Assembly (NCBI GenBank): GCA_038904515.1
Contig: JBCKKA010000002.1
Span: forward strand, 1,215-65,214
DNA: 64,000 nucleotides
Reading direction: 5' to 3'
DNA from: Acidimicrobiia bacterium
GTDB taxonomy: Bacteria > Actinomycetota > Acidimicrobiia > IMCC26256 > PALSA-555
A model generated the notes under the pieces. It worked only from the letters and a program-made list of their open reading frames with translations. It did not search any database and was not told the DNA's origin. Shown here one piece after another: positions 1 to 64,000 of the stretch. Each line of letters begins with the position of its first letter. Position 1 is the stretch's first letter. The position numbers were made by a program, and so were the translations under genes.

Positions 1-917
1 CCGAGATTAGCCGGCGCATGGGCGACATTGTGCACGAGGCCGAGCAAATGGCGGCCGAAGGGGTGCGCGAAATAACTCTGCTCGGACAAAATGTTAATTC
101 TTACGGGCGCGACCTCGGTGCGGGTCAGTATAAACCCCAATTCGCCGACTTGCTGCGCGCCATTGATGCGGTCGACGGCATTAGTCGCATCCGTTACATC
201 TCGCCTCACCCCAAAGACCTGCGACCCGAGACCATCGCGGCCATGGCTGAGTGCGATTCGGTTTGTGAACACATCCACCTGCCGTTGCAGTCGGGGAGCG
301 ACTCAGTTTTGGCCCGTATGCACCGCGGCTATCGGGCCGAGCGGTACTTGACCCGCCTAGCCGACGCCCGCGCCGCCATCCCCGACCTCGCGGTAACCAC
401 CGATTTGATCGTGGGCTTCCCCGGCGAGACCGACGCCGAGTTTGCCGCCACTCTCGCGGTGGTTGATGAAGCCGATTTCGACGCGGCCTATACCTTTGTC
501 TTTTCACCCCGTCCGGGCACGCCCGCGGCCGAGATGGTCGACGATTTTGTGGCTCCCGAAGTGGTGCGGGACCGCATGGCCCAACTCACCGAAGTGGTGG
601 AGCGCAACGGAACGGCTCGGCATAAGGCTCGCATGGGCAAGGTGGAGGAGATTTTGGTGGAAGGGCCCGACAAGCGTTCGGCTCGGGCCGCCGCCCCCGA
701 CGCGCCGGTACGAGTCTCGGGGCGTACCCGCCAAGGGAAAATGGCGCATGTCACCGCCGACTTAGCCGCGGGCACGATAGCCACGGTGAGGATTACCGAA
801 ACCGCGCCCCACTGGTTGGCCGGTGAGTTGGTAGAAGTGGTCGCACCGGCACCGGCGGTAATAGCCGCGTCGGCATCGCTCCCAACCCGAGTGCTCATTC
901 CGGTGGTGGCCGGCTAA
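1..917 (+). CDS. miaB: tRNA-2-methylthio-N6-dimethylallyladenosine synthase MiaB, C-terminal part (5' end outside window)
   Basis: The frame stays open from nt 3, upstream of the ATG at 18. Radical-SAM/TRAM region motifs EITLLGQNVNSYG, HLPLQSGSDSVLARMHRGY and TTDLIVGFPGET. miaA follows 3 nt after the stop. Confidence 0.85.
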   Translation, partial: EISRRMGDIVHEAEQMAAEGVREITLLGQNVNSYGRDLGAGQYKPQFADLLRAIDAVDGISRIRYISPHPKDLRPETIAAMAECDSVCEHIHLPLQSGSDSVLARMHRGYRAERYLTRLADARAAIPDLAVTTDLIVGFPGETDAEFAATLAVVDEADFDAAYTFVFSPRPGTPAAEMVDDFVAPEVVRDRMAQLTEVVERNGTARHKARMGKVEEILVEGPDKRSARAAAPDAPVRVSGRTRQGKMAHVTADLAAGTIATVRITETAPHWLAGELVEVVAPAPAVIAASASLPTRVLIPVVAG

Positions 918-920
918 TAG

Positions 921-1910
921 GTGCGCGACACTCAGTCGGTCACTCAGTCGGTCACTCAGTCGGTCACTCAGTCGGTCACTCAGTCGGCTACTCAGCCGGT
1001 CACTCATTTGGCGTTGGTCGGGCCCACCGCGTCGGGCAAATCGGCGCTTGCATTCGAGATTGCCCGCACGCACGGCGACATCGAAATCGTTTCCATCGAC
1101 TCCATGCAGGTCTATCGGGGCATGGATATCGGTACGGCCAAGGCGTCGGTGGCCGAACGGGCCGAGATACCGCATCACCAGATCGATGTGGTCGACCCGA
1201 CCGACGATTACAGCGTGGCTCGGTTTCAGACCGAAGCGCGCGCCGCGGTGGCGGCAATCGCCGCGCGCGGTAACCGGGCGTTGTTGGTGGGGGGCACCGG
1301 TCTCTATGTACGCGCGGTGATCGACGACTACTGCTTTGCCGGTGAAGACCCCGTGGCCCGTGCCGAGCTCACCGAACGAGTGGCAACTCCCGACGGATTG
1401 CGGGCGGCCTACGCCGAGCTCGAAGCGCGCGACCCGGCCGCGGCGGGGCGGATCGAGCCCGATAATGTTCGCCGCATCGTGCGGGCCCTCGAAGTGATGG
1501 GTATCACTGGTCGGCCGTTTTCAGAATCGAGGCTGCCGCCGGGCGGGCCTACGGTGTTTCCCGTTGCTATTGCTGGAGTTTGGCTCACTCGGGCCGAACT
1601 GGCCGACCGTATCACCCAACGAATTGAGGTCATGCGCGAAGGTGGGTTAGTGGAAGAAGTCGATGCGCTCTTGAGTCAGGGCGAGTTGTCGCGTTCGGCC
1701 GCGCAAGCCATCGGCTACCGCGAAATCATCGATGTTCGCGCCGGTCGGCTCACTATCGACGAAGCTTTCACCGAAATGGTTCGCCGCACGCGGTCGTTCG
1801 CTCGCCGCCAGCGCATGTGGTTTCGCCGCGACCCTCGCATCACCTGGTGGGGCGCGCTCGATTCGCCGTCGGCAATTTTGCCCGGCCTGCTCGCGGCGTG
1901 GGCACAATGA
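921..1910 (+). CDS. miaA: tRNA dimethylallyltransferase MiaA (start uncertain: GTG 921 or in-frame TTG 1008)
   Basis: P-loop GPTASGKSALA, DSMQVYRGMDIGTAK and GGTGLY. The first 29 codons from GTG 921 consist almost entirely of the 12-bp tandem array. The stop overlaps the dapF ATG (ATGA). Confidence 0.85.
   Translation: MRDTQSVTQSVTQSVTQSVTQSATQPVTHLALVGPTASGKSALAFEIARTHGDIEIVSIDSMQVYRGMDIGTAKASVAERAEIPHHQIDVVDPTDDYSVARFQTEARAAVAAIAARGNRALLVGGTGLYVRAVIDDYCFAGEDPVARAELTERVATPDGLRAAYAELEARDPAAAGRIEPDNVRRIVRALEVMGITGRPFSESRLPPGGPTVFPVAIAGVWLTRAELADRITQRIEVMREGGLVEEVDALLSQGELSRSAAQAIGYREIIDVRAGRLTIDEAFTEMVRRTRSFARRQRMWFRRDPRITWWGALDSPSAILPGLLAAWAQ
929..1006. repeat. 12-bp tandem array, about 6.5 copies (CACTCAGTCGGT)
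   Basis: Head-to-tail copies at 929, 941, 953 and 965 are perfect. Copies at 977 (..GGC) and 989 (TACTCAGCCGGT) are variants, and a half copy runs 1001-1006. Confidence 0.95.
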
Positions 1911-2755
1911 AACTCAGCGTTAGTCGGTTGCACGCGACCCACAATGATTTTTTGGTCACGGTGGTGGCACCCGACGCCGCTTCGCCCGATGCCGCTACCG
2001 CGCGCGCGGTGTGCGATCGGGCCCACTCCGGCGGTGGGGCCGATGGTTTGATCGCGCTATTGCCGGGCACGGCCGGGGCCGATTGCACAATGGAGTTGCG
2101 TAACGCCGACGGTGAGTTAGCCGAAATGAGCGGCAACGGCATTCGCGGTTTGGCATGGGTGGCGGTGCGCGACCAACTCGCGCGCGGCGATCAACTTACC
2201 GTCGCCACTGCCGCGGGCACCCGCACCCTCACCCTCGACATCGATCCCGCTTCGGGATACCTGCGGTCAGCCACGGTCGACATGGGCGCGGCCACTTTTG
2301 TGCCTGCGGCGATTCCGGTCGATGCTCCGAGCGCCGACGACATCGCTTTTGATCTCGACGGCGTTGAGTATCGCGGCACCGCGTGCGGTATGGGCAATCC
2401 TCACTGGGTGATACTGGGGGCCGACCCCGCGTCAATAAATCTGGGCCGAGTAGGGCCGGTGTTGGAATGCGATAGTCGGTTTAAAAACCGCACCAATATT
2501 GAGTTTGCGAGGGTTATCGACCAATCCACAATCGTGATGCGGGCGTGGGAGCGAGGTGTGGGCGAAACCCAATCGTGCGGCACCGGCGCGTGCGCGGTGG
2601 CCGCGGTGGCGCACCGCGCCGGTTTGGTTGATAGCCGAGTGACGGTGCGAGTGCCCGGCGGGGAGTTAGTGGTCGAAGTGGGGGATACGATTTTACTCGA
2701 TGGTCCGGTGGTGCACCTCGGCGACGAAATTATCGACTTAAAGCGCGGCGGTTAA
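1907..2755 (+). CDS. dapF: diaminopimelate epimerase
   Basis: MKLSVSRLHATHNDFLV N-terminus, and both catalytic Cys contexts (MSGNGIRG... and QSCGTGACAVA). ATG 1907 overlaps the miaA stop. The longer track ORF from 1817 is treated as a spurious extension. Confidence 0.85.
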   Translation: MKLSVSRLHATHNDFLVTVVAPDAASPDAATARAVCDRAHSGGGADGLIALLPGTAGADCTMELRNADGELAEMSGNGIRGLAWVAVRDQLARGDQLTVATAAGTRTLTLDIDPASGYLRSATVDMGAATFVPAAIPVDAPSADDIAFDLDGVEYRGTACGMGNPHWVILGADPASINLGRVGPVLECDSRFKNRTNIEFARVIDQSTIVMRAWERGVGETQSCGTGACAVAAVAHRAGLVDSRVTVRVPGGELVVEVGDTILLDGPVVHLGDEIIDLKRGG

Positions 2756-2787
2756 GTGGATAGTAACGACAGTTACGCGCGGTCCTC

Positions 2788-4098
2788 ATGAGTCGCACCG
2801 GTCGTAATGCCCGACGGCTAACCGCAAGCGAAATCGATCTCGCGGTAACTCGCCAACTGGCGTTGGTGGTGGGCACCGCTACTAACGAACGCAACCGCAC
2901 CGAGTGCGAAACATCGCTAGCGGAGTTGGCGCAGTTGGTCGATACCGCGGGCGCCGATGTAATCGAGACGGTTATCCAACAACGCGAGCGTCCGCATCCG
3001 GCTACTTATGTAGGGTCGGGCAAGGCCGACGAGATTAAGGCGCTGGTGGCCGCGCTCGACATCGATGTGGTGATTTTCGACGACGAGTTAGCGCCCAATC
3101 AGCAGCGCAACCTCGAAAAAATTCTCGCCTGCGATGTAGTCGATCGCACCGCGCTGATCCTCGACATCTTTGCTCAGCACGCCACCACCCAAGAGGGCAT
3201 GGTGCAAGTGGAGTTGGCGCAGTTGCGTTACCGCATGCCTCGTTTGAGTGGTCGGGGAGTGCAGTTGAGTCAGCAGGGCGGCGGGATCGGCACTCGGGGT
3301 CCGGGGGAAACTCTTCACGAAATGGATCGGCGCCGTATTCGCACCCGCATGGCCCAACTCGAACGCGAACTCGACCGGTTGGCCCGCACCCGCGCCACCC
3401 AACGCAAAGCCCGCCACCGCAATCGCGTACCGGTTGTGGCCCTTGTGGGATATACCAATGCGGGCAAGTCGACCCTGCTCAACCGCATCACCGCGGCCGA
3501 GGTTTATGTGGAGAACCGGCTGTTCTCCACCCTCGACCCGACCACCCGTAAATTGGTGTTGCCCGGCGGGCAGGTGGTGTTGTGTTCCGACACGGTGGGA
3601 TTTTTGCGCCGGTTGCCCCATCAGTTGGTGGAGGCATTTCGCTCCACCCTCGAAGAAGTGGCCGTGGCCGACCTGCTGGTGCACGTGATCGACGCCAGTG
3701 CGCCCGATACCGAAGATCAGATCAGGGCGGTGCGCAGTGTGCTTAAAGAAATCGGTGCCGACGCGGTGCCCGAGCTTCGAGTGCTCAACAAAATCGACGC
3801 CGCGTCTCCCGACCAAGTGCTCTACCGGCAAACCGCCGACTCCCTCGGGGTCTCGGCCCGCACCGGCGAGGGAGTAGAGAAGCTGGTAGCGGCGATTAGT
3901 GAAAAATTGCGGTCGCTGGGTGACATTTCCGAATACCTCGTGCCCTACGAGCGGGGCGATGTGATGGCGAGCCTGCATCGCGATGGTGAAGTGCTCATCG
4001 AAGTGCATTCCGACGAAGGCACGCGGGTGCGGGTGCGACTCGATTCGGCCGACGCGTCGCGCTACACCGAGTTCGCCGCCGACGCGTCCGAGTCATGA
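2788..4098 (+). CDS. hflX: GTPase HflX
   Basis: HflX N-domain followed by G motifs GYTNAGKSTLLN (G1), DTVGF (G3) and NKID (G4). Sits after miaA/dapF as in other actinobacteria. Confidence 0.9.
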   Translation: MSRTGRNARRLTASEIDLAVTRQLALVVGTATNERNRTECETSLAELAQLVDTAGADVIETVIQQRERPHPATYVGSGKADEIKALVAALDIDVVIFDDELAPNQQRNLEKILACDVVDRTALILDIFAQHATTQEGMVQVELAQLRYRMPRLSGRGVQLSQQGGGIGTRGPGETLHEMDRRRIRTRMAQLERELDRLARTRATQRKARHRNRVPVVALVGYTNAGKSTLLNRITAAEVYVENRLFSTLDPTTRKLVLPGGQVVLCSDTVGFLRRLPHQLVEAFRSTLEEVAVADLLVHVIDASAPDTEDQIRAVRSVLKEIGADAVPELRVLNKIDAASPDQVLYRQTADSLGVSARTGEGVEKLVAAISEKLRSLGDISEYLVPYERGDVMASLHRDGEVLIEVHSDEGTRVRVRLDSADASRYTEFAADASES

Positions 4099-5252
4099 GC
4101 GAAATCGGCGGCTTCGTACCGCCGCCCTATCCGCAGGCCCGGCTCGGGGAGTTGCGCGCCCGCGGCGCGGCGGCGCCCGGCGGTTTGGTCGACGCGTCGG
4201 TGGGTACTCCGGTCGATCCCGTACCCGAAGTCGCGCGGCGAGCATTTATCGACGCGGTGGCCACTGCGGCGGGCTATCCCCCTTCGATCGGCTCACCCGA
4301 GTTGCGCGCCGCCGCCGCGAGCTGGATTGACCGCCGCTTCGGCGTGACGGTAAGTCCCGACGCGATTACCGCGTGTGTCGGCACCAAAGAAGCGGTGGCG
4401 AGTTTGCCCCGCTACCTCGCTTTGCGTACCCCGACTCGCGACACAGTTTTGTATCCCGAATTGGCCTATCCGACTTATGCGATGGGTGCCACTCTTGCGG
4501 GCCTACGCGCGATTCCGGTTCCGCTCGCCGCTAACGGAATAATCGATCTCGCTCGCGTTACTCCCGACGACGCGCACCGCGCGCTGGTGCTGTGGCTCAA
4601 CGATCCGTCGAATCCCACGGGGGTGTGCGCGAGTGCGGCCGAGCTGGCCGCGATGGTTGAGTGGGCTCAGGCCCGCGACATCGTGGTCGCGAGCGATGAG
4701 TGTTACGCCGAGTTCACTTTTAGCGCCGACGGTCAAGTGGCGCCGCCGGTTACCGCGCTGGCCGGCGACCACCGCGGCGTGCTGGCAGTGCACTCACTAT
4801 CGAAACGCTCCAATCTCGCGGGCCTGCGGGTGGGGTTTATGGCCGGCGACCCTCGGCTCATTAGTTATCTCGGCGAGGTGCGTCGGCACGCGGGGCTCAT
4901 GGTGGCGGCTCCGGTCCAGGCCGCGGCCACCGCGGCCCTCGGTGACGACGCCCATGTGGCCGAACAGCGGGAGCGTTACCAACGCCGCCGGTCCGCACTC
5001 ACGCCCGCGCTCGAAGATTTTGGTTTGGTGGCGGCGGGGGGCCCGTCGACTTTCTACCTCTGGCTCACCGAACCCGACGCGACCGCCGACGCGACCCCCG
5101 ACGGCTGGGCCATCGCCGACCGGTTGGCTCGCACCGGATTACTCGTGGCGCCGGGCGATCTCTACGGCGTCGCGGGCGCGCCATTCGTGCGGGTGGCCTT
5201 GAGTATCACCGATGAACAAATCGACCTCACCGTGGCCCGCTTGCGGTCATGA
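4095..5252 (+). CDS. dapC: class I/II aminotransferase, probable succinyldiaminopimelate aminotransferase
   Basis: LVDASVGTPVDPVP N-terminal motif, NDPSNPTG, and the SLSKRSNLAGLRVG PLP-lysine motif. Its 4-nt overlap with hflX and the downstream dapD support the DAP-pathway assignment. Confidence 0.7.
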   Translation: MSEIGGFVPPPYPQARLGELRARGAAAPGGLVDASVGTPVDPVPEVARRAFIDAVATAAGYPPSIGSPELRAAAASWIDRRFGVTVSPDAITACVGTKEAVASLPRYLALRTPTRDTVLYPELAYPTYAMGATLAGLRAIPVPLAANGIIDLARVTPDDAHRALVLWLNDPSNPTGVCASAAELAAMVEWAQARDIVVASDECYAEFTFSADGQVAPPVTALAGDHRGVLAVHSLSKRSNLAGLRVGFMAGDPRLISYLGEVRRHAGLMVAAPVQAAATAALGDDAHVAEQRERYQRRRSALTPALEDFGLVAAGGPSTFYLWLTEPDATADATPDGWAIADRLARTGLLVAPGDLYGVAGAPFVRVALSITDEQIDLTVARLRS

Positions 5253-5349
5253 TGGCGGTCATGATATTTGGATGGGTTTCTTCTGAAAATCCGTTACGCT
5301 CGAATCGGGCTCGCCGCGAACGGCGCGCACTCAACCGAAAGGCGCAACT

Positions 5350-6174
5350 GTGAGTGATTTAGAAAATCGGATCGGCGAGTTGTGGGCGGGACGCGAGACG
5401 CTCGCGGCTACCGATCCCGAGGCGCGCGCCACTATCCACGAAGCGATTAACGCCCTCGACTCCGGTGCGGTGCGGGTGGCCGAGTGGGCGGCCGACGGTT
5501 CGGTGGTGGTTAACCAGTGGTTGAAGCAGGCGATCCTGTTGTTGTTCCGCATCTCGGCGATGGAAACCATCGAGATGGGGCCGTTCGAATACGCCGACAA
5601 GATTCCGCTCAAGCACGACTACCAAAGCGGGGGCGTGCGGGCGGTGCCCGGCGCGTCGGCGCGGTGGGGGTCGTTCCTTGCTCCCGGCGTGGTGCTGATG
5701 CCGAGCTACGTCAACATCGGCGCCAATGTGGGGGCCGACACCATGGTCGACACTTGGGCCACGGTGGGTTCGTGCGCTCAGATCGGCGCGCGGGTGCACC
5801 TGTCGGGTGGGGTCGGAATCGGCGGCGTGCTCGAACCGCCCCAGGCCGCACCGGTAATGGTCGGCGACGACACCATGATCGGCTCTCGGTGCATTGTGGC
5901 CGACGGCGCGCGGGTGGGTACGGGAGTGGTGTTGGGTGCGGGCGCGATCCTCACCTCGTCGATTCCGGTGATCGACGCCGAGTCCGGCGAAGAAATCAGT
6001 CGGGGAGTCGTGCCCGACTGGTGTGTAGCGGTGTTCGCCACGCGCCCTCGCACTTTTGCCGGGGGCGAGTTTGGTTTGCCGTGCGTGCTGGTAGTGAAGC
6101 GACTGACTAAGGGCGAGCGCCACGAGAAATCACAACTCGAAGCCATACTGCGCGACCATTCCGTCGCCACCTAA
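5350..6174 (+). CDS. dapD: 2,3,4,5-tetrahydropyridine-2,6-dicarboxylate N-succinyltransferase
   Basis: 274 aa. The N-terminal helical domain (LDSGAVRVAE...WLKQAILLLFR) is followed by left-handed beta-helix hexapeptide repeats (GVVLMPSYVNIGANVG...). Colinear with E. coli-type DapD. Confidence 0.85.
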   Translation: MSDLENRIGELWAGRETLAATDPEARATIHEAINALDSGAVRVAEWAADGSVVVNQWLKQAILLLFRISAMETIEMGPFEYADKIPLKHDYQSGGVRAVPGASARWGSFLAPGVVLMPSYVNIGANVGADTMVDTWATVGSCAQIGARVHLSGGVGIGGVLEPPQAAPVMVGDDTMIGSRCIVADGARVGTGVVLGAGAILTSSIPVIDAESGEEISRGVVPDWCVAVFATRPRTFAGGEFGLPCVLVVKRLTKGERHEKSQLEAILRDHSVAT

Positions 6175-6285
6175 ATCGCGACAGCCGAAGTTTGCGCCCG
6201 CGGTTATCCGGCCACAGGCAGTTATTTACGGGGCAGCAGTTTGTGTCTGCGGTCACCCGGCCGCGGGCACCCGGCCGCGGTGAGG

Positions 6286-6915
6286 TTAGAACCGCCGCAG
6301 CAGAGTGACGACTTTGCCGTAGATGGCAATCTCGTTGGGCTCGAAAATCATGTCGTCCATAGTGGGGTTTTGGGGGCGCAACACGACTTTGTCCTGCTGA
6401 CGCACGAAGGTTTTTACCGTGGCTTCACCGCCAGGGATACCGGCCACCACGATGTCGCCCGATTCGGCGGTGGGTTGATGGCGTACGACCACATGGTCGC
6501 CGTCCATGATGCCGGCGTCGATCATCGACTCGCCCCGCACCCGCAGCATGAATAACTCGCCTGATCCGGTGAAGTCTTCGGGCATCGGGATGGTCTCCTC
6601 GATATTTTCTTCGGCGAGCACGCCGACGCCCGCGGCCACATCGCCCACGAGGGGAATGTGACGCACCGGCCGGCGTTCGACCGCCGCGCCCGAGGCCGAG
6701 TCGTAGATCAATTCCATCGCCCGAGGCTTGGCCGGGTCGCGCTTAAGAAAGCCTTTGTCTTGAAGGGCAACGAGGTGGGCGTGGACGGTGGAGCTCGAAG
6801 AAAGTCCGAGCGCCTCGCCGATCTCGCGCACGCTGGGCGGGTAGCCCCGAGTCCGGAATTCGGCATCGATGAATTCGAGGACCTGACGCTGGCGGTCGGT
6901 TAGTTCTTCACTCAT
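6286..6915 (-). CDS. lexA: SOS repressor LexA
   Basis: Winged-helix N-terminus (LTDRQRQVLEFI...GYPPSVREIGEAL), the cleavage-site region, and the Ser/Lys dyad contexts GESMIDAGI and TVKTF. SOS boxes lie upstream. Confidence 0.95.
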   Translation of the reverse strand: MSEELTDRQRQVLEFIDAEFRTRGYPPSVREIGEALGLSSSSTVHAHLVALQDKGFLKRDPAKPRAMELIYDSASGAAVERRPVRHIPLVGDVAAGVGVLAEENIEETIPMPEDFTGSGELFMLRVRGESMIDAGIMDGDHVVVRHQPTAESGDIVVAGIPGGEATVKTFVRQQDKVVLRPQNPTMDDMIFEPNEIAIYGKVVTLLRRF

Positions 6916-7003
6916 AGTTGAGGCTCCTAAATATCTATTTGGTATATTTATTGGGTTTTAGGGGCATAGGCCCGAGGTTTTTGCAGGTATAGACACCCTA
7001 ACA

Positions 7004-7078
7004 CGAATATATGTTCGGGGCGAACATTTGTTCTTGACAGGCGAACATTTGTTCTGTCATACTACGAACATACGTTCG
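7004..7078. promoter_or_regulatory. cluster of four LexA (SOS) boxes plus a sigma-70-like promoter facing the LysM gene
   Basis: GAAC-N4-GTTC type sites: 7004-7017 cGAATatatGTTCg (weaker), 7021-7034 cGAACatttGTTCt, 7042-7055 cGAACatttGTTCt and 7065-7078 cGAACatacGTTCg. TTGACA at 7034-7039 and CATACT at 7058-7063 (18-nt spacer) are overlapped by boxes 2-4. Confidence 0.85.
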
Positions 7079-7098
7079 GGCCCGAAAGGAAAAGATCC

Positions 7099-7503
7099 AT
7101 GACCACCATGACCACCAACCTCGGATTCATAACGACCGGTCCCGCGACCCGCCGTTTGAGACCGCGTTCGACCCCTCGGCGCGGTTCCCAGGTTTCTCAA
7201 GTCACTTATATTCGTCGCCGGGTGTTCGTGGCCCTGTTGGCATCAGTGCTTGTGGTCACGGTGGCCACGGCCGGTAGCGCGCTCGGAGATGCTCCCCTCG
7301 CATCCTCCGAGCGCACTCCGCCGGCCGGTCAAATTGCGACTTCGCCTGCGCACACGGCCGTAGTGCGGGCGGGGGATTCGCTCTGGTCGATCGTCTCGCG
7401 TCTGGCCCCCAATAAAGATCCTCGTCCACTAGTTGACGACCTTTCGCTGGCGCGCAACGGTGCCCCGTTGATCCCCGGCGAAACCATAAGTCTTGATCAA
7501 TAA
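7099..7503 (+). CDS. LysM-domain membrane-anchored protein, divergent from lexA
   Basis: N-terminal TM helix (VFVALLASVLVVTVATA). C-terminal LysM-like segment VVRAGDSLWSIVSRLAP...LIPGETISL. Same position as the SOS-induced LysM gene next to lexA in mycobacteria. Confidence 0.7.
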   Translation: MTTMTTNLGFITTGPATRRLRPRSTPRRGSQVSQVTYIRRRVFVALLASVLVVTVATAGSALGDAPLASSERTPPAGQIATSPAHTAVVRAGDSLWSIVSRLAPNKDPRPLVDDLSLARNGAPLIPGETISLDQ

Positions 7504-7535
7504 TCTCAATCGGTAATAATCCCAATCGGTAATAG
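7504..7535. repeat. 16-bp tandem duplication (TCYCAATCGGTAATAR) with a degenerate third copy
   Basis: TCTCAATCGGTAATAA at 7504-7519 and TCCCAATCGGTAATAG at 7520-7535, followed by TCCCTAATAACTCCC. Lies in the LysM-nrdR spacer. Confidence 0.8.
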
Positions 7536-7643
7536 TCCCTAATAACTCCCGAATTAACGGTCTAATTGACCGGTTCGACTCTCAAGGTATTTATGTTCAC
7601 TGATCCCATGATTTCTACCGTGCTTACGGGTACGGTGGTGCTT

Positions 7644-8105
7644 ATGAATTGCCCGTACTGCCAAGCCGACGACGACAAGGTTGTCGATTCGCGTCCCAGC
7701 GAAGATGGCGGCGCGGTGCGACGGCGACGCGAGTGTTTGGCCTGCGGTCGGCGTTACACCACCCATGAACGGCCGGTCGAACTTCCGCTGATGGTGGTCA
7801 AGCGCTCAGGATTACGCGAGCCGTTCGAGCGCTCCAAGATCACCGACGGCATCGAAAAGGCGCTGGCCGGAGCCGAAATTGCCCCCGCCGCCCTCGAAGC
7901 GCTCATCGATGGCATTGAAGAAGACGCCCGCGCCTCGGCCCCCGAAGTGTCGAGCGAACAGCTGGGTCAGGGAGTGCTGGAGCGATTGCGGGAGATCGAT
8001 GAAGTCTCCTACCTTCGTTTCGCCTCGGTCTACAAAGGTTTCAATGAAGCCGAAGATTTTGAGCGCGAAGCGGTTGAGCTCGCTAAAACTACCGACCCCG
8101 AATAA
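7644..8105 (+). CDS. nrdR: transcriptional repressor NrdR
   Basis: MNCPYCQADDDKVVDSRP...CLACGRRYTT zinc ribbon plus an ATP-cone. ATG 7644 was chosen because orthologues begin at the zinc ribbon. The track ORF from 7566 is longer. Confidence 0.9.
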   Translation: MNCPYCQADDDKVVDSRPSEDGGAVRRRRECLACGRRYTTHERPVELPLMVVKRSGLREPFERSKITDGIEKALAGAEIAPAALEALIDGIEEDARASAPEVSSEQLGQGVLERLREIDEVSYLRFASVYKGFNEAEDFEREAVELAKTTDPE

Positions 8106-8117
8106 TCCCTTCTAACC

Positions 8118-8138
8118 CCAGCCCATTTATGGGGCTGG
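8118..8138 (+). terminator. possible nrdR terminator hairpin
   Basis: CCAGCCC (8118-8124) pairs with GGGCTGG (8132-8138) across a 7-nt loop, 13 nt after the nrdR stop. No U-tract. Confidence 0.35.
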
Positions 8139-8146
8139 TGGGGGAC

Positions 8147-8225
8147 TTGACAAGAAGGTAGTTCCAGTGTTGTAATTTACCCTCTATGTAGGGTGGTCCG
8201 TACATGATATCACCATATATGGTAG
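8147..8225 (+). promoter_or_regulatory. nrdJ promoter with two tandem NrdR boxes
   Basis: TTGACA at 8147-8152, an 18-nt spacer, TGTAAT at 8171-8176. Two 16-bp palindrome-like boxes: 8179-8194 (ACCCTCTATGTAGGGT) and 8210-8225 (TCACCATATATGGTAG). Their centres are 31 bp apart, the usual NrdR-box geometry. Confidence 0.7.
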
Positions 8226-8276
8226 AAATATCCGCTACTATTTCATTCACTTATTCATACCGAAGGGACTTCACCA

Positions 8277-11060
8277 ATGACCATCGCACCGGAGCAAATC
8301 GGAATCGGAATTCGTCGCTACTTCACTCAGGCCGGGGAGCACCCTTACGACGCGATTGAATGGGAACACCGCGACGCGCGTATTCAAAATTACAAAGACG
8401 GCACCGACGCGTTCTTTCAGCCCGACTGCGAATTCCCGTTGGACTGGTCGCAAAACGCCACCAACATCGTGGCGCAAAAATATTTCCGCGGTACGCCCAA
8501 CACTTCCGAGCGCGAAACTTCGTTGCGCCAAGTGATCGATCGCGTGGCCGACACCATTACCGCGTGGGGAACGCGTGACGGTTACTTCGTTGACGATCAA
8601 GAAGGGGCAACTTTTCGCAACGAACTCAAAGCCATTCTCGTTACTCAACGCGCCGCGTTCAACTCTCCGGTGTGGTTCAACATCGGCGTGGCCGGCGTGC
8701 CGCAACAAGCGAGCGCGTGTTTCATTCTTGCGGTCGAAGACACTATGGACGGAATTCTTAACTGGTACCGCGAAGAAGGAACTATTTTTAAGGGTGGTTC
8801 GGGTTCGGGAATTAATCTTTCGGGAATTCGTTCTTCGGTAGAAAATCTTGCCGGCGGCGGAACTGCTTCGGGACCGGTAAGTTTTATGCGCGGCGCCGAC
8901 TCGTCGGCCGGAACTATTAAGAGCGGCGGTAAAACTCGCCGGGCCGCCAAGATGGTTGTGCTCAACATCGATCACCCCGACATCGAAGAATTCATTTGGT
9001 GCAAGGCGCGCGAAGAGCGCAAAGCGCGCGCGTTGCGCGACGCCGGTTTTGATATGGACCTCGACGGCTCCGACTCGTTTTCGGTGCAGTACCAAAATGC
9101 CAACAACTCAGTGCGACTCACCGATGATTTCATGGCCGCAGTCGAAGCCGATCGCGACTGGGATCTGCGAGCGGTAAAAACCGGTGAGCCAGTAAAGACT
9201 CTGCGAGCGCGCGACCTCATGTTACAGATTGCCAAGTCGGCGTGGGAATGCGCCGACCCGGGTCTGCAGTTCGACACTACGGTTAACCGTTGGCACACTG
9301 CGCCCAACACCGCGCGCATCAATGCCTCGAACCCGTGTTCCGAATACATGCACATCGACAACTCGGCTTGCAACTTGGCCAGCATCAACTTGCTCAAGTA
9401 CCTCGACGGCGACGACAACTTCGATGTAACCGGTTTTGAACACACCATCGAAGTGATGTTCACCGCCCAAGAAATTTTGGTTGGTAACGCCGACTACCCA
9501 ACACCGATGATCGGCGAGAACAGCCGCAAGTTTCGCCAACTCGGTTTGGGTTACGCCAACTTGGGCGCGTTGCTCATGGCGCAAGGTGTCGCGTACGACT
9601 CAGTCGCCGGACGGGCATGGGCGGGCGCGATCACCGCGCTTATGACCGGTCACGCGTACGCCACCAGCGCGCGCACCGCGGGTCGCATGGGTCCGTTCGC
9701 CGGTTTTGCCGAAAACGCGGAGCCGATGGTTGAGGTATTGCGCATGCACCGCGCCGAAGTGGCCAAGATCGACGAAGAGTTGGTGCCGCTCGAGATTCTC
9801 GGTGCCGCGCAGCGTTCGTGGGACGAAGCGGTCGAACTCGGTGAGATTCACGGAGTGCGTAACTCCCAAGCCACCGTGCTCGCGCCGACCGGAACTATCG
9901 GTCTCATGATGGACTGCGACACCACCGGTATCGAGCCCGACCTCGCGCTCACTAAGGCCAAGAAATTGGTCGGCGGCGGCACGATGTTCATTGTCAACCA
10001 AACCATCCCGCGCTCGTTGCGCAAACTGGGATACTCGCCCGCCGAAGTGGAAGGAATTATTTCCTACATCGACGAGCAAAAGACCATTGTGGGGGCGCCG
10101 GCATTTAAAGAAGACCACCTGCCGATTTTCGCCTGTTCAATGGGCGACAATGTCATTCACTACATGGGTCACGTTAATATGATGGCGGCCGCGCAGCCGT
10201 TCTTGTCGGGCGCGATTTCTAAGACGGTCAATATGCCCGAAGAAGCCACCATCGAAGATGTCGAGAGTCTCTACTTTGAGTCTTGGAAGTTGGGTCTCAA
10301 AGCGGTGGCGATCTACCGCGACAACTGCAAGGTGGGTCAGCCCCTCTCCACGCAGAAAAAAGCGGGTGCATCCGACGATGACAGTACCGACCCGCTTACT
10401 TCGCAAGTAGAGCGGATTATCGAGACCGTCATCGTGCAAGAGCCCGTGCGGCAGAAGTTGCCCCGAATTCGCCAGTCGAAGACTTTTTCCTTCCGAGTGG
10501 CCGACTGTCACGGCTACGCCACGGTGGGTGAATTCGAAGACGGCCGACCCGGCGAAGTGTTTCTCAAAGTGGCTAAGCAAGGATCCACTCTCTCAGGGAT
10601 TATGGACGCCTTTGCCATTGCCATGAGCTTGGGTCTGCAGTACGGGGTTCCGTTGCGGGCTTTCATCGAGAAGTTCACCAGCATGCGCTTCGAGCCCGCC
10701 GGTATTACCGACGATCCCGAGATCCGTTTTGCTACCAGCTTGGTCGACTACATCTTCCGGCGTTTGGCGGTCGAATACATCTCGCCCGAAGATCGGGCCG
10801 ATATGGGCATATTTACCGTCAACGAACGGATGCAACCGACCCTTCCGGGAGTCGAAGAAGCCGCCACGCCTACTCGAACCAGCACCAACCCGTTGCCCCT
10901 TGAGGATCAGGCTCCGTCGGCCGCCCTGAACGCGCCAACGATTAAACCCAAGGCGCGTCAGTCGGAAATGGTGATCTGTTCAGTCTGTGGCGACATTATG
11001 CAGCGGGCCGGTTCGTGCCACGCCTGCCCGTCGTGCGGTGCTACTAGCGGCTGCTCCTGA
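8277..11060 (+). CDS. nrdJ: adenosylcobalamin-dependent (class II) ribonucleotide reductase
   Basis: 927 aa. Contains ATP-cone-less N-terminus, RNR barrel motifs including the active-site SNPCSEY, and a C-terminal Cys-rich tail CSVCGDIMQRAGSCHACPSCG. Lies directly downstream of nrdR and the NrdR boxes. Confidence 0.9.
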   Translation: MTIAPEQIGIGIRRYFTQAGEHPYDAIEWEHRDARIQNYKDGTDAFFQPDCEFPLDWSQNATNIVAQKYFRGTPNTSERETSLRQVIDRVADTITAWGTRDGYFVDDQEGATFRNELKAILVTQRAAFNSPVWFNIGVAGVPQQASACFILAVEDTMDGILNWYREEGTIFKGGSGSGINLSGIRSSVENLAGGGTASGPVSFMRGADSSAGTIKSGGKTRRAAKMVVLNIDHPDIEEFIWCKAREERKARALRDAGFDMDLDGSDSFSVQYQNANNSVRLTDDFMAAVEADRDWDLRAVKTGEPVKTLRARDLMLQIAKSAWECADPGLQFDTTVNRWHTAPNTARINASNPCSEYMHIDNSACNLASINLLKYLDGDDNFDVTGFEHTIEVMFTAQEILVGNADYPTPMIGENSRKFRQLGLGYANLGALLMAQGVAYDSVAGRAWAGAITALMTGHAYATSARTAGRMGPFAGFAENAEPMVEVLRMHRAEVAKIDEELVPLEILGAAQRSWDEAVELGEIHGVRNSQATVLAPTGTIGLMMDCDTTGIEPDLALTKAKKLVGGGTMFIVNQTIPRSLRKLGYSPAEVEGIISYIDEQKTIVGAPAFKEDHLPIFACSMGDNVIHYMGHVNMMAAAQPFLSGAISKTVNMPEEATIEDVESLYFESWKLGLKAVAIYRDNCKVGQPLSTQKKAGASDDDSTDPLTSQVERIIETVIVQEPVRQKLPRIRQSKTFSFRVADCHGYATVGEFEDGRPGEVFLKVAKQGSTLSGIMDAFAIAMSLGLQYGVPLRAFIEKFTSMRFEPAGITDDPEIRFATSLVDYIFRRLAVEYISPEDRADMGIFTVNERMQPTLPGVEEAATPTRTSTNPLPLEDQAPSAALNAPTIKPKARQSEMVICSVCGDIMQRAGSCHACPSCGATSGCS

Positions 11061-11086
11061 TGTCGAATTGCGTCCTCGCTCCTGGT

Positions 11087-11103
11087 GACGAGATCGTCTC
11101 GTC
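11087..11103 (+). terminator. weak hairpin after nrdJ
   Basis: GACGAGA tcg TCTCGTC, a 7-bp stem, 27 nt after the nrdJ stop. No U-tract. Confidence 0.3.
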
Positions 11104-11133
11104 GCCCGCCGCGTAGCAGTCGGTCGCCATCTC

Positions 11134-12177
11134 TTGGAAGCAGCAGCGCAGCAGCACCGGCAGCGGCTATGGCCGCGGTTCGCGATCCGCTCCGCGAACG
11201 TCGGCCATAACCTCGACGTCTTCTTGGTCGTCGCGATCTGCTCGGTGATTGGGAACCGCACGTTCCTGATGATCACCGGCTATCCGCAGCTCGGGAACGG
11301 GACGCTCCACATCTCGCACGCGATCTGGGGCGCCGCGATGATGGGGATTGCCATCGTGTGGTCGATCTCCTACCTCGGCCCGTCGACGCGCGCCTTCGTC
11401 GCGGTGCTGGGGGGCGCAGGCTTCGGATGGTTCGTCGACGAGCTGGGCAAGTTCGTCACGCGCGACGTCAACTACTTCTGGCAACCGACGATCGCGCTCA
11501 TCTACATGATCTTCATCGCCATGTACCTGACGTTCCGCTCGCTCGAGCGCCGGACGTTCGGTCCGAGCGAGGGGATGCTGAACGCCCTCGAAGCGCTGAA
11601 GTCGGCCGCCCTCGGCCAGCTGAGCGAGCCCAGCCGGCAGGATGCGTTGGACCTGTTCGACCGCACCGAACCGACGAGCCCGCTCGCCGCGAAGGTGCGA
11701 GCGCTCCTCGACGACGCCGACGTGCTCCCGCCGGTCGAGCTGGGCCGCTTCCACCGATCCGGTGAATTGCTGCGTGCCCACTACGTCGGATGGACCGCGC
11801 GCCCGTGGTTCACCGTCGTGCTCGACTCGATCTTCGCCCTCTACGCCGCCGTCGCGTTAACGACCGTGCTGGCCCTCGCGATCGACAGGTCGGGGATCAC
11901 CTCGTTCCCCGAGCGGGTCACCGTCATCGCGTCGTCGGTGTCGGGCATCCTGATCCTGATCGGCGTGACCCAGCTCCGCCGTTCACGCATCCGTGCGTAC
12001 CAGTGGTTCGGGCGCGGGTTGCTCGTCAACATCTTCGTCACCCAGATCTTCGTGTTCGCCGAGGAGCAGCTCGGCGCGATCTTCGGTCTCGCCGTCACGC
12101 TCTCGGTGTGGGTGATGCTGCAATCCGCGGCCCGCGTCGAGGAAGCCCGCTCGCGTGAAGCAGCACGCGCCGCGTAG
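11134..12177 (+). CDS. multi-pass integral membrane protein, family not recognised (GC-rich insert)
   Basis: 347-codon ORF with very strong G/C third-position bias (38 of 40 codons hand-counted). Several hydrophobic helices flank a charged central segment. The start (TTG 11134) is uncertain. Confidence 0.6.
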   Translation: MEAAAQQHRQRLWPRFAIRSANVGHNLDVFLVVAICSVIGNRTFLMITGYPQLGNGTLHISHAIWGAAMMGIAIVWSISYLGPSTRAFVAVLGGAGFGWFVDELGKFVTRDVNYFWQPTIALIYMIFIAMYLTFRSLERRTFGPSEGMLNALEALKSAALGQLSEPSRQDALDLFDRTEPTSPLAAKVRALLDDADVLPPVELGRFHRSGELLRAHYVGWTARPWFTVVLDSIFALYAAVALTTVLALAIDRSGITSFPERVTVIASSVSGILILIGVTQLRRSRIRAYQWFGRGLLVNIFVTQIFVFAEEQLGAIFGLAVTLSVWVMLQSAARVEEARSREAARAA

Positions 12178-12294
12178 ACGCGTCAGAGGGCTGCTACCCC
12201 GTCCACCCGGCGTTCGAGAGCCCGCGATAAAGACGTCCTGATCCTCGCGGCCGAGTCCGCGGGGCCCGCGCTCACCATCTCTTAGAATCCGCGC

Positions 12295-12816
12295 GTGCCC
12301 TTACGCTTATCCGAAACCCAGTACACGGTCGTGCGGGCGGCGCTTGATCGCACGGTTCCTGGCGACGACCTGACTCCGGGCGCCGGTGTGGCCGGTGGTG
12401 CCGATTATGTCGACGGATTGCTGGCCGCGTTCAATTTCGACCCTCCGCGCGTTTGGGCGGGGGGACCAACTTCGGGTCGCCACGGCGCCGCCGCCACTTT
12501 CGATCAATGGCTCGAACTCGGCCCGTGGGAAGAACGAGCGTGGCGAGCGCGCATCGAAGAGTGGTGGATAATTTACGAAACCGGTCTCGCCACGCTGGGC
12601 GAAGATTTCTTAGAACTCAGTGAGGCCGAGCAATCCGCGCGCCTTTCCACTACCAGTAAAGAATTTCGGGAGCTGCTATTTACTCACGCGTGCGAAAGTT
12701 TGTACGGCGATCCGGTTTACGGCGGCAATCGCGACGGGCAGGCGTGGCAAGCAATTGATTTTCGCGGCGATGTGCAACCTCGGGGGTACACCGACGAAGA
12801 GGTGCGCGCACCGTGA
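12295..12816 (+). CDS. gluconate 2-dehydrogenase subunit-3-like small subunit of a GMC oxidoreductase
   Basis: 173 aa. C-terminal YGDPVYGGNRDGQAWQAIDF motif typical of this small-subunit family. GTGA overlap with the downstream GMC flavoprotein gene. Confidence 0.6.
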   Translation: MPLRLSETQYTVVRAALDRTVPGDDLTPGAGVAGGADYVDGLLAAFNFDPPRVWAGGPTSGRHGAAATFDQWLELGPWEERAWRARIEEWWIIYETGLATLGEDFLELSEAEQSARLSTTSKEFRELLFTHACESLYGDPVYGGNRDGQAWQAIDFRGDVQPRGYTDEEVRAP

Positions 12817-14555
12817 GCACACCAGTAAACGGAACCGATTGCGATGCAGTAATTATCGGCTCCGGTCCGGGTGGTTCTACCGCGGCCCACGTTTTGACCG
12901 CGGCGGGCTGGAATGTCATCGTGCTCGAAAAGGGGCGCAACCATTTACTGCAACTCACGGCTCCTTTCGCGCCGATGGGGCATTTTTCGAACGACGAAAT
13001 TAAATTTTCCCAGCGCCATTTTCTCGGTCCCGATCCCGCACTAGAGCCCCGCACATTTAGGCGGGATGAGGCCGATGGCGATCGGTTTTTAACTGGTCAT
13101 GTAAATAGTTTGCCGTCCACCGTGGGTGGAGGTGGAGTGCACGCCGACGGAAAGTTGCCGCGTTTTCGCGAAGTCGACTTTGCTCTGCGTAGTGAACTCG
13201 GCGGTGTTGATGACGCGGATGTGGTCGACTGGCCAATCAGTTACGCCGATCTCGAACCGTATTACGCCGAGGCCGAACAACTTGTGGGCGTTTCGGGGGA
13301 AGAAACCAATCCGTTTGCGGCTTGGCGGTCGGGTCCTTACCCCATGCCCCCGGGTGCCGACATGTTTGGCGCGTTGCTTTCGAGTGCGGCGGCCGAACGG
13401 CGGGGGCTTCATCCCTATCGTGCTCCTACCGGAGTGAATTCGGTGCCCTACGACAATCGCCCCGCGTGTAATAACTGCGGGTTTTGTGCATTTTATGGTT
13501 GTCCCATAGAAGCCAAGGGCGACCCCGTTGCGTTGCTGCGCCGTGCGTTAAATACTGGTCGAGCCCAAATTATCTCCGAGGCTTACGCGAGCGAAATAAC
13601 TACTGACGCCCGCGGTACGCGCGCGACCGGAGTTCGCTATCTCGATCTCAGTGCACCGATTACCGATTCGGGCGCGCCGCCGGTGCACGAAATTAGAGCG
13701 CACCATGTGGTGTTGGCGGGGGGAGCGTTCGAAACTCCGCGGTTGTTATTAATTAACGAACTGGGCAACTCATCGGGGTTAGTGGGCCAAAACTTAATGT
13801 TTCATTTCCAAACTTTGGCTGTGGGTGGATTCCCCGAACGGTTGTGGGGTGCCAGTCGCGGTCGTTCGGTAACTCACTTGCACGACGATCACATTGTGGG
13901 TGACGACGCGCAGACCGCGGCCGCTCGAGCCGCGGATTTACCGTGGCTTCGCGGTGGAATTGTTGAACACGGTGGCGCGGCCGGCCCGATCTTGGAAGCG
14001 CTTAGTTACGGCGTAAACCCTCACCACGCGGCTTCGATGCGGTCGTCGGCGTTAAGGGAACGGTTATGGGTATTTACGATGTAAGGTGAAGACCTCGCTC
14101 AACCCACTAATCGGATTGATCTCGACCCGTCGGTGCGCGACGCGTGGGGATTTCCCGCCGGGCGCGTTACTTATCGTCCGCACCGTCATGAAACCGCTAC
14201 TTCCGATCATGTCGGGCCAATACTAGAAGAGATTTTGCGCGACGCGGGCGCCGAGTGGACAATAGTTTCAACTTCGCCACCGGTAAATGACAACGATCGT
14301 CATCCCGCCATGGGCCACGCACCCGTGAGTTACCACATCATGGGCACTACTCGCATGGGGAGTTCGCCCGAGTCGTCGGTGGTCGATCCTTCGGGGCGAT
14401 TATGGGACCTCGAAAATGTCATCGTGGCCGACAGCTCAGTCTTTCCGACTTCCACCGGTTACGGCCCCACGCTTTCGTTGGTGGCGCTGGCCGCGCGCGC
14501 CGCTCGGTTAGCGGCCGGAGTTCCGCTAGCACCCACTACTCCCGCGGAAAAATAG
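12813..14555 (+). pseudogene. GMC-family FAD oxidoreductase interrupted by a single in-frame TAA (14082-14084)
   Basis: N-terminal part 12813-14081 has the FAD fold DAVIIGSGPGGSTAA. The same frame continues after the TAA as GEDLAQPTNRIDLDPSVRDAWGFP..., through to the GMC C-terminal motif HIMGTTRMG...VADSSVFPTSTGYGPTL. The track splits it into 12813..14084 and 14133..14555. Confidence 0.8.
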
Positions 14556-14658
14556 GCCCGCAGGCCAAGGGCAGTTGTCATTTGGCGGAGAAGGGGCAAA
14601 AAGTGGCACGATAACGACTTCGTTTGAAACTATCCGTCCCGATTAGGAGATTTCCATC

Positions 14659-15522
14659 ATGCCCATAAACCCCGAAGCCGTAGGAGCAACCAGCGAACCC
14701 GCCGAGGCGAGTTGGTCGTCGAAGGATTCTTTGCTTTACGCGCTCGGTGTGGGTGCGGGCGTTACCGACCCGACCGGGTTTGAATTGCAGTTCACTACCG
14801 AGAACAGTCAAGACATCACTCAGCAAGCCTTGCCCACCATGCCGGTAACCATTAACGCGAGCGGCGGCAAAGGCCCCAACTTGATGGAGATCATCGGCAC
14901 ATTTAATTGGGCGATGTTGGTTCACGGTGAGCAGTCGATAACTATGCACAAGCCGTTGCCGGTTTCGGGCAAGGCGACAATGGTGGGCAAAGTGGCGGCA
15001 ATTTATGACAAAGGTAAAGCGGCCATCGTCGTTTTAGAAAACGAAGCAACCGATTTAGCCGACGGCAAGCCGTTGTTCACCACCAGCATGTCGGCGTTTA
15101 TTCGCGGTGAAGGTGGATGGGGTGGCGATCGCGGCCCGAGCGGTCCGCGCAATGTAGCTCCTGAACGCGAACCCGACCACGCAATTTCGTACGAAACTCG
15201 GGCCGACCAAGCGTTATTGTACCGACTTAACGGCGACCGTAACCCGTTGCACTCCGACCCGAAGTTTGCCGAGTTGGCCGGTTTTCCGAAACCAATTCTT
15301 CACGGACTGTGCACTTACGGTTTCACCGGGCGGGCGTTGTTGCACGCAGTGTGCGAGAGCGATCCCACTCGCTTTGGGCAGATGGAAGGACGTTTCACTA
15401 ACCCAGTAATGCCCGGCGATCGTCTTGATGTGCGTATCTGGATGGAGGGCGACGAAGCCATCTACCAAACTTGGGTGGGCGATAACTTGGTGCTCGATTC
15501 GGGCCGCCTCGTTTACTCGTAA
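14659..15522 (+). CDS. MaoC-type double hot-dog (R)-specific enoyl-CoA hydratase / 3-hydroxyacyl-thioester dehydratase
   Basis: 287 aa with two hot-dog halves. The C-terminal half has the hydratase-2 motif YRLNGDRNPLHSDP...GFPKPILHG. Confidence 0.75.
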   Translation: MPINPEAVGATSEPAEASWSSKDSLLYALGVGAGVTDPTGFELQFTTENSQDITQQALPTMPVTINASGGKGPNLMEIIGTFNWAMLVHGEQSITMHKPLPVSGKATMVGKVAAIYDKGKAAIVVLENEATDLADGKPLFTTSMSAFIRGEGGWGGDRGPSGPRNVAPEREPDHAISYETRADQALLYRLNGDRNPLHSDPKFAELAGFPKPILHGLCTYGFTGRALLHAVCESDPTRFGQMEGRFTNPVMPGDRLDVRIWMEGDEAIYQTWVGDNLVLDSGRLVYS

Positions 15523-15556
15523 TTCTCATCCGACCCGCAAACGAAGTCGCTGATTA

Positions 15557-16012
15557 CTAGTTGAGAGTCTTAACCCGTGCTCGGCGCGCGGCGATTAAAC
15601 CACCGAGCATTCCGACTGCGGTTGAGATCACTAACGCGCCAAATAGTTGACCGGGGCGCAAAGCCGCCTCGTTGCCGCTGACTAGCGACCGGCTATCTTC
15701 GCGTAATGCCCACACAACAATGCGAATAGGGATCCAGAGTACGACTGTGCCTAAACCGGCGAGTCCACCGACGGTTAGCGGCGAACCGGGATAAGCGCGT
15801 CCGGCAATCAATCCGGCGACGAAGTAGCCGACGAGAACCAAAATAAATAGTGGGTACACCCAGCCCGATTTATTGAAGTGATCAATTTGGTTATTCAGCA
15901 CCGCCCGTATTACTGCCGCCACTATCACTATCGCGAGTCCGGCCAATGCTCCGCGCCCAACCGCAGGCCACGAAACTGAAGATGAATTATTCGACTCGGT
16001 GGTTTCGGTCAT
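15557..16012 (-). CDS. small integral membrane protein (about 4 TM helices), unknown family
   Basis: 151-aa ORF, hydrophobic throughout. Its start lies 3 nt after the stop of the upstream antiporter gene on the same strand. Confidence 0.5.
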   Translation of the reverse strand: MTETTESNNSSSVSWPAVGRGALAGLAIVIVAAVIRAVLNNQIDHFNKSGWVYPLFILVLVGYFVAGLIAGRAYPGSPLTVGGLAGLGTVVLWIPIRIVVWALREDSRSLVSGNEAALRPGQLFGALVISTAVGMLGGLIAARRARVKTLN

Positions 16013-16015
16013 GAG

Positions 16016-17314
16016 TTATTCGCCTTTGATCATTTCGCGGGCCGGCGTTCGCAGTCCGTCTCGCACTACTGAACGAACGGATTGTCGCCCGTGAATAATA
16101 ACGATAATTGCTAGCACGAGGTACATGATGCCGACCCCTAATCGTACCCGGCTGGCGAGATCGGAAGGCAAGATCACACCCAAAAGAAACTGGGATACGA
16201 AAAGTCCTAAGAGCCAAACTGCTTCGCGTACGCTCAATTTACGACTGACCAGCACCGCCACCGCAAAAGCCGACTGGGCCGCGGTCAAAAAGAGCTCTTC
16301 GCGCTGGCGCACATCGATCGGCAAGCCCGACACCGCGCCCCCTGCCACTATGAACACCAACGGCAAGAAACCCACGAGTAAAGTCCACTGATTGACTTTT
16401 GATGAAAGCAATACCCCTAGTCCGGCCGATGATTTGAGATGGTAGGCAAATAATCCCGCCACTAACAATTCGGGCGATTCGGTCGCGAGTGGCGCCACCC
16501 ACTGCACGAGAAGAAATGTACTAATCCCCGCAGATTTTCCGGTGGCAATAAGTGATTCGGCGAAAGGTCCGGCGCAGAGATAAATAATAAATCCGGAGTA
16601 GGCGAGCAGCGCGCCAACCGCGACCCGCCGACCGGTCTTAGTTAGGGCGCCGAGCAGTTGAGCGGGGCCTTCTAACTCGGGTTCGCCCGCGGGTGCATTC
16701 CAGATACGCGAGACGTAAAAGCCGTAAAGCCCAATCAAAATCACCGCGTCGTAGATAGTCACATGGTCTTTTAGGGGAAGGCTGAGTGAATACAGCGTGG
16801 CCAGAGCCAGAATCACGATTTCAATCGCTTGCGGTCGAGCGAGGGCGACTTCGGTATCGACCGCGCCGACGTAGTTATTCCGCCGAGCAATTTTTTTCAA
16901 TCGCCACGCACCGATGAAAACCACGAGCGGCCAACCAATACCAATGAGAAGTCGGTTGCTTCCGGTCATGTTGGCCAACGCGAGCGGGGCGTAATCGAGA
17001 TTGCCACCAGCCTTGTAAGCAAAAGTAAAATCGACCGCATATTCGGGTAGCACAGCAATTAAGGCCAGCACGCCAATGGCAAGACCACGCGAAACGTCGA
17101 GCTCAAGGGCCTCGGCGGCCCAGGTGAGCAAAAATGCCGATCCGACTATGCCTACGCCAAAGACGCCTGCGGCCAAAATATTTTCGGGGTGTATTTCGCC
17201 GAGCCGCACAACTAGCGCGGGCCCAGTGAGAGCCGCAGCCGCGAGAATCGCGATTATTTTTCGTGAGCGATATTCGACCGGCATCAGTTTGAGGCTAGCG
17301 GTCGGTCGGTTCAA
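16016..17314 (-). CDS. Ca2+/cation antiporter (CaCA / sodium-calcium exchanger) family membrane protein
   Basis: 432 aa and polytopic. Two alpha-repeat-like motifs, AVLPEYAVD and LATESPELLVAG. Confidence 0.55.
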   Translation of the reverse strand: MNRPTASLKLMPVEYRSRKIIAILAAAALTGPALVVRLGEIHPENILAAGVFGVGIVGSAFLLTWAAEALELDVSRGLAIGVLALIAVLPEYAVDFTFAYKAGGNLDYAPLALANMTGSNRLLIGIGWPLVVFIGAWRLKKIARRNNYVGAVDTEVALARPQAIEIVILALATLYSLSLPLKDHVTIYDAVILIGLYGFYVSRIWNAPAGEPELEGPAQLLGALTKTGRRVAVGALLAYSGFIIYLCAGPFAESLIATGKSAGISTFLLVQWVAPLATESPELLVAGLFAYHLKSSAGLGVLLSSKVNQWTLLVGFLPLVFIVAGGAVSGLPIDVRQREELFLTAAQSAFAVAVLVSRKLSVREAVWLLGLFVSQFLLGVILPSDLASRVRLGVGIMYLVLAIIVIIHGRQSVRSVVRDGLRTPAREMIKGE

Positions 17315-17418
17315 AGTGACTTTTTTGTTCTAAACGAACATTTAGAGAAATAACGATTACAAAAATGGGAATACTCCGTCTATTTCTCCGGTTATCTAGT
17401 AGTTCGGTACTTATTGCC

Positions 17419-17479
17419 GACGCCAAGAGCAGGCCAAGAAGACGTCAAGAGCAGGCCAAGAAGACGCCAAGAGCAGGCG
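17419..17479. repeat. 22-bp tandem array, 2.8 copies (GACGYCAAGAGCAGGCCAAGAA)
   Basis: Copies at 17419-17440 and 17441-17462 (one C/T difference), plus a partial copy at 17463-17479. It ends 17 nt before the whiB ATG, just before the SD GAAAGGA. Confidence 0.95.
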
Positions 17480-17495
17480 TTAGTGAAAGGAACTT

Positions 17496-17735
17496 ATGGT
17501 TATTGATCGCGAACATTCACAGTGGTGGGACCTTGCTAAGTGCCGAGGGGTCGATCCCGATATCTTTTATCCCGTGTCTGAGCAAGAAGCGACTGCGGCC
17601 CTCGCAATCTGTGCCGAATGTCCGGTACGGGCGGTGTGCCTCGAACACGCTTTGGCCCTTGAAGAGCGCGACGGAGTCTGGGGCGGCACCACTCCTCGCC
17701 AGCGTCGAGAATTGCGACGAGCACAAACCGCCTAA
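17496..17735 (+). CDS. WhiB-family Fe-S transcriptional regulator
   Basis: Four Cys (KC..., ICAECPVRAVC) and the C-terminal GVWGGTTPRQRRELRR turn with basic tail. SD GAAAGGA lies upstream. Confidence 0.9.
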   Translation: MVIDREHSQWWDLAKCRGVDPDIFYPVSEQEATAALAICAECPVRAVCLEHALALEERDGVWGGTTPRQRRELRRAQTA

Positions 17736-17768
17736 AGCGATTGTTGCTATCTCCGGTAACCTTGGCGG

Positions 17769-18827
17769 GTGGCTGATTCTGTTGGCAATAGTTCCGTCTG
17801 GCCCGACGCCCTAGGGCGTTTGGTCGCGGGTGACGATTTACCCGTTGCCCTGCTCGAAGCGGTATTCACTCAAGTATTAGAGGGGGCGGCGACCGACGCT
17901 CAGATCGCGGCCTTGGCGCTCGGCTTGCGGGCTAAAGGCGAATCCGCGCTCGAACTGGCCACTCTGGTGCGCACGGCGTTGAGTTTTGCCGAGCCACTAG
18001 AGATCTCGTCGGGCTCACCTCTAGTCGATACCTGCGGAACTGGTGGCGATCGGGCGGGTACCGCCAATGTTTCAACCATGGCCGCCATCATCGCGGCGGG
18101 CGCGGGTGTGCGGGTAGTAAAGCACGGCAATCGCGCGACCTCGTCTTCGTCGGGTTCGGCCGACGTGCTCGAAGCGCTAGGAGTGGTGATCGATCTGGGC
18201 CCGGCGGGGGTGGAGCGCTGTGTTGATGAGGTCGGCATCGGATTTTGTTTTGCTCCCCGATTTCACGGAGCATTTCGCTTCGCGGCCGCCGCTCGCCGCG
18301 AAATGGGCGTGCCGACAACATTCAATTTTCTCGGTCCGCTCGCTAATCCGGCGCGAGTCAAGCACCAAGCATTAGGTGTAGCCGACGCAACAATGGCCGA
18401 AATAATGTTGGGAACACTGGTCGAATTAGGATCCGAACATGTATTGGTGTTTTTTGGTCACGATGGACTCGACGAATTGACCACTACCGCACCGTCGACA
18501 GTTTTCGAACTAAAAGCGGGGAAAATTACGAGTTACGAAATAGATGCCGCAACTTTCGGTTTGGCGCGTGCCGAAATCAGCGATCTTTCCGGTGGCAATC
18601 CCGCGGCCAATGCCAAAATTACCCAGCAAGTATTAGCGGGGGAGCCGGGACCAGTACGCGATATTGCTTTGCTTAATGCCGCGGCGGCCCTAGTGGCGGC
18701 CGACCACGCCGACGATCTGGCGGTTGGCATCGAACAAGCGACTGCGGCCGTCGACTCGGGCGCGGCCGCGGCCGTATTGAATAAGTGGATAGCGGTCAGT
18801 GTGGCGGCTCGTCAGGATGGTGGGTAA
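17769..18827 (+). CDS. trpD: anthranilate phosphoribosyltransferase
   Basis: Motifs CGTGGDRAGTANVST, KHGNRATSSSSGSADVLE and NFLGPLANP. Confidence 0.9.
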   Translation: MADSVGNSSVWPDALGRLVAGDDLPVALLEAVFTQVLEGAATDAQIAALALGLRAKGESALELATLVRTALSFAEPLEISSGSPLVDTCGTGGDRAGTANVSTMAAIIAAGAGVRVVKHGNRATSSSSGSADVLEALGVVIDLGPAGVERCVDEVGIGFCFAPRFHGAFRFAAAARREMGVPTTFNFLGPLANPARVKHQALGVADATMAEIMLGTLVELGSEHVLVFFGHDGLDELTTTAPSTVFELKAGKITSYEIDAATFGLARAEISDLSGGNPAANAKITQQVLAGEPGPVRDIALLNAAAALVAADHADDLAVGIEQATAAVDSGAAAAVLNKWIAVSVAARQDGG

Positions 18828-19384
18828 TGGCGCGCGCTCTTCGCTGTGGTGAATGTGGCGCAGCTAACCCTTTGAGCACTCAGGTGGGCGAGACTGCCCA
18901 AAGGTGTCAAAAATGCGGAGTGACCATAGTCATTCCACCGGGGGCTCAATCGCGACGGGCGAGCGATCGCCCCGCGCGACGAACTCCGCCACCCGTGCCG
19001 ATTAATAATCGTTCACCCCAAAAAGTACAAGCGCCACCATCGGTTGCCACAACGGGTGCGACCCCAGCCGGTCCGCGTAGTCGCCCGTGGTGGCTGCGAA
19101 TCTTGGCGTGGGTTATTGCCCTACCGCTGGCGTTGATAATTATTGGTATTCCTGCTCGCGCTGCTGGCTATTTGACTGGCCAAAAACTTCTTGATGTAAT
19201 CATCAAGCACGACTTAAGTCGTTTCTTTCCGGTATTGCTGATTATTTTGTTGTGGACGATAGCGACCGTGATTTTAGTGACGCTTATCGTAGAAATTGGA
19301 AGTGTGTTGTTGGCTAAGCGCCGTACTAAGCGCACCAACAACTACGCTGCGGCCCCTAAAAAACAAATGAGCCGAACCCGCTAA
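18827..19384 (+). CDS. zinc-ribbon membrane protein (function unknown)
   Basis: The ATG overlaps the trpD stop (TAATG). Contains RCGECG...CQKCG zinc ribbon, a Pro-rich linker and two TM helices. The track ORF starts earlier at 18785. Confidence 0.55.
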   Translation: MARALRCGECGAANPLSTQVGETAQRCQKCGVTIVIPPGAQSRRASDRPARRTPPPVPINNRSPQKVQAPPSVATTGATPAGPRSRPWWLRILAWVIALPLALIIIGIPARAAGYLTGQKLLDVIIKHDLSRFFPVLLIILLWTIATVILVTLIVEIGSVLLAKRRTKRTNNYAAAPKKQMSRTR

Positions 19385-19390
19385 TACCGT

Positions 19391-20026
19391 TTATTCGTTT
19401 GGGCTTAAGTAGATAGTTATTCCGATAGTCTCGGCTCGTTGTATTAAGGCAAACATCACTTCAACCGTGGCGCGCGCGTCAGCGAGCGCGCGGTGCGCAG
19501 GCTCGGTCGCTACTTTCAAGTATCGAGCGAGGGTATTCAATTTGAAATCAGGAACTTCGTGTTTGATCAGTTCGCGCGCGATAGCGAGCGTGTCGACTTT
19601 CCCGTGGGTGAGGCGCTCGCGTTCGTTTGCTTGAAGTGCGGCGTCAAGAAAAGAAATGTCGAAACCGACATTGTGCCCGCCGACAACGGAGTGCGATTTG
19701 GAGCCAATGAATTCGAGTAACGAAGGAAGCACCTCGTTAACCATTGGGGCCGAGTCGACCATGGCATCAGTGATTCCGGTGATCTTGGTTATCGAATGAG
19801 GTATCGCCATTTGGGGATTAACTAAAGTTTGGAATTCGCCGATATATTCGCCGCCGATGTATTTGACCGCGGCAATTTCGGTGATGGCGGCCTCGGTCGG
19901 CGAGAAGCCGGTGGTTTCGAGGTCGATCACGACCACCGCGGCCTCGGCTAATGGCTGGCCCAACTCGGCGGAGTTGCCCGGCCGCGAACCGGTGCCCGAG
20001 TGAGAGACAAACGCCAGCTGCGACAT
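19391..20026 (-). CDS. DEDDh 3'-5' exonuclease (DNA polymerase III epsilon-like)
   Basis: Exo I motif VVIDLETTG, Exo II GHNVGFDISFL, Exo III HRALADA. ATG 20026 is preceded by GGAAGGAG. The track ORF extends to 20080. Confidence 0.8.
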   Translation of the reverse strand: MSQLAFVSHSGTGSRPGNSAELGQPLAEAAVVVIDLETTGFSPTEAAITEIAAVKYIGGEYIGEFQTLVNPQMAIPHSITKITGITDAMVDSAPMVNEVLPSLLEFIGSKSHSVVGGHNVGFDISFLDAALQANERERLTHGKVDTLAIARELIKHEVPDFKLNTLARYLKVATEPAHRALADARATVEVMFALIQRAETIGITIYLSPNE

Positions 20027-20087
20027 ACTCCTTCCACCATAGCGAACAGGTGTTCGAAATCCTCGGACCTCGGGATACACTCGCCCT

Positions 20088-20297
20088 ATGACCTCCCGCT
20101 ACCGCTGCGACGCCTGCGGCAATCTGACTCGCTTCAATGTAACGGTCACTCGGCGCACCGCCGAGTTCCATCACTTCAGCGTGGGTGGCGATTTGGAAGT
20201 TGAAGATCAAGAACTTTTAAGTGAAAAAGTTGAAACAGTGCAGTGTCGCTGGTGTGGCGCCGACGCGGTAGAGCTAGTGGTAGAGGCGAGTTCGTGA
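20088..20297 (+). CDS. small zinc-ribbon protein
   Basis: 69 aa with CDACGN...CRWCG. Translationally coupled (GTGA) to the downstream NYN gene. Confidence 0.5.
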   Translation: MTSRYRCDACGNLTRFNVTVTRRTAEFHHFSVGGDLEVEDQELLSEKVETVQCRWCGADAVELVVEASS

Positions 20298-21700
20298 GCC
20301 TGCCACCCGAATCAACCGTGGCTAGTTTTGATGCTCCGCCTATTCCCGAGGCGCTGCTCAGTCCGTTACTCGACACCGCCGCCGATTCGCTCAGCAGTTT
20401 TGATGCCGAGTTGCCCGCGGTGTTGCGGCCGTTAGCTGGGTTTGATCGTCGCGGATTGTCTCACGGTCCCGCTCGGCAACAATTGCAGCGAGCTATTGAA
20501 ATCGATCCGGCGTTTCGTGATTTTGTTTCTGACGCATTTATCGGCCGCGAAGCGGTCGCACGCGTAATTGATGCGTGGGATCTTGATGCGGCGGCGGAGA
20601 TTATCGACGACGCCATGGCCCGGTCCGATCTCGCGCTTTTGGCCTCGGCGCTTTACGCGGCGCGCCCCAACGGTTGGAAATTCGGTTTAGGAATGATTGT
20701 CGCTCGGGCCGGACAAGTTCGTTCCGACGAAGAACGAGCCGACGATACCAAGGCGCATCAAACTGAGGTTGTCGCGTTAGCCGAGGCCCGACGGCGAGCC
20801 GAAGGTGCTCGGGTAAGCGCGGAAAATAAAATTAAGAGTCTTGAAGATGAACTAAAAGAAGAACGACGAGCACGCCGAGAACGAGAGTTGGCGGCCGATC
20901 GGTCGGCCGCGGAAGCATCCAAAAAAATTAAAGTGGCCGAGGCGACCGAAGCCGCGGCGGCATTAGCAATAAAGAAAGCCGAAAGTTTGACTGAACGCGA
21001 AGCCGACCGAGCCCGTAACGCCGAGTTGGCGTTGCGCGATCTGCGCCGCGTCACCGGTGCCGCCGCCACTCCACCAACCGCCACTCTGCCAACCGCGGGG
21101 TTGTCGTCCGAAGATGCTCATGTTCTGGCCGAAGCGGCCAATACTGCTCGCCGGTTAGCCACTCGACTTGAAGGTCTAACCACGGCGACCCAAGTTGAGC
21201 TACGCGCCACGGCCGCACTCGCGGCCGAAGAAAGTGGCGATGTCGTCGATCGCCGCCCGCAACCGGTTTGTCCACCGGGGCTCACTAGCGATTCGGCGGC
21301 CGCGCTCGACGCCATGTTGCGCACTCGGGGCGTATGCCTGGTGGTCGACGGCTACAACATTTCTATGAACGCGTGGTTCGATGCCTCGATCGCCGATCAA
21401 CGCACCCGACTCTTGGTTGCCCTCGAACGACTACACCAGCGCTTGCGCTGTGATGTGGTGGTGGTGTTCGACGGGTCGGATGCGGCGGCAACGATTCCGT
21501 CCAAACGCTCAGGAGTGCGAGTCTTGTTTTCTACCGGTGGCGAAAAGGCCGATCCCGTTATTGTGCGAGAAGTCGGCAAAATGGGTGCCAATATTCCGAT
21601 AATCGTGGCCTCGTCCGACCGTTGGGTGGCGGAGCACTCCGAAGACCTCGGTGCGATTGCCGTCCCCGCCGCTTCCCTCGTAGAGGTAATCCGCCACTAG
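20294..21700 (+). CDS. NYN/YacP-like nuclease-domain protein with a central coiled coil
   Basis: C-terminal CLVVDGYNISMNAW...VVVVFDG...IIVASSDRWV (NYN/PIN-like). The middle is rich in A/E/R heptads. The start is inferred at GTG 20294; the track gives 20243. Confidence 0.65.
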   Translation: MSLPPESTVASFDAPPIPEALLSPLLDTAADSLSSFDAELPAVLRPLAGFDRRGLSHGPARQQLQRAIEIDPAFRDFVSDAFIGREAVARVIDAWDLDAAAEIIDDAMARSDLALLASALYAARPNGWKFGLGMIVARAGQVRSDEERADDTKAHQTEVVALAEARRRAEGARVSAENKIKSLEDELKEERRARRERELAADRSAAEASKKIKVAEATEAAAALAIKKAESLTEREADRARNAELALRDLRRVTGAAATPPTATLPTAGLSSEDAHVLAEAANTARRLATRLEGLTTATQVELRATAALAAEESGDVVDRRPQPVCPPGLTSDSAAALDAMLRTRGVCLVVDGYNISMNAWFDASIADQRTRLLVALERLHQRLRCDVVVVFDGSDAAATIPSKRSGVRVLFSTGGEKADPVIVREVGKMGANIPIIVASSDRWVAEHSEDLGAIAVPAASLVEVIRH

Positions 21701-21791
21701 CAATCTCGGCGGGGTGGGTTGCCCGCCGGAGGGAATTGCTGCCCGAAATAGAGGTTTCTTAATTGTCACACCTCAGCGCGAGGCTTTCATC

Positions 21792-21986
21792 ATGGAAATC
21801 AGTTGTAGTGATTGCGTTGCTCAAGACACCGAAGTCTGTAGCGATTGCGTAGTTATGTTTATCTGTAACCGCGAACCGGGCGATGCACTAATTATCGACG
21901 CCGATGAGGAACGCGCGGTACGGGCGTTGGCTCGAGCGGGCTTAGTGCCCGAGTTGCGCCATCAGACTCGCACCGCGCCTAACTGA
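21792..21986 (+). CDS. small Cys-rich conserved hypothetical protein
   Basis: MEISCSDCVAQDTEVCSDCVVMF... (64 aa). The ATG is chosen inside track ORF 21714..21986. Confidence 0.4.
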   Translation: MEISCSDCVAQDTEVCSDCVVMFICNREPGDALIIDADEERAVRALARAGLVPELRHQTRTAPN

Positions 21987-22007
21987 CAATCAGTTCAGCA
22001 ACCGCGA

Positions 22008-23201
22008 TTAGTTGGGAGTTTCGGCTCGCAGAGCGGCGACCGTGCTCTGTTCGCGACTGCGATGAACGAACGGATCGAATTGATAAATTCGCATCGCGTT
22101 CTCATAGGTCATCTTGGCAATTTCATCAGCCGGCACATCACTAAGTTGCTTCCACAGAATTTCGGGTGAGTTTGGCCAAGTTGAATCAGAGTGCGGATAA
22201 TCGCATTCCCAAGTAATCGCATCAATACCTACTTTGTGGCGTTCATCAATTCCTGCTTGATCACTAATAAAGCAGTAGTTAAAGTGCTCGGCCGCTACTT
22301 GGCTCGGCAACTTGCCGCCAAAGTCTTGACCGGTCCAGAAGTGATGCTGTTCGTAGACGTAGTCGATGCGCTCTAACCAGTAAGGGATCCAACCAGTGCC
22401 GCCTTCAGAAAGCGCAAACTGCAAGTTGGGATACTTGCGCAACACTGGTGACCACAAAAGATCGGTAGCCGCGTTCATGGTGTTGAGCGGAGTGAGCGTG
22501 ATCATTATATCCATCGGTGCGCCCGGTGCTATTTCGATCGTGGTTGACGAAGATCCAATGTGAAGGGCAATGATGGTGCCTTCTTCTTCGCAGGCGGCGA
22601 AAAACGGATCCCAGTGGTCACCAAAAATATGGGGCCAACCTAACTTGTAAGGATTTTCGGAGAAGGTAACCGCGTGGCAACCCTTCTTCGCCACTCGGTG
22701 CACTTCGTCGGCCATGAGTTGGGGGTCCCAAATGGGGGGAATCGATAGCGGAATAAAACGCCCGGGATAAGTGCCACACCATTCGTCAATGTGCCAGTCG
22801 TTATAAGCCCGTAGCAATTGGAGGCTGGTATCAAGATCGGATGATTTAGAAAATAACTGACCGCAAAACTGAACAAAACTAGGAAAGCACATGGAGGCCA
22901 ACACGCCGTTGCGATTCATGTCGAGCACTCGCTCGTGAATGTCGTAGCAACCTTTACGAATCATGTCGTAAGAAGTGGGTTCAATGTTGTATTCCTCGGG
23001 CGGACGCCCAGCAACCGCGTTGAGCCCGATATTGGGAATTTCGATTCCTTCAAAAACCCATACATCGGTGCCGTCGGCTTTACGCACACTTTTGGGTGCG
23101 GCATCTTTCCACTTCGCCGGCAGATGGTTATCAAACAGAGTGGGCGGCTCAACTACGTGGTCGTCAACACTGACAAGAATGAGATCTTCGGCGCTAGTCA
23201 T
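22008..23201 (-). CDS. amidohydrolase-2 (ACMSD-like) family metal-dependent hydrolase
   Basis: N-terminal metal motif VSVDDHVVEP, then later HIGSS and a C-terminal ECDYPHSDS motif. 397 aa. Confidence 0.7.
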   Translation of the reverse strand: MTSAEDLILVSVDDHVVEPPTLFDNHLPAKWKDAAPKSVRKADGTDVWVFEGIEIPNIGLNAVAGRPPEEYNIEPTSYDMIRKGCYDIHERVLDMNRNGVLASMCFPSFVQFCGQLFSKSSDLDTSLQLLRAYNDWHIDEWCGTYPGRFIPLSIPPIWDPQLMADEVHRVAKKGCHAVTFSENPYKLGWPHIFGDHWDPFFAACEEEGTIIALHIGSSSTTIEIAPGAPMDIMITLTPLNTMNAATDLLWSPVLRKYPNLQFALSEGGTGWIPYWLERIDYVYEQHHFWTGQDFGGKLPSQVAAEHFNYCFISDQAGIDERHKVGIDAITWECDYPHSDSTWPNSPEILWKQLSDVPADEIAKMTYENAMRIYQFDPFVHRSREQSTVAALRAETPN

Positions 23202-23400
23202 GGCTGCTCTCCTCTGGGGATTGGATTATTCGTTAGCAGGATTTCCGTTTTGAGCGTTTATGAGATGGGGTGGGGTATCCACCACTAAAGATGACACAGG
23301 TGTCAGACTAGCGGAAGTTCGGTCGAGGTGTTTGTCGCACTGGCGGAACCACCTTGCCGTAATTTAAAAATCCCGACCAGTACTCCCAGAGGAGACCACA

Positions 23401-23940
23401 ATGCATAGCCATTTGCTCACTAGCGGTACGGACGCCCTGAACTTCGCTTGGGCCTTGATCCATGTGTGGCTAGGGGTTATGATTTTTGCCCACGGCTGGA
23501 AGCACGTTAAAGCATTACGGGCGGGTCCGGGCATGGCGCAGTGGTTCGAAAGTCTGGGATTGCGACCAGGCGTGCTTCACGCTCGCTTAGTTACCGTCAC
23601 CGAACTGGGAGTGGGCGTGCTGTTGATTCTCGGGTTGGTTACCCCTCTCGCCTACGGCGGGCTTTGCGCGCTGATGATCGTGGCGGCCATAACCGCTCAC
23701 CGCGGCAACGGGTTCTTTATCGACAATCAGCCGCCGGGTTGGGAATACGCCAGCACGTTGGCGGCACTCTCTATCGCGTTAGGAACATTAGGACCGGGTC
23801 AGTGGTCACTAGACGATGTACTCAAATTGGAATTTCCGTTCGACCCAAATAAAGCGCTGGTGATCACTGCGGGGGTCGGAATTTTAGGAGCGGCGTCGTT
23901 CTTGCTGACCTTTTGGCGACCGGCGAAGAAAGCGTCGTAA
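23401..23940 (+). CDS. DoxX-family membrane protein
   Basis: 179 aa with 4 TM helices and an FAHGWKHV-type motif. Confidence 0.6.
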   Translation: MHSHLLTSGTDALNFAWALIHVWLGVMIFAHGWKHVKALRAGPGMAQWFESLGLRPGVLHARLVTVTELGVGVLLILGLVTPLAYGGLCALMIVAAITAHRGNGFFIDNQPPGWEYASTLAALSIALGTLGPGQWSLDDVLKLEFPFDPNKALVITAGVGILGAASFLLTFWRPAKKAS

Positions 23941-23953
23941 TGCTTCTTCGCCG
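23921..23953. terminator. strong hairpin between convergent genes (bidirectional terminator candidate)
   Basis: CGGCGAAGAA(a)GC at 23921-23933 pairs with GCTTCTTCGCCG at 23942-23953. The stem is 12 bp with one bulge and an 8-nt loop, and the DoxX stop codon sits in the loop. Confidence 0.5.
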
Positions 23954-23974
23954 GTCGTAACCAAAAGTATTTAC

Positions 23975-24370
23975 TTAGCCCAGAGTGTCGGCCTTAGCCT
24001 TGGCGTACTCGGCGTCGTTTAGCGTGCCGGCATCGTGCAGTTTCTTGAGCTTCTCGAGTTCGTCGGCTGGGCTGTAGCCCGCCGCGGTTCTCATTTGCGC
24101 ACGAGCGGCGTCCATTGCTTCTTGGTTGCGCGTAGCCATACCCCGTCCTTCAATAAGGATGTACAGCAAAACTCCAAACCACAGGAAAATAATTACTACC
24201 GCGGCCCAGAGAACCTTGACGCCGCCACCAATATCGTGACGCCGGAACAAGTCACTGAAAACGCTTACCAATAGCCAGAACCAGATAACGAACATGAAGA
24301 TCCACAAGACTCCCAGCATGAAATGCCCGAAGCCGAAGTTGAAGTTGTTGTCGGCCAGTATTGATGTCAT
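23975..24370 (-). CDS. membrane protein with PLD-nuclease-N-like TM region and C-terminal SHOCT domain
   Basis: Two TM helices with a W/F-rich motif, then ELEKLKKLHDAGTLNDAEYAKAKADTL (SHOCT). Confidence 0.65.
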   Translation of the reverse strand: MTSILADNNFNFGFGHFMLGVLWIFMFVIWFWLLVSVFSDLFRRHDIGGGVKVLWAAVVIIFLWFGVLLYILIEGRGMATRNQEAMDAARAQMRTAAGYSPADELEKLKKLHDAGTLNDAEYAKAKADTLG

Positions 24371-24407
24371 CTATTTCCTTTCGATTAGGAAAACACAGGG
24401 TAACCGA

Positions 24408-26267
24408 TTATGAATCCGGTTGCAGAATCAACGCAAGTTGATCGGTAAGGCGGGGCAACACTTCTCGCCAATCGCCCACGACGCCGATGTCGGCGGCCGC
24501 GAATATCGGCGCGGCGGGGTCGGAATTAATCGCGACTACGGTTCCGGCCTGACCGATTCCAACCGCGTGGTTGAATTTTCCACTGCTGCCGATAGCGATA
24601 AAAAGTCTCGGCGCAATTGACCGACCGGTAATGCCGACTTGGCGCGAGCGGGGCAGCCAACCGGCATCGGTGACTTTACGAGTAGCCGCCAGTGGCGCGT
24701 TCAGTAGCGTGAGCAAAGGGTCGAGCAAAGGGTAATCGTCAGGATCGACGCCCATACCGACGCCGACCACGGTGGTTGCGTCGGCGAGCAAATTGAGATC
24801 GTCATTGCGAGTGCGGGTCAATACCTGCACGCGACTTTCGGGCGCGACGATTTGATTGGTGACGGTCGGCGTGCTGGAGCGGGGGGTCCACGGCCCGAGC
24901 ATTCCGCTGCGCACGGTCGCCATTTGTATTGGCGAGGTGGCAGTGATTGCCGCCACGAGTTGGCCACCGAATGCAGGTTTCCACGCGACTAGACGGCCGT
25001 CGTCAACCTCAAGCATCACTGCATCGCTAGTTAGACCAGCGCCTAGTCGGGCCGCACTGCGACCAGTTATTTCGCGACCCCACGCGGTACTGGGAGCAAG
25101 AATCGCCCACGGGGTAAAAGTTTGCGCCCACTCGGCCACTACGCGCCCGATGTCTTGCTCGACTATTCCAGTGGTGGCGACGGCATTGAGCAGGTGGGTG
25201 GGCGGTTCGGGGTAAGTAAAATTAATAATCGAATCGGCACCGGCGGCTCCTAGATCTGAAGTTCGATCAGTGGTATCGAAGTTAAGGGCAACTACCCAAC
25301 CCGCTAATTCCGAATTCGCTAATTTTTGGGCTAGACCAGCCGCCGCACCCAACAATTCGTGGGTAAGTTCTTGGCGATCGGGCTCTACTAACACACCAAT
25401 AATCGGACCTTGGTCAGAGGCCGCGACCCGATCGGGAACAACTGGCGATAAAGAAGCCGTCGAAGCGTCCGCACGACCGAGGGCGTCGCGTCGCTCCAGC
25501 AATTCAATTATTTGGGCTACTTGTTTGTCGATAGTTCCGACTCCGATGATTTTTTCCCGCGCCACAATGTGAGCACGAATTTCGCCTACTCCCGTAGGGC
25601 TAGCTGCGGCACCCCACGGGCCGGGGCCGAGTTCAGCCGTGCCGATGGTTTCGATCAATTCGGGTGCTACTTGCGCCCCTCTGGTTTCGTCAACTTTGCA
25701 CGGGTCGATAAGTCTTTCGGCGCAAGAAATTAGGGCCGGCATTTCTATTCGTAACTGCGCCCAACCGTCGTCGTGTTCACAACGTAAGTGAAGAGTTGAT
25801 CCCTTTACGCTTAGATAGCGCACTCCGGTGGCAAAAGGGAGATCCATTAGTTCGGCAATCTCGGGCCCCACCTGACCGGTATCGGAGTCAACCGAATTGA
25901 GCCCCGTCAAAATGAGATCGAACGGACCGGATCGAGCGAGCGCGGCGGCGAGCGCGCGCGCGGTCGCGAGAGTGTCGGAGCCAGCAAAAGCGGTTTCGCT
26001 GATCAAAACACCGTTAATGATTACCGCGTTCTGTTCCCCCCAAGCAATGGCTTCTCGCAACACCGCTTCGGCCGCGGGGGGTCCGAGGGTAAATACCGTC
26101 ACCGAACCGTCGCCTACCGCGGCCGCGAGCTCAACTGCCTGAGCCGCGGCTCGACGGCAATACGGATTCATCTCGAGTTCGACGCCGTCCCGTTGTAGTC
26201 GCCCGTCGGCGCCTAACTGCAGTTCGGTGAAAGCCGGTATCTGTTTAACCAGCGCGGCGATGCGCAT
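24408..26267 (-). CDS. fused electron-transfer flavoprotein, EtfB-like N-half and EtfA-like C-half
   Basis: A single 619-codon ORF. The N-half has MRIAALVKQIP...EMNPYCRRAAAQAVEL (EtfB/FixA-like). The C-half ends with TRKVTDAGWLPRSRQVGITGRSIAPRLFIAIGSSGKFNH...VVAINSDPAAPIF...DIGVVGD (the EtfA FAD-binding signature). Confidence 0.8.
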   Translation of the reverse strand: MRIAALVKQIPAFTELQLGADGRLQRDGVELEMNPYCRRAAAQAVELAAAVGDGSVTVFTLGPPAAEAVLREAIAWGEQNAVIINGVLISETAFAGSDTLATARALAAALARSGPFDLILTGLNSVDSDTGQVGPEIAELMDLPFATGVRYLSVKGSTLHLRCEHDDGWAQLRIEMPALISCAERLIDPCKVDETRGAQVAPELIETIGTAELGPGPWGAAASPTGVGEIRAHIVAREKIIGVGTIDKQVAQIIELLERRDALGRADASTASLSPVVPDRVAASDQGPIIGVLVEPDRQELTHELLGAAAGLAQKLANSELAGWVVALNFDTTDRTSDLGAAGADSIINFTYPEPPTHLLNAVATTGIVEQDIGRVVAEWAQTFTPWAILAPSTAWGREITGRSAARLGAGLTSDAVMLEVDDGRLVAWKPAFGGQLVAAITATSPIQMATVRSGMLGPWTPRSSTPTVTNQIVAPESRVQVLTRTRNDDLNLLADATTVVGVGMGVDPDDYPLLDPLLTLLNAPLAATRKVTDAGWLPRSRQVGITGRSIAPRLFIAIGSSGKFNHAVGIGQAGTVVAINSDPAAPIFAAADIGVVGDWREVLPRLTDQLALILQPDS

Positions 26268-26400
26268 TCGTACCTCGGTCTCGGTTGCTGGTGGGCCGAC
26301 CTGACTACCATGTCAGGTTCTTAGGATATTTGTTGGTAACGCTAGTTTGCTCCAGTTGACCGACATTCGGCGCACGCAAACGTCGAATAAAGGAGTCGAA

Positions 26401-27588
26401 GTGGAAGTCAGAGAAGCGGTCATTATCGATACCGTCAGATCTGCTATTGGGAAACGCAAAGGTGCGTTGTCGGGTTGGCACCCAACCGACCTGCTGGCCC
26501 ACACGCTGAACGCACTACTTGACCGCAACGACCTCGATCCCGGTCTGGTCGACGATGTAGTCGGCGGCTACGTTTCGCAAACGGGCGAGCAGGGTTGCAA
26601 TGTCACCCGTAATGCGTGGATTGCCGCGGGCCTACCGCCTCATGTTCCGGCCACCACGGTCGATCGCCAGTGCGGATCTTCGCAACAAGCCATGCACTTT
26701 GTTGCTCAAGGAGTGATGGCGGGTGCTTACGATATCGGGATTGCCGGTGGAGTTGAGTCGATGACGCGCGCGCCGATGTCGAGCAACGCCCGCGGCGGCA
26801 TTGGTCCGTTCTCGCCCGCGTTTCTCGAAGCGTGCGGGGGAGTTTTAGGTATTCAGTTTTGGGTCGCGCAAGTTTTGGCTGACCGGTACGGAATTACCCG
26901 CGAAGAAATGGACGAGTTTTCTCTTGCGAGTCAACGGCGAGCGGCCGAAAATACCGACTCAGGTTTTTTTGCCAAAGAAATTGTTCCGGTGCCGATCCGA
27001 GATGAAAACGGTGAAGAAACTGGAGAGATTCTTGAACACGACGAAGGTATTCGTCGTTCGACCACTCTCGAAGGACTCGCGGGATTAGCGCCAGCGTGGG
27101 AATCCGAAGATCAACCCGCCCCCGCCATTACTGCCGGCAATGCTTCGCAAATGAGTGACGGCGCGTCGGCCATGCTCATCGCCGACCGCGCGACCGCCGA
27201 AAAACTCGGGCTACCGATTCGGGCGCGGTTTGTTCACTTTGCCGTATTAGCCGACGATCCGGTTCTGGTTTTGTCAGCTCCTAATCCGGTAACTCGAAAA
27301 TTGCTCGATCGCACGGGTATGAAGATTGATGATTTCGATGCTATGGAGTGCAACGAAGCGTTTGCGGCGATTGCGCTCATGTGGGCTAAGGAGTTTAAGC
27401 CCGGCCCCGAAAAATTTAATCCTCGGGGTGGTGCGATAGCGATTGGTCATCCGTTGGGCGCCAGTGGAGTGAGACTAATGACCACCATGTTGAATCATCT
27501 GGAAACAACGGGCGGTCGTTACGGATTTCAAACTATGTGTGAAGGCGGCGGGCAAGCTAACGCCACCGTCATTGAGCGTCTCGGCTAA
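26401..27588 (+). CDS. acetyl-CoA C-acyltransferase (thiolase)
   Basis: Nucleophile Cys context DRQCGSSQQAM, then NEAFA, GHPLGASG and the C-terminal CEGGGQANA. GTG 26401 is preceded by AAAGGAG. The track ORF starts at 26347. Confidence 0.85.
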   Translation: MEVREAVIIDTVRSAIGKRKGALSGWHPTDLLAHTLNALLDRNDLDPGLVDDVVGGYVSQTGEQGCNVTRNAWIAAGLPPHVPATTVDRQCGSSQQAMHFVAQGVMAGAYDIGIAGGVESMTRAPMSSNARGGIGPFSPAFLEACGGVLGIQFWVAQVLADRYGITREEMDEFSLASQRRAAENTDSGFFAKEIVPVPIRDENGEETGEILEHDEGIRRSTTLEGLAGLAPAWESEDQPAPAITAGNASQMSDGASAMLIADRATAEKLGLPIRARFVHFAVLADDPVLVLSAPNPVTRKLLDRTGMKIDDFDAMECNEAFAAIALMWAKEFKPGPEKFNPRGGAIAIGHPLGASGVRLMTTMLNHLETTGGRYGFQTMCEGGGQANATVIERLG

Positions 27589-27590
27589 AA

Positions 27591-28391
27591 ATGATAAATC
27601 TCAACGCCGGCGACGCGCGGGTAGTGGTCGACGAAAAAGAGGGTGGTCGCATTCTCCAATTCACGATTGGTGATTTTGATCTGTTGGTTACTCCTGAACT
27701 TGATAACCACAATCACGGTCTGTTTCCGATGGCACCGTGGGCCGGTCGGGTGCGGTTCGGAAAGTTTTCTTTCGAGGGGGTCGAATACCAGTTGCCGTGC
27801 AACAAAGCTCCACACGCGATTCACGGCACTGTGCGCGATCAATCTTGGCAAGTAGAGAGTTCGGATGCGACCCGAGTGGAGTTAACTACCGCGCTAGTCG
27901 ATCCGTGGCCTTTCGGAGGGCGAGTGGTTCAGCGCATCGAGCTAAGTCCCACCGAACTGGCGCTCACGATGGAAGTACACGCCGTTGATCGAGCGATGCC
28001 GGTTTCGTGTGGCTGGCATCCCTGGTGGCATCGGGAACTCGTCGACGATGATCCAGTAGAACTAGAGCTTCACGCCGACCAGATGTACCACCGTGATGGC
28101 GACGGTATCCCGAGCGGCGAGTTGGTTGCGATTGCGCCGCCGCCGTGGGACGACTGTTTCACCGTGGTGGGTAATCCGATGGCAATATTGCGTTGGCCCA
28201 ATACCGGATCACTGACTATCGAATCAGATTGTGCGGATGTGGTGGTTTACACCGAACCCGAACTGGCACTTTGCGTGGAGCCCCAATCGGGTCCGCCCGA
28301 TTCTTTTAATCTCGACCCTCAGATCGTCGTTCCTGGTGATCCGTTGGTAATCCACGCCAGCTTTCGATGGGCTGCCGTCGCCGAAATCTAA
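27591..28391 (+). CDS. aldose 1-epimerase family protein
   Basis: 266 aa beta-sandwich type. Contains FPMAPWAGRV, HGTVRDQSW and CVEPQSGPPD motifs. Confidence 0.65.
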   Translation: MINLNAGDARVVVDEKEGGRILQFTIGDFDLLVTPELDNHNHGLFPMAPWAGRVRFGKFSFEGVEYQLPCNKAPHAIHGTVRDQSWQVESSDATRVELTTALVDPWPFGGRVVQRIELSPTELALTMEVHAVDRAMPVSCGWHPWWHRELVDDDPVELELHADQMYHRDGDGIPSGELVAIAPPPWDDCFTVVGNPMAILRWPNTGSLTIESDCADVVVYTEPELALCVEPQSGPPDSFNLDPQIVVPGDPLVIHASFRWAAVAEI

Positions 28392-29260
28392 GCGGGAATC
28401 AACGCCGACAACGCGGCGAGTTGTTCGCAGTAGTGATCTATTGATCGATGCACGAATCGCAGAGTTAAGCCGGTAGCGCCCGCAGTGATCCATTCTTCAA
28501 GTTGTTGGGTAGTTGCGGCCGGATCGCCGATGGGATCAAGCGGGGGAACCGGCTGAAGAAATATCTCGATAGGCTGCGGACGATTTTCCCAAGCGGCGGT
28601 TAGGCGGGCAGAGTCGAGCAGGGCGCGTACCTCGCTCGGCGATAATCCAAACGGGGCCCACGCATCACCGAAGGCCAGCGCGCGATTGAGAGATCGAGTC
28701 GATTGACCGCCAATCCAAATCGCCACATCGGTGCGCGGTGCAGTTGGAGCGACTACGAAATCGGAGTAGTCGAAAAATTCTCCGTGGTATTCGGGTTGCG
28801 CTTGACCCCACGATGCCCGCAATGCTCGCAATGCGTCGTCCGCGCGTGCCCCTCTATCGGCAAACGGCGCGTCTAGTAATGCGAATTCTTCTTCGAGCGA
28901 ACCGACTCCAACTCCCAGAACTACCCGCCCGCCACTCAGCGCGTCGAGAGTGCCGTAGCGCTTCACAATTTCTAAGGGATGGTGATAGCCCAAGACTAAA
29001 ACGAAAGTGGCTAAGCGGATTTTGTGCGTTACTCCGGCGATGTAACCAAATGTTGATAGCGGATCCCAGTAGGCAGCACCCCGCGATTTGGCCTTATCCT
29101 TCGGAACCGCGATGTGCTCGCTACAAGTGAGGTGGTCGTAGCCGAGTCGCTCGGCTTCGATAGCCACTCGACAAATTTCTTCGATGCCGGCATCGGCTTC
29201 CCAGCGGGCGTGAGCACGCGGCAGCAGAGTAACAACCGGAGTAACAATTCCGAGTTGCAT
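28388..29260 (-). CDS. LLM-class (luciferase-like, probably F420-dependent) oxidoreductase
   Basis: 290 aa TIM-barrel LLM pattern: GYDHLTCSEH, LGVGVGSLEEEF. Confidence 0.7.
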   Translation of the reverse strand: MQLGIVTPVVTLLPRAHARWEADAGIEEICRVAIEAERLGYDHLTCSEHIAVPKDKAKSRGAAYWDPLSTFGYIAGVTHKIRLATFVLVLGYHHPLEIVKRYGTLDALSGGRVVLGVGVGSLEEEFALLDAPFADRGARADDALRALRASWGQAQPEYHGEFFDYSDFVVAPTAPRTDVAIWIGGQSTRSLNRALAFGDAWAPFGLSPSEVRALLDSARLTAAWENRPQPIEIFLQPVPPLDPIGDPAATTQQLEEWITAGATGLTLRFVHRSIDHYCEQLAALSALIPA

Positions 29261-29271
29261 CGATTATCGCG

Positions 29272-30480
29272 TTAAGCGCGAGGAAAGATTGCGCGGTCGG
29301 CGATGATGTTTTTCTGGACCTCAGTTGCACCGGCACCGATGGAGGTATAGCGCTGAAAACTGTAGAGCCGAGTCCAGCTACCGCCATCAATGGCACCCGG
29401 TCCACCTTTGGCCAACAGACCGGATGGCCCGAGTAAATCAACTGCCAGTTCGGCCAAAGTTTGCGCCAGATGACTCCACTGCAATTTGGCCAGCGGTACT
29501 TCCGGCCAGTTCTTTTGGCCTTTGATGATTTTGGTTAAAGCCCGATAGTTGAGCAATTTAGTGAACTCAATATCGGTATGGGCCCGAGCAATGCGTCCAC
29601 GAATTTCGGGGTCGTTAAGCGAATCGGGGTTTACTGCCCGCGCCGCCGAAATCATTGCCCGCAAGTCGGCGGCCATAGTTATGGCGAGACCCGCGGTGCC
29701 GACGCGTTCGTGACCAAGAGTCCCCATAGCCACTTTCCAGCCCGCGCCTTCTTCACCCAGACGATGAGCGACCGGAATACGCGCGTCGGTAAACCAAACT
29801 TCATTGAACATTTCTTCGCCCACGAGATCACGAATGGGCCGACATTCAATTCCCGGAGTTTCCATGTCGATGATGAACGCAGTTATACCTTCGTGCTTAG
29901 CGCCTCGCTCAATAGCAGTGGGGTCGGTGCGTAAAAGAAATAGTCCCCACTTAGCGAGATGGGCAGTAGAAATCCAAATTTTTTGTCCGTTAACTACATA
30001 CTCATCACCGTCGAGTATCGCGGTAGTGCGCAAGTTGGCGAGGTCGGAACCAGCCTGAGGCTCGCTGAACCCTTGGCACCAGTGTTCCTCGGCGGAAAGA
30101 ATTCCCGGTAGCCACTGATTACGCTGCTCTTCAGTACCCCAGTGAATAATCATGGGACCGATTTGCCACAGACCGTTGGCGTTGTAAATTCCCGGTGCGC
30201 GTACCCGCGCCATTTCTTCGGAGTAGATGACATTTTGCACCGGAGTGGCGGCGCGTCCATGCCAGTCGGTCGGCCAATTGATTGCCGCCCATCGACCTTC
30301 GTCGAGTCGGCGCTGCCAATCCTTGCGGCGCTCCTGAGCACGGGCGATGCCAGATTGTCGACCGCCACCCGGATCGTCGTCGCCACTCCAATCGGCTAAA
30401 AATTTCGGCAGATTGATATCCAGCCAAGTGCGCAGTTCGTCGCGAAACGCCTCGTCTTCAGGGGTGTCGGCGAAGTCCAT
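29272..30480 (-). CDS. acyl-CoA dehydrogenase (402 aa, canonical C-terminal catalytic motif)
   Basis: ACAD N, middle and C domains. CQGFSEPQAGSD motif and C-terminal IGAGATEVQKNIIA with the catalytic-position Glu. Confidence 0.85.
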   Translation of the reverse strand: MDFADTPEDEAFRDELRTWLDINLPKFLADWSGDDDPGGGRQSGIARAQERRKDWQRRLDEGRWAAINWPTDWHGRAATPVQNVIYSEEMARVRAPGIYNANGLWQIGPMIIHWGTEEQRNQWLPGILSAEEHWCQGFSEPQAGSDLANLRTTAILDGDEYVVNGQKIWISTAHLAKWGLFLLRTDPTAIERGAKHEGITAFIIDMETPGIECRPIRDLVGEEMFNEVWFTDARIPVAHRLGEEGAGWKVAMGTLGHERVGTAGLAITMAADLRAMISAARAVNPDSLNDPEIRGRIARAHTDIEFTKLLNYRALTKIIKGQKNWPEVPLAKLQWSHLAQTLAELAVDLLGPSGLLAKGGPGAIDGGSWTRLYSFQRYTSIGAGATEVQKNIIADRAIFPRA

Positions 30481-30516
30481 AGTGGTTCCTGTTCGATCGG
30501 GTGGAGACTAAGAGGT

Positions 30517-30540
30517 GATTTCGGGATTTCTGGATTTCTG
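30517..30540. repeat. 8-bp tandem array, 3 copies (GATTTCKG)
   Basis: GATTTCGG GATTTCTG GATTTCTG, 37-60 nt upstream of the minus-strand ACAD start at 30480. Confidence 0.8.
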
Positions 30541-30571
30541 GTTATCGTTACAATATCAAGGCCAGCGGGCA

Positions 30572-30600
30572 TTGACTAACGTTCGTGTCAGGTTTTAAAT
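30572..30600 (+). promoter_or_regulatory. sigma-70-like promoter candidate for the 30729 ACAD gene
   Basis: TTGACT at 30572-30577, a 17-nt spacer, TTAAAT at 30595-30600. This would place the 14-bp array in the transcribed leader. Confidence 0.45.
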
Positions 30601-30615
30601 CGACTCCATAAGCTT

Positions 30616-30713
30616 GACCCAGCAACCTTGACCCAGCAACCTTGACCCAGCAACCTTGACCCAGCAACCTCGACCCAGCAACCTCGACCCAGCAACCTCG
30701 ACCCAGCAACCTT
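30616..30713. repeat. 14-bp tandem array, 7 copies (GACCCAGCAACCTY)
   Basis: Copies start at 30616, 30630 and 30644 (..CTT), at 30658, 30672 and 30686 (..CTC), and at 30700 (..CTT). The array ends at the SD GAGAGGA, 15 nt before ATG 30729. Confidence 0.97.
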
Positions 30714-30728
30714 GAGAGGAACCACTCC

Positions 30729-31823
30729 ATGGATTTCACTTTCTCCGACGACCAAGACGCTTTGCGTGAGTCGGTCCGCACCTTTCTCGCCAATGAGGCC
30801 GCCGGTCCGTACAGCCGAGCCATGGCCGACGATGAACGGGGTTTCACCGACGAGATGTGGCGCAAGATCTCCGATTTGGGTTGGCCGGGTCTGTTGATCG
30901 CCGAGGAGCACGGTGGTCTTGGTCTCGGGCTTGTCGACATGGCGGTCGTGATGGAAGAGATGGGCCGCTTGCCGTTCCCCGGACCGTTTTTTTCTTCCTC
31001 GGTGCTGGCCACACTGGCCGCCCAACGCTTAGGTGCGGACGATTTATTATCCGCCTTAGCTTCGGGAACTTTGCGAGGCACAGTGGCGCTAGAAGAACAA
31101 GGTCACGGCGATCCGGTAAAGCGAATACGCACTCGTGCCCGGCGCAAAGGTGCCGACTGGGTTTTGTCGGGAGAGAAATTATTTGTTCTCGACGGTCACA
31201 CCGCCGACTGGGTAATCGTGGTGGCGCGCACCGAAGAGGGAGTCGGCTCGTTTTTGCTACAGGCACCCAACGCAAAAGCAGTTCCTACTCTCGACCCCAC
31301 TCGCAAAGCGGCGTGTTTAGTTCTTGACGAAACTCCAGTCGAAGCAATTGGGCCATTAGGCGACCATACGGGAATTTGGAACCGCATTGTTGACGACGGT
31401 GCAGTAATGCTTTCGTCCGAATTAGTTGGCGCGTGCGACGCCGCAGTTAACTTGGCAGTTGAATACGCCAAAGTGAGAGTGCAATTTGATCGTCCAATCT
31501 CTTCGTTCCAAGCCATTCGCCATAAAGCAGTTGACATGTTGCACCGACTTGAGTTGTCGCGAGTGGGTTCGCACTACGCCGCTTGGACTTCTGATGTTGA
31601 CGACCCTGCTCGCGAACAGGCCGCGGCGATGGCTAAGGGATTTATTGGCGAAGCAGCCATTTTTGTTTCCGGCGAAGACATTCAGATTCACGGCGGTGTC
31701 GGCTTCACTTGGGATTGCGACGCGCACTTCTATTACAAGCGAGCCAAGCAGAACGATATCTTGCTGGGTTATCAGGGTTATCAACGCAATCGCTTGGCCA
31801 GTCTTTTGCTTGACTCCGCTTAA
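30729..31823 (+). CDS. acyl-CoA dehydrogenase family protein (364 aa, lacks the canonical C-terminal Glu motif)
   Basis: ACAD fold starting MDFTFSDDQDALRESV. The C-terminus reads LLGYQGYQRNRLA where other ACADs have G-T/S-x-E-I/V-Q. A Glu is present in SSELVGA (helix-G position). Confidence 0.8.
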   Translation: MDFTFSDDQDALRESVRTFLANEAAGPYSRAMADDERGFTDEMWRKISDLGWPGLLIAEEHGGLGLGLVDMAVVMEEMGRLPFPGPFFSSSVLATLAAQRLGADDLLSALASGTLRGTVALEEQGHGDPVKRIRTRARRKGADWVLSGEKLFVLDGHTADWVIVVARTEEGVGSFLLQAPNAKAVPTLDPTRKAACLVLDETPVEAIGPLGDHTGIWNRIVDDGAVMLSSELVGACDAAVNLAVEYAKVRVQFDRPISSFQAIRHKAVDMLHRLELSRVGSHYAAWTSDVDDPAREQAAAMAKGFIGEAAIFVSGEDIQIHGGVGFTWDCDAHFYYKRAKQNDILLGYQGYQRNRLASLLLDSA

Positions 31824-31837
31824 GCAATAATAAGAGC

Positions 31838-33532
31838 GTGCCAAAGACTGAAAAGGTTGTCTCGCTTCACGATGCCGTAGCTGAACATGTACGCGCGGGC
31901 GACTCTCTCTATCTCGGCGTAGGCCACTCGCGTTGGACTGCCGCCGCGAGTGAAGTTGTCCGGCAATGGTGGGGACGCGATCCTGGTTTCGAGTTACTAA
32001 TGCTCTCATTGTCAAGTTTGGGAACCCTATTTTTTCGCGGGGGATTAGTACGACGAGTCCTTACCGGATACTCCGGCGATACTTTTCCTAACTTCACTCC
32101 CAATCCCATTTTCGCCGCGGCTTACGGTAGCGGGGAAGTAACGGTGGAGCATTGGTCGTTCTTGGCGTTTACGCAACGGCTGGAGGCCGCCGCTCGAGGT
32201 TTGCCCGCGATTGTTACTCGATCTATTTCCGATTCGTCGATGGCAACCAATCCGGCGTTCACTCAAGTAAAGACCGAACTGGGGGAGATCAGTTTGCTAG
32301 CACCGTTATTTCCCGATGTGGCGTTATTGCACGCGCCGGTAGCCGACCGCGCCGGCAATGTAGCTCTGCATCCGCCTCTACTCGAGAGTCCGTGGGGCGC
32401 GTTGGCCGCTCGACGAGGAGCAGTGGTGACAGTCGAAAAAGTGGTTGACGATTTAAGCGAGTGGTCGCATTTAGTGCGACTACCGGCTCATCGAGTTTTA
32501 GCAGTGTGCGAAGTTCCGTTAGGCGCTCATCCGGGTGGTTTGTTTAGTGGCACTTTGCCGGTCGATAGTTACGGCGAGGATTACGATTTTTGGATCGAGC
32601 TGCGCGCGGCAACTCGCCGCGATGATTTTGACGAATGGATTCAGCACTGGATTCTCGATGTTAAGAGCCCCGACGACTACCTCGATCGCCTCGGCCCCGA
32701 ACGAGTAAAACAGTTGCGAGCCAAAGCCGATCCTGAATCGTGGCGGCAAGAAATTATCGAGTCGCCTCCTGATCTCACCGCGCCGATTAATAAATGGGAA
32801 ACGGCCGCAGTGTGGGGGGCCCGCCATTTGACCGAACGGGTTTTGGCGCTTGATGCCGACGCAGTATTGGCGGGGGCGGGAGTGGCTAATTTGGCCGCGT
32901 GGCTAGCGGTAGCTCAGGCGCGCGCCGCGGGCAGCACGGTGCAACTCACCGCTGAAATCGGACTGTGGGGTTACGACCCAGTGCCGGGCGATCCGTTTGT
33001 GCTTAATCATCGCAACTTTCCGCGGTCATTGATGCTGAGTGATGCCAATACTGTGCTCGGCAGTTTGGTAGGTGGACAGGGAACCAAAACGCTGGCTTGC
33101 TTGGGCGGAGCCCAAATCGATCGGCAAGGAAATGTGAACTCAACCATGATTCCCGATGGCGCTTTCTTGGTGGGATCGGGTGGGGGTAACGATGTGGCTT
33201 CGGTGTGCAGTGAAGCGATTGTGGTCGCGCTACTCAATCCCGCGCGCACTCCCGACAAATGTGGCTACATCACTTCACCGGGTCGAGCGGTGCGGGCACT
33301 AGTAACCGATTTAGGAATTCTTGAAAAACTCGAATCCGGCGGTGATTTGATCCTTACCGCCGTTCCCGCGGGTCCCGATCCTTTGCCCGAACGAATTGCC
33401 ACTGCAGTAGCGGCGTGCGGTTGGGACCTGGCCGTAGCCGAAGAAGTGCGAGAACTCGATGCGCCTACCACCGACGAAGTGAATGCATTGCGCACTTGGG
33501 ATCCCCACGGGTGGTTCTTGCGCAATCGCTAG
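31838..33532 (+). CDS. family I CoA-transferase-fold protein with A-like and B-like subunits fused
   Basis: 564 aa. The N-half resembles glutaconate-CoA-transferase subunit A (KVVSLHDAVAEHVRAGDSLYLG). The C-half resembles subunit B (LTAEIGLWGY, GGAQIDRQGNVNST, GSGGGND). Confidence 0.7.
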   Translation: MPKTEKVVSLHDAVAEHVRAGDSLYLGVGHSRWTAAASEVVRQWWGRDPGFELLMLSLSSLGTLFFRGGLVRRVLTGYSGDTFPNFTPNPIFAAAYGSGEVTVEHWSFLAFTQRLEAAARGLPAIVTRSISDSSMATNPAFTQVKTELGEISLLAPLFPDVALLHAPVADRAGNVALHPPLLESPWGALAARRGAVVTVEKVVDDLSEWSHLVRLPAHRVLAVCEVPLGAHPGGLFSGTLPVDSYGEDYDFWIELRAATRRDDFDEWIQHWILDVKSPDDYLDRLGPERVKQLRAKADPESWRQEIIESPPDLTAPINKWETAAVWGARHLTERVLALDADAVLAGAGVANLAAWLAVAQARAAGSTVQLTAEIGLWGYDPVPGDPFVLNHRNFPRSLMLSDANTVLGSLVGGQGTKTLACLGGAQIDRQGNVNSTMIPDGAFLVGSGGGNDVASVCSEAIVVALLNPARTPDKCGYITSPGRAVRALVTDLGILEKLESGGDLILTAVPAGPDPLPERIATAVAACGWDLAVAEEVRELDAPTTDEVNALRTWDPHGWFLRNR

Positions 33533-33553
33533 CCGAAATCGCTCGGAACCGAG

Positions 33554-34684
33554 TTATTTAGTAACGATTACTACCGCGGCATTGGCACCCCGACCGACGG
33601 TATGCGCCATACCTACTTGAGCATTATCAATTTGACGAACACCACTCCGTCCGGCTATTTGATTATTTAGTTCAACTACTTGGGCGAGAGCCGACGCACC
33701 AAGAGGTTCACCCTTAGAGAGCAACCCTCCGCTTAAGTTGACGGGCAACTTTCCTCCCCTCGCGGTAATTCCGTCGCGCACCAGCCGAGCCGAATCACCC
33801 CGAGCGCACAGCCCAAGTTCTTCGTAGGCCAATATTTCGCGCGCCGCGTCAGTATCTTGGCACTCAACTAAATCGAGATCGTCGGGCCCGCAGCCCGCTT
33901 CTTCAAACGCGGCGAGAGCCGCGATGGTGCTAGCGGCGGGAATGTTTTCGTCGGGCCCGCCGCTCAAAGGAGTGGATTCGCCCAAGACCGAACCAGGTAA
34001 ATGCGAGCGGAGCTGAGCCGCGGCGATTTTTACCGAACCGCGGGGCGCTAAATCGGCGCGTTGCACAACAATCGCGGCGGCGCCTTCGTTGGGCGAACAA
34101 AGCATGTGGAGGTGCAAAGGTTCGCAAACTAATCGTGAGGCCAAGACATCTTCCACTGTTGTCGGGGTGCGGTACATCGCGATTTCGTTATTAACCCCTT
34201 CGGCTCGATTCTTTACTACAACCCGCGCGAGATCTTCCTTGGTGATACCCGAGTCGCGTAGTAAACGCGTAGCCCGCAGAGCAAAATAGGCGGGCGTGGC
34301 CGCTAAGCCGGCTTGTTCGCGCCACGGTTCAAAAAATGATGAACGGATAATCCCGCGCGGCATCTTTTCAATACCGAATACCAAAACCGTATCGTACTGT
34401 CCCGATCGCACTGCGTTAGTGGCCAGCATCAACGCCGCGCCGCCACTCGCACAACCGGCTTCTACATTCACGATAGGAATACCAGTTAGGCCCAGTGCGC
34501 CCAAAACTTTGTGTCCCGCGGCCACTCCCGAATACACGGTGGCGCAAAACGCCGCCTGAAAACTGGGGTTGCCCGCGGCGGATAAGGCTTCTCGCACCGC
34601 AGTAACTCCCATTTGGGTCACCGTGCGGTCGAAGCGACCGAACGGGTGGAGGCCTACTCCCGCTATTGCAACCGGATTACTCAC
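33554..34684 (-). CDS. thiolase-superfamily lipid-transfer-protein (Ltp/SCPx-type) enzyme
   Basis: VAIAGVGLHPFGRF N-terminus and VEAGCASGGAAL, which retains the nucleophile Cys. GTGA coupling to the upstream DUF35 gene. Confidence 0.75.
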   Translation of the reverse strand: MSNPVAIAGVGLHPFGRFDRTVTQMGVTAVREALSAAGNPSFQAAFCATVYSGVAAGHKVLGALGLTGIPIVNVEAGCASGGAALMLATNAVRSGQYDTVLVFGIEKMPRGIIRSSFFEPWREQAGLAATPAYFALRATRLLRDSGITKEDLARVVVKNRAEGVNNEIAMYRTPTTVEDVLASRLVCEPLHLHMLCSPNEGAAAIVVQRADLAPRGSVKIAAAQLRSHLPGSVLGESTPLSGGPDENIPAASTIAALAAFEEAGCGPDDLDLVECQDTDAAREILAYEELGLCARGDSARLVRDGITARGGKLPVNLSGGLLSKGEPLGASALAQVVELNNQIAGRSGVRQIDNAQVGMAHTVGRGANAAVVIVTK

Positions 34685-35082
34685 GATGCTTCCGTGCTAA
34701 AGGCGTAGGTAATTACCGCTTCATCGTTTTCGTCGGTTCCCAGTGGATGCGCAACTAGATGAACGGGAGTTCCGTATTCGATAACTTTGGCCGGAGCAAT
34801 AAGAGTGATAATTCGTAATCCGTGAGCAAGTTCGACCACACCAAAACCGTAAGGAACTGCGCCAATGTAACCCGGCGGCGCATTATTAACAACGGTCGAT
34901 AACCAAACCGTGCCCCGATCTTCGAGGTCAATAATTTTCTGGTCATCCGAACCGCAGACGGAGCAAGTTTCTGCGGCCGGAAATTGCCGGTTTTCGCACT
35001 CGCCACATCGCGAACCCAACAAAACTATGCTGCCGTCGGAATTAAGTCGGAACAGTCCGTCGTGAATCATGCGCGCGGTCAT
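34681..35082 (-). CDS. DUF35 OB-fold / zinc-ribbon acyl-CoA-associated protein
   Basis: 133 aa. CGECENRQFPAAETCSVCGS rubredoxin-like ribbon followed by an OB fold. Classic partner of Ltp-type thiolases or aldolases. Confidence 0.75.
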   Translation of the reverse strand: MTARMIHDGLFRLNSDGSIVLLGSRCGECENRQFPAAETCSVCGSDDQKIIDLEDRGTVWLSTVVNNAPPGYIGAVPYGFGVVELAHGLRIITLIAPAKVIEYGTPVHLVAHPLGTDENDEAVITYAFSTEAS

Positions 35083-36320
35083 AACACTCCTCGCGCGGTC
35101 AGGTCGTCAAGCTCGTCATCGCTCAGCCCGAGGAGATCGTGCAAGACGCTGCGGGTATGTTCACCAAGTTTGGGCGCGCCGCAGGGAATAACCGGATCGG
35201 CACCCATTACGCGCGGATGAGGCGCTTGTTGCTGCACTCGACCGAGAACCGGATCGTCAATACCGATCAGATCGTGCCGAGCTTTGATGTGGGGGTCGGC
35301 AAAAATGTCGGCGGCAGTTGCCGCGGTGGCCACCGGAACATCTTGAGCGACACAACGAGTTTCTATCTCCGCGGCTGAAAGCGATCGGGTCCAGTCGGCA
35401 ACGAGATCATTTATCTCTTTATGATTCTCGACTCGGTTAGCTAAACGCGCGAATCGTTCGTCAGTTATTAATTCGGGCCGTTCCATCGCTTGGGCTAGGC
35501 GAGCAAAGTTAACGTCGGATCCCGCGACTATGCACACATATTTGCCGTCAGCCGTGGGGTAGTTATCGAGTGGGGCCGAATTGGCGAGTTGGTTTCCTTC
35601 TCGATTGCGTATCGTGCCCAACTTGTCGTAGGCCACCAAAGTCCATTCGAGTACGCGCAACGATGATCCGTACAGGCTGGCATCAATAACCACGCCCTTA
35701 TCACCGCGCGTGTCGCGCCCGTAAAGAGCGGCCGTGGCCGCGTGGGCGCAGAAAATTCCGGTCAAATAATCTGAAATAGTCACGCCAACTCGTACCGGCG
35801 GGCGGTCGGGGTAGCCGGTCAAGTTAAGGAGTCCGCCAAAACCAATACCGACACGATCAAGACCCGGTCGACTCGATTTTGGTCCCGTTTGACCGTAGCT
35901 ACTTATGCGTACGGTGATGAGGCGTTCGTTGAGATCGCTCGGACCGATGTTCCATTTTTCTAGCGTTCCGGGACGAAAATTTTCTACCAATACATCAGCG
36001 GTAGCGGCCAATCGTTTGAGCAGTGCCTGCCCGTCGGGAGTACGCAAGTCGATCGTCACGCTCTTGCGGCCGCGGCCTTCGACCGACCAGAACAACGAGT
36101 AGTCGTCACCATTTTCGTCGGGCGCAAACGGACCAATCTCACGCATGAAGTCGCCGGTACCCGGTTGTTCAATTTTTATTACTTCGGCGCCCTGTTCGCC
36201 CAATAAGCCGGCACAAAACGGTGCCGCAATACGCGTGCCAAGGTCAAGAACCCGGAGTCCCGATAACGGTCCGGTCACGGACAAATTCTCACTCGCCCGA
36301 CTGTTCGCGCTTGACTGCAT
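35079..36320 (-). CDS. family III CoA-transferase (CaiB/BaiF / alpha-methylacyl-CoA racemase family)
   Basis: PLSGLRVLDLGTRIAAPFCAGLLGEQGAEVIKIE N-terminal signature. ATG 36320 is preceded by AAGGTGG. The track ORF starts at GTG 36329. Confidence 0.8.
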   Translation of the reverse strand: MQSSANSRASENLSVTGPLSGLRVLDLGTRIAAPFCAGLLGEQGAEVIKIEQPGTGDFMREIGPFAPDENGDDYSLFWSVEGRGRKSVTIDLRTPDGQALLKRLAATADVLVENFRPGTLEKWNIGPSDLNERLITVRISSYGQTGPKSSRPGLDRVGIGFGGLLNLTGYPDRPPVRVGVTISDYLTGIFCAHAATAALYGRDTRGDKGVVIDASLYGSSLRVLEWTLVAYDKLGTIRNREGNQLANSAPLDNYPTADGKYVCIVAGSDVNFARLAQAMERPELITDERFARLANRVENHKEINDLVADWTRSLSAAEIETRCVAQDVPVATAATAADIFADPHIKARHDLIGIDDPVLGRVQQQAPHPRVMGADPVIPCGAPKLGEHTRSVLHDLLGLSDDELDDLTARGVL

Positions 36321-37131
36321 CAAGTCCACCTTGTTCGCTAGTGGCTTTTTTGCGATCGCTCATCGCGTTGAGCGCAGTGTCGGTATTGCTAACAAACTGA
36401 TGAACCATGAAATGGTAACGCCACGCTTCCCGTTGACCCTGAAGGTCAGTGGTGTGGTTGATGGTTTCTTTTATTGCTTGTGCAGTAATCGGCGGCACCA
36501 GAGCAATTTGCTGCGCCATCGCCTCGGCTTCATCGGCTAATCGGTCAAGCTCGACCACTCGATTTACTAAACCGAGTTGTTGGGCTTCGGCGGCATCAAT
36601 AGTGGTCGCGCATAGCAAGAATTCTTTTGCTTTACGGGCGCCCATTTCCCACGGCTCTATTAGTAACTCAACCCCTACTCCTGTCATACGCGCCACCGGA
36701 TTAGAGAACTGAGCGTTATCGGCGGCCACGATCAAGTCGCACATAGCCGCCAGCATCAGCCCAGCAGCCGCACAAGTTCCTTGTACCGCCGCGATAGTGG
36801 GTTTAGGAAAATCGCGGAGTCGTAAACATTTTTCCCAGTACATAACAAACTCGTGGTGCAGTTTGCCTTCAGGGGTGGCGCGCATGCGGGCCCATTCACT
36901 GGAGTCGGCCAAGATTTCTTTTAAATCGTGTCCGGCACAGAAATGCTTACCATCAGCCGCGAGAATTACAACTCGAACGGCTTCGTCGTCCGCAATCGAA
37001 TCGAGCGCGGAATCGAGTTCGTCGATCAAGATTGAGTCCATCGCGTTGGCGGCTTTGGGTCGCGCCAGAGTGATCGTGGCTACGGGACCAGCAACCGCGA
37101 GGCGAATAGTGGTGAAATCTTTTGCGACCAT
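36289..37131 (-). CDS. enoyl-CoA hydratase/isomerase (crotonase) family protein
   Basis: 280 aa. ATITLARPKAANAM, FCAGHDL and AVQGTCAAAGLML oxyanion-hole segments. Confidence 0.8.
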   Translation of the reverse strand: MVAKDFTTIRLAVAGPVATITLARPKAANAMDSILIDELDSALDSIADDEAVRVVILAADGKHFCAGHDLKEILADSSEWARMRATPEGKLHHEFVMYWEKCLRLRDFPKPTIAAVQGTCAAAGLMLAAMCDLIVAADNAQFSNPVARMTGVGVELLIEPWEMGARKAKEFLLCATTIDAAEAQQLGLVNRVVELDRLADEAEAMAQQIALVPPITAQAIKETINHTTDLQGQREAWRYHFMVHQFVSNTDTALNAMSDRKKATSEQGGLDAVKREQSGE

Positions 37132-37156
37132 AGGTTGAATCTAGCGAAGTGGGCGA

Positions 37157-38347
37157 CTAGCGGGTGCGAGCCGGTTCTTTAGGTAATCCCAGCACTCGTT
37201 CGCTAAGGATGTTGCGTTGAATCTCGTTAGTACCAGCCCAGATGGAAGATGCTTGGTAATAAAGCCAAGATCGTTGCCAAGTACCACCGCCGGGGTTTTC
37301 GTCGGCCCCGATCCAAAGTGGCGCCGCGGGTCCGAGCACGGCCATAACGGTGTCGTGCATTCGCTTACTCATTTCACTCCAGTAAAGCTTGAGCGCACTA
37401 CCTTCGGGGCCCGGTGCTTCACCTTTGGCTAAACGCGACAGCGTGCGCCAGTTATGAAGTTGAAATAGTCGCACTTCGACCGCGGCTTGAGCCAGACGAG
37501 GACGCAGCCGGGGATCGTCGAACGCACCGTTTTCAACCGCCATCTTTAGCAATTCTTCAATCAATTGAATATGAATTACTAGTTGACGAGGATTTATTCC
37601 CCGCTCGTGGGTGAGAGTGGAGTTGGCTACCCGCCAGCCTTCGTTAACCGGACCAATACGCTGTGCATCAGGAATAACTACATCGTTAAAAAATACTTCG
37701 TTAAATTCTCGTTCGTCAGTAATTTGGTGCAGCGGACGCACCTCGACTCCAGGCGCGTGCATGTCGACTGCGAAGGTAGTAATGCTTTTATGTTTAGGAC
37801 CGTCCTTATCAGTACGGGCTAGACACAGTCCCCAGTCGGCGAATTGTGCGTAAGAGGTCCAGACTTTTTGGCCGTTAAGGATCCAGTCGCTTCCATAAGG
37901 TTCGGCGCTAGTGCTAATAGCCGCGAGGTCGCTACCAGCACCCGGTTCACTAAACAGTTGGCACCAAAGATGGTCGGCGGGAGGGATCATCGGCAGCCAC
38001 CGTTGCTTTTGTTCATCGGTGCCATGAGCTAACAGAGTGGGGCCGACGAGGTTGATTCCGATCCGGCCGACGAGTTCGGGCGCGCGTGCTCGCGCCAATT
38101 CTTCAGTGACGATGAAATGCTCAACCGGGCCCGCACCGCGTCCGCCGTATTCGACTGGCCACGGCACTCCCACCCAACGTCCTTGGGCTAATTGCGATTG
38201 CCAGTTTCGCCCGAAAGCAACTTCTTCTTCGAGAGTCTCAAAGCGGGGCGGCAGTCCGCTACCGTATTCCCACGGCAAGTTTTCTTGCAGCCAAGCGCGA
38301 ACTTCACTACGAAGTTCGGCTTCAATCGATGACGGCGCCAGATCCAC
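37157..38347 (-). CDS. acyl-CoA dehydrogenase (about 397 aa; start inferred at GTG 38347)
   Basis: CQLFSEPGAGSD and the C-terminal IWAGTNEIQRNILSERVLGLP. The track ORF (to 38428) would overlap the gltA 3' end, and the N-terminal alignment with paralogue 29272 favours the shorter form. Confidence 0.8.
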   Translation of the reverse strand: MDLAPSSIEAELRSEVRAWLQENLPWEYGSGLPPRFETLEEEVAFGRNWQSQLAQGRWVGVPWPVEYGGRGAGPVEHFIVTEELARARAPELVGRIGINLVGPTLLAHGTDEQKQRWLPMIPPADHLWCQLFSEPGAGSDLAAISTSAEPYGSDWILNGQKVWTSYAQFADWGLCLARTDKDGPKHKSITTFAVDMHAPGVEVRPLHQITDEREFNEVFFNDVVIPDAQRIGPVNEGWRVANSTLTHERGINPRQLVIHIQLIEELLKMAVENGAFDDPRLRPRLAQAAVEVRLFQLHNWRTLSRLAKGEAPGPEGSALKLYWSEMSKRMHDTVMAVLGPAAPLWIGADENPGGGTWQRSWLYYQASSIWAGTNEIQRNILSERVLGLPKEPARTR

Positions 38348-38357
38348 GGCGCGAATC

Positions 38358-39668
38358 TTAGAGGCGTTGGTCGATGGAAATGTATTTACGTTCGGTCTCA
38401 CCAATGTAAATCTGGCGCGGCCGACCAATTTTGGTGCGAGGGTTTTCCATCATTTCTTTCCAGTGGGCGATCCAGCCCGGTAAGCGACCCATCGCAAACA
38501 GCACGGTGAACATATTGGTAGGGAACCCCATGGCTCGATATATGAATCCCGAATAAAAGTCGACATTGGGGTAGAGGCGATTTTCAATGAAGTAATCGTC
38601 GGCGAGAGCAATTTCTTCTAGTTCTTTGGCCATGTCAAGTAATGGATCGTTGCGGTTCATGTCGGCCATTACGTCTTCAGCAACTTTCTTAAGAATCAAT
38701 GCTCGTGGGTCGTAATTTTTATAGACCCGATGCCCAAATCCGGACAGGAGAAAATCGTTATTTTTATCTTTGGCCATCTTTACATAGCGAGCCAAGTCGC
38801 CACCCTCGGCTTGTATTTTTTCTAGCATTTCGATCACGGCTTGGTTAGCACCACCGTGCAGCGGGCCCCAAAGTGCGTTGATGCCGGCCGCAACCGACGC
38901 AAACAAGTTGGCATCACTCGAACCTGCAAGCCGCACAGTTGAGGTTGAACAGTTTTGTTCGTGGTCGGCGTGCAAAATTAGCAGGACTTTCATAGCGTGC
39001 ACCATGGTCGGCGTGGCTACATAATTTTCGGAAGGAACCGCGAACATCATAGTGAGGAAGTTCTCGATGAGATCGAGGCTGTTGTCGGGGTAAAGAAGGG
39101 GTTGGCCGATTGAACGTTTGTACGCGTAGGCGGCAATGGTGGGCAGTTTGGCCATCAAACGAATCATGGCCAATTCGAATTGCTCGGGGTCGTGGGGGTT
39201 GTTCGAGTCGGGGTAAAAAGTCGATAGGGCGCTTACGACCGAAGCCAGCACTCCCATGGGGTGAGCATCCTTGGGGAAGGCATCGAAAAAACGCCGAGCA
39301 TCTTCGTGCAAAAGTGTGTGTTTGCGAATGGCATAGCGGTAATCGTCAAGTTCGATTTGGGTAGGAAGGTTTCCGTTAATGAGAAGAAATGAGGTTTCTA
39401 AAAATGAGGGCTGGTGCCCAGAAACCAATTCTTCAATAGGAATCCCTCGATAACGCAGAATGCCTTTTTCACCATCAATGAAAGTAATGGCCGATTCGCA
39501 CGATCCAGTATTTGCAAATCCGTAGTCGAGAGTTATCAGGCCACTTTGCGACCGGAGTTCGGCAATATCGACGGCTTCTTCATTTTCAGTGCCCCGCACG
39601 ATCGGGAGTTGGATCTCGCGGTCGCCAAAGCGCAGCGTAGCGGTTTCGTTTTCTGCACTCTTCGCCAT
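38358..39668 (-). CDS. gltA: citrate synthase (type II, about 436 aa)
   Basis: TFIDGEKGILRYRGIPIEEL, HADHEQNCSTST and GFGHRVYKNYDPRA signatures. Confidence 0.9.
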   Translation of the reverse strand: MAKSAENETATLRFGDREIQLPIVRGTENEEAVDIAELRSQSGLITLDYGFANTGSCESAITFIDGEKGILRYRGIPIEELVSGHQPSFLETSFLLINGNLPTQIELDDYRYAIRKHTLLHEDARRFFDAFPKDAHPMGVLASVVSALSTFYPDSNNPHDPEQFELAMIRLMAKLPTIAAYAYKRSIGQPLLYPDNSLDLIENFLTMMFAVPSENYVATPTMVHAMKVLLILHADHEQNCSTSTVRLAGSSDANLFASVAAGINALWGPLHGGANQAVIEMLEKIQAEGGDLARYVKMAKDKNNDFLLSGFGHRVYKNYDPRALILKKVAEDVMADMNRNDPLLDMAKELEEIALADDYFIENRLYPNVDFYSGFIYRAMGFPTNMFTVLFAMGRLPGWIAHWKEMMENPRTKIGRPRQIYIGETERKYISIDQRL

Positions 39669-39749
39669 TACTCGATGGTCTCCTTAATCGCCTTGAGTGT
39701 ATCACGAGCCCATTATTGGCAGCCAGTCATCGGATACGATTACTCGGAA

Positions 39750-40853
39750 ATGGACTTCGAACTAAGTGACGATCAGATTGCCTTGCGAGACGGAGCACGC
39801 GAACTTCTCGATGCAGTCGCTTCTCCCGCGGCGGTGCGGAAAAGTTTTGATGGCGCGGGAGGAACCGACGCGGCGCTTTGGCGAGCGATGGTTGACCAAG
39901 GTTGGCCGGCTTTAGCTCAACCGGAATCGAACGGCGGTCTGGGGTTAGGCGTAGTTGAAGTTGCGGTAATGCTCGAAGAGATTGGCCGACACGCAGCCCC
40001 CGCTCCGTTCGCGTCGACCGTACTGGTACTCGCGGCGTTAGAACTGATCGATCAATCCGAGTTTCCGTTCGTTGCGGAAATGACTACTTCATTGATTGCG
40101 GGAGAGTCCTCGGCTTGCGTAGCTTGGAGTCGCAACCCTGATGCGGTGCGGGCAACCCCTGAGGCCAAGGGGTGGGTTCTAACTGGTCGTCCCGACCCGA
40201 TCCTTGATGCACCCGGTGCAAGTTTTGCTCTAGTGGTGGCGACCACACCTGATGGGCGGGGCCTGTTCGGAGTAAATCTTGCGGTCGACGAAATTAAGGC
40301 CGAACCAGTTATGGACCGCACTCGATCTTTAGGTTGGTTACATCTCGACGCAACTCCCGCGTGGAGGGTTGGTGGCGAAGACGCGGTGATTCGTTTGATA
40401 AATATGGGCGCAGTATTTTCGAGCGCAGAAATGCTTGGTGGCGCTACTCGAGTTTTAGACATGGCGGTGGAGTACGCCAAAGATCGAATTCAGTTTGGCC
40501 GACCAATCGGAAGTTTTCAGGCAATCAAACACCGTTGCGCCGACATGTTGGTGGATGTTGAAGGAATGCGCTCTAGCACTTACTGGGCTGCGTGGTGCCT
40601 CTCCGCCGCCGATCCCGAATCATCAGTAGCCGCGTCGACCGCGAAAATATGGGGTGCCGACGCCTCGAAACGAGTCATGGCGTCCGCGCTGCAAGTGCAC
40701 GGTGGTATTGGCTTTACTTGGGAGCACGACTTGCACTTCTTTATGAAGCGAGCCCAAGTTGACCAACTGGCCTTTGGCGATGCTTCTTACCACCGCGAAC
40801 GCCTCGCGAAACTATTACGCGCTCGGGTAGAAAGTGGCGCTCAACTTATTTAG
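39750..40853 (+). CDS. acyl-CoA dehydrogenase family protein (367 aa, lacks the canonical C-terminal Glu motif)
   Basis: Starts MDFELSDDQIALRDGA, a paralogue of 30729. The C-terminus reads AFGDASYHRERLA instead of G-T/S-x-E-I-Q. Contains SSAEMLGGA. The track ORF from 39414 runs antisense through gltA and is trimmed. Confidence 0.8.
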   Translation: MDFELSDDQIALRDGARELLDAVASPAAVRKSFDGAGGTDAALWRAMVDQGWPALAQPESNGGLGLGVVEVAVMLEEIGRHAAPAPFASTVLVLAALELIDQSEFPFVAEMTTSLIAGESSACVAWSRNPDAVRATPEAKGWVLTGRPDPILDAPGASFALVVATTPDGRGLFGVNLAVDEIKAEPVMDRTRSLGWLHLDATPAWRVGGEDAVIRLINMGAVFSSAEMLGGATRVLDMAVEYAKDRIQFGRPIGSFQAIKHRCADMLVDVEGMRSSTYWAAWCLSAADPESSVAASTAKIWGADASKRVMASALQVHGGIGFTWEHDLHFFMKRAQVDQLAFGDASYHRERLAKLLRARVESGAQLI

Positions 40854-40859
40854 CGACAA

Positions 40860-42395
40860 CTACAAGTGCGTTAGTGCTGCCGCGCGATTTCGCAGTTCTT
40901 CTCGATCCGGCTTACCGGCCGCTAATAACGGAAACTCGTCAACTCGCACCACTCGTTCAGGAGTAGTAAATCGAGTGGCACCTGATTTTACAAACCAATC
41001 GCGACAGGCATCAAGATCGAACGGCTGGTCAGCGATCACAAACGCGCAGACCCGTTCTCCTAATCGTTGGTCGGGCTCACCAACCACCACCGCGTGTTTA
41101 ACCGCCGGATGCAACTCAAGTATCCGCTCAACTTCACCGGCAGATATATTTTCACCGCCCCGAATAATTACGTCTTTTATGCGACCCGAGATGGTGAGCC
41201 AACCTTCGTCGTCTATTTGCGCGAGATCTCCAGTGCGGAACCAACCCCGCGCGATACTCGCTTTGGTGAGTTCAGCATCGGAGTAACCGGCAAAAAGTTC
41301 GGGCCCGCGTATGAGCAATTCGCCAATCGCACCCGCCTCCTGCTGGCGACCCGTTACGGGATCAGTAATCTTCAATTCCGCCGCGCCCACCACTCGCCCG
41401 TCGGTATTTGCCGATCGGTCGAAGTCGTCGGTAGATCTACTGGTGGTCACAGTAGGGGCTTCCGTAGAGCCGTAGGTACGCTTCACTTCACAATTGAGCT
41501 GTTGACGAGCTTCGACAACAAAGGCAGGGGTAATGCCCGCGCCACCGCATGAAACTAACCGCAGGCTCGCAACCCGTTTAGTGGTGAACTTTTTGGCCGC
41601 CATCAACTCTAGGAAAAAAGTTGGTGGTCCAATCATAAAAGAAACATTTTCAGTTTCTATTCGATCAAGGGCAACTTCGGGGTCCCACGCACCCATGATT
41701 CCCGACTGCATACCTACTGTTCCAGGAATTAGCACGGCGTTAAGCAACCCAGAAATGTGCGCGAGTGGTGCCGGCATGAGCACGACATCGCGTGGTTCTA
41801 AGTCGTGTGCTCTAGCCATGGTTATGGCTTTGGTGGCGAGACCGCGTTGAGTATGCAGGGCCGCCTTGGGCAATCCGGTCGAGCCCGAAGTAAATAAAGC
41901 CACCGCAATATCCGCACCTTGCGCCTTTGATTTGGTTATTGGCTGTCCGGAGTTAAGCAGAGCGTCGAAACGCGCGTTAGGCCCGCGCACATCTTCCTTG
42001 GCTAAAAACAAACGGGGCGATAGCGTTGCCAACGCGTGATCAACGTGAGCGGTGCCGGCCTGATGATGAATGGGTCCGGCGATGGCGCCTAATCGCCAAC
42101 AGGCTCGGTACAGAACAATTAACTCCCACGAGTTGGGCGACTGCCAGGCCACTACATCGCCGCGCCGAACGCCGACTTCGTTTAAGCCGCCCGCTAACGC
42201 GGCAACCATTGTTTCGAGTTGATCCGCGTTAAGGCTGACACCCGCGTCAGGTTCAAGTACGAGCGGACCTGTTGATTTTGTTTGTCCAGATCGGAAGAGC
42301 GCGTCGAGAGTGGGTACATCCCATGCTCCACCCGCGGCGCGGTAATTAGCCGATCCGGGGTGGGAGTAGGTGGCGGAGAGTCGGCGATTAACCAA
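40860..42395 (-). CDS. AMP-dependent acyl-CoA synthetase/ligase
   Basis: AMP-binding motif LFTSGSTGLPKAAL, then YGSTE, then WFRTGDLAQIDDEGWLTISGRIKD. Confidence 0.85.
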   Translation of the reverse strand: MVNRRLSATYSHPGSANYRAAGGAWDVPTLDALFRSGQTKSTGPLVLEPDAGVSLNADQLETMVAALAGGLNEVGVRRGDVVAWQSPNSWELIVLYRACWRLGAIAGPIHHQAGTAHVDHALATLSPRLFLAKEDVRGPNARFDALLNSGQPITKSKAQGADIAVALFTSGSTGLPKAALHTQRGLATKAITMARAHDLEPRDVVLMPAPLAHISGLLNAVLIPGTVGMQSGIMGAWDPEVALDRIETENVSFMIGPPTFFLELMAAKKFTTKRVASLRLVSCGGAGITPAFVVEARQQLNCEVKRTYGSTEAPTVTTSRSTDDFDRSANTDGRVVGAAELKITDPVTGRQQEAGAIGELLIRGPELFAGYSDAELTKASIARGWFRTGDLAQIDDEGWLTISGRIKDVIIRGGENISAGEVERILELHPAVKHAVVVGEPDQRLGERVCAFVIADQPFDLDACRDWFVKSGATRFTTPERVVRVDEFPLLAAGKPDREELRNRAAALTHL

Positions 42396-42421
42396 AGGAT
42401 TGCTAATTGATTTAGACGGAG

Positions 42422-43627
42422 TTACTCGGGGCTCGAGTTACGCCAACCAGCACTGGCGGGCGCGGCACCCCGCAGAACTTGCGAGCCAATAAAGTTGCGT
42501 TGGATTTCAACCGTTCCTGCGCCTATACACAACCCACGAATATCCCGATAGACCCGCTCCACGGGGTATTCACGCGAATATCCGTACCCACCGAGAAGTT
42601 GGATCGATTCATCGCAGACAAACTTGGCCGCGAGATTAGCGGCTGCTTTAGCCATTGCGGTTTCGAGCGCCGGAGGAGTTCCGTGGGGGCCGGCTAAATG
42701 AACCGCGCGCAGCATAAGCAATCGAGCGCCTTCCAGTCGGGTTGCCATATCAGCAACTTTCCATTGCAGACCTTGCAATTCGGCGATGGGCTTACCGCCA
42801 ATTGTTCTTTCGTTCATGTAATTAACTGCATACTCCAATGCTCCTTGCGCCGCGCCCACGCACATAGCCGCGTTTCCACAACGCTCGTGGTTGATATGAG
42901 TGATAAGAGTCTTGAAAGTGTCGCTAGTAGCTACATCACCAACACTAAGAATATCTTCGGGTTCGATGCGCACGTCATCAAAAGCAAGTTCGGCTTCACT
43001 AGTGCCGCGCAGCCCCATTTTCACATGAGTACCGGCCACGGTAACGCCGTCTGATTTGAGATCGACTAGCACCGCGCCAATACCTTTGGCCCCTTCACTG
43101 CCAGGAAAACGACACCACACTAAACAAACTCGAGCGCGATGGCCACCGGTTACATAATTTTTGTAACCGTTAAGTCGGTAACCATCGCCATCTGAAGTAA
43201 GACGGGCCCGCATTTGGGTTACCGCCGAACCGGCTTCGGTTTCGCTAATGCCAATGCAAAACAACGCTTCACCCGACGCGGCCATTGGCAGCCACCGTTC
43301 TTTCATAGCTTCCGAACCGAGGTGCTGAATCGCCCGCGGGGGACCGTTAAAAGTCAGTTGCGCGAGAATGGCGCTGGATACATCGGCGCGGGCGAGTTCT
43401 TCCAATACGATTGCGGCCTCAATATCGCCAAATCCGTGCCCACCGTATTTTTCATCGACGGTGATTCCGAACAAACCGGCTTGGCGTATTGCCTCCCACG
43501 ACGCTTCCGGAAATTCTTCCGTTTCGTCCCAATGACGAGCTTTTGGAGCGAGATCGCGCGCCGCCACTTCGCGGGCCAAGGTTCGGAGCGCTTGCTGATC
43601 TTCGGTCTCGGCAAAAGGATTGTTCAC
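42422..43627 (-). CDS. acyl-CoA dehydrogenase (start inferred at GTG 43627; GTG 43678 possible)
   Basis: N-terminus NPFAETEDQQALRTLAREVA typical of ACADs. C-terminal IGAGTVEIQRNFIG. The track ORF to 43951 reads through the 12/13-bp array (WLHYWLHCWLH...) and is rejected. Confidence 0.8.
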   Translation of the reverse strand: MNNPFAETEDQQALRTLAREVAARDLAPKARHWDETEEFPEASWEAIRQAGLFGITVDEKYGGHGFGDIEAAIVLEELARADVSSAILAQLTFNGPPRAIQHLGSEAMKERWLPMAASGEALFCIGISETEAGSAVTQMRARLTSDGDGYRLNGYKNYVTGGHRARVCLVWCRFPGSEGAKGIGAVLVDLKSDGVTVAGTHVKMGLRGTSEAELAFDDVRIEPEDILSVGDVATSDTFKTLITHINHERCGNAAMCVGAAQGALEYAVNYMNERTIGGKPIAELQGLQWKVADMATRLEGARLLMLRAVHLAGPHGTPPALETAMAKAAANLAAKFVCDESIQLLGGYGYSREYPVERVYRDIRGLCIGAGTVEIQRNFIGSQVLRGAAPASAGWRNSSPE

Positions 43628-43680
43628 GTCCCGCAGCGTAGTGGCGCACGCGGTAGTGGGTGAACGGGCTAGTCTCACGC

Positions 43681-43778
43681 CAGTAAATCCAGCAGTAAAT
43701 CCAGCCAGTAAAGCCAGCCAGTGAAGCCAGCAGTGAAGCCAGCAGTGAAGCCAGTAGTGAAGCCAGTAGCAAAGAAGG
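43681..43778. repeat. 12/13-bp tandem array, about 8 copies (CAGTGAAGCCAG and variants)
   Basis: CAGTAAATCCAG x2 (the second followed by an extra C), CAGTAAAGCCAG (+C), CAGTGAAGCCAG x3, TAGTGAAGCCAG, then the degenerate TAGCAAAGAAGG that provides the SD for the P450 ATG at 43790. Confidence 0.95.
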
Positions 43779-43789
43779 TGGGCAACATT

Positions 43790-45043
43790 ATGACTATCGA
43801 CACCCCGTCCGGTCAGTCGGCGTCGGCGACCGTGGATAATAGCGATGAGGGATTTAAATATAAGGAAGTCGATTTCTTTACCGGTCAGCCCTATGCCCAG
43901 TGGGAACAGGCGCGGCGGGAGTGTCCAGTTATAGGAAGTAACCCCGACCAAGAGTCGGGCTCAATGCTTAGTAGCCCGGATCGACGAGCCTTTCAGATAA
44001 CGCGTTGGGACGATGTTGAACACATCTTGCGTGCGGGTGAAGTGTTTTCTTCTTCTATTAACGCCGAGCACATCGGCCAGTTCATGGGCGAACTAATTCT
44101 CGCAATGGATGGTCAAGAACACCGGTCGTATCGCAATCTGGTTTCTCACGCATTTCGAGCATCGCAGTTAGAAAAATGGCGAGAGACTGCCATCGCGCCC
44201 GCAATCGATACGTGTCTTGATGAGATTGCCCCGCTTGGTCAAGCCGATCTTGTGCGCGACGTCACCAGTCGTTATCCAGTAAGAGTTATCTGCGCAATTG
44301 TTGGAGTACCCATTGAAGACAGCGCTCAGTTCCACGGCTGGGCGGAAAAAATCAATACCGGCCCGCTCAATCCCGAAGCCGGCATGGAAGCCTCGCGCGC
44401 GATGCGGGCTTACCTAGAGCCGCTAGTGGAGGCGCGGCGAATTGAAGCTCAGGACGATCTGCTGAGCGATCTAGTTAGTGCAGAAATCGACGGCGCGCGT
44501 CTAAGCGACGAAAAAATTTACGGTTTCCTTCGATTGCTACTTCCCGCCGGCGCCGAAACCACATTTCGGGTTATGGGAAACGCGCTTACAGCCTTATTGA
44601 CGATGCCCGAAGTAATGGCAAAGGTGAATGCCAATCGTGCTTTGCTGCCCGCGCTTATTGAAGAGACTCTGCGGTGGGAAACTTCGGTCACTCAGGTATC
44701 GCGCGTGGCTAAAGTCGATACTGAAGTAGCCGGTTGTCCAATTCCTAAGGGTTCCGCGCTAAGTGTTCTCACCGGGTCAGCCAATCACGACGCGTCTCGG
44801 TATGAAAATTCCGAGGACTTCGATCTCGACCGGCCCGCGCAAAACCACATGGCGTTTGGTACCGGTCAACACCAATGCTTGGGAATGCACTTAGCCCGAC
44901 TCGAACTCAGCGTAGGACTCAACGCAATTCTCGACCGCTTGCCTAACTTGCGTCTCGATCCCGATCAACCCGCACCAATTATCGAAGGGCTCGCGTTCCG
45001 CGGACCGCGCGCTTTGCCGGTGCTCTTTGATGCTACGAATTAA
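43790..45043 (+). CDS. cytochrome P450
   Basis: I-helix AGAETT, ETLRW (ExxR) and heme-thiolate loop FGTGQHQCLGMHLA. ATG 43790 is preceded by GAAGGTGG. The track start 43721 lies inside the repeat. Confidence 0.9.
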   Translation: MTIDTPSGQSASATVDNSDEGFKYKEVDFFTGQPYAQWEQARRECPVIGSNPDQESGSMLSSPDRRAFQITRWDDVEHILRAGEVFSSSINAEHIGQFMGELILAMDGQEHRSYRNLVSHAFRASQLEKWRETAIAPAIDTCLDEIAPLGQADLVRDVTSRYPVRVICAIVGVPIEDSAQFHGWAEKINTGPLNPEAGMEASRAMRAYLEPLVEARRIEAQDDLLSDLVSAEIDGARLSDEKIYGFLRLLLPAGAETTFRVMGNALTALLTMPEVMAKVNANRALLPALIEETLRWETSVTQVSRVAKVDTEVAGCPIPKGSALSVLTGSANHDASRYENSEDFDLDRPAQNHMAFGTGQHQCLGMHLARLELSVGLNAILDRLPNLRLDPDQPAPIIEGLAFRGPRALPVLFDATN

Positions 45044-45061
45044 AACTCGTTAATAACTTAT

Positions 45062-45787
45062 TTAGAGTCCCGCGCCCATCATTGATCGCCACTGTTCAAG
45101 ATTGGGTATTCGAAAAACGTAGTTATGCGCGCGGGTAGCGCCCATAGTTGCTGACGGTTCGGCCGAGTAGAGATGGCCCGGATACAAAACTGCCGAGTCG
45201 GGAACACGCGCGAGTCGCTGAGTCAGACTTTCGTACATCTCGTCGGGATTGGCACTGGGTAAGTCGGTGCGACCACAGCCATCAAGAAAAAGAGTGTCGC
45301 CGGCAACTAGACAATCGTTAACTAAAAAACATTGGCTACCAGGGGTATGGCCGGGCGTATGGATAAGGGTGACGGGAATATCGCCAACCATCACTTTGTC
45401 GCCACTGTCGTGAACGACCAGATCGGATTCGGATACACCGGTAGTGCGGGTCACCCACTCCACTTCGGCTCGCTGCACATGCACTGGTGCCGCTATTGAA
45501 GTCATGCCGGCCAGTTCGCGAATTCCGTCAATGGGATAGCCCATGAGGTCGCCGCCTATATGGTCGGGATGCCAGTGAGTAGCGAGTACGCCAGTGAGGC
45601 GCAAGCCTTCGTTATCGATTATCTCCACCAATTCCTGTACGCCGTAAGCAGGATCAACTAACAGCGCTTCGCCGGTTTCGCGGTCACCGATTATGTAGAC
45701 AAAATTGACCATCTGCTGAGCCACCGGGTTATCGATCGCGAAATCTCTTCCCGAAAGCAACTGGCGAAAGTAGAAGCGGTCGTTCAC
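45062..45787 (-). CDS. MBL-fold metallo-hydrolase (glyoxalase II-like)
   Basis: THWHPDHIGG (HxHxDH), then later HTPGHTPGS and GHLY. Confidence 0.8.
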   Translation of the reverse strand: MNDRFYFRQLLSGRDFAIDNPVAQQMVNFVYIIGDRETGEALLVDPAYGVQELVEIIDNEGLRLTGVLATHWHPDHIGGDLMGYPIDGIRELAGMTSIAAPVHVQRAEVEWVTRTTGVSESDLVVHDSGDKVMVGDIPVTLIHTPGHTPGSQCFLVNDCLVAGDTLFLDGCGRTDLPSANPDEMYESLTQRLARVPDSAVLYPGHLYSAEPSATMGATRAHNYVFRIPNLEQWRSMMGAGL

Positions 45788-45868
45788 TGAAATAGCCCTT
45801 CGGTAGATTTAGTCTTGGTCAGCATTTTAAGCGGTGGTAACGCGTGAGCGGTACCGTATCCTTTGGTC

Positions 45869-46358
45869 ATGACCAAGAGGATTGAGTATCGCACTTGCCC
45901 CTTTTGTGAGGCGACCTGTGGTCTTGAACTCCATCTAGAAGATTCTGAAATAACTTTGGTCCGGGGCGATCGCGACGATGTTTTCAGCAAAGGTTTTCTT
46001 TGTCCTAAGAGCATGGATGCATAACCTCGACATTCTTGTCAAAGGCAAAGATCGGTGCACGCTTCAAGTTCATCCCGACGACGCACAAAAAATCGGAGTT
46101 GCGCCCGGACAAATAGCGCGGGTCAAGTCGAAAGCAGGAGAACTCGAAGTGGCGGTTGATATCACCGACGCGTTGATGCCGGGAGTAGTGAGCCTGCCCC
46201 ACGGTTGGGGTCACGGCTCAAACCAAATTCAGATGGGCGTCGCCCGCGAGCGGGCGGGAGTCAACAGCAATATTTTGACCGACAGTTCGTTAGTCGATCC
46301 ACTATCGGGGAATGCAGTACTTAACGGAATACCGGTCGAGGTTTCGCTAGCTACTTGA
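45869..46358 (+). pseudogene. remnant of a molybdopterin (bis-MGD) oxidoreductase: N-terminal 4Fe-4S segment fused out of frame to the C-terminal MGD-binding domain
   Basis: 45869-46024 encodes MTKRIEYRTCPFCEATCGLE...GDRDDVFSKGFLCPKS then a stop. In the +1 frame from about 46007 it reads AWMHNLDILVKGKDRCTLQVHPDDA...VVSLPHGWGH...LNGIPVEV. The roughly 600 residues normally between these segments are missing. Confidence 0.8.
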
Positions 46359-47174
46359 CGCGACTCCAGTTTCTTTTTCTCGAGCCGCGATAGCCATAGT
46401 GCCTATGGTTGAAATGAACTGATCGATATTGCTAGTTTTACCTACCACGATGTCGCGTTGATTCCCACCACCGGGGAATTCGGGCGGCGCAAAAAACTCA
46501 AAACCATCAGTTTCAAGTGCGGTGGCAATGCTGGCCGCGCAATCACTAGCGGGCACTAGCGGTCCGGAATAAATCGCAGCATCATTGTCGGGTAGATCCC
46601 AGATTTCAGTTTCAATTGGACCCGGAAGTATCAACTTAACTTCCACTCCGGTACCCGCGAGATCAATAGCCAGAGATTCACTCCAGCCGCACAGCGCGAA
46701 TTTGGATGCACAGTAGGCCGCCTCGTGTGCGATTCCTATTCGGCCTCCCAGCGACGCAACGTTCACAATGCACCCCGATTTACGGGCTAGCCAATGGGGT
46801 AGTAGCGCCAGTGTCATACCGACAGGGGAAGCAAAGTTGATTTCCATAACCGAATCAATATCAGCGGGAGTTAAGCGGTCTACTGGTGTGCGTTTAGGGA
46901 TAGCCGCGTTATTGATCAAGCAATCGAGTCCACCAAAATGTTTCCACGCGTCAAGTGCGATCGATTGGGCTTGGTCGCGATCGCTAAGATCACCCTGCCA
47001 AAGTCGCGAATCAGGCGAATACTCACGACATTGTTCGAGTACTTCTTCTAAACGATTCTGTCGCCGCGCCACAATCCCTACCGTTGCACCGCGTTTAGCG
47101 AGTAATGGTGCTAATGCCGCGCCAATCCCTGAAGATGCTCCGGTAATAAGAATTTTTGATTCTTTTATCCTCAC
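46347..47174 (-). CDS. short-chain dehydrogenase/reductase (SDR)
   Basis: ILITGASSGIGAALA, NNAA and YCASK. GTG 47174 is preceded by AAGAGGA. The track ORF to 47348 overlaps the divergent gene and is trimmed. Confidence 0.8.
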   Translation of the reverse strand: MRIKESKILITGASSGIGAALAPLLAKRGATVGIVARRQNRLEEVLEQCREYSPDSRLWQGDLSDRDQAQSIALDAWKHFGGLDCLINNAAIPKRTPVDRLTPADIDSVMEINFASPVGMTLALLPHWLARKSGCIVNVASLGGRIGIAHEAAYCASKFALCGWSESLAIDLAGTGVEVKLILPGPIETEIWDLPDNDAAIYSGPLVPASDCAASIATALETDGFEFFAPPEFPGGGNQRDIVVGKTSNIDQFISTIGTMAIAAREKETGVASSS

Positions 47175-47220
47175 GGATTCCTCTTTTACCCTTGAATTGG
47201 TGACGCTATCATCAGCGCTT

Positions 47221-48483
47221 ATGCATGATGTTGTAGTACTCGGGGCCGGTATGGCGGGAGTTACCGCAGCACGCGAGTGTGTTCGCAATGGTCTCGATGT
47301 AGTTGTGCTTGAAGCAACCGATCGAATTGGCGGTCGCATGCTCACCACTCGCGATTTTGCTAATGGTCCAGTTGAGTGTGGAGCCGAATTCGTTCATACG
47401 AAGGATGCCGATACTTGGACCGAGATCAAAGCTGGCGATTTCGAAACTCGGGAATGCAATCCCGCTGACGGCTACCTCATGTCGATAGACGGAGTTCGTT
47501 CTCCGGAGTTGTATCAAGATCCCACCCTCGGCCAATTGGGAGATCTTTTAGGCGAGTTAGAAAATTTCCAAGGACCCGACATCACTGCCGCCGAACTTTT
47601 GGAGCGTAAAGGCCTAACCGGAGTGGGGCGAATCATGGCCGAACAGATGCTTACCATTCATCCCCTCGGCGACCTCGATCAGTTGAGCGTGCAAGGAATA
47701 CACGACGATCGGGTTGTCGAACTCGAACGGGGTCTCGACTGGAGGCTGGTAGCGGGCTACGACGCGCTACCGACTTGGATTGGTAAAGGTTTGGATATTC
47801 GTTACGAAACCTCGGTCGCGGAGATTCGCTGGAGTGAAGACCGCGCCACGGCCGTGAGCCGCGCGGGTGAAGAGTTCGCCGGTCGGTCGGTTATCTGTAC
47901 TGCTCCGGTCGGCGTATTGAAGGCGGGTGCGATTCGATTTTCTCCCGATTTACCCGCTTCAAAATGGCAGGCGCTCAACGGTTTAGAGATGGGTTCGGTA
48001 ATGAAGATCCTGTTTCGTTTCCAAGAAAGATTTTGGCCGGCCGACCTAACCATGTTGGGTTGTGATGGACCGGTACGGCTCTACTGGACGCCCCTTTACG
48101 GTTGGGGCGACGACGCCACTCCCATTTTAATTGCCTATGTTGGTGGGTATCGCGCCCGAGCACTTTCGGCTCGCACTGAGGCCGATGCGATTAAAACCGC
48201 GCTGGACGATCTTGATCGAGTATTTCCTGAAATCAAACCTTCGCAACTCATTGAGGAATCGCGACGAATTGATTGGTGTACTAACGAAAATACGCGTGGA
48301 GGATACAGCTTTGTCCGTATCGGTGGAGCGGGATCGCGTGGCGCTCTGGCTGCTCCCGACACCGGGGCATTGTTTTGGGCGGGCGACGGAACTGCGACCG
48401 AAACTATTGCCTCGGTAGTGCACGCCGCTTACGCCAGCGGATTGCGAGCGGCCGGCGAAGTTAGCGGTCACCTAGGTTCTTAA
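47221..48483 (+). CDS. flavin-containing amine oxidase family protein
   Basis: DVVVLGAGMAGVTAARE...VVVLEATDRIGGR dinucleotide fold and a C-terminal LFWAGDGTA motif. The ATG at 47221 lies inside track ORF 46768..48483. Confidence 0.8.
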   Translation: MHDVVVLGAGMAGVTAARECVRNGLDVVVLEATDRIGGRMLTTRDFANGPVECGAEFVHTKDADTWTEIKAGDFETRECNPADGYLMSIDGVRSPELYQDPTLGQLGDLLGELENFQGPDITAAELLERKGLTGVGRIMAEQMLTIHPLGDLDQLSVQGIHDDRVVELERGLDWRLVAGYDALPTWIGKGLDIRYETSVAEIRWSEDRATAVSRAGEEFAGRSVICTAPVGVLKAGAIRFSPDLPASKWQALNGLEMGSVMKILFRFQERFWPADLTMLGCDGPVRLYWTPLYGWGDDATPILIAYVGGYRARALSARTEADAIKTALDDLDRVFPEIKPSQLIEESRRIDWCTNENTRGGYSFVRIGGAGSRGALAAPDTGALFWAGDGTATETIASVVHAAYASGLRAAGEVSGHLGS

Positions 48484-48513
48484 TCTGGAACTCCCGATCT
48501 GGATCAAGTTTAT

Positions 48514-49770
48514 TTAAAGATCGGTAACAGTCTTCGAGTCGTTCATCGCAGCTCTAAATATTCCCTTAGCCATGAGTGAAGTTTCCTCTTGGGCTCGCTG
48601 GCGATAAATCTCAGTGTGGGCGCGAGCAACAACGCGAGCCTTGTCATTGGGAGCAGTAGCAACAAATGCCCACTGCACAAGCTGAGCTGCGGTGCGTAGA
48701 TCGCCGGCTTTAGCCACCGCGAGTGCCCGCTTAGCCAGCGCCTCAGGCCCGCCCGCCATAGTGGCAATTTCAAGGGCCAAAGTTTTATCGCGCGGAGGTT
48801 TTAGCCGAGCAGGATTTCCATCAAACCAACCGCCGTACTGGCGCCATAGATTATGCAAAATAAATTCGGGGTCATCATAAACCGGTCGCAAGTAGGGTCG
48901 TTCCAGCAGACGGTCAGGGGCGCGCACGGTATGAATTATGTCGTCAAGAGTGGCTCCCGCATTCATCATTATTAAAGTCTCGGTGTGTAGATACTCGAGT
49001 AATTCGGCGCTCTCTTCTAAGGCTTGGCGCACCCGATCGGCCCCCATCACCGGCAGACCATGACCCGGCAGTAGCACCTCAGCATTCAGCGCCGCTATTT
49101 TTCGCAGGGCGTGCGCCCACTCAATGGGGTAACGCTGAGTTTTTTGAGGATTACCGCAATTGGGCGCGGCCCAAATAAATAAATCTCCTACACAAACCGC
49201 GCGCCGTTCTGGAGCCCAAACCCAAGTGTGGTCGTCGGTTTCGCCGCGCGCGTGGTGGAGTTCGAATTGCTCACCACCTACTTCAATAATTAATTCATTT
49301 TTATATGTCTCATCGGGATAGCGGTAGTCGTGAGGCCAAACAAAATCGGTTAATCCAAATTGTCGGCGGTTTATTTTCTCGTTGTAACCACCGGTGATTC
49401 GATAGCGGTCGAATCGGTCAGTAATGGCTTCGTGAGCAACGACGCGTGGCGCGAGTACTCCCGCGCTGGCGTTATCGGCGTCGTAATACTCCACTCCAAA
49501 ACAGTGATCTATGTGACCGTGAGTAAACACGGCCGTATTTAGTGGAGCGTCACTCCACCTTCGTACTGAATTGTGTATGAGTTCAGCCATGGCGGTACTG
49601 CCGGTGTCTACCAGCACTAATCCGTCTTCGGTAAGCAGAGCATTGACATTGGCAAAGCCGTGTACGAAAAGAGTGGTGTCGTCTATCGATGCGCTGACCC
49701 CTGGGTTATCAAACGCGTTGTAACGGGTATCGCCGCGCCAGAGGTCGTCGGCTAACGCGAGCAAGTCCAT
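48514..49770 (-). CDS. MBL-fold alkyl/aryl-sulfatase-like hydrolase (no SCP2 tail)
   Basis: VLVDTGS, THGHIDH, then an alkyl-sulfatase dimerisation-like helical C-terminus. ATG 49770 was chosen (MDLLALADDLW). Confidence 0.6.
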   Translation of the reverse strand: MDLLALADDLWRGDTRYNAFDNPGVSASIDDTTLFVHGFANVNALLTEDGLVLVDTGSTAMAELIHNSVRRWSDAPLNTAVFTHGHIDHCFGVEYYDADNASAGVLAPRVVAHEAITDRFDRYRITGGYNEKINRRQFGLTDFVWPHDYRYPDETYKNELIIEVGGEQFELHHARGETDDHTWVWAPERRAVCVGDLFIWAAPNCGNPQKTQRYPIEWAHALRKIAALNAEVLLPGHGLPVMGADRVRQALEESAELLEYLHTETLIMMNAGATLDDIIHTVRAPDRLLERPYLRPVYDDPEFILHNLWRQYGGWFDGNPARLKPPRDKTLALEIATMAGGPEALAKRALAVAKAGDLRTAAQLVQWAFVATAPNDKARVVARAHTEIYRQRAQEETSLMAKGIFRAAMNDSKTVTDL

Positions 49771-49780
49771 AACGCCAATA

Positions 49781-50413
49781 GTGTCAGAGGTGATGAGGAT
49801 CCGTCGGGAACTCCAAGAAGCGGCTGGGGCACTAGCAAAGGCGGATAAGGCAATGCGACAAACCATTGCCCGCATTGGGCCACCCGATTTTGCTCGAGGA
49901 AAGCGGGGCCAAGATCATTTTGCCCATCTCGTGCGAGCGATATGCGGTCAGCAACTTTCCGGTGCGGCGGCCACCACTATCCACGCCCGAATAGTCGCAA
50001 CGGTAGGCGGCACGATTACTCCCAAAATTATTGCCACGAGTTCACTTGAGCAGTTGCGAGCCGCGGGGCTATCACGGGCCAAAATAAACGCGGTGCACGA
50101 TTTGGCTGAGCATGTAATTTCGGGAGAGTTGCCACTGGACCGAATTGCCCGTCGCTCCAACTCTGAAGTCATTGATGCATTAACGCAAGTACGAGGAATC
50201 GGGCCTTGGACGGCAGAGATGTTCTTGATGTTTCAACTTGGGCGTCTCGATGTGTGGCCGGTTACTGATCTTGGTGTGCGTAAGGGTTACGCGTTCATTC
50301 ATGGATTAGCAACTGCTCCCGACTCGCGCGCCCTCGAACCCCTTGGCGATCGCTATCGACCGTACCGTTCGGTGGCGGCATGGTACTGCTGGCAAGCGCT
50401 CGACTCGCAGTAG
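49781..50413 (+). CDS. alkA: DNA-3-methyladenine glycosylase II (HhH-GPD family)
   Basis: HhH-GPD core LTQVRGIGPWTAEMFLMF...DVWPVTDLGVRKG. Confidence 0.75.
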   Translation: MSEVMRIRRELQEAAGALAKADKAMRQTIARIGPPDFARGKRGQDHFAHLVRAICGQQLSGAAATTIHARIVATVGGTITPKIIATSSLEQLRAAGLSRAKINAVHDLAEHVISGELPLDRIARRSNSEVIDALTQVRGIGPWTAEMFLMFQLGRLDVWPVTDLGVRKGYAFIHGLATAPDSRALEPLGDRYRPYRSVAAWYCWQALDSQ

Positions 50414-50473
50414 TTGCTCTAAGGCCGCAATAAATAAGTCCGACGATCGACCGTCAGTCTAAGGTTTAGTAAA

Positions 50474-51751
50474 ATGTCTCTTCATCAACCCGGTCCCGAA
50501 GATATAACCGACGCCTATCTTGATGGTGACCGAATATTCGTTCGCGGTACGGCTGGAGCGGCGTTAAAAAACCGCGCGTTCCGCATCGTTTGGTCGGGTA
50601 TTTTTGCTTCCAATATCGGCACTTGGATGCAGAATGTTTTGCTCGGTGCTTATGGTTTTGAACTTACTGGGTCAGCTACCTACGTGGGAATTTTATTTTT
50701 CTGTCAGTTAGGTCCGTTACTGTTTCTCTCAAATATTGGCGGCGTACTAGCCGATCGGCTCGATCGGCGAGCGTTCTTGCTGATATGCCAAATTCAACAG
50801 TTAGTTTTTTCGGTCTTATTAGCCCTACTAGTAGCTTCGGGCGATCCCAGCGAAGTTGTCCTCGCTCTATTTGTGTTAGCTATCGGGTTTGGCAACGCAC
50901 TAGGAGCGCCGGCCTTAAACGCCATCTTGCCCACGCTGGTGCCGCGAGCCGATCTGGCGGGCGCGGTGGCGTTGCAATCCGTGCAGATGAATCTCTCGCG
51001 AGTTATTGGACCTGCCATTGGTGCGGCTATTTATGTTGTCGTCGGACCGGCTCCAGTATTTTTTCTTAACGCTGCGACCTACCTTTTTGCCATAGTGGCA
51101 TTAGTCGTCGTCCAATATCCTCGTCGTCCAGCCGCGGCTAACCCGCTGGGAGTGTTTAAACAATTAACCGAAGGCTTTCGGGTAGTACATCGTGACCCCG
51201 TTTTGCGTCGGGTGCTCGCAATTCTCGTAACTCTGTCGTTTTTCTCGTTGGTATTTGTTGGCTTGATGCCCGCACTCGCGGTCGAGAATCTTGGTATTAA
51301 GGCGCGCTCGATTGAATACGGAGTGTTGTACGGAGTATTCGGTCTTGGTGCCACTATCGGTGCGGTCAGTGTAGGAACCCTGTTGGCGCAACGCTCGAAG
51401 GCTCGCTTGGTGCGGCCCGGTTTGGTTGCGTTCGCGATTTTATTGGCGATCTTTGCTTTAGTGCGATCACCGCTGGCTGCGTTCATCGTGGTTCCAATTT
51501 TGGGTTACGCCTATTTCTTGGTGATCACGTCGTTATCAACGGTGTTGCAAGAACGGGTCGACGATGCTTACCGCGGTCGAGTAATGGCGCTATGGGTCAT
51601 GGGTTTCGGCGGTACGGTGCCGCTAGGGGTATTGATAGCGGGACCGATAGCACAAGCCACATCTATAACCGCGGTCGTTCTGTTTGGTGCGGCCGTCGCG
51701 GCTGGATTGGCGTTGTGGTCGGGACTGGTGAAAGTCGGCGCGCCCGGCTGA
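50474..51751 (+). CDS. MFS transporter
   Basis: 425 aa, about 12 TM helices, with LADRLDRR loop motif. Confidence 0.75.
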   Translation: MSLHQPGPEDITDAYLDGDRIFVRGTAGAALKNRAFRIVWSGIFASNIGTWMQNVLLGAYGFELTGSATYVGILFFCQLGPLLFLSNIGGVLADRLDRRAFLLICQIQQLVFSVLLALLVASGDPSEVVLALFVLAIGFGNALGAPALNAILPTLVPRADLAGAVALQSVQMNLSRVIGPAIGAAIYVVVGPAPVFFLNAATYLFAIVALVVVQYPRRPAAANPLGVFKQLTEGFRVVHRDPVLRRVLAILVTLSFFSLVFVGLMPALAVENLGIKARSIEYGVLYGVFGLGATIGAVSVGTLLAQRSKARLVRPGLVAFAILLAIFALVRSPLAAFIVVPILGYAYFLVITSLSTVLQERVDDAYRGRVMALWVMGFGGTVPLGVLIAGPIAQATSITAVVLFGAAVAAGLALWSGLVKVGAPG

Positions 51752-52422
51752 TGACCGCCAACCCCGACGATTCGCAGTGGTCGTTCCCCGCACCCACTCG
51801 GGGAGAAGATTTAGTCGGCGTGGGCGCCGACTTGGCGCCGGCTACTTTGCTTAACGCGTATCGGCACGGACTGTTTCCTATGCGGGTTGCCAAAAACGGC
51901 CCATTGGGCTGGTGGTCACCCGACCCGCGTGCGGTGTTACCGCTTACCGATTTTCACCGAGGTCGTTCTTTACGCCGAGCCGAGCGGCGGTTTGGGCTAA
52001 GTGTCGACAAAGCGTTTGAAGAAGTGATGCGTAGATGTGCCGACCCTCGTCGCCCTCACGGCTGGATCGACGAAGAATTCATTACTGCTTATGTACGGTT
52101 ACACGAGATGGGGTTTGCTCACAGCGTCGAGGTGTGGTCTACCGCAGAGGCGCAACCTCACCAACTAGTGGGTGGTATTTATGGAGTCGCGATTGGGGGT
52201 CTTTTTGCGGGCGAATCGATGTTTTCTCTCGCTAGTGGTGCCTCGAAAGTTGCTTTGGCAGCACTCGTAGACCGTTTACGCACTGGTGGAGGAAAACTCT
52301 TTGATGTCCAGTGGCTAACTCCGCACCTAGCATCTTTAGGAGTCATCGAGATAAGCAGATCAGAATATTCGACCGCACTAAAAGCCGCGGTAAAACGCCC
52401 ACAGCTTCGACTAGCTGACTAG
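51751..52422 (+). CDS. aat: leucyl/phenylalanyl-tRNA--protein transferase
   Basis: LLNAYRHGLFPM, WWSPDPR and GESMFS motifs. The ATG overlaps the MFS stop (TGATG). Confidence 0.85.
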   Translation: MTANPDDSQWSFPAPTRGEDLVGVGADLAPATLLNAYRHGLFPMRVAKNGPLGWWSPDPRAVLPLTDFHRGRSLRRAERRFGLSVDKAFEEVMRRCADPRRPHGWIDEEFITAYVRLHEMGFAHSVEVWSTAEAQPHQLVGGIYGVAIGGLFAGESMFSLASGASKVALAALVDRLRTGGGKLFDVQWLTPHLASLGVIEISRSEYSTALKAAVKRPQLRLAD

Positions 52423-53538
52423 TTCCTCTTGGTTGACCGCATCAAACAGCGCGTATTCAACTTCGGTGTCGGGCGCATCTTCATAATCAATTACACCAAT
52501 TTCGGTGAAACGATCGCGCAGCCAACCGTCGCCGGCATCGAGTAGACCGAGTTTTTTACAATTGGGAACAATCTTCGAAAATAAGGCAGCCTGAAATGGG
52601 TTAGTACCAGTTGATTGAAAAGCCATAAACATTTCAGTAACTGTTTTTCGGCTGATTCCGCATTTCTCCCAAACGGTATGCATCATCAACCGGTCGCGCA
52701 TGCGCAGAGCCGACTCAAAAGCAAACTCTTGGCGTTCTTTTATCTCGTTGTTGTCAAGACCCTGATAAAACTCTTGTAGAGATAGCACGCCAAAAGCGAC
52801 ATGGCGGGCTTCATCGCTCATGACGTAGCGCAGCAGTGACTTCAATAACGGTTCAGTCGTAATTGCGTGCATCATTCCAAATGCGGCCAGCGCTAGTCCT
52901 TCGATCATGATCTGCATACCCATATAGGTCATGTCCCAGCGGCTATCGAGCAAGATATCGTCAATTAGTAGTTGCAAGTTGGCGTTGACGGGATAGTGAC
53001 CATCAAGTTTGGTATCAAGATAGCGAGCAAACACCTCGACATGACGAGCTTCGTCGACCACCTGAGTAGCGGCGTAATACTTTGCGTCGATCCACGGAGT
53101 GGTATTAACGATTTTGGCAGTACAGAGCAGTGCGCCTTGCTCGCCGTGAAGAAATTGGCTCATGCGCCAATTGAAAGCTTCGGTAGCAAAGACTTCCCAT
53201 TCTTTATCACTCCATAATTTGAGTGGTGAATTAGGCATCGCGGTAAAACTGTCTCGCATACCTTGGAATGCCACTTGCATTTCGCGGGCAACTTTTTCTA
53301 TATCTACTTCAATCGACCAGTCGAGGTCGGTCGATACATTCCACTGCGAAGTCTTAGCGCGTTCGTAGAGCTTTGATAGTCCTGGTCGGGTGCGCTCGTA
53401 GTCCCAAGTGAAAACGGTGTCGCCGCCTATGGGAGTGGAGTATTCGTCAGTGCCAAAATCTATAGCGTCATCAGCCAAAATCGAGGCAATGCTGTTGACA
53501 TCAGCTCGACCAAGTGCTTCGAATTTATCCATTTTCAA
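52411..53538 (-). CDS. ferritin-like di-iron carboxylate protein (AurF / R2-like oxidase superfamily)
   Basis: Two E...DEARH sets (FLHGEQGA...VDEARHVEVF and IEGLA...SDEARHVAFG). 375 aa. GC is noticeably low, about 42-53% in two 60-nt hand counts. Confidence 0.6.
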   Translation of the reverse strand: MKMDKFEALGRADVNSIASILADDAIDFGTDEYSTPIGGDTVFTWDYERTRPGLSKLYERAKTSQWNVSTDLDWSIEVDIEKVAREMQVAFQGMRDSFTAMPNSPLKLWSDKEWEVFATEAFNWRMSQFLHGEQGALLCTAKIVNTTPWIDAKYYAATQVVDEARHVEVFARYLDTKLDGHYPVNANLQLLIDDILLDSRWDMTYMGMQIMIEGLALAAFGMMHAITTEPLLKSLLRYVMSDEARHVAFGVLSLQEFYQGLDNNEIKERQEFAFESALRMRDRLMMHTVWEKCGISRKTVTEMFMAFQSTGTNPFQAALFSKIVPNCKKLGLLDAGDGWLRDRFTEIGVIDYEDAPDTEVEYALFDAVNQEELVS

Positions 53539-53664
53539 ATCCTTTAAGCGTTCTGGTTCAAGACTCTAATTGCACATTACCTTAACGATCAGTTTCAGAG
53601 TAATCTCATCAGCAAGAATACTCAAGTATATTCTGAAACAAGAAAACTCGCAGACAGGAATCTC

Positions 53665-54924
53665 ATGACCAGTACCGAACTCGACCTAGAGGCTATGCGT
53701 ACTGAAGTACGGGAGTGGATAACCAAGTCGTGGGATCCCGAATTGACGGTGGCACAGTGGTGGCAAATCCTCAGTGACGGTCGATGGGCGGTTCCGACAT
53801 GGCCGGAAGAAACCTTGGGCCGGGGTTATCCCTTTGCTGCGGCCCGAGTGATAGCGGAAGAATTGAAGGCCGCGGATGCGGTGGGTGCGCCGGCCGGATT
53901 AGGAATGTTGTTAGCTGGGCCGACTATTTACACTCACGGCACGCCTGAGCAAAAAAGTCGTTACCTCGTACCGATCGTCAACGGGCAAGAAGCCTGGTGC
54001 CAGTTATTCAGCGAACCGAGCGCGGGTTCTGACCTCGCAAGTTTGCAAACCAAAGCGGTACGCGACGGCGATGAATGGATTATTACGGGACAAAAAGTTT
54101 GGACATCCGGGGGCGCGGTAGCCGATCTCGGAATGTTGTTGGCCCGCACCGACTCCGATGCGCCGAAACACAAAGGCATCAGCTATTTCGCGTTTTCTAT
54201 GGATCAACCAGGAGTCGAGGTGCGACCGTTACGAGAAATGACCGGGCGCGCGTTATTTAGCGAAGTATTTATTGACGGGGCGCGTGTTTCCAACGATGCC
54301 CTAATCGGTGGGCTCAATAACGGCTGGGCGGTTGCCAACACGACTTTGGCTTTCGAACGGTCAGGGCTCGGCGGCGGAGGTAGTGGCGCGGGGGGAGCGG
54401 CGTTCCCTGGTCCTAAAACTGGAGTTCTCAATACTCGAGTGGGAGATTTAATCAATGGGCGGGGTCGTTCAGTGCAACCGAGCGCGTTTGGCGGATCGTT
54501 CGATTTGTTTTGCAACTTGGCCGAAAAAGTCGGTCGCGCTAATGATCCCACTATTCGTCAGCATTTGGCTGAGCTCTATACGCTCAACGAGATTGGACGG
54601 TACACCTCGCTACGAATCAAAGCGGTCCGATCGAGCGGTAAAGGCATTAATGCGGCGGGCAATCTCGCAAAGTTGTTAATGAGCCGCATCACTCGACTAA
54701 GTCGCGACCTTGGTCCCGAGATTCTTGGCGCGGAAGCTATGTTGACCGGCGAATCGACCATTGGCGGCGGGGTTATTCAAGAGATGACACTGTTTGCTCC
54801 GGCTCCGTCTATCTACGGTGGGAGTGACGAAATCCAAAAAAATATTATCGGCGAACGAGGCCTGGGCCTACCCAAAGAGCCTTTTGTGGCGGTCAATGGT
54901 CGGGGCGAACCCTTGAATACTTGA
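53665..54924 (+). CDS. acyl-CoA dehydrogenase (419 aa)
   Basis: CQLFSEPSAGSD and C-terminal IYGGSDEIQKNIIGERGLGLP. A Gly-rich insert GLGGGGSGAGGAAFPG is present. Confidence 0.85.
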   Translation: MTSTELDLEAMRTEVREWITKSWDPELTVAQWWQILSDGRWAVPTWPEETLGRGYPFAAARVIAEELKAADAVGAPAGLGMLLAGPTIYTHGTPEQKSRYLVPIVNGQEAWCQLFSEPSAGSDLASLQTKAVRDGDEWIITGQKVWTSGGAVADLGMLLARTDSDAPKHKGISYFAFSMDQPGVEVRPLREMTGRALFSEVFIDGARVSNDALIGGLNNGWAVANTTLAFERSGLGGGGSGAGGAAFPGPKTGVLNTRVGDLINGRGRSVQPSAFGGSFDLFCNLAEKVGRANDPTIRQHLAELYTLNEIGRYTSLRIKAVRSSGKGINAAGNLAKLLMSRITRLSRDLGPEILGAEAMLTGESTIGGGVIQEMTLFAPAPSIYGGSDEIQKNIIGERGLGLPKEPFVAVNGRGEPLNT

Positions 54925-55102
54925 TTCCGAGTTGTGCTTTTAAAGTCACCAAGAAAAGCTCCGCCTCGAAGCCACTCCATAAGAAGAGCGACATTGTTCG
55001 TCTTCAAGCCTTAACGAATAAAAAATGCGCAGATAGGCTGTCCTAGTAGCCGCCAGTTAAGCGGTGAAAGTCCGCTAAATACGCGCGGAGGCTAGATTAT
55101 AT

Positions 55103-57232
55103 TTATTCGATCTTGATTTTGGGTAGGAGGCGGTCAAGAGTCTTAGGAAACCACCAGTTGCTTTTACCGAGGATCTCCATTACCGCCGGCACCAAAACCA
55201 TGCGCACCAGAGTTGAGTCGAGAGCTACCGCCACCGCCAAGCCCAAGCCAAACATTTTGATTAATGGTGTGGGGTTAAATACGAACGCCAAAAATACCGT
55301 AATCATGATTAGCGCGGCTGAGGTAATCACGCGCGCAGTTTTGGAAACGCCCGCCACTATCGCTGCACGGGTGTCATTTTTCTGATCGTATTCTTCGCGT
55401 ATTCGGGTAAGTAAAAATACTTGGTAGTCCATAGACAGCCCGAACAGCACCGCGAACATCATCATCGGTACAAAAGAAACAATCGGGATAGTGGTTTGTA
55501 ATCCAATGAGATTTATTCCCCATCCCCATTGGAATACGGCCACAGTTATTCCGTAAGCCGCGCCTACTGACAGAAGGTTCATAACCGCCGCGGTAGCGGG
55601 TATGACGATTGATCTGAAGACCATCATCAGCAGTAGGAAACTCAAGAACACTACGGCGAGAATAAAGAACGGTAGGCGGCTCGCTACTCGGTCCCCGATA
55701 TCGATGAAAGTTGCGGTAGCTCCACCGACGTACGCCTTAGCATCGCTGCCTTTAAGCGCGTTGGGGACTACTGAGGACCGTAAATTACGAACCAAGTTGG
55801 TAGTGGCCGCCGAATCGGGTTGAGCAGCCGGTATAACGGTGACAATAGCGGTGTTGTCGGCGGGATTAATACTCCCGCTCTGGGCCGACGGTGGGAACAC
55901 GCCCGCTATGCCGGGCGTATTTTTCAGATCTTGAAGTAGGTTCGGCGGAATCGCGCCGCCGTTGGGGTAAGTGACAACGATCAACAACGGGCCGTTAAAT
56001 CCGTTACCAAAACCTTTAGCGATGGTGTCGAAGGCGATGCGATTAGTAGTACCGGGAGGCTGAGTGCCATCGTCGGGTTGGCCGTAACGAATAGATAAAA
56101 ATGGTACCGCCAAGGTTAGAAGAATAAGTAAAACCGCCACTCCGTAGGGCCACGGATGCCGGGCTACGTGGATGGCCCAATTCTCCCAAAATGTCGGCTT
56201 ACCGTCGGTCACCTTTTCTTGGCGATGGAAAATTTTGGGAACCTTGCCGCGGTCAATACGATCCCCGAGTGCACCCAGCAAAGCGGGAATCAGAGTAAGG
56301 GCCGCGATCATCATAATGAAAACCACAAATGCAGTAGTGAAGCCGAGCATCGAAACGTAAGGAATTCCCGCGATGACGAGCCCAGTGATGGCGATTACGA
56401 CGGTAAGACCGGCAAAGAGCACTGCTTGTCCTGCGGTGCTTACCGCGCGACCGATTGAATCTTCAATCGTCATCCCCGCGGCGCGACATTCGCGATGACG
56501 AGTGACGATAAATAGTGAGTAATCGATTCCAACGCCAAGACCAATCATCATGGCCAACATCGGCGCAACCGACCCCACATCGATAAACGCCGAGAGCACG
56601 GAAATGCTAGTTATTCCAAAAGCAAGACCGAATATCGCAGTAATAATCGGTAGGCCGGCGGCTACGACCGCGCCAAAGGCGAATATCAAAATGACAATCG
56701 AAAGCAGGAGCCCGATTAGATCGGCCGGCGAGTTGGGCGGACTGACGGCGTAGTCAGTGAGTTGACCACCAAAATTCACATTAAGACCGGCGGCTTTGGC
56801 GGGTGCGGTGGCTTTTACTAGTTGGGCATAACCCGATTTTCCTACTTGCGAGATAGATCCGGAATACTGAACGTTAAGAAGTTCAATACTGGGATCGAGC
56901 GGCGAGGGTGTCGGCACGACGCTTGTCACGCGGGGAAGCTTCTCAATGTTGGCTACGGTTTCTTCGATAGCGGTGGCGGCAGTAGGGGAGCTGACCGAGC
57001 CATTAGGCGCAACAACTACCACTGAAGCGCCCACTCCAGACTGGGCGGGAAACCGCTTTACCAGCAGGTCTATTGCCGTTTGCGATTCGGTTCCCGGAAT
57101 CGTGAAAGCATCAAGATAAGCACCACCAACTGAAGTTTTAATAACTGCTAGGAGGATTACGGCCAGAATCCATACCGCGATCACCGCACGGTGATGTCGA
57201 GCGGCTCCGCGCCCAACGCGTTCCAGAAGCAT
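55103..57232 (-). CDS. MMPL-family (RND superfamily) membrane transporter
   Basis: 709 aa from ATG 57232 (MLLERVGRGAARHHRAVIAVW...). Two 6-TM bundles with periplasmic loops. Contains GVGIDYSLFIVTRHRE and GLSMDYQVFLLTRIREE motifs. The track ORF to 57577 is a spurious extension. Confidence 0.85.
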   Translation of the reverse strand: MLLERVGRGAARHHRAVIAVWILAVILLAVIKTSVGGAYLDAFTIPGTESQTAIDLLVKRFPAQSGVGASVVVVAPNGSVSSPTAATAIEETVANIEKLPRVTSVVPTPSPLDPSIELLNVQYSGSISQVGKSGYAQLVKATAPAKAAGLNVNFGGQLTDYAVSPPNSPADLIGLLLSIVILIFAFGAVVAAGLPIITAIFGLAFGITSISVLSAFIDVGSVAPMLAMMIGLGVGIDYSLFIVTRHRECRAAGMTIEDSIGRAVSTAGQAVLFAGLTVVIAITGLVIAGIPYVSMLGFTTAFVVFIMMIAALTLIPALLGALGDRIDRGKVPKIFHRQEKVTDGKPTFWENWAIHVARHPWPYGVAVLLILLTLAVPFLSIRYGQPDDGTQPPGTTNRIAFDTIAKGFGNGFNGPLLIVVTYPNGGAIPPNLLQDLKNTPGIAGVFPPSAQSGSINPADNTAIVTVIPAAQPDSAATTNLVRNLRSSVVPNALKGSDAKAYVGGATATFIDIGDRVASRLPFFILAVVFLSFLLLMMVFRSIVIPATAAVMNLLSVGAAYGITVAVFQWGWGINLIGLQTTIPIVSFVPMMMFAVLFGLSMDYQVFLLTRIREEYDQKNDTRAAIVAGVSKTARVITSAALIMITVFLAFVFNPTPLIKMFGLGLAVAVALDSTLVRMVLVPAVMEILGKSNWWFPKTLDRLLPKIKIE

Positions 57233-57263
57233 TCGCTTTAAACTACTCCAATATCGGCGGCGA

Positions 57264-58028
57264 TTGTGCAACCATGAGGATGTGGAAAGCCCGCCGTGGT
57301 CTCTAGTCGATTGCCCGCCCGACGCTCGACGAGTGGTGCGAAACCGAAAAGTTCGGCTCGGCGATGTCGGGTCATCGGGATATTTACGCCTCGATGCGCT
57401 CGCGCGGTATTTACAAGATGTGGCTGCTGATGATGTCGACGAAGCGGGTATTGAGGGAGCTTGGGTATTGCGGCGTACGGCGGTTGTGGTCAAAGCGAGC
57501 CCAAAATTTTCTGACGAAGTCGAAATGGCGACCTTTTGTTCGGGAACGGGGTCGCGTGTGGCCGAACGACGAACCACCCTTAGTGTGGCGGGTATTCCAT
57601 TTATCGAGGCGGTTGGGCTTTGGGTGTTTATTGACCGTGACGGTCGCCCCGCAGAACTAGAGAATCGGTTCTTTGATGTTTACGGAGTCAGTGCGCAAGA
57701 ACGCAAAGTGCGAGGACGACTGCGATTACCCCGCCCCTCGTCTGAGCTGGTGGCCCGCCCTTGGATAACGCGGGCCAGCGATTTCGATGTGCTGGGTCAT
57801 ATGAATAACGCGCTGGCCTGGGTGATGATCAAAGATGCCCAACACCGCATGGTCCCGAAGGCCCAGATCGCCAGTGCTTTGCTTGAATATCGTGTACCAA
57901 TAGATCCCACTACCGAAATCGGAGTGGTTAGTGAACTAAACGATGACCATCTCGCGGTATGGATTACCGGTGGCTCAGAGACTTTCGTTGCTGCTCGGCT
58001 CGACCTCAATTCGCCGGCGCAGGGCTAG
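57264..58028 (+). CDS. acyl-ACP thioesterase family (double hot-dog) protein
   Basis: YLRLDALARYLQDVAADD...AWVLRRTAVVV...WVFIDRDGRP pattern. The start (TTG 57264 or GTG 57282) is uncertain. Confidence 0.6.
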   Translation: MCNHEDVESPPWSLVDCPPDARRVVRNRKVRLGDVGSSGYLRLDALARYLQDVAADDVDEAGIEGAWVLRRTAVVVKASPKFSDEVEMATFCSGTGSRVAERRTTLSVAGIPFIEAVGLWVFIDRDGRPAELENRFFDVYGVSAQERKVRGRLRLPRPSSELVARPWITRASDFDVLGHMNNALAWVMIKDAQHRMVPKAQIASALLEYRVPIDPTTEIGVVSELNDDHLAVWITGGSETFVAARLDLNSPAQG

Positions 58029-58055
58029 GGCCGCGTCCCGATAGCGTTAACGCGA

Positions 58056-58868
58056 ATGACTAACGACAGCCCTACTCCTAAAAATGCGCTCAGTTCCAAC
58101 CAGTCGCCTGATAATTCTTTAAGCGCGGTGGGATCATTGAGCATCGTGGTGCCGATGTGGAATGAAGAAGAAAGTTTTCATCCGTGCACTTCCGCGATGC
58201 TCGCCGAACTCACTGTCCTTGCAAATAGTGGGCTTATAACTCAGGGTCAGTTAGTAATAGTTGACGACGCTTCTACCGATTCCACTCCGAGTCTTTGCGA
58301 CGCGTTAGCGACAAGCGATAGTCGTGTGCATGTAGTTCATCATCCCGAGAACACCGGTCTGGGCGGGGCAGTGCGATCGGGAATACTGGCCGCCGATGGC
58401 GATCGAGTTCTTTACACTGATGCCGACCTGCCCTTCGATCTAAATGAGATCGGTCGCTTAGTAAGGCTGGCCGCGGCCTACGAGGCGGGAATAGTTTCGG
58501 CGTATCGCTTTGAGCGCAAGGCTGAAGGATTTAGACGCATGATCTATTCGTCTATCTACAACGGGTTAGTTCGCGTCATGTTAGGAATAAGAGTGCGCGA
58601 TGTTAACTTCGCCTGTAAGTTGATTAGCAGAAATGTTTTGCGCGATATCACAATTAAAAGTGAAGGGTCGTTTATCGACGCGGAGATTTTAGCCCGAGCC
58701 GAACGCAGTGGATACGGAATTATTCAAGTCGGACTCGATTTTTTTCCTCGCACAGTCGGGCTTTCCACTCTTTCTTCTCTGCGCACAATTAGAAAAATTT
58801 TACGAGAGATGTTCGGTCAATTTCGAGAAATTCGTCGCATTAAGCCAGTGACTACTAATAAAAAATGA
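58056..58868 (+). CDS. GT2 glycosyltransferase of the polyprenyl-phosphate sugar synthase type (DPM1/ArnC/PpgS-like)
   Basis: SIVVPMWNEE, VIVDDASTDST, the YTDADLP (DxD) motif, and FACKLISR. No C-terminal TM bundle. Confidence 0.75.
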   Translation: MTNDSPTPKNALSSNQSPDNSLSAVGSLSIVVPMWNEEESFHPCTSAMLAELTVLANSGLITQGQLVIVDDASTDSTPSLCDALATSDSRVHVVHHPENTGLGGAVRSGILAADGDRVLYTDADLPFDLNEIGRLVRLAAAYEAGIVSAYRFERKAEGFRRMIYSSIYNGLVRVMLGIRVRDVNFACKLISRNVLRDITIKSEGSFIDAEILARAERSGYGIIQVGLDFFPRTVGLSTLSSLRTIRKILREMFGQFREIRRIKPVTTNKK

Positions 58869-59719
58869 TAACGGCCAAGCGATTGCTAGTCGTCAATGCC
58901 GACGACTTTGGCTTAACCGAAGGTACCAACCGGGCAATTATTCGCACTATCAACTCCGGTGTAGTTACGAGTACATCGGTCTTGCCTAACGGCGCCGCCT
59001 TTTTGACGGGCGTGCGCGAGTTGCGAAATATTGCGGTGGGAATTGGTGTGCACTTGACTATGGTCGGTAGCGGTGCTCCGATTTTGAGTGCAACCGAGAT
59101 CCCGTCGTTAGTTGACAAGCACGGCAAGTTTGCCAAGGCGTGGCCGACCGTGACCCGCCGAGCGGCGTTACGGCTCATTAATCCCGACGACTTGCGTCGA
59201 GAGTTCGCGGCTCAGATTGCGTTATTGCGCGACTCGGGTCTAGCTCTGACTCATCTTGATACTCATCAAAATGTTCATCTTTGGCCCACGATCGGAAAAG
59301 TGGTTACCGATCTGGCCGTGGCTGAAAACATCGATTTCGTCCGGATTCCCCGAACTCGAAGAATTACCCCACTTTCACTCGGAGTTGACTATCTGTCGAA
59401 GCGGTTAGCGCGCCGCCTGGTGCGAGCAGGAAGAACACTTACCGATATTTCGGCTGGTTTCGATGAAGCAGGTGCTCTCGAAATCGACTGTCTTAAAAAA
59501 GTCATCGGTCGGTTGGGCAATTCGTCGGCTCAACAAGCAGACATCGTTTGTCACCCCGGTGAGGCCGACGATCCCGATCTCGGCGCTTACTCGTGGGGAT
59601 TTCGTTGGGCCGAAGAGACTGCCGCGCTAACCACACCGACTATCAGGCAGCAAATTGTCAACGCGGGGTTCACTCTGGGCACCTACCGTGATCTGGTGGG
59701 GACGGTAAGCAGATCGTGA
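58865..59719 (+). CDS. YdjC/ChbG/HpnK-family carbohydrate deacetylase
   Basis: LLVVNADDFGLTEGTNRAII...SVLPNG...GVHLT...LTHLDTHQNVH. 4-nt overlap with the GT2 gene. Confidence 0.8.
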   Translation: MITAKRLLVVNADDFGLTEGTNRAIIRTINSGVVTSTSVLPNGAAFLTGVRELRNIAVGIGVHLTMVGSGAPILSATEIPSLVDKHGKFAKAWPTVTRRAALRLINPDDLRREFAAQIALLRDSGLALTHLDTHQNVHLWPTIGKVVTDLAVAENIDFVRIPRTRRITPLSLGVDYLSKRLARRLVRAGRTLTDISAGFDEAGALEIDCLKKVIGRLGNSSAQQADIVCHPGEADDPDLGAYSWGFRWAEETAALTTPTIRQQIVNAGFTLGTYRDLVGTVSRS

Positions 59720-60930
59720 CGACTTCAGTAGCCGAGCGTCCGGAACGCGTCGATCGCGTTGTCGTCGGTCGTGCCGCGCTGGCTTACTTGGCAATCGCTC
59801 TGGTATTAACCGCGCTAACGGTATTGGCTAATTCATATTCGGGTGGCGATGCCGGTTTAAAAAGCATTATCGACCGTTTAGGGCTGGCGGGAGGCTGGTG
59901 CCGTTTCGATTGCGGATGGTATGTCGGTATTGCCGAGCAAGGTTATTTTTATAACCTCGGCTATCAATCGAGTGTGGCGTTTTTCCCTGGTTATCCCATG
60001 GCGGCTCGTGGGCTCGGAAATATTATTGGCGATATTCCGCTAGCGGTAATCATCACGAGTTGGCTATCGGGATTTGGTGCTGCTATCGCTTACGCGGCTT
60101 GGTGCACGGGGCGACTTGACCGACGGGTAGCAACATGGTCGGTAGCGGTTTTATTGCTCTATCCCTACGGGTTTTATTTGTTCGGTGCGGGTTACGGCGA
60201 CGGTTTATTTCTCGCATTAGCGGTTAGCGCATTTTTATTACTCGAGCGGGATCACTTATTCCTCGCGGCGACTGCGGGCGCTTTAGCCGGCGCCACTCGT
60301 TCTATCGGAATTGTAATTTTCGTAAGCATGGTTTTAGTGATAATCGACCGACGGGGTGGTATGCCCATGCGTGCGCCCGATTCGGGTTGGTTGGCCAAAC
60401 TTGGCCTGCCCGCGTCGGTGTCGTTGAAAGTCTTACGCGGGCGTGATGCGATTTTGTTTATTGCTTTGCTCGGTCCTATTGGCTGGTCATTATTTCTAAA
60501 TAATAGATTTGGTGACGGGTTTGCTTATGTAACCGTGCAAGAAGCATGGAAGCAAAAAGAGGGTCCCCGGACTTGGCTGAAGTTTGATTTATTCCGCGAG
60601 ATTGCCAATGGGCAGGATATTTATTACGTAGGCGGCCGGCTTATTCCGGCTGTGCTGCTAGTCGTGCTGTTGGCCCTACTGCCGCTGGTAGCCAAAAAAT
60701 TAGGACCCAGTTACGCGGCGTACAGCGCCGCGGCGGTTCTGTTGCCTGCATTGGGTAGTAAAGATTTTCATAGCATGGGTCGTTACGCTATCGCCGCGTT
60801 TCCGATATTCGCCGTCGTCGGCATCGAGCTGTCAGCCCGCCCCCGCTGGGGCCGATTGGTTTTAGTGCTGGGCGCGATATTCTTATGTGCCGGAGCCTTC
60901 GGATTTGCGCGAGGTTGGTACTTGGCGTGA
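59716..60930 (+). CDS. polytopic membrane protein, GT-C / PIG-V-like mannosyltransferase-type
   Basis: 404 aa, at least 9 TM helices. First-loop motif RFDCGWYVGIAEQGY...VAFFPGYPM, as in PIG-V-like GT-C proteins. 4-nt overlap with the deacetylase gene. Confidence 0.55.
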   Translation: MTTSVAERPERVDRVVVGRAALAYLAIALVLTALTVLANSYSGGDAGLKSIIDRLGLAGGWCRFDCGWYVGIAEQGYFYNLGYQSSVAFFPGYPMAARGLGNIIGDIPLAVIITSWLSGFGAAIAYAAWCTGRLDRRVATWSVAVLLLYPYGFYLFGAGYGDGLFLALAVSAFLLLERDHLFLAATAGALAGATRSIGIVIFVSMVLVIIDRRGGMPMRAPDSGWLAKLGLPASVSLKVLRGRDAILFIALLGPIGWSLFLNNRFGDGFAYVTVQEAWKQKEGPRTWLKFDLFREIANGQDIYYVGGRLIPAVLLVVLLALLPLVAKKLGPSYAAYSAAAVLLPALGSKDFHSMGRYAIAAFPIFAVVGIELSARPRWGRLVLVLGAIFLCAGAFGFARGWYLA

Positions 60931-60959
60931 CCGGATACTGTTACTAATTGTCTGACATC

Positions 60960-60987
60960 AAATAATGGGAGCGAAATAACGGGAGCG
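60960..60987. repeat. 14-bp tandem duplication carrying the Shine-Dalgarno (AAATAAYGGGAGCG x2)
   Basis: AAATAATGGGAGCG at 60960-60973 and AAATAACGGGAGCG at 60974-60987. The ATG is at 60992. Confidence 0.85.
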
Positions 60988-60991
60988 GCAA

Positions 60992-61786
60992 ATGAGTGAA
61001 ATCAGTGAGCTGGACGCGCCGCCGGTAGCCCGCGACTTTTCGGGTCGCGCGGCAATGATAACGGGAGCGGGATCCGGTTTAGGTCAAGCCGCGGCGATGC
61101 TTTTGGCGAATCGAGGGGCAAATGTTTTGGTCGCCGACATCAACGCAGTAGGCGGGCAAGCCACGGTCGACCTTTGTCGCGCGGCGGGTGTTGATGCCTT
61201 CTTTATGCCGACCGATGTCACTCAAGAAGCCGATGTGGCCGCGGCCGTCGTGGCGGTGGTTGATCGTTGGGGAAGCCTTGACCTCGCGATTAATAATGCT
61301 GGCACCACGGGTCCGTCGAAGCCCACCGCGGAGTACACCCTCAAAGAGTGGAACCAGGTAGTGGCGCTTAATCTCACTTCAGTATTTATTGGTCTCAAAC
61401 ACCAAATCCCACCGATGGTTGCCCAAGGACGGGGCGCGATCGTTAACACTTCGTCCGGTGCCGGCTTAATGGGTTTCGCGGGGCTGCCGGCTTATGTTGC
61501 TACTAAACATGCGGTACTAGGTATCACTAAAGCCGCCGCGCTCGAATACATAAAAGCCGGTGTGCGCATAAACGCAGTGTGCCCTGGGAGCACCCGCACG
61601 CCGATGCTCGAAAGTTGGATGGGCGGCAATCCCGCTATCGAAGCGGCCATGGCTAACTCGGCTCCGATTGGTCGGTTGGCCGCTCCGGTGGAAATCGCCG
61701 AAGCAATGGTCTGGTTACTTTCCGACGCCGCTTCGTTCATGGTCGGTCACGCATTAGCCGTCGATGGCGGCGCGGTAATTATGTAA
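60992..61786 (+). CDS. SDR-family oxidoreductase (FabG-like)
   Basis: MITGAGSGLGQAAA, NNAG, YVATK and PGSTRTPM. Confidence 0.8.
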   Translation: MSEISELDAPPVARDFSGRAAMITGAGSGLGQAAAMLLANRGANVLVADINAVGGQATVDLCRAAGVDAFFMPTDVTQEADVAAAVVAVVDRWGSLDLAINNAGTTGPSKPTAEYTLKEWNQVVALNLTSVFIGLKHQIPPMVAQGRGAIVNTSSGAGLMGFAGLPAYVATKHAVLGITKAAALEYIKAGVRINAVCPGSTRTPMLESWMGGNPAIEAAMANSAPIGRLAAPVEIAEAMVWLLSDAASFMVGHALAVDGGAVIM

Positions 61787-61818
61787 CTTGCGCGCCACTG
61801 CGGTTAGTGTTTTGCTTT

Positions 61819-62337
61819 ATGGCGATTTATGCATTGGGCAAGTTTGAGCCAAAAATCCATCCGGATGCGTTCGTTCATCCCGACGCGACTGTGATCGGCA
61901 ATGTTGAGATTGGTTCTGAGTCGAGTATCTGGCCTCAAGCAGTGCTGCGAGGTGACATTGGTAAAATTATTATCGGCGCCCGTACCTCGATCCAAGACGG
62001 TTCGGTTATTCACTGCACCGCGGCCCATCCCACCATTGTCGGCAACGAATGCGTGGTGGGCCACCTCGCCCACCTTGAGAGTTGCACCATAGAAGATCTG
62101 GCTTTAGTTGGGACTGGTTCGATCGTGCTCCACCGTTCTATTGTGCGTACCGGCGCGTTGGTCGGTGCCGGCGCGGTAGTTCCTAACGATATGGAAGTTC
62201 CGAGCGGCGCGATGGCGTTGGGCGTGCCGGCCAAGATTCGCCCTGATTCGGTCGTCGACGGAGTAATTGCCATGATGGCGGCCGCCTACGTCGAAAACGG
62301 TAAACGATTTCTAGCGGAGTTGCGCCGCCTCGGCTGA
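61819..62337 (+). CDS. gamma-class carbonic anhydrase / hexapeptide-repeat (YrdA/PaaY-like) protein
   Basis: MAIYALGKFEPKIHPDAFVHPDATVIGNVEIG...LRGD...H-containing left-handed beta-helix repeats. Confidence 0.8.
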   Translation: MAIYALGKFEPKIHPDAFVHPDATVIGNVEIGSESSIWPQAVLRGDIGKIIIGARTSIQDGSVIHCTAAHPTIVGNECVVGHLAHLESCTIEDLALVGTGSIVLHRSIVRTGALVGAGAVVPNDMEVPSGAMALGVPAKIRPDSVVDGVIAMMAAAYVENGKRFLAELRRLG

Positions 62338-62582
62338 GACTTAAGTGACTTCGGGCCCGAGTTCGCGTCGGTATTTGTCGGGCTCGATAAAAATTACACA
62401 GGTACTAGTAACCGGGGCTCGGATGCTCACTTCCTCGAGCTCGGTCAGCAGCCCTCGCGGGTTTGCAGTGATCCGCTAGAGTCAAGCAACACCCGCTATC
62501 GACGCGGTCACGCAATAGCCCGAGCCCTTACAAGACCCGAGGCAGGTCATTCGGGGCTACAGCAAGAAGGAGATCGAGAAAA

Positions 62583-64000
62583 ATGCAGCCGTCTCGGCTT
62601 GTGGTGCTTGCCGCTGGGGTTGGTTCGCGCCTCGAGTCCAAGGTGGGTGCGAAACCTTTGGTGCGGGTCGGGGGTATAACACTCCTGGAACGGTCAATCG
62701 TCGCGGCGCACGAGGCCGGCTTCGACGACGTCGTCGTCGTCACGGGCCACGAACACGAACGTGTCGCCCGGGAGGCCTTCGACGTGAGCCGTCGCCGAGG
62801 GCTGCGCGTTGCCGTCGTCCATAACGCGCGCTATCGGGAGGGCAACGGACTCTCCGTCCTCGTCGCGAAGGACGTCGTCGGCGACGCACCGTTCGCGCTG
62901 GTGATGGCCGATCACGTCTTCACGTCGGCACTGCTGCGCCGACTCCGGGCGACGTCGGTGCGACCGGGCGAGGTCGTCGTCGCCGTGGACCGCTCGCTCG
63001 GACGGGCCGCCGGTGTCGACCCGGCCGACGCGATGAAGGTTCTACTCACCGGCGACCGCGTCGACGCCATCGGCAAGATGCTGCCCACCTACGACGCGTT
63101 CGACGTGGGCGCCTTCGTCTGTAGCACGGCGGTGTTCGACGCGGTCGAAGAAGCCGCGGCATGCGGCGACACCGCGTTCGCGGGTGCCGTGCAAGTGCTC
63201 GCCAGCCTCGGCACGGCACGCGCGCTGCCTCTCAAGGACGACGAATGGTGGTTTGATGTCGACACTCCGACCGACTGTCGCCGCGGCAGCCGGTTTCTGT
63301 TCCGAAGTACCGGTAAGGCGCTCGACGGCGCCGTGGCGACGCGCTTGAACCGAGCGGTTTCGCAGCGTTTCGTGACCCCGGTGCTGCTCGGCGTCTTCCC
63401 CTCGATCACCCCGAACCAGGTCACGATTGTCGCGTTCGCCGTAGCGTTCGCCGCCGCGGCGGCCCTGGCCGCCCACGCCCCGCTGGTAGCCGCGGTCCTC
63501 ATCATGGCGGCAAGCGTGCTCGACGGCAGCGACGGCGAGATCGCCCGCCTCGCGCACCGCTCGTCGCGCTTCGGCGCGTTCTTCGACGCGGTCCTCGACC
63601 GGGCTGCGGACGGTCTACTCTTTATCGGCGCGGCCATCTACCTCGCGACCTCGGGTGACCTCGCCGGCCCTCTTGGGTCGGCCCAGGTGCCGGTCGTGAT
63701 AGCCGTCGCCGGCCTGGCACTTGTCGGGCACCTGCTCGTCAGCTACACCACGGCCAAGGCCGCCGTCGACCTGGGCCACAGGTACCACGGCACCATCCTC
63801 GCGGGTGGCCGCGGGCGCGACCTGCGACTGCTGATCCTGACGCTCGGCGCCTTGGGCGCGGCAGTGGATGCCAACTCGCTGCTGGCCGCGCTCGCCGTCG
63901 TGGCTGTCCTGTGCGCGGGGATCGTGAGCGTGCGGCTGCGGGCGTCCTGGTGGGCGGACGGACCCGGCGCGCACTACATGGGGGTGCGTGCCGTGGCGTT
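62583..64000 (+). CDS. bifunctional nucleotidyltransferase / CDP-alcohol phosphatidyltransferase (IPCT/DIPPS-like), 3' end outside window; NOT in the supplied ORF track
   Basis: My own translation from ATG 62583 (SD AAGAAGGAG at 62564-62572) has no stop up to 64000. LVVLAAGVGSRL...GNGLSV...WWFDVDTPTD, then TM helices and DGSDGEIARLAHRSSRFGAFFDAVLDRAAD (the D-G-x2-A-R-x8-G-x3-D-x3-D motif). G/C at third positions is 34 of 40 hand-counted codons. Confidence 0.8.
   Translation, partial: MQPSRLVVLAAGVGSRLESKVGAKPLVRVGGITLLERSIVAAHEAGFDDVVVVTGHEHERVAREAFDVSRRRGLRVAVVHNARYREGNGLSVLVAKDVVGDAPFALVMADHVFTSALLRRLRATSVRPGEVVVAVDRSLGRAAGVDPADAMKVLLTGDRVDAIGKMLPTYDAFDVGAFVCSTAVFDAVEEAAACGDTAFAGAVQVLASLGTARALPLKDDEWWFDVDTPTDCRRGSRFLFRSTGKALDGAVATRLNRAVSQRFVTPVLLGVFPSITPNQVTIVAFAVAFAAAAALAAHAPLVAAVLIMAASVLDGSDGEIARLAHRSSRFGAFFDAVLDRAADGLLFIGAAIYLATSGDLAGPLGSAQVPVVIAVAGLALVGHLLVSYTTAKAAVDLGHRYHGTILAGGRGRDLRLLILTLGALGAAVDANSLLAALAVVAVLCAGIVSVRLRASWWADGPGAHYMGVRAVA

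Follow-up and report, generated by a model that had tools for sequence, protein, structure and literature searches.

An Acidimicrobiia genome carries, on a horizontally acquired island, the gene for a three-domain IPCT/DIPPS-like protein with a fused HAD phosphatase domain

Introduction

How did a gene resembling those for a solute of hyperthermophiles come to lie in a genome of the Acidimicrobiia, and what might its product do there? The question is raised by the right-hand end of a 64,000-nt stretch of contig JBCKKA010000002.1 (assembly GCA_038904515.1), the whole of which is called the window here. [quoted passage not shown] Its composition had been ascribed either to horizontal acquisition or to a chimeric contig join. 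Most reports of the heat-protective solute di-myo-inositol phosphate (DIP) to date concern (hyper)thermophiles, and DIP is seen as a hallmark of high-temperature life. To our knowledge, the final dephosphorylation of the DIP pathway still lacks a dedicated gene.

Results and discussion

The reading frame and its leader

The plus-strand frame is open from the ATG at 62583 to base 64000 (1,418 nt, 472 codons), as had been described, and follows a Shine-Dalgarno sequence and, further upstream, an in-frame stop at 62469 (Table 1). All listed ORFs of the region (62528-62743, 62694-62915, 63042-63557, 63089-63637 and 63615-63974) indeed lie on the minus strand; the plus-strand frame is missing from the list because frames running off a source end are left out of it, and the listed ORFs are shadow frames of the kind usually seen in coding DNA rich in GC. 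The complete protein, P0001, has 767 residues, so that 295 codons lie past the window edge and lead into a HAD phosphatase domain. The contig that bears P0001 measures 69,739 bp, a length also given for the contig of the window's HflX (P0273). An early frameshift, which would have spoken against the gene, did not appear upon extension, and the 767-codon frame is intact.

A hand count of 34 G/C third positions in 40 codons had suggested an unusually high GC3. The computed value for the frame is 0.845 (GC 0.70), compared with 0.47-0.60 in the six genes upstream. GC3 alone is no proof of foreign origin, since it varies elsewhere in the window: housekeeping genes between 1 and 7 kb have values of 0.72-0.80, and 11134-12177 has 0.91.

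Homology of the 5' leader to other copies of the gene begins at 62427-62454 for four of them (L001, L002, L006 and L029) and at 62536-62541 for the remaining copies. An Rfam search of the conserved leader matched no riboswitch or other known RNA, and no sigma-70-like promoter was found in it. The small hairpin next to the Shine-Dalgarno sequence showed no covariation in RNAalifold across 10 copies (6 pairs, 0 compensatory changes).

Table 1 Features at the right-hand end of the window, with window positions
Feature	Position	Strand	Basis or remark
Left junction, CTTAAG	62340..62345	.	Junction sequences compared
Left 1.65 kb of the inserted island (total roughly 3.13 kb)	62346..64000	+	Continues about 1.47 kb past the window, to about 65475 equivalent
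Left end of the insert, 81 bp, GC 0.54	62346..62426	.	Missing from the empty site and from every high-GC copy
5' leader, transferred together with the gene	62427..62582	+	Homology with other copies; last ~50 nt kept in all
Small conserved hairpin, CCCGAG/TTCGGG stem	62536..62555	+	11 nt 5' of the Shine-Dalgarno sequence
Shine-Dalgarno sequence, AAGGAG	62567..62572	+	10-nt spacer to ATG 62583; kept in aligned copies
Truncated gene, codons 1-472 of 767 (protein P0001)	62583..64000	+	472 residues 100% identical to full-length P0001
Cytidylyltransferase domain of IPCT-like type, residues 1 to about 245	62583..63317	+	Pfam, PDB matches, Foldseek
Juxtamembrane helix and CDP-alcohol phosphotransferase domain of six helices, residues about 246-465	63318..63977	+	PF01066, alignments, AF2 helices
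Catalytic signature D314xxD317G318xxA321R322...G331xxxD335xxxD339	63522..63599	+	No variation among 30 family members
R412-D-L-R415, which aligns with RxxR, the acceptor-site motif in DIPP/PIP synthases	63816..63827	+	Alignment
Short linker into the HAD phosphatase domain	63978..64000	+	P0001 sequence; motif I DFDGT (aa 474-478) just beyond the window edge

Boundaries and content of the island

The abrupt shift in GC at 62.35-62.6 kb, together with the 89-93% identity of the gene to copies in high-GC genomes, is what a chimeric join of a ~54% GC and a ~70% GC genome near 62.3-62.6 kb would produce. Two further assemblies of the same species refute such a join. In one of them (L028, GCA_038904525.1), which is occupied, the insert spans 9764-12892 and host DNA resumes on its far side after 3.1 kb, with GC passing from 0.55 to 0.70 and back to 0.55 along the contig; the left junction is identical and identity to the window is 97.8% over 9 kb (203 mismatches). 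The third assembly (L030) is empty. Window positions 55819-62345 align to it at 96.9%, the alignment ends at 62345, and both flanks of the island are joined directly at 94-97% identity, forming an intact empty site; tblastn of this contig recovered no homologue of the fusion gene. Moreover, 24 GC-to-AT changes are common to both host-genome copies of the gene and are seen in none of the high-GC copies. With 2% sequence divergence between the two occupied assemblies, one mis-assembly shared by both is implausible, and the chance that the contig is chimeric is practically nil.

The insert consists of two convergent genes only, the fusion gene and a histidine phosphatase (His_Phos_1) gene just outside the window, and carries no integrase or transposase of its own, no tRNA target and no clear target-site duplication. 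The empty site reads ...GATTTAAG followed directly by CTTTCC...; at the right-hand junction, the insert closes with ...CATTTAG before CTTTCC. The junction repeat TTAAG/TTTAG may reflect microhomology or a duplication of 5 bp that is imperfect; a search of the island ends for longer terminal direct or inverted repeats and for att-like sites returned only GC-rich noise and this imperfect 5-bp repeat. The histidine phosphatase gene is usually transferred along with the fusion gene. It encodes a second phosphatase for which the mechanism proposed below does not account, and which counts against that model.

Horizontal transfer and selection

Horizontal acquisition of the island by the Acidimicrobiia genome (~54% GC), probably from soil bacteria of high GC content, is supported by the empty site, by the other assembly in which the insert is present, and by amelioration biased towards AT. 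Of the two origins considered in the preliminary description, acquisition is therefore the one that stands. The presence/absence polymorphism is accompanied by foreign composition (GC 0.70, compared with 0.54 in the host) and by copies in unrelated contexts: the two-gene block occurs at 89-95% nucleotide identity in at least 10 other loci, in high-GC MAGs labelled Actinomycetota and Chloroflexota, and the 6-kb flanks of these loci show no synteny, even by tblastx. A more distant copy (L110, about 67% protein identity) lies between direct IS copies, and this copy alone is flanked by transposases. Among plasmids, a search of PLSDB yielded no three-domain homologue.

Host-lineage substitutions in the gene run predominantly from GC to AT (24/30, 15/17 and 27/29). 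Such strong AT-biased drift could also be read as decay, with the island as a passenger that has no function in this host, and the L028 allele has in fact diverged faster in its membrane-domain half (93-95% compared with 98-99%), while a conspecific genome does without the island altogether. This seems very unlikely, however, as the 767-codon frame is whole in both host genomes, every catalytic residue is kept, and codon differences are synonymous in 32 cases and non-synonymous in 19. The gene is under purifying selection.

Domain architecture

Both domains named in the preliminary description were recovered above Pfam gathering scores, NTP_transf_3 (PF12804) at aa 7-137 (E 2.7e-17) and CDP-OH_P_transf (PF01066) at aa 276-403 (E 2e-12). 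The first domain contains the motif LAAGVGSRL...K24 (62607-62654, plus strand) and combines GxGxR...K with the Rossmann-like fold of IPCT-type nucleotidyltransferases; its motifs are invariant across the P0001 family. The closest PDB sequence matches of this domain are the IPCTs of Archaeoglobus fulgidus (2xme, E 1.4e-21) and Thermotoga maritima (4jd0, E 3.9e-14), and a Foldseek search with P0001 likewise placed 4mnd, A. fulgidus IPCT 2xme (TM about 0.8) and T. maritima IPCT at the top. JGI COG-based naming labels the domain 'choline kinase'.

In the AF2 model the second domain comprises six TM helices and a juxtamembrane helix; the packing between domains was left unused, its geometry being unreliable (pTM 0.47). 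The domain was aligned to 4mnd, 4o6m and PIP synthases. Its CDP-alcohol signature, of which the preliminary description had quoted a string beginning at D2 and leaving out D1, is complete and reads D314-G-S-D317-G318-E-I-A321-R322...G331-A-F-F-D335-A-V-L-D339. The RDLR of P0001 aligns with RDER of A. fulgidus DIPPS (AfDIPPS), RDFR of AF2299, RPER of MtPIPS (R155) and RSER of RsPIPS, and GRGRDxR is kept in all three-domain clusters. This position would correspond to the acceptor site for a phosphorylated inositol, mapped here on the RxxR motif. In the enzyme studied in PMC4634129, arginines R153 (within RxxR) and R191 bind the phosphate of inositol phosphate, and the six-TM class of CDP-alcohol phosphotransferases takes soluble acceptors (PMC4634129).

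The third domain, which about 10 residues connect to the last helix at its cytoplasmic end, is a small, soluble, phosphoglycolate-phosphatase-like HAD domain of about 220 residues, after which an unconserved C-terminal tail follows. Pfam scores at aa 468-645 are 36.2 bits for Hydrolase (PF00702, gathering 26.4) and 33.4 bits for HAD_2 (PF13419, gathering 23.8), and the best fold match in Foldseek is the HAD hydrolase 4eek. The motifs D474-F-D-G-T, C572-S-S-T, K605 and G627-D-x-x-R-D632 are all invariant, so that the domain is catalytically complete by motif. None of the NCBIfam models reached its equivalog cut-off with this domain.

Family placement

The nearest characterised relative is the IPCT/DIPPS of Archaeoglobus, with about 28-30% identity; residues 5-443 of P0001 align colinearly with 42-442 of 4mnd_A (E 7e-44). 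Among NCBIfam models the one for IPCT/DIPPS (NF041135; EC 2.7.7.74 / 2.7.8.34) is by far the best, at 223 bits compared with 73 for the runner-up, and P0001 stays below its equivalog cut-off of 580 bits, the model having been built for Thermococcales. Given this score and this identity, DIP as the product can only be inferred. The models for PIP synthase and archaetidylinositol-phosphate synthase (NF045883 and NF040950) gave 61 bits against a cut-off of 170 and 73 against 180. For the CDP-alcohol domain taken alone, AF2299, a protein of unknown function, matches as well as AfDIPPS.

The IPCT/DIPPS identity proposed in the preliminary description thus holds for the domain order and for the nearest characterised relatives. 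It does not hold as a bifunctional enzyme of about 430-450 aa, as P0001 has 767 aa and three domains. The three-domain proteins make up one clade (16 leaves) when 117 representatives are placed in a crude neighbour-joining tree. P0001 belongs to a distinct environmental clade that combines an IPCT-like, a DIPPS-like and a HAD phosphatase domain. Fifteen family members, with identities as low as 40%, keep the catalytic motifs of all three, and in 30 closer ones these motifs are invariant. All members come from uncultured organisms, and all clusters are metagenomic.

Proposed chemistry

The explanation favoured here, to which as a whole we assign a probability of about one half, is that of an acquired island carrying a three-domain enzyme that makes a soluble inositol phosphodiester. 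The N-terminal cytoplasmic cytidylyltransferase would convert L-myo-inositol-1-phosphate and CTP to CDP-inositol. The six-helix domain would then pass the inositol-phosphoryl group on to another polyol that is itself phosphorylated, most likely inositol-1-phosphate, which would give DIPP, and the tethered HAD phosphatase would strip the terminal phosphate from this phosphodiester. The end product would be di-myo-inositol phosphate or a close analogue, for instance glycerophosphoinositol. A fused phosphatase fits a product that bears a terminal phosphate. The same logic, in which the synthase of a phosphorylated intermediate is joined to a HAD phosphatase completing the solute, is found in fusions of compatible-solute pathways: in TPS-TPP, in the MPGS/MPGP fusion MgsD and in SPS with its SPP-like domain; these fusions differ in having other synthase folds and in transferring glycosyl groups, whereas P0001 would form a phosphodiester.

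A neighbouring gene for inositol-1-phosphate synthase (MIPS) or a phosphatase had been expected to support DIP synthesis. Counting against the model, a MIPS gene lay beside no copy examined (six distinct contexts with Pfam-annotated neighbours) and was absent from the 30 window ORFs scanned, and the flanks of bi-domain relatives in Chloroflexota held neither MIPS nor HAD genes.

Among known systems, IPCT/DIPPS of A. fulgidus (4MND; 2XME) and IPCT of T. maritima (4JD0) are alike in domain order and colinear over the first ~445 residues, and the eight signature residues and the RxxR motif of the A. fulgidus enzyme are all found in P0001. In contrast to that enzyme, P0001 adds the C-terminal HAD domain, sits on a mobile two-gene block and comes from mesophile-type soil and groundwater MAGs instead of marine hyperthermophiles. 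The PIP synthases (M. tuberculosis PgsA1 and Renibacterium PIPS) and archaetidylinositol-phosphate synthase share the fold, the signature and the RxxR acceptor site for inositol phosphate, yet they use lipid CDP donors, lack a cytidylyltransferase domain and match P0001 weakly. Closest in genomic setting is an IPCT/DIPPS island of hadal Thaumarchaeota (PMC7265257), where the fused gene also lies on a small acquired island of a non-thermophile with a phosphatase alongside; there, the phosphatase is a separate gene of the IMPase family, the host is an archaeon and the protein belongs to another clade (PMC7265257).

Alternatively, CDP-inositol could be used for inositol phospholipids in a Kennedy-like route, with phosphoinositol moved to diacylglycerol, an ether lipid or ceramide and the HAD domain acting on a lipid phosphate, for example to turn phosphatidate into diacylglycerol. 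In Rhodothermus marinus (Jorge, Borges & Santos 2015, summarised in PMC4587543), the step from CDP-inositol to lipids is established, and IPCT is likewise paired with a CDP-alcohol phosphotransferase that uses CDP-inositol (IPCT/BEPIS). The same three protein families, NTP transferase, CDP-alcohol phosphatidyltransferase along with HAD hydrolase, form a cluster in Bacteroides or Prevotella species that make inositol sphingolipids, in the 'alternative inositol lipid cluster' of Bacteroides vulgatus/Prevotella (Heaver et al. 2022, PMC9246714); for B. vulgatus, CDP-inositol was proposed as the intermediate and the lipid end products are proposed but unconfirmed. A fusion of the phosphotransferase with HAD is known in P. 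veroralis (PMC9246714), and the catalytic domain of P0001 is itself membrane-embedded. However, no phosphatase is required where phosphoinositol passes directly onto a lipid alcohol, the HAD domain belongs to the small, soluble type, and the combination of six helices with an RxxR motif is linked to a phosphorylated soluble acceptor. The MIPS operon typical of both lipid systems is also missing from the contexts examined. Compared by description, the Bacteroides genes are separate and lie beside MIPS, while P0001 is one polypeptide; Rhodothermus BEPIS, also compared by description, acts on dialkylether glycerol and belongs to a MIPS operon, and no phosphatase domain has been reported for it (PMC4587543). 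A soluble phosphodiester is preferred, with a lipid product as a serious though less likely rival.

The same chemistry might also act on other alcohols, such as glycerol phosphate, phosphocholine, phosphoglycerate or a sugar phosphate, and lead to a different phosphodiester solute or to an envelope-polymer precursor. The low identity to IPCT would allow this, as would the COG-based name and the equally good match of the membrane domain to AF2299; related nucleotidyltransferases with new substrates are still emerging, such as the phosphoglycerate cytidylyltransferase CpgD (PMC12275187). On the other hand, the two solved IPCTs lead the sequence and fold matches of the N-terminal domain by many orders of magnitude (1e-21 and 4e-14 compared with 1e-6 for MurU), and the best full-length model is that of IPCT/DIPPS. 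In addition, the gene of one distant member is translationally coupled to a GFO_IDH_MocA oxidoreductase gene, with TPP-enzyme and AP_endonuc_2 genes nearby, which is a weak hint at inositol because these families include inositol-catabolic enzymes. Substrates other than inositol phosphate are unlikely on this evidence.

Returning to the inositol phosphodiester, a more specific version can be put forward tentatively. One polypeptide would carry every step that leads from inositol-1-phosphate to DIP or to a similar inositol phosphodiester solute, the DIPP phosphatase included, and its gene would travel on a ~3-kb cassette mobile among mesophilic Actinomycetota and Chloroflexota of soil and groundwater.

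Conclusion

New to this locus are the third (HAD) domain of the gene, the recognition that the GC jump is a real insert, and the recurrence of the two-gene block in non-syntenic contexts. The locus also serves as a worked example of how an island can be told apart from a chimeric contig without reads, by means of another assembly that carries the insert, one that lacks it, and amelioration towards the host. A three-domain enzyme ending in a phosphatase is a direct candidate for the dephosphorylation step of DIP synthesis, and might find use in making protein stabilisers of the DIP type with one gene. Judging from its domains and motifs, the whole DIP pathway may be present in one protein of non-thermophile soil bacteria. 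The abundance of the gene in soil and groundwater metagenomes and its recent spread between unrelated genomes suggest a selectable benefit, perhaps tolerance of desiccation, osmotic stress or freezing, and such a benefit would move with a single gene. If one protein does hold the whole pathway and its gene circulates in this way, solutes regarded as typical of hyperthermophiles would count among the stress traits that bacteria of ordinary soils can pass on.

Reading frame and domain architecture

An uninterrupted plus-strand frame of 1,418 nt (472 codons without a stop) begins at ATG 62583 and reaches the window's final base. It is preceded by an in-frame stop at 62469 and by the Shine-Dalgarno sequence AAGGAG at 62567-62572, and both the frame and its ribosome-binding site thus match the preliminary description. 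As the ORF lister omits frames that run off an end, the listing held only five ORFs over this gene, all on the minus strand; they are shadow frames such as GC-rich coding DNA usually gives. The GC3 of the open frame was computed as 0.845 versus 0.47-0.60 in the six preceding genes, which bears out the excess over its neighbours noticed previously. A six-pair hairpin (62536-62555), 11 nt 5' of the Shine-Dalgarno sequence, is kept in 10 of 10 aligned copies without covariation among them and without an Rfam match.

The 3' part of the gene was recovered by protein search: the product has 767 residues, is 100% identical across the 472 residues of the window, and carries a third domain beyond it, with HAD motif I (DFDGT) starting two codons past the edge. 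It is encoded on a contig of 69,739 bp, a length also recorded for the contig that carries the window's HflX. Pfam profiles found both the nucleotidyltransferase and the CDP-alcohol phosphatidyltransferase domain that had been claimed, the latter with all eight signature residues (D314, D317, G318, A321, R322, G331, D335 and D339). A juxtamembrane helix and six transmembrane (TM) helices are predicted for the membrane domain, and the RxxR motif of AfDIPPS, AF2299 and PIP synthases lines up with its R412-D-L-R415. Clarke et al. described a conserved arginine pair, R153 (inside RxxR) and R191, that binds the phosphate of inositol phosphate, and assigned soluble acceptors to the six-TM class (PMC4634129). 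Because the number of helices is even and the N-domain is cytoplasmic, the HAD domain, tethered to TM6 by about 10 residues, is placed on the cytoplasmic side. The final ~80 residues are unconserved in a 15-member alignment, have pLDDT below 30 and overlap the adjoining gene on the opposite strand; this tail is probably the result of read-through where stops are scarce.

Coordinates of domains, junctions and associated genes (L028, second occupied assembly of the same species; L110 and L112, loci with more distant copies).
Feature	Position	Details
NTP_transf_3	aa 7-137	Pfam, over gathering score
CDP-OH_P_transf	aa 276-403	Pfam, over gathering score
HAD-superfamily hydrolase	aa 468-645	Pfam Hydrolase, 36.2 bits (gathering score 26.4)
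HAD_2	aa 468-645	Pfam, 33.4 bits (gathering score 23.8)
Left junction	window 62346 (first insert base)	...CTTAAG/TGACTTC...
Right junction		...CATTTAG/CTTTCC...
His_Phos_1 gene	L028 12092-12790; equivalent about 64674-65372, past window end	minus strand
Housekeeping block	window 1-7000	radical-SAM MiaB-like, MiaA, HflX, aminotransferase, DapD-like, LexA
L110 IS copies	5097-6789 and 13795-15488	direct; DDE_Tnp_1_4 transposase
L112 features	10118-11101, 11460-13127, 16226-17062	

Three-domain family

More than 120 homologues with at least 64% identity, nearly all of 600-800 aa, share the three domains. In an exhaustive search of cluster representatives the architecture occupied about ten clusters at 50% identity, beneath which lay hundreds of two-domain proteins of ~440 aa (30-46% identity), and the three-domain representatives formed a single 16-leaf clade in a crude neighbour-joining tree of 117 leaves. 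The cytidylyltransferase GxGxR...K, the phosphotransferase signature, GRGRDxR and HAD motifs I-IV were kept throughout the 15 aligned members, whose identity reached down to 40%. [quoted passage not shown]

Insertion into host DNA

Horizontal acquisition or a chimeric contig join had been offered as explanations for the GC jump. The second occupied assembly, L028 (GCA_038904525.1), aligns ungapped with window 54932-64000 at 97.8% identity, and shares the six upstream genes; its GC climbs at the gene, from about 0.55 to about 0.70, and falls back to about 0.55 some 2.8 kb on. An empty-site contig of 312 kb (L030) was retrieved when metagenomes were scanned with the hexapeptide-repeat protein encoded upstream; in it this protein is 99% identical to that of the window, both flanks abut directly and no homologue of the fusion gene is present. 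Its alignment with the window spans 55819-62345 and ends there, so that the insert of about 3.13 kb starts at the next base. A chimeric join is refuted, since L028 shares the junction and regains host GC and the flanks are contiguous in L030; the GC jump is a true insertion.

Composition alone would be insufficient to settle foreign origin, as native genes of the window are heterogeneous, with a GC3 of 0.72-0.80 in the housekeeping block versus 0.50-0.60 elsewhere. Host-lineage substitutions, scored against near-unanimous high-GC copies, were GC>AT in 24 of 30 cases shared by both host alleles, 15 of 17 specific to the window and 27 of 29 specific to L028, a bias that is amelioration toward host composition. 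Together, the empty site, L028 and this amelioration demonstrate horizontal acquisition. The host itself falls in Acidimicrobiia by its HflX. Comparison of its two alleles gives 32 synonymous and 19 non-synonymous codon differences, with the full frame retained in each. The alleles are 98-99% identical in the first half of the gene and its flanks and 93-95% identical in the membrane-domain half (window 63301-64000, L028 10719-11418), L028 being the more derived allele with nearly all its changes GC>AT.

No terminal repeats longer than those at the junctions were found at the insert ends. Terminal segments of 81 bp (window 62346-62426) and 129 bp (L028 12764-12892) have a host-like GC of 0.54-0.55 and are absent from the empty site and from every other copy, which reflects either a low-GC intermediate donor or loss of the island with some spacer by L030.

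A mobile two-gene block

Two genes make up the core of high GC (L028 9845-12763): the fusion and a convergent histidine phosphatase (Pfam His_Phos_1, E 4e-52; no NCBIfam cut-off reached), the 3' end of which overlaps the fusion ORF on the opposite strand over its final ~70 codons. This core, or its gene, recurs in ten loci at 89-95% nucleotide identity on contigs with GC of 0.66-0.71, labelled by depositors as Acidimicrobiia, Actinomycetota, Chloroflexia and Limnocylindria, although mis-binning may be involved. Among nine of these loci, no synteny was detected in the 6-kb flanks on either side, even by tblastx. The phosphatase gene travels with the fusion to about 64% protein identity; in the four Chloroflexota-labelled copies it is cut off, leaving only the part that overlaps the fusion ORF. 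At L110, two direct IS copies of 1.69 kb (99.8% identical) bracket a ~7-kb segment that contains both genes along with a further transposase and an MTTB fragment; the arrangement resembles a composite transposon. Integrase fragments lie close to two other copies, and no copy was found in PLSDB plasmids. The island is a mobile two-gene block.

Other genes of the window

The most extreme GC3 of the window (0.91) belongs to 11134-12177 (+), directly after a class II ribonucleotide reductase gene; it encodes a 347-aa multi-pass membrane protein without Pfam match and may be a second foreign gene. A 619-aa protein (24408-26267, -) with two ETF domains and ETF_alpha is apparently a fused EtfB-EtfA, surrounded at about 26-54 kb by a dense set of acyl-CoA dehydrogenases (at least seven), thiolases and CoA-transferases. 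Three genes at 58056-60930 (+), with overlaps of 4 nt each, encode a GT2 glycosyltransferase, a YdjC-family deacetylase and a multi-pass membrane protein of 404 aa (no Pfam match); they form an apparent envelope glycoconjugate operon that adjoins an MMPL transporter.

Proposed function

Among characterised proteins the A. fulgidus IPCT/DIPPS (4mnd) comes closest, with about 28-30% identity and a colinear match over aa 5-443 (E 7e-44). For the N-domain the solved IPCTs 2xme and 4jd0 follow, other nucleotidyltransferases being worse by many orders of magnitude, and the best NCBIfam model is NF041135 (IPCT/DIPPS) with 223 bits, well below a cut-off of 580 that is tuned to Thermococcales. The IPCT/DIPPS-like reading of the preliminary description thus pointed to the right neighbourhood, but the protein is not bifunctional, as it has the third, HAD domain. 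The simplest interpretation is an assembly line of three steps on one protein, with a proposed product: inositol-1-phosphate and CTP would yield CDP-inositol, which would react with inositol-1-phosphate (or another polyol phosphate) to a phosphorylated diester; dephosphorylation of this by the HAD domain would then give DIP or an analogue. Synthase-phosphatase fusions exist in other solute pathways and provide a parallel. Another is the IPCT/DIPPS and IMPase island in hadal Thaumarchaeota (PMC7265257).

The main rival is that CDP-inositol serves inositol-lipid synthesis. The same three protein families cluster in Bacteroides/Prevotella species, and in P. veroralis the phosphotransferase is fused to HAD (Heaver et al., PMC9246714); the Rhodothermus IPCT/BEPIS system makes ether lipids from CDP-inositol (PMC4587543). 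A phosphorylated soluble acceptor is favoured by the fusion to a phosphatase, by membership of the six-TM class and by RxxR, although the enzyme may still serve lipid synthesis. A neighbouring inositol-1-phosphate synthase gene, previously suggested as support for DIP synthesis, was found neither beside fusion copies in any context examined nor among the window ORFs scanned, which weakens the assembly-line reading; the enzyme would need the inositol-phosphate pool of its host. At L112, the gene of a three-domain member with 41% identity shows translational coupling to a GFO_IDH_MocA oxidoreductase gene, and close by are genes for a TPP enzyme, an AP_endonuc_2 protein and an rve integrase. Some inositol-catabolic enzymes belong to the GFO_IDH_MocA, TPP-enzyme and AP_endonuc_2 families, so that the neighbourhood hints only weakly at a link to inositol. 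The description that suits the fusion protein best is a new three-domain variant, in which IPCT-like, DIPPS-like and HAD domains are combined.
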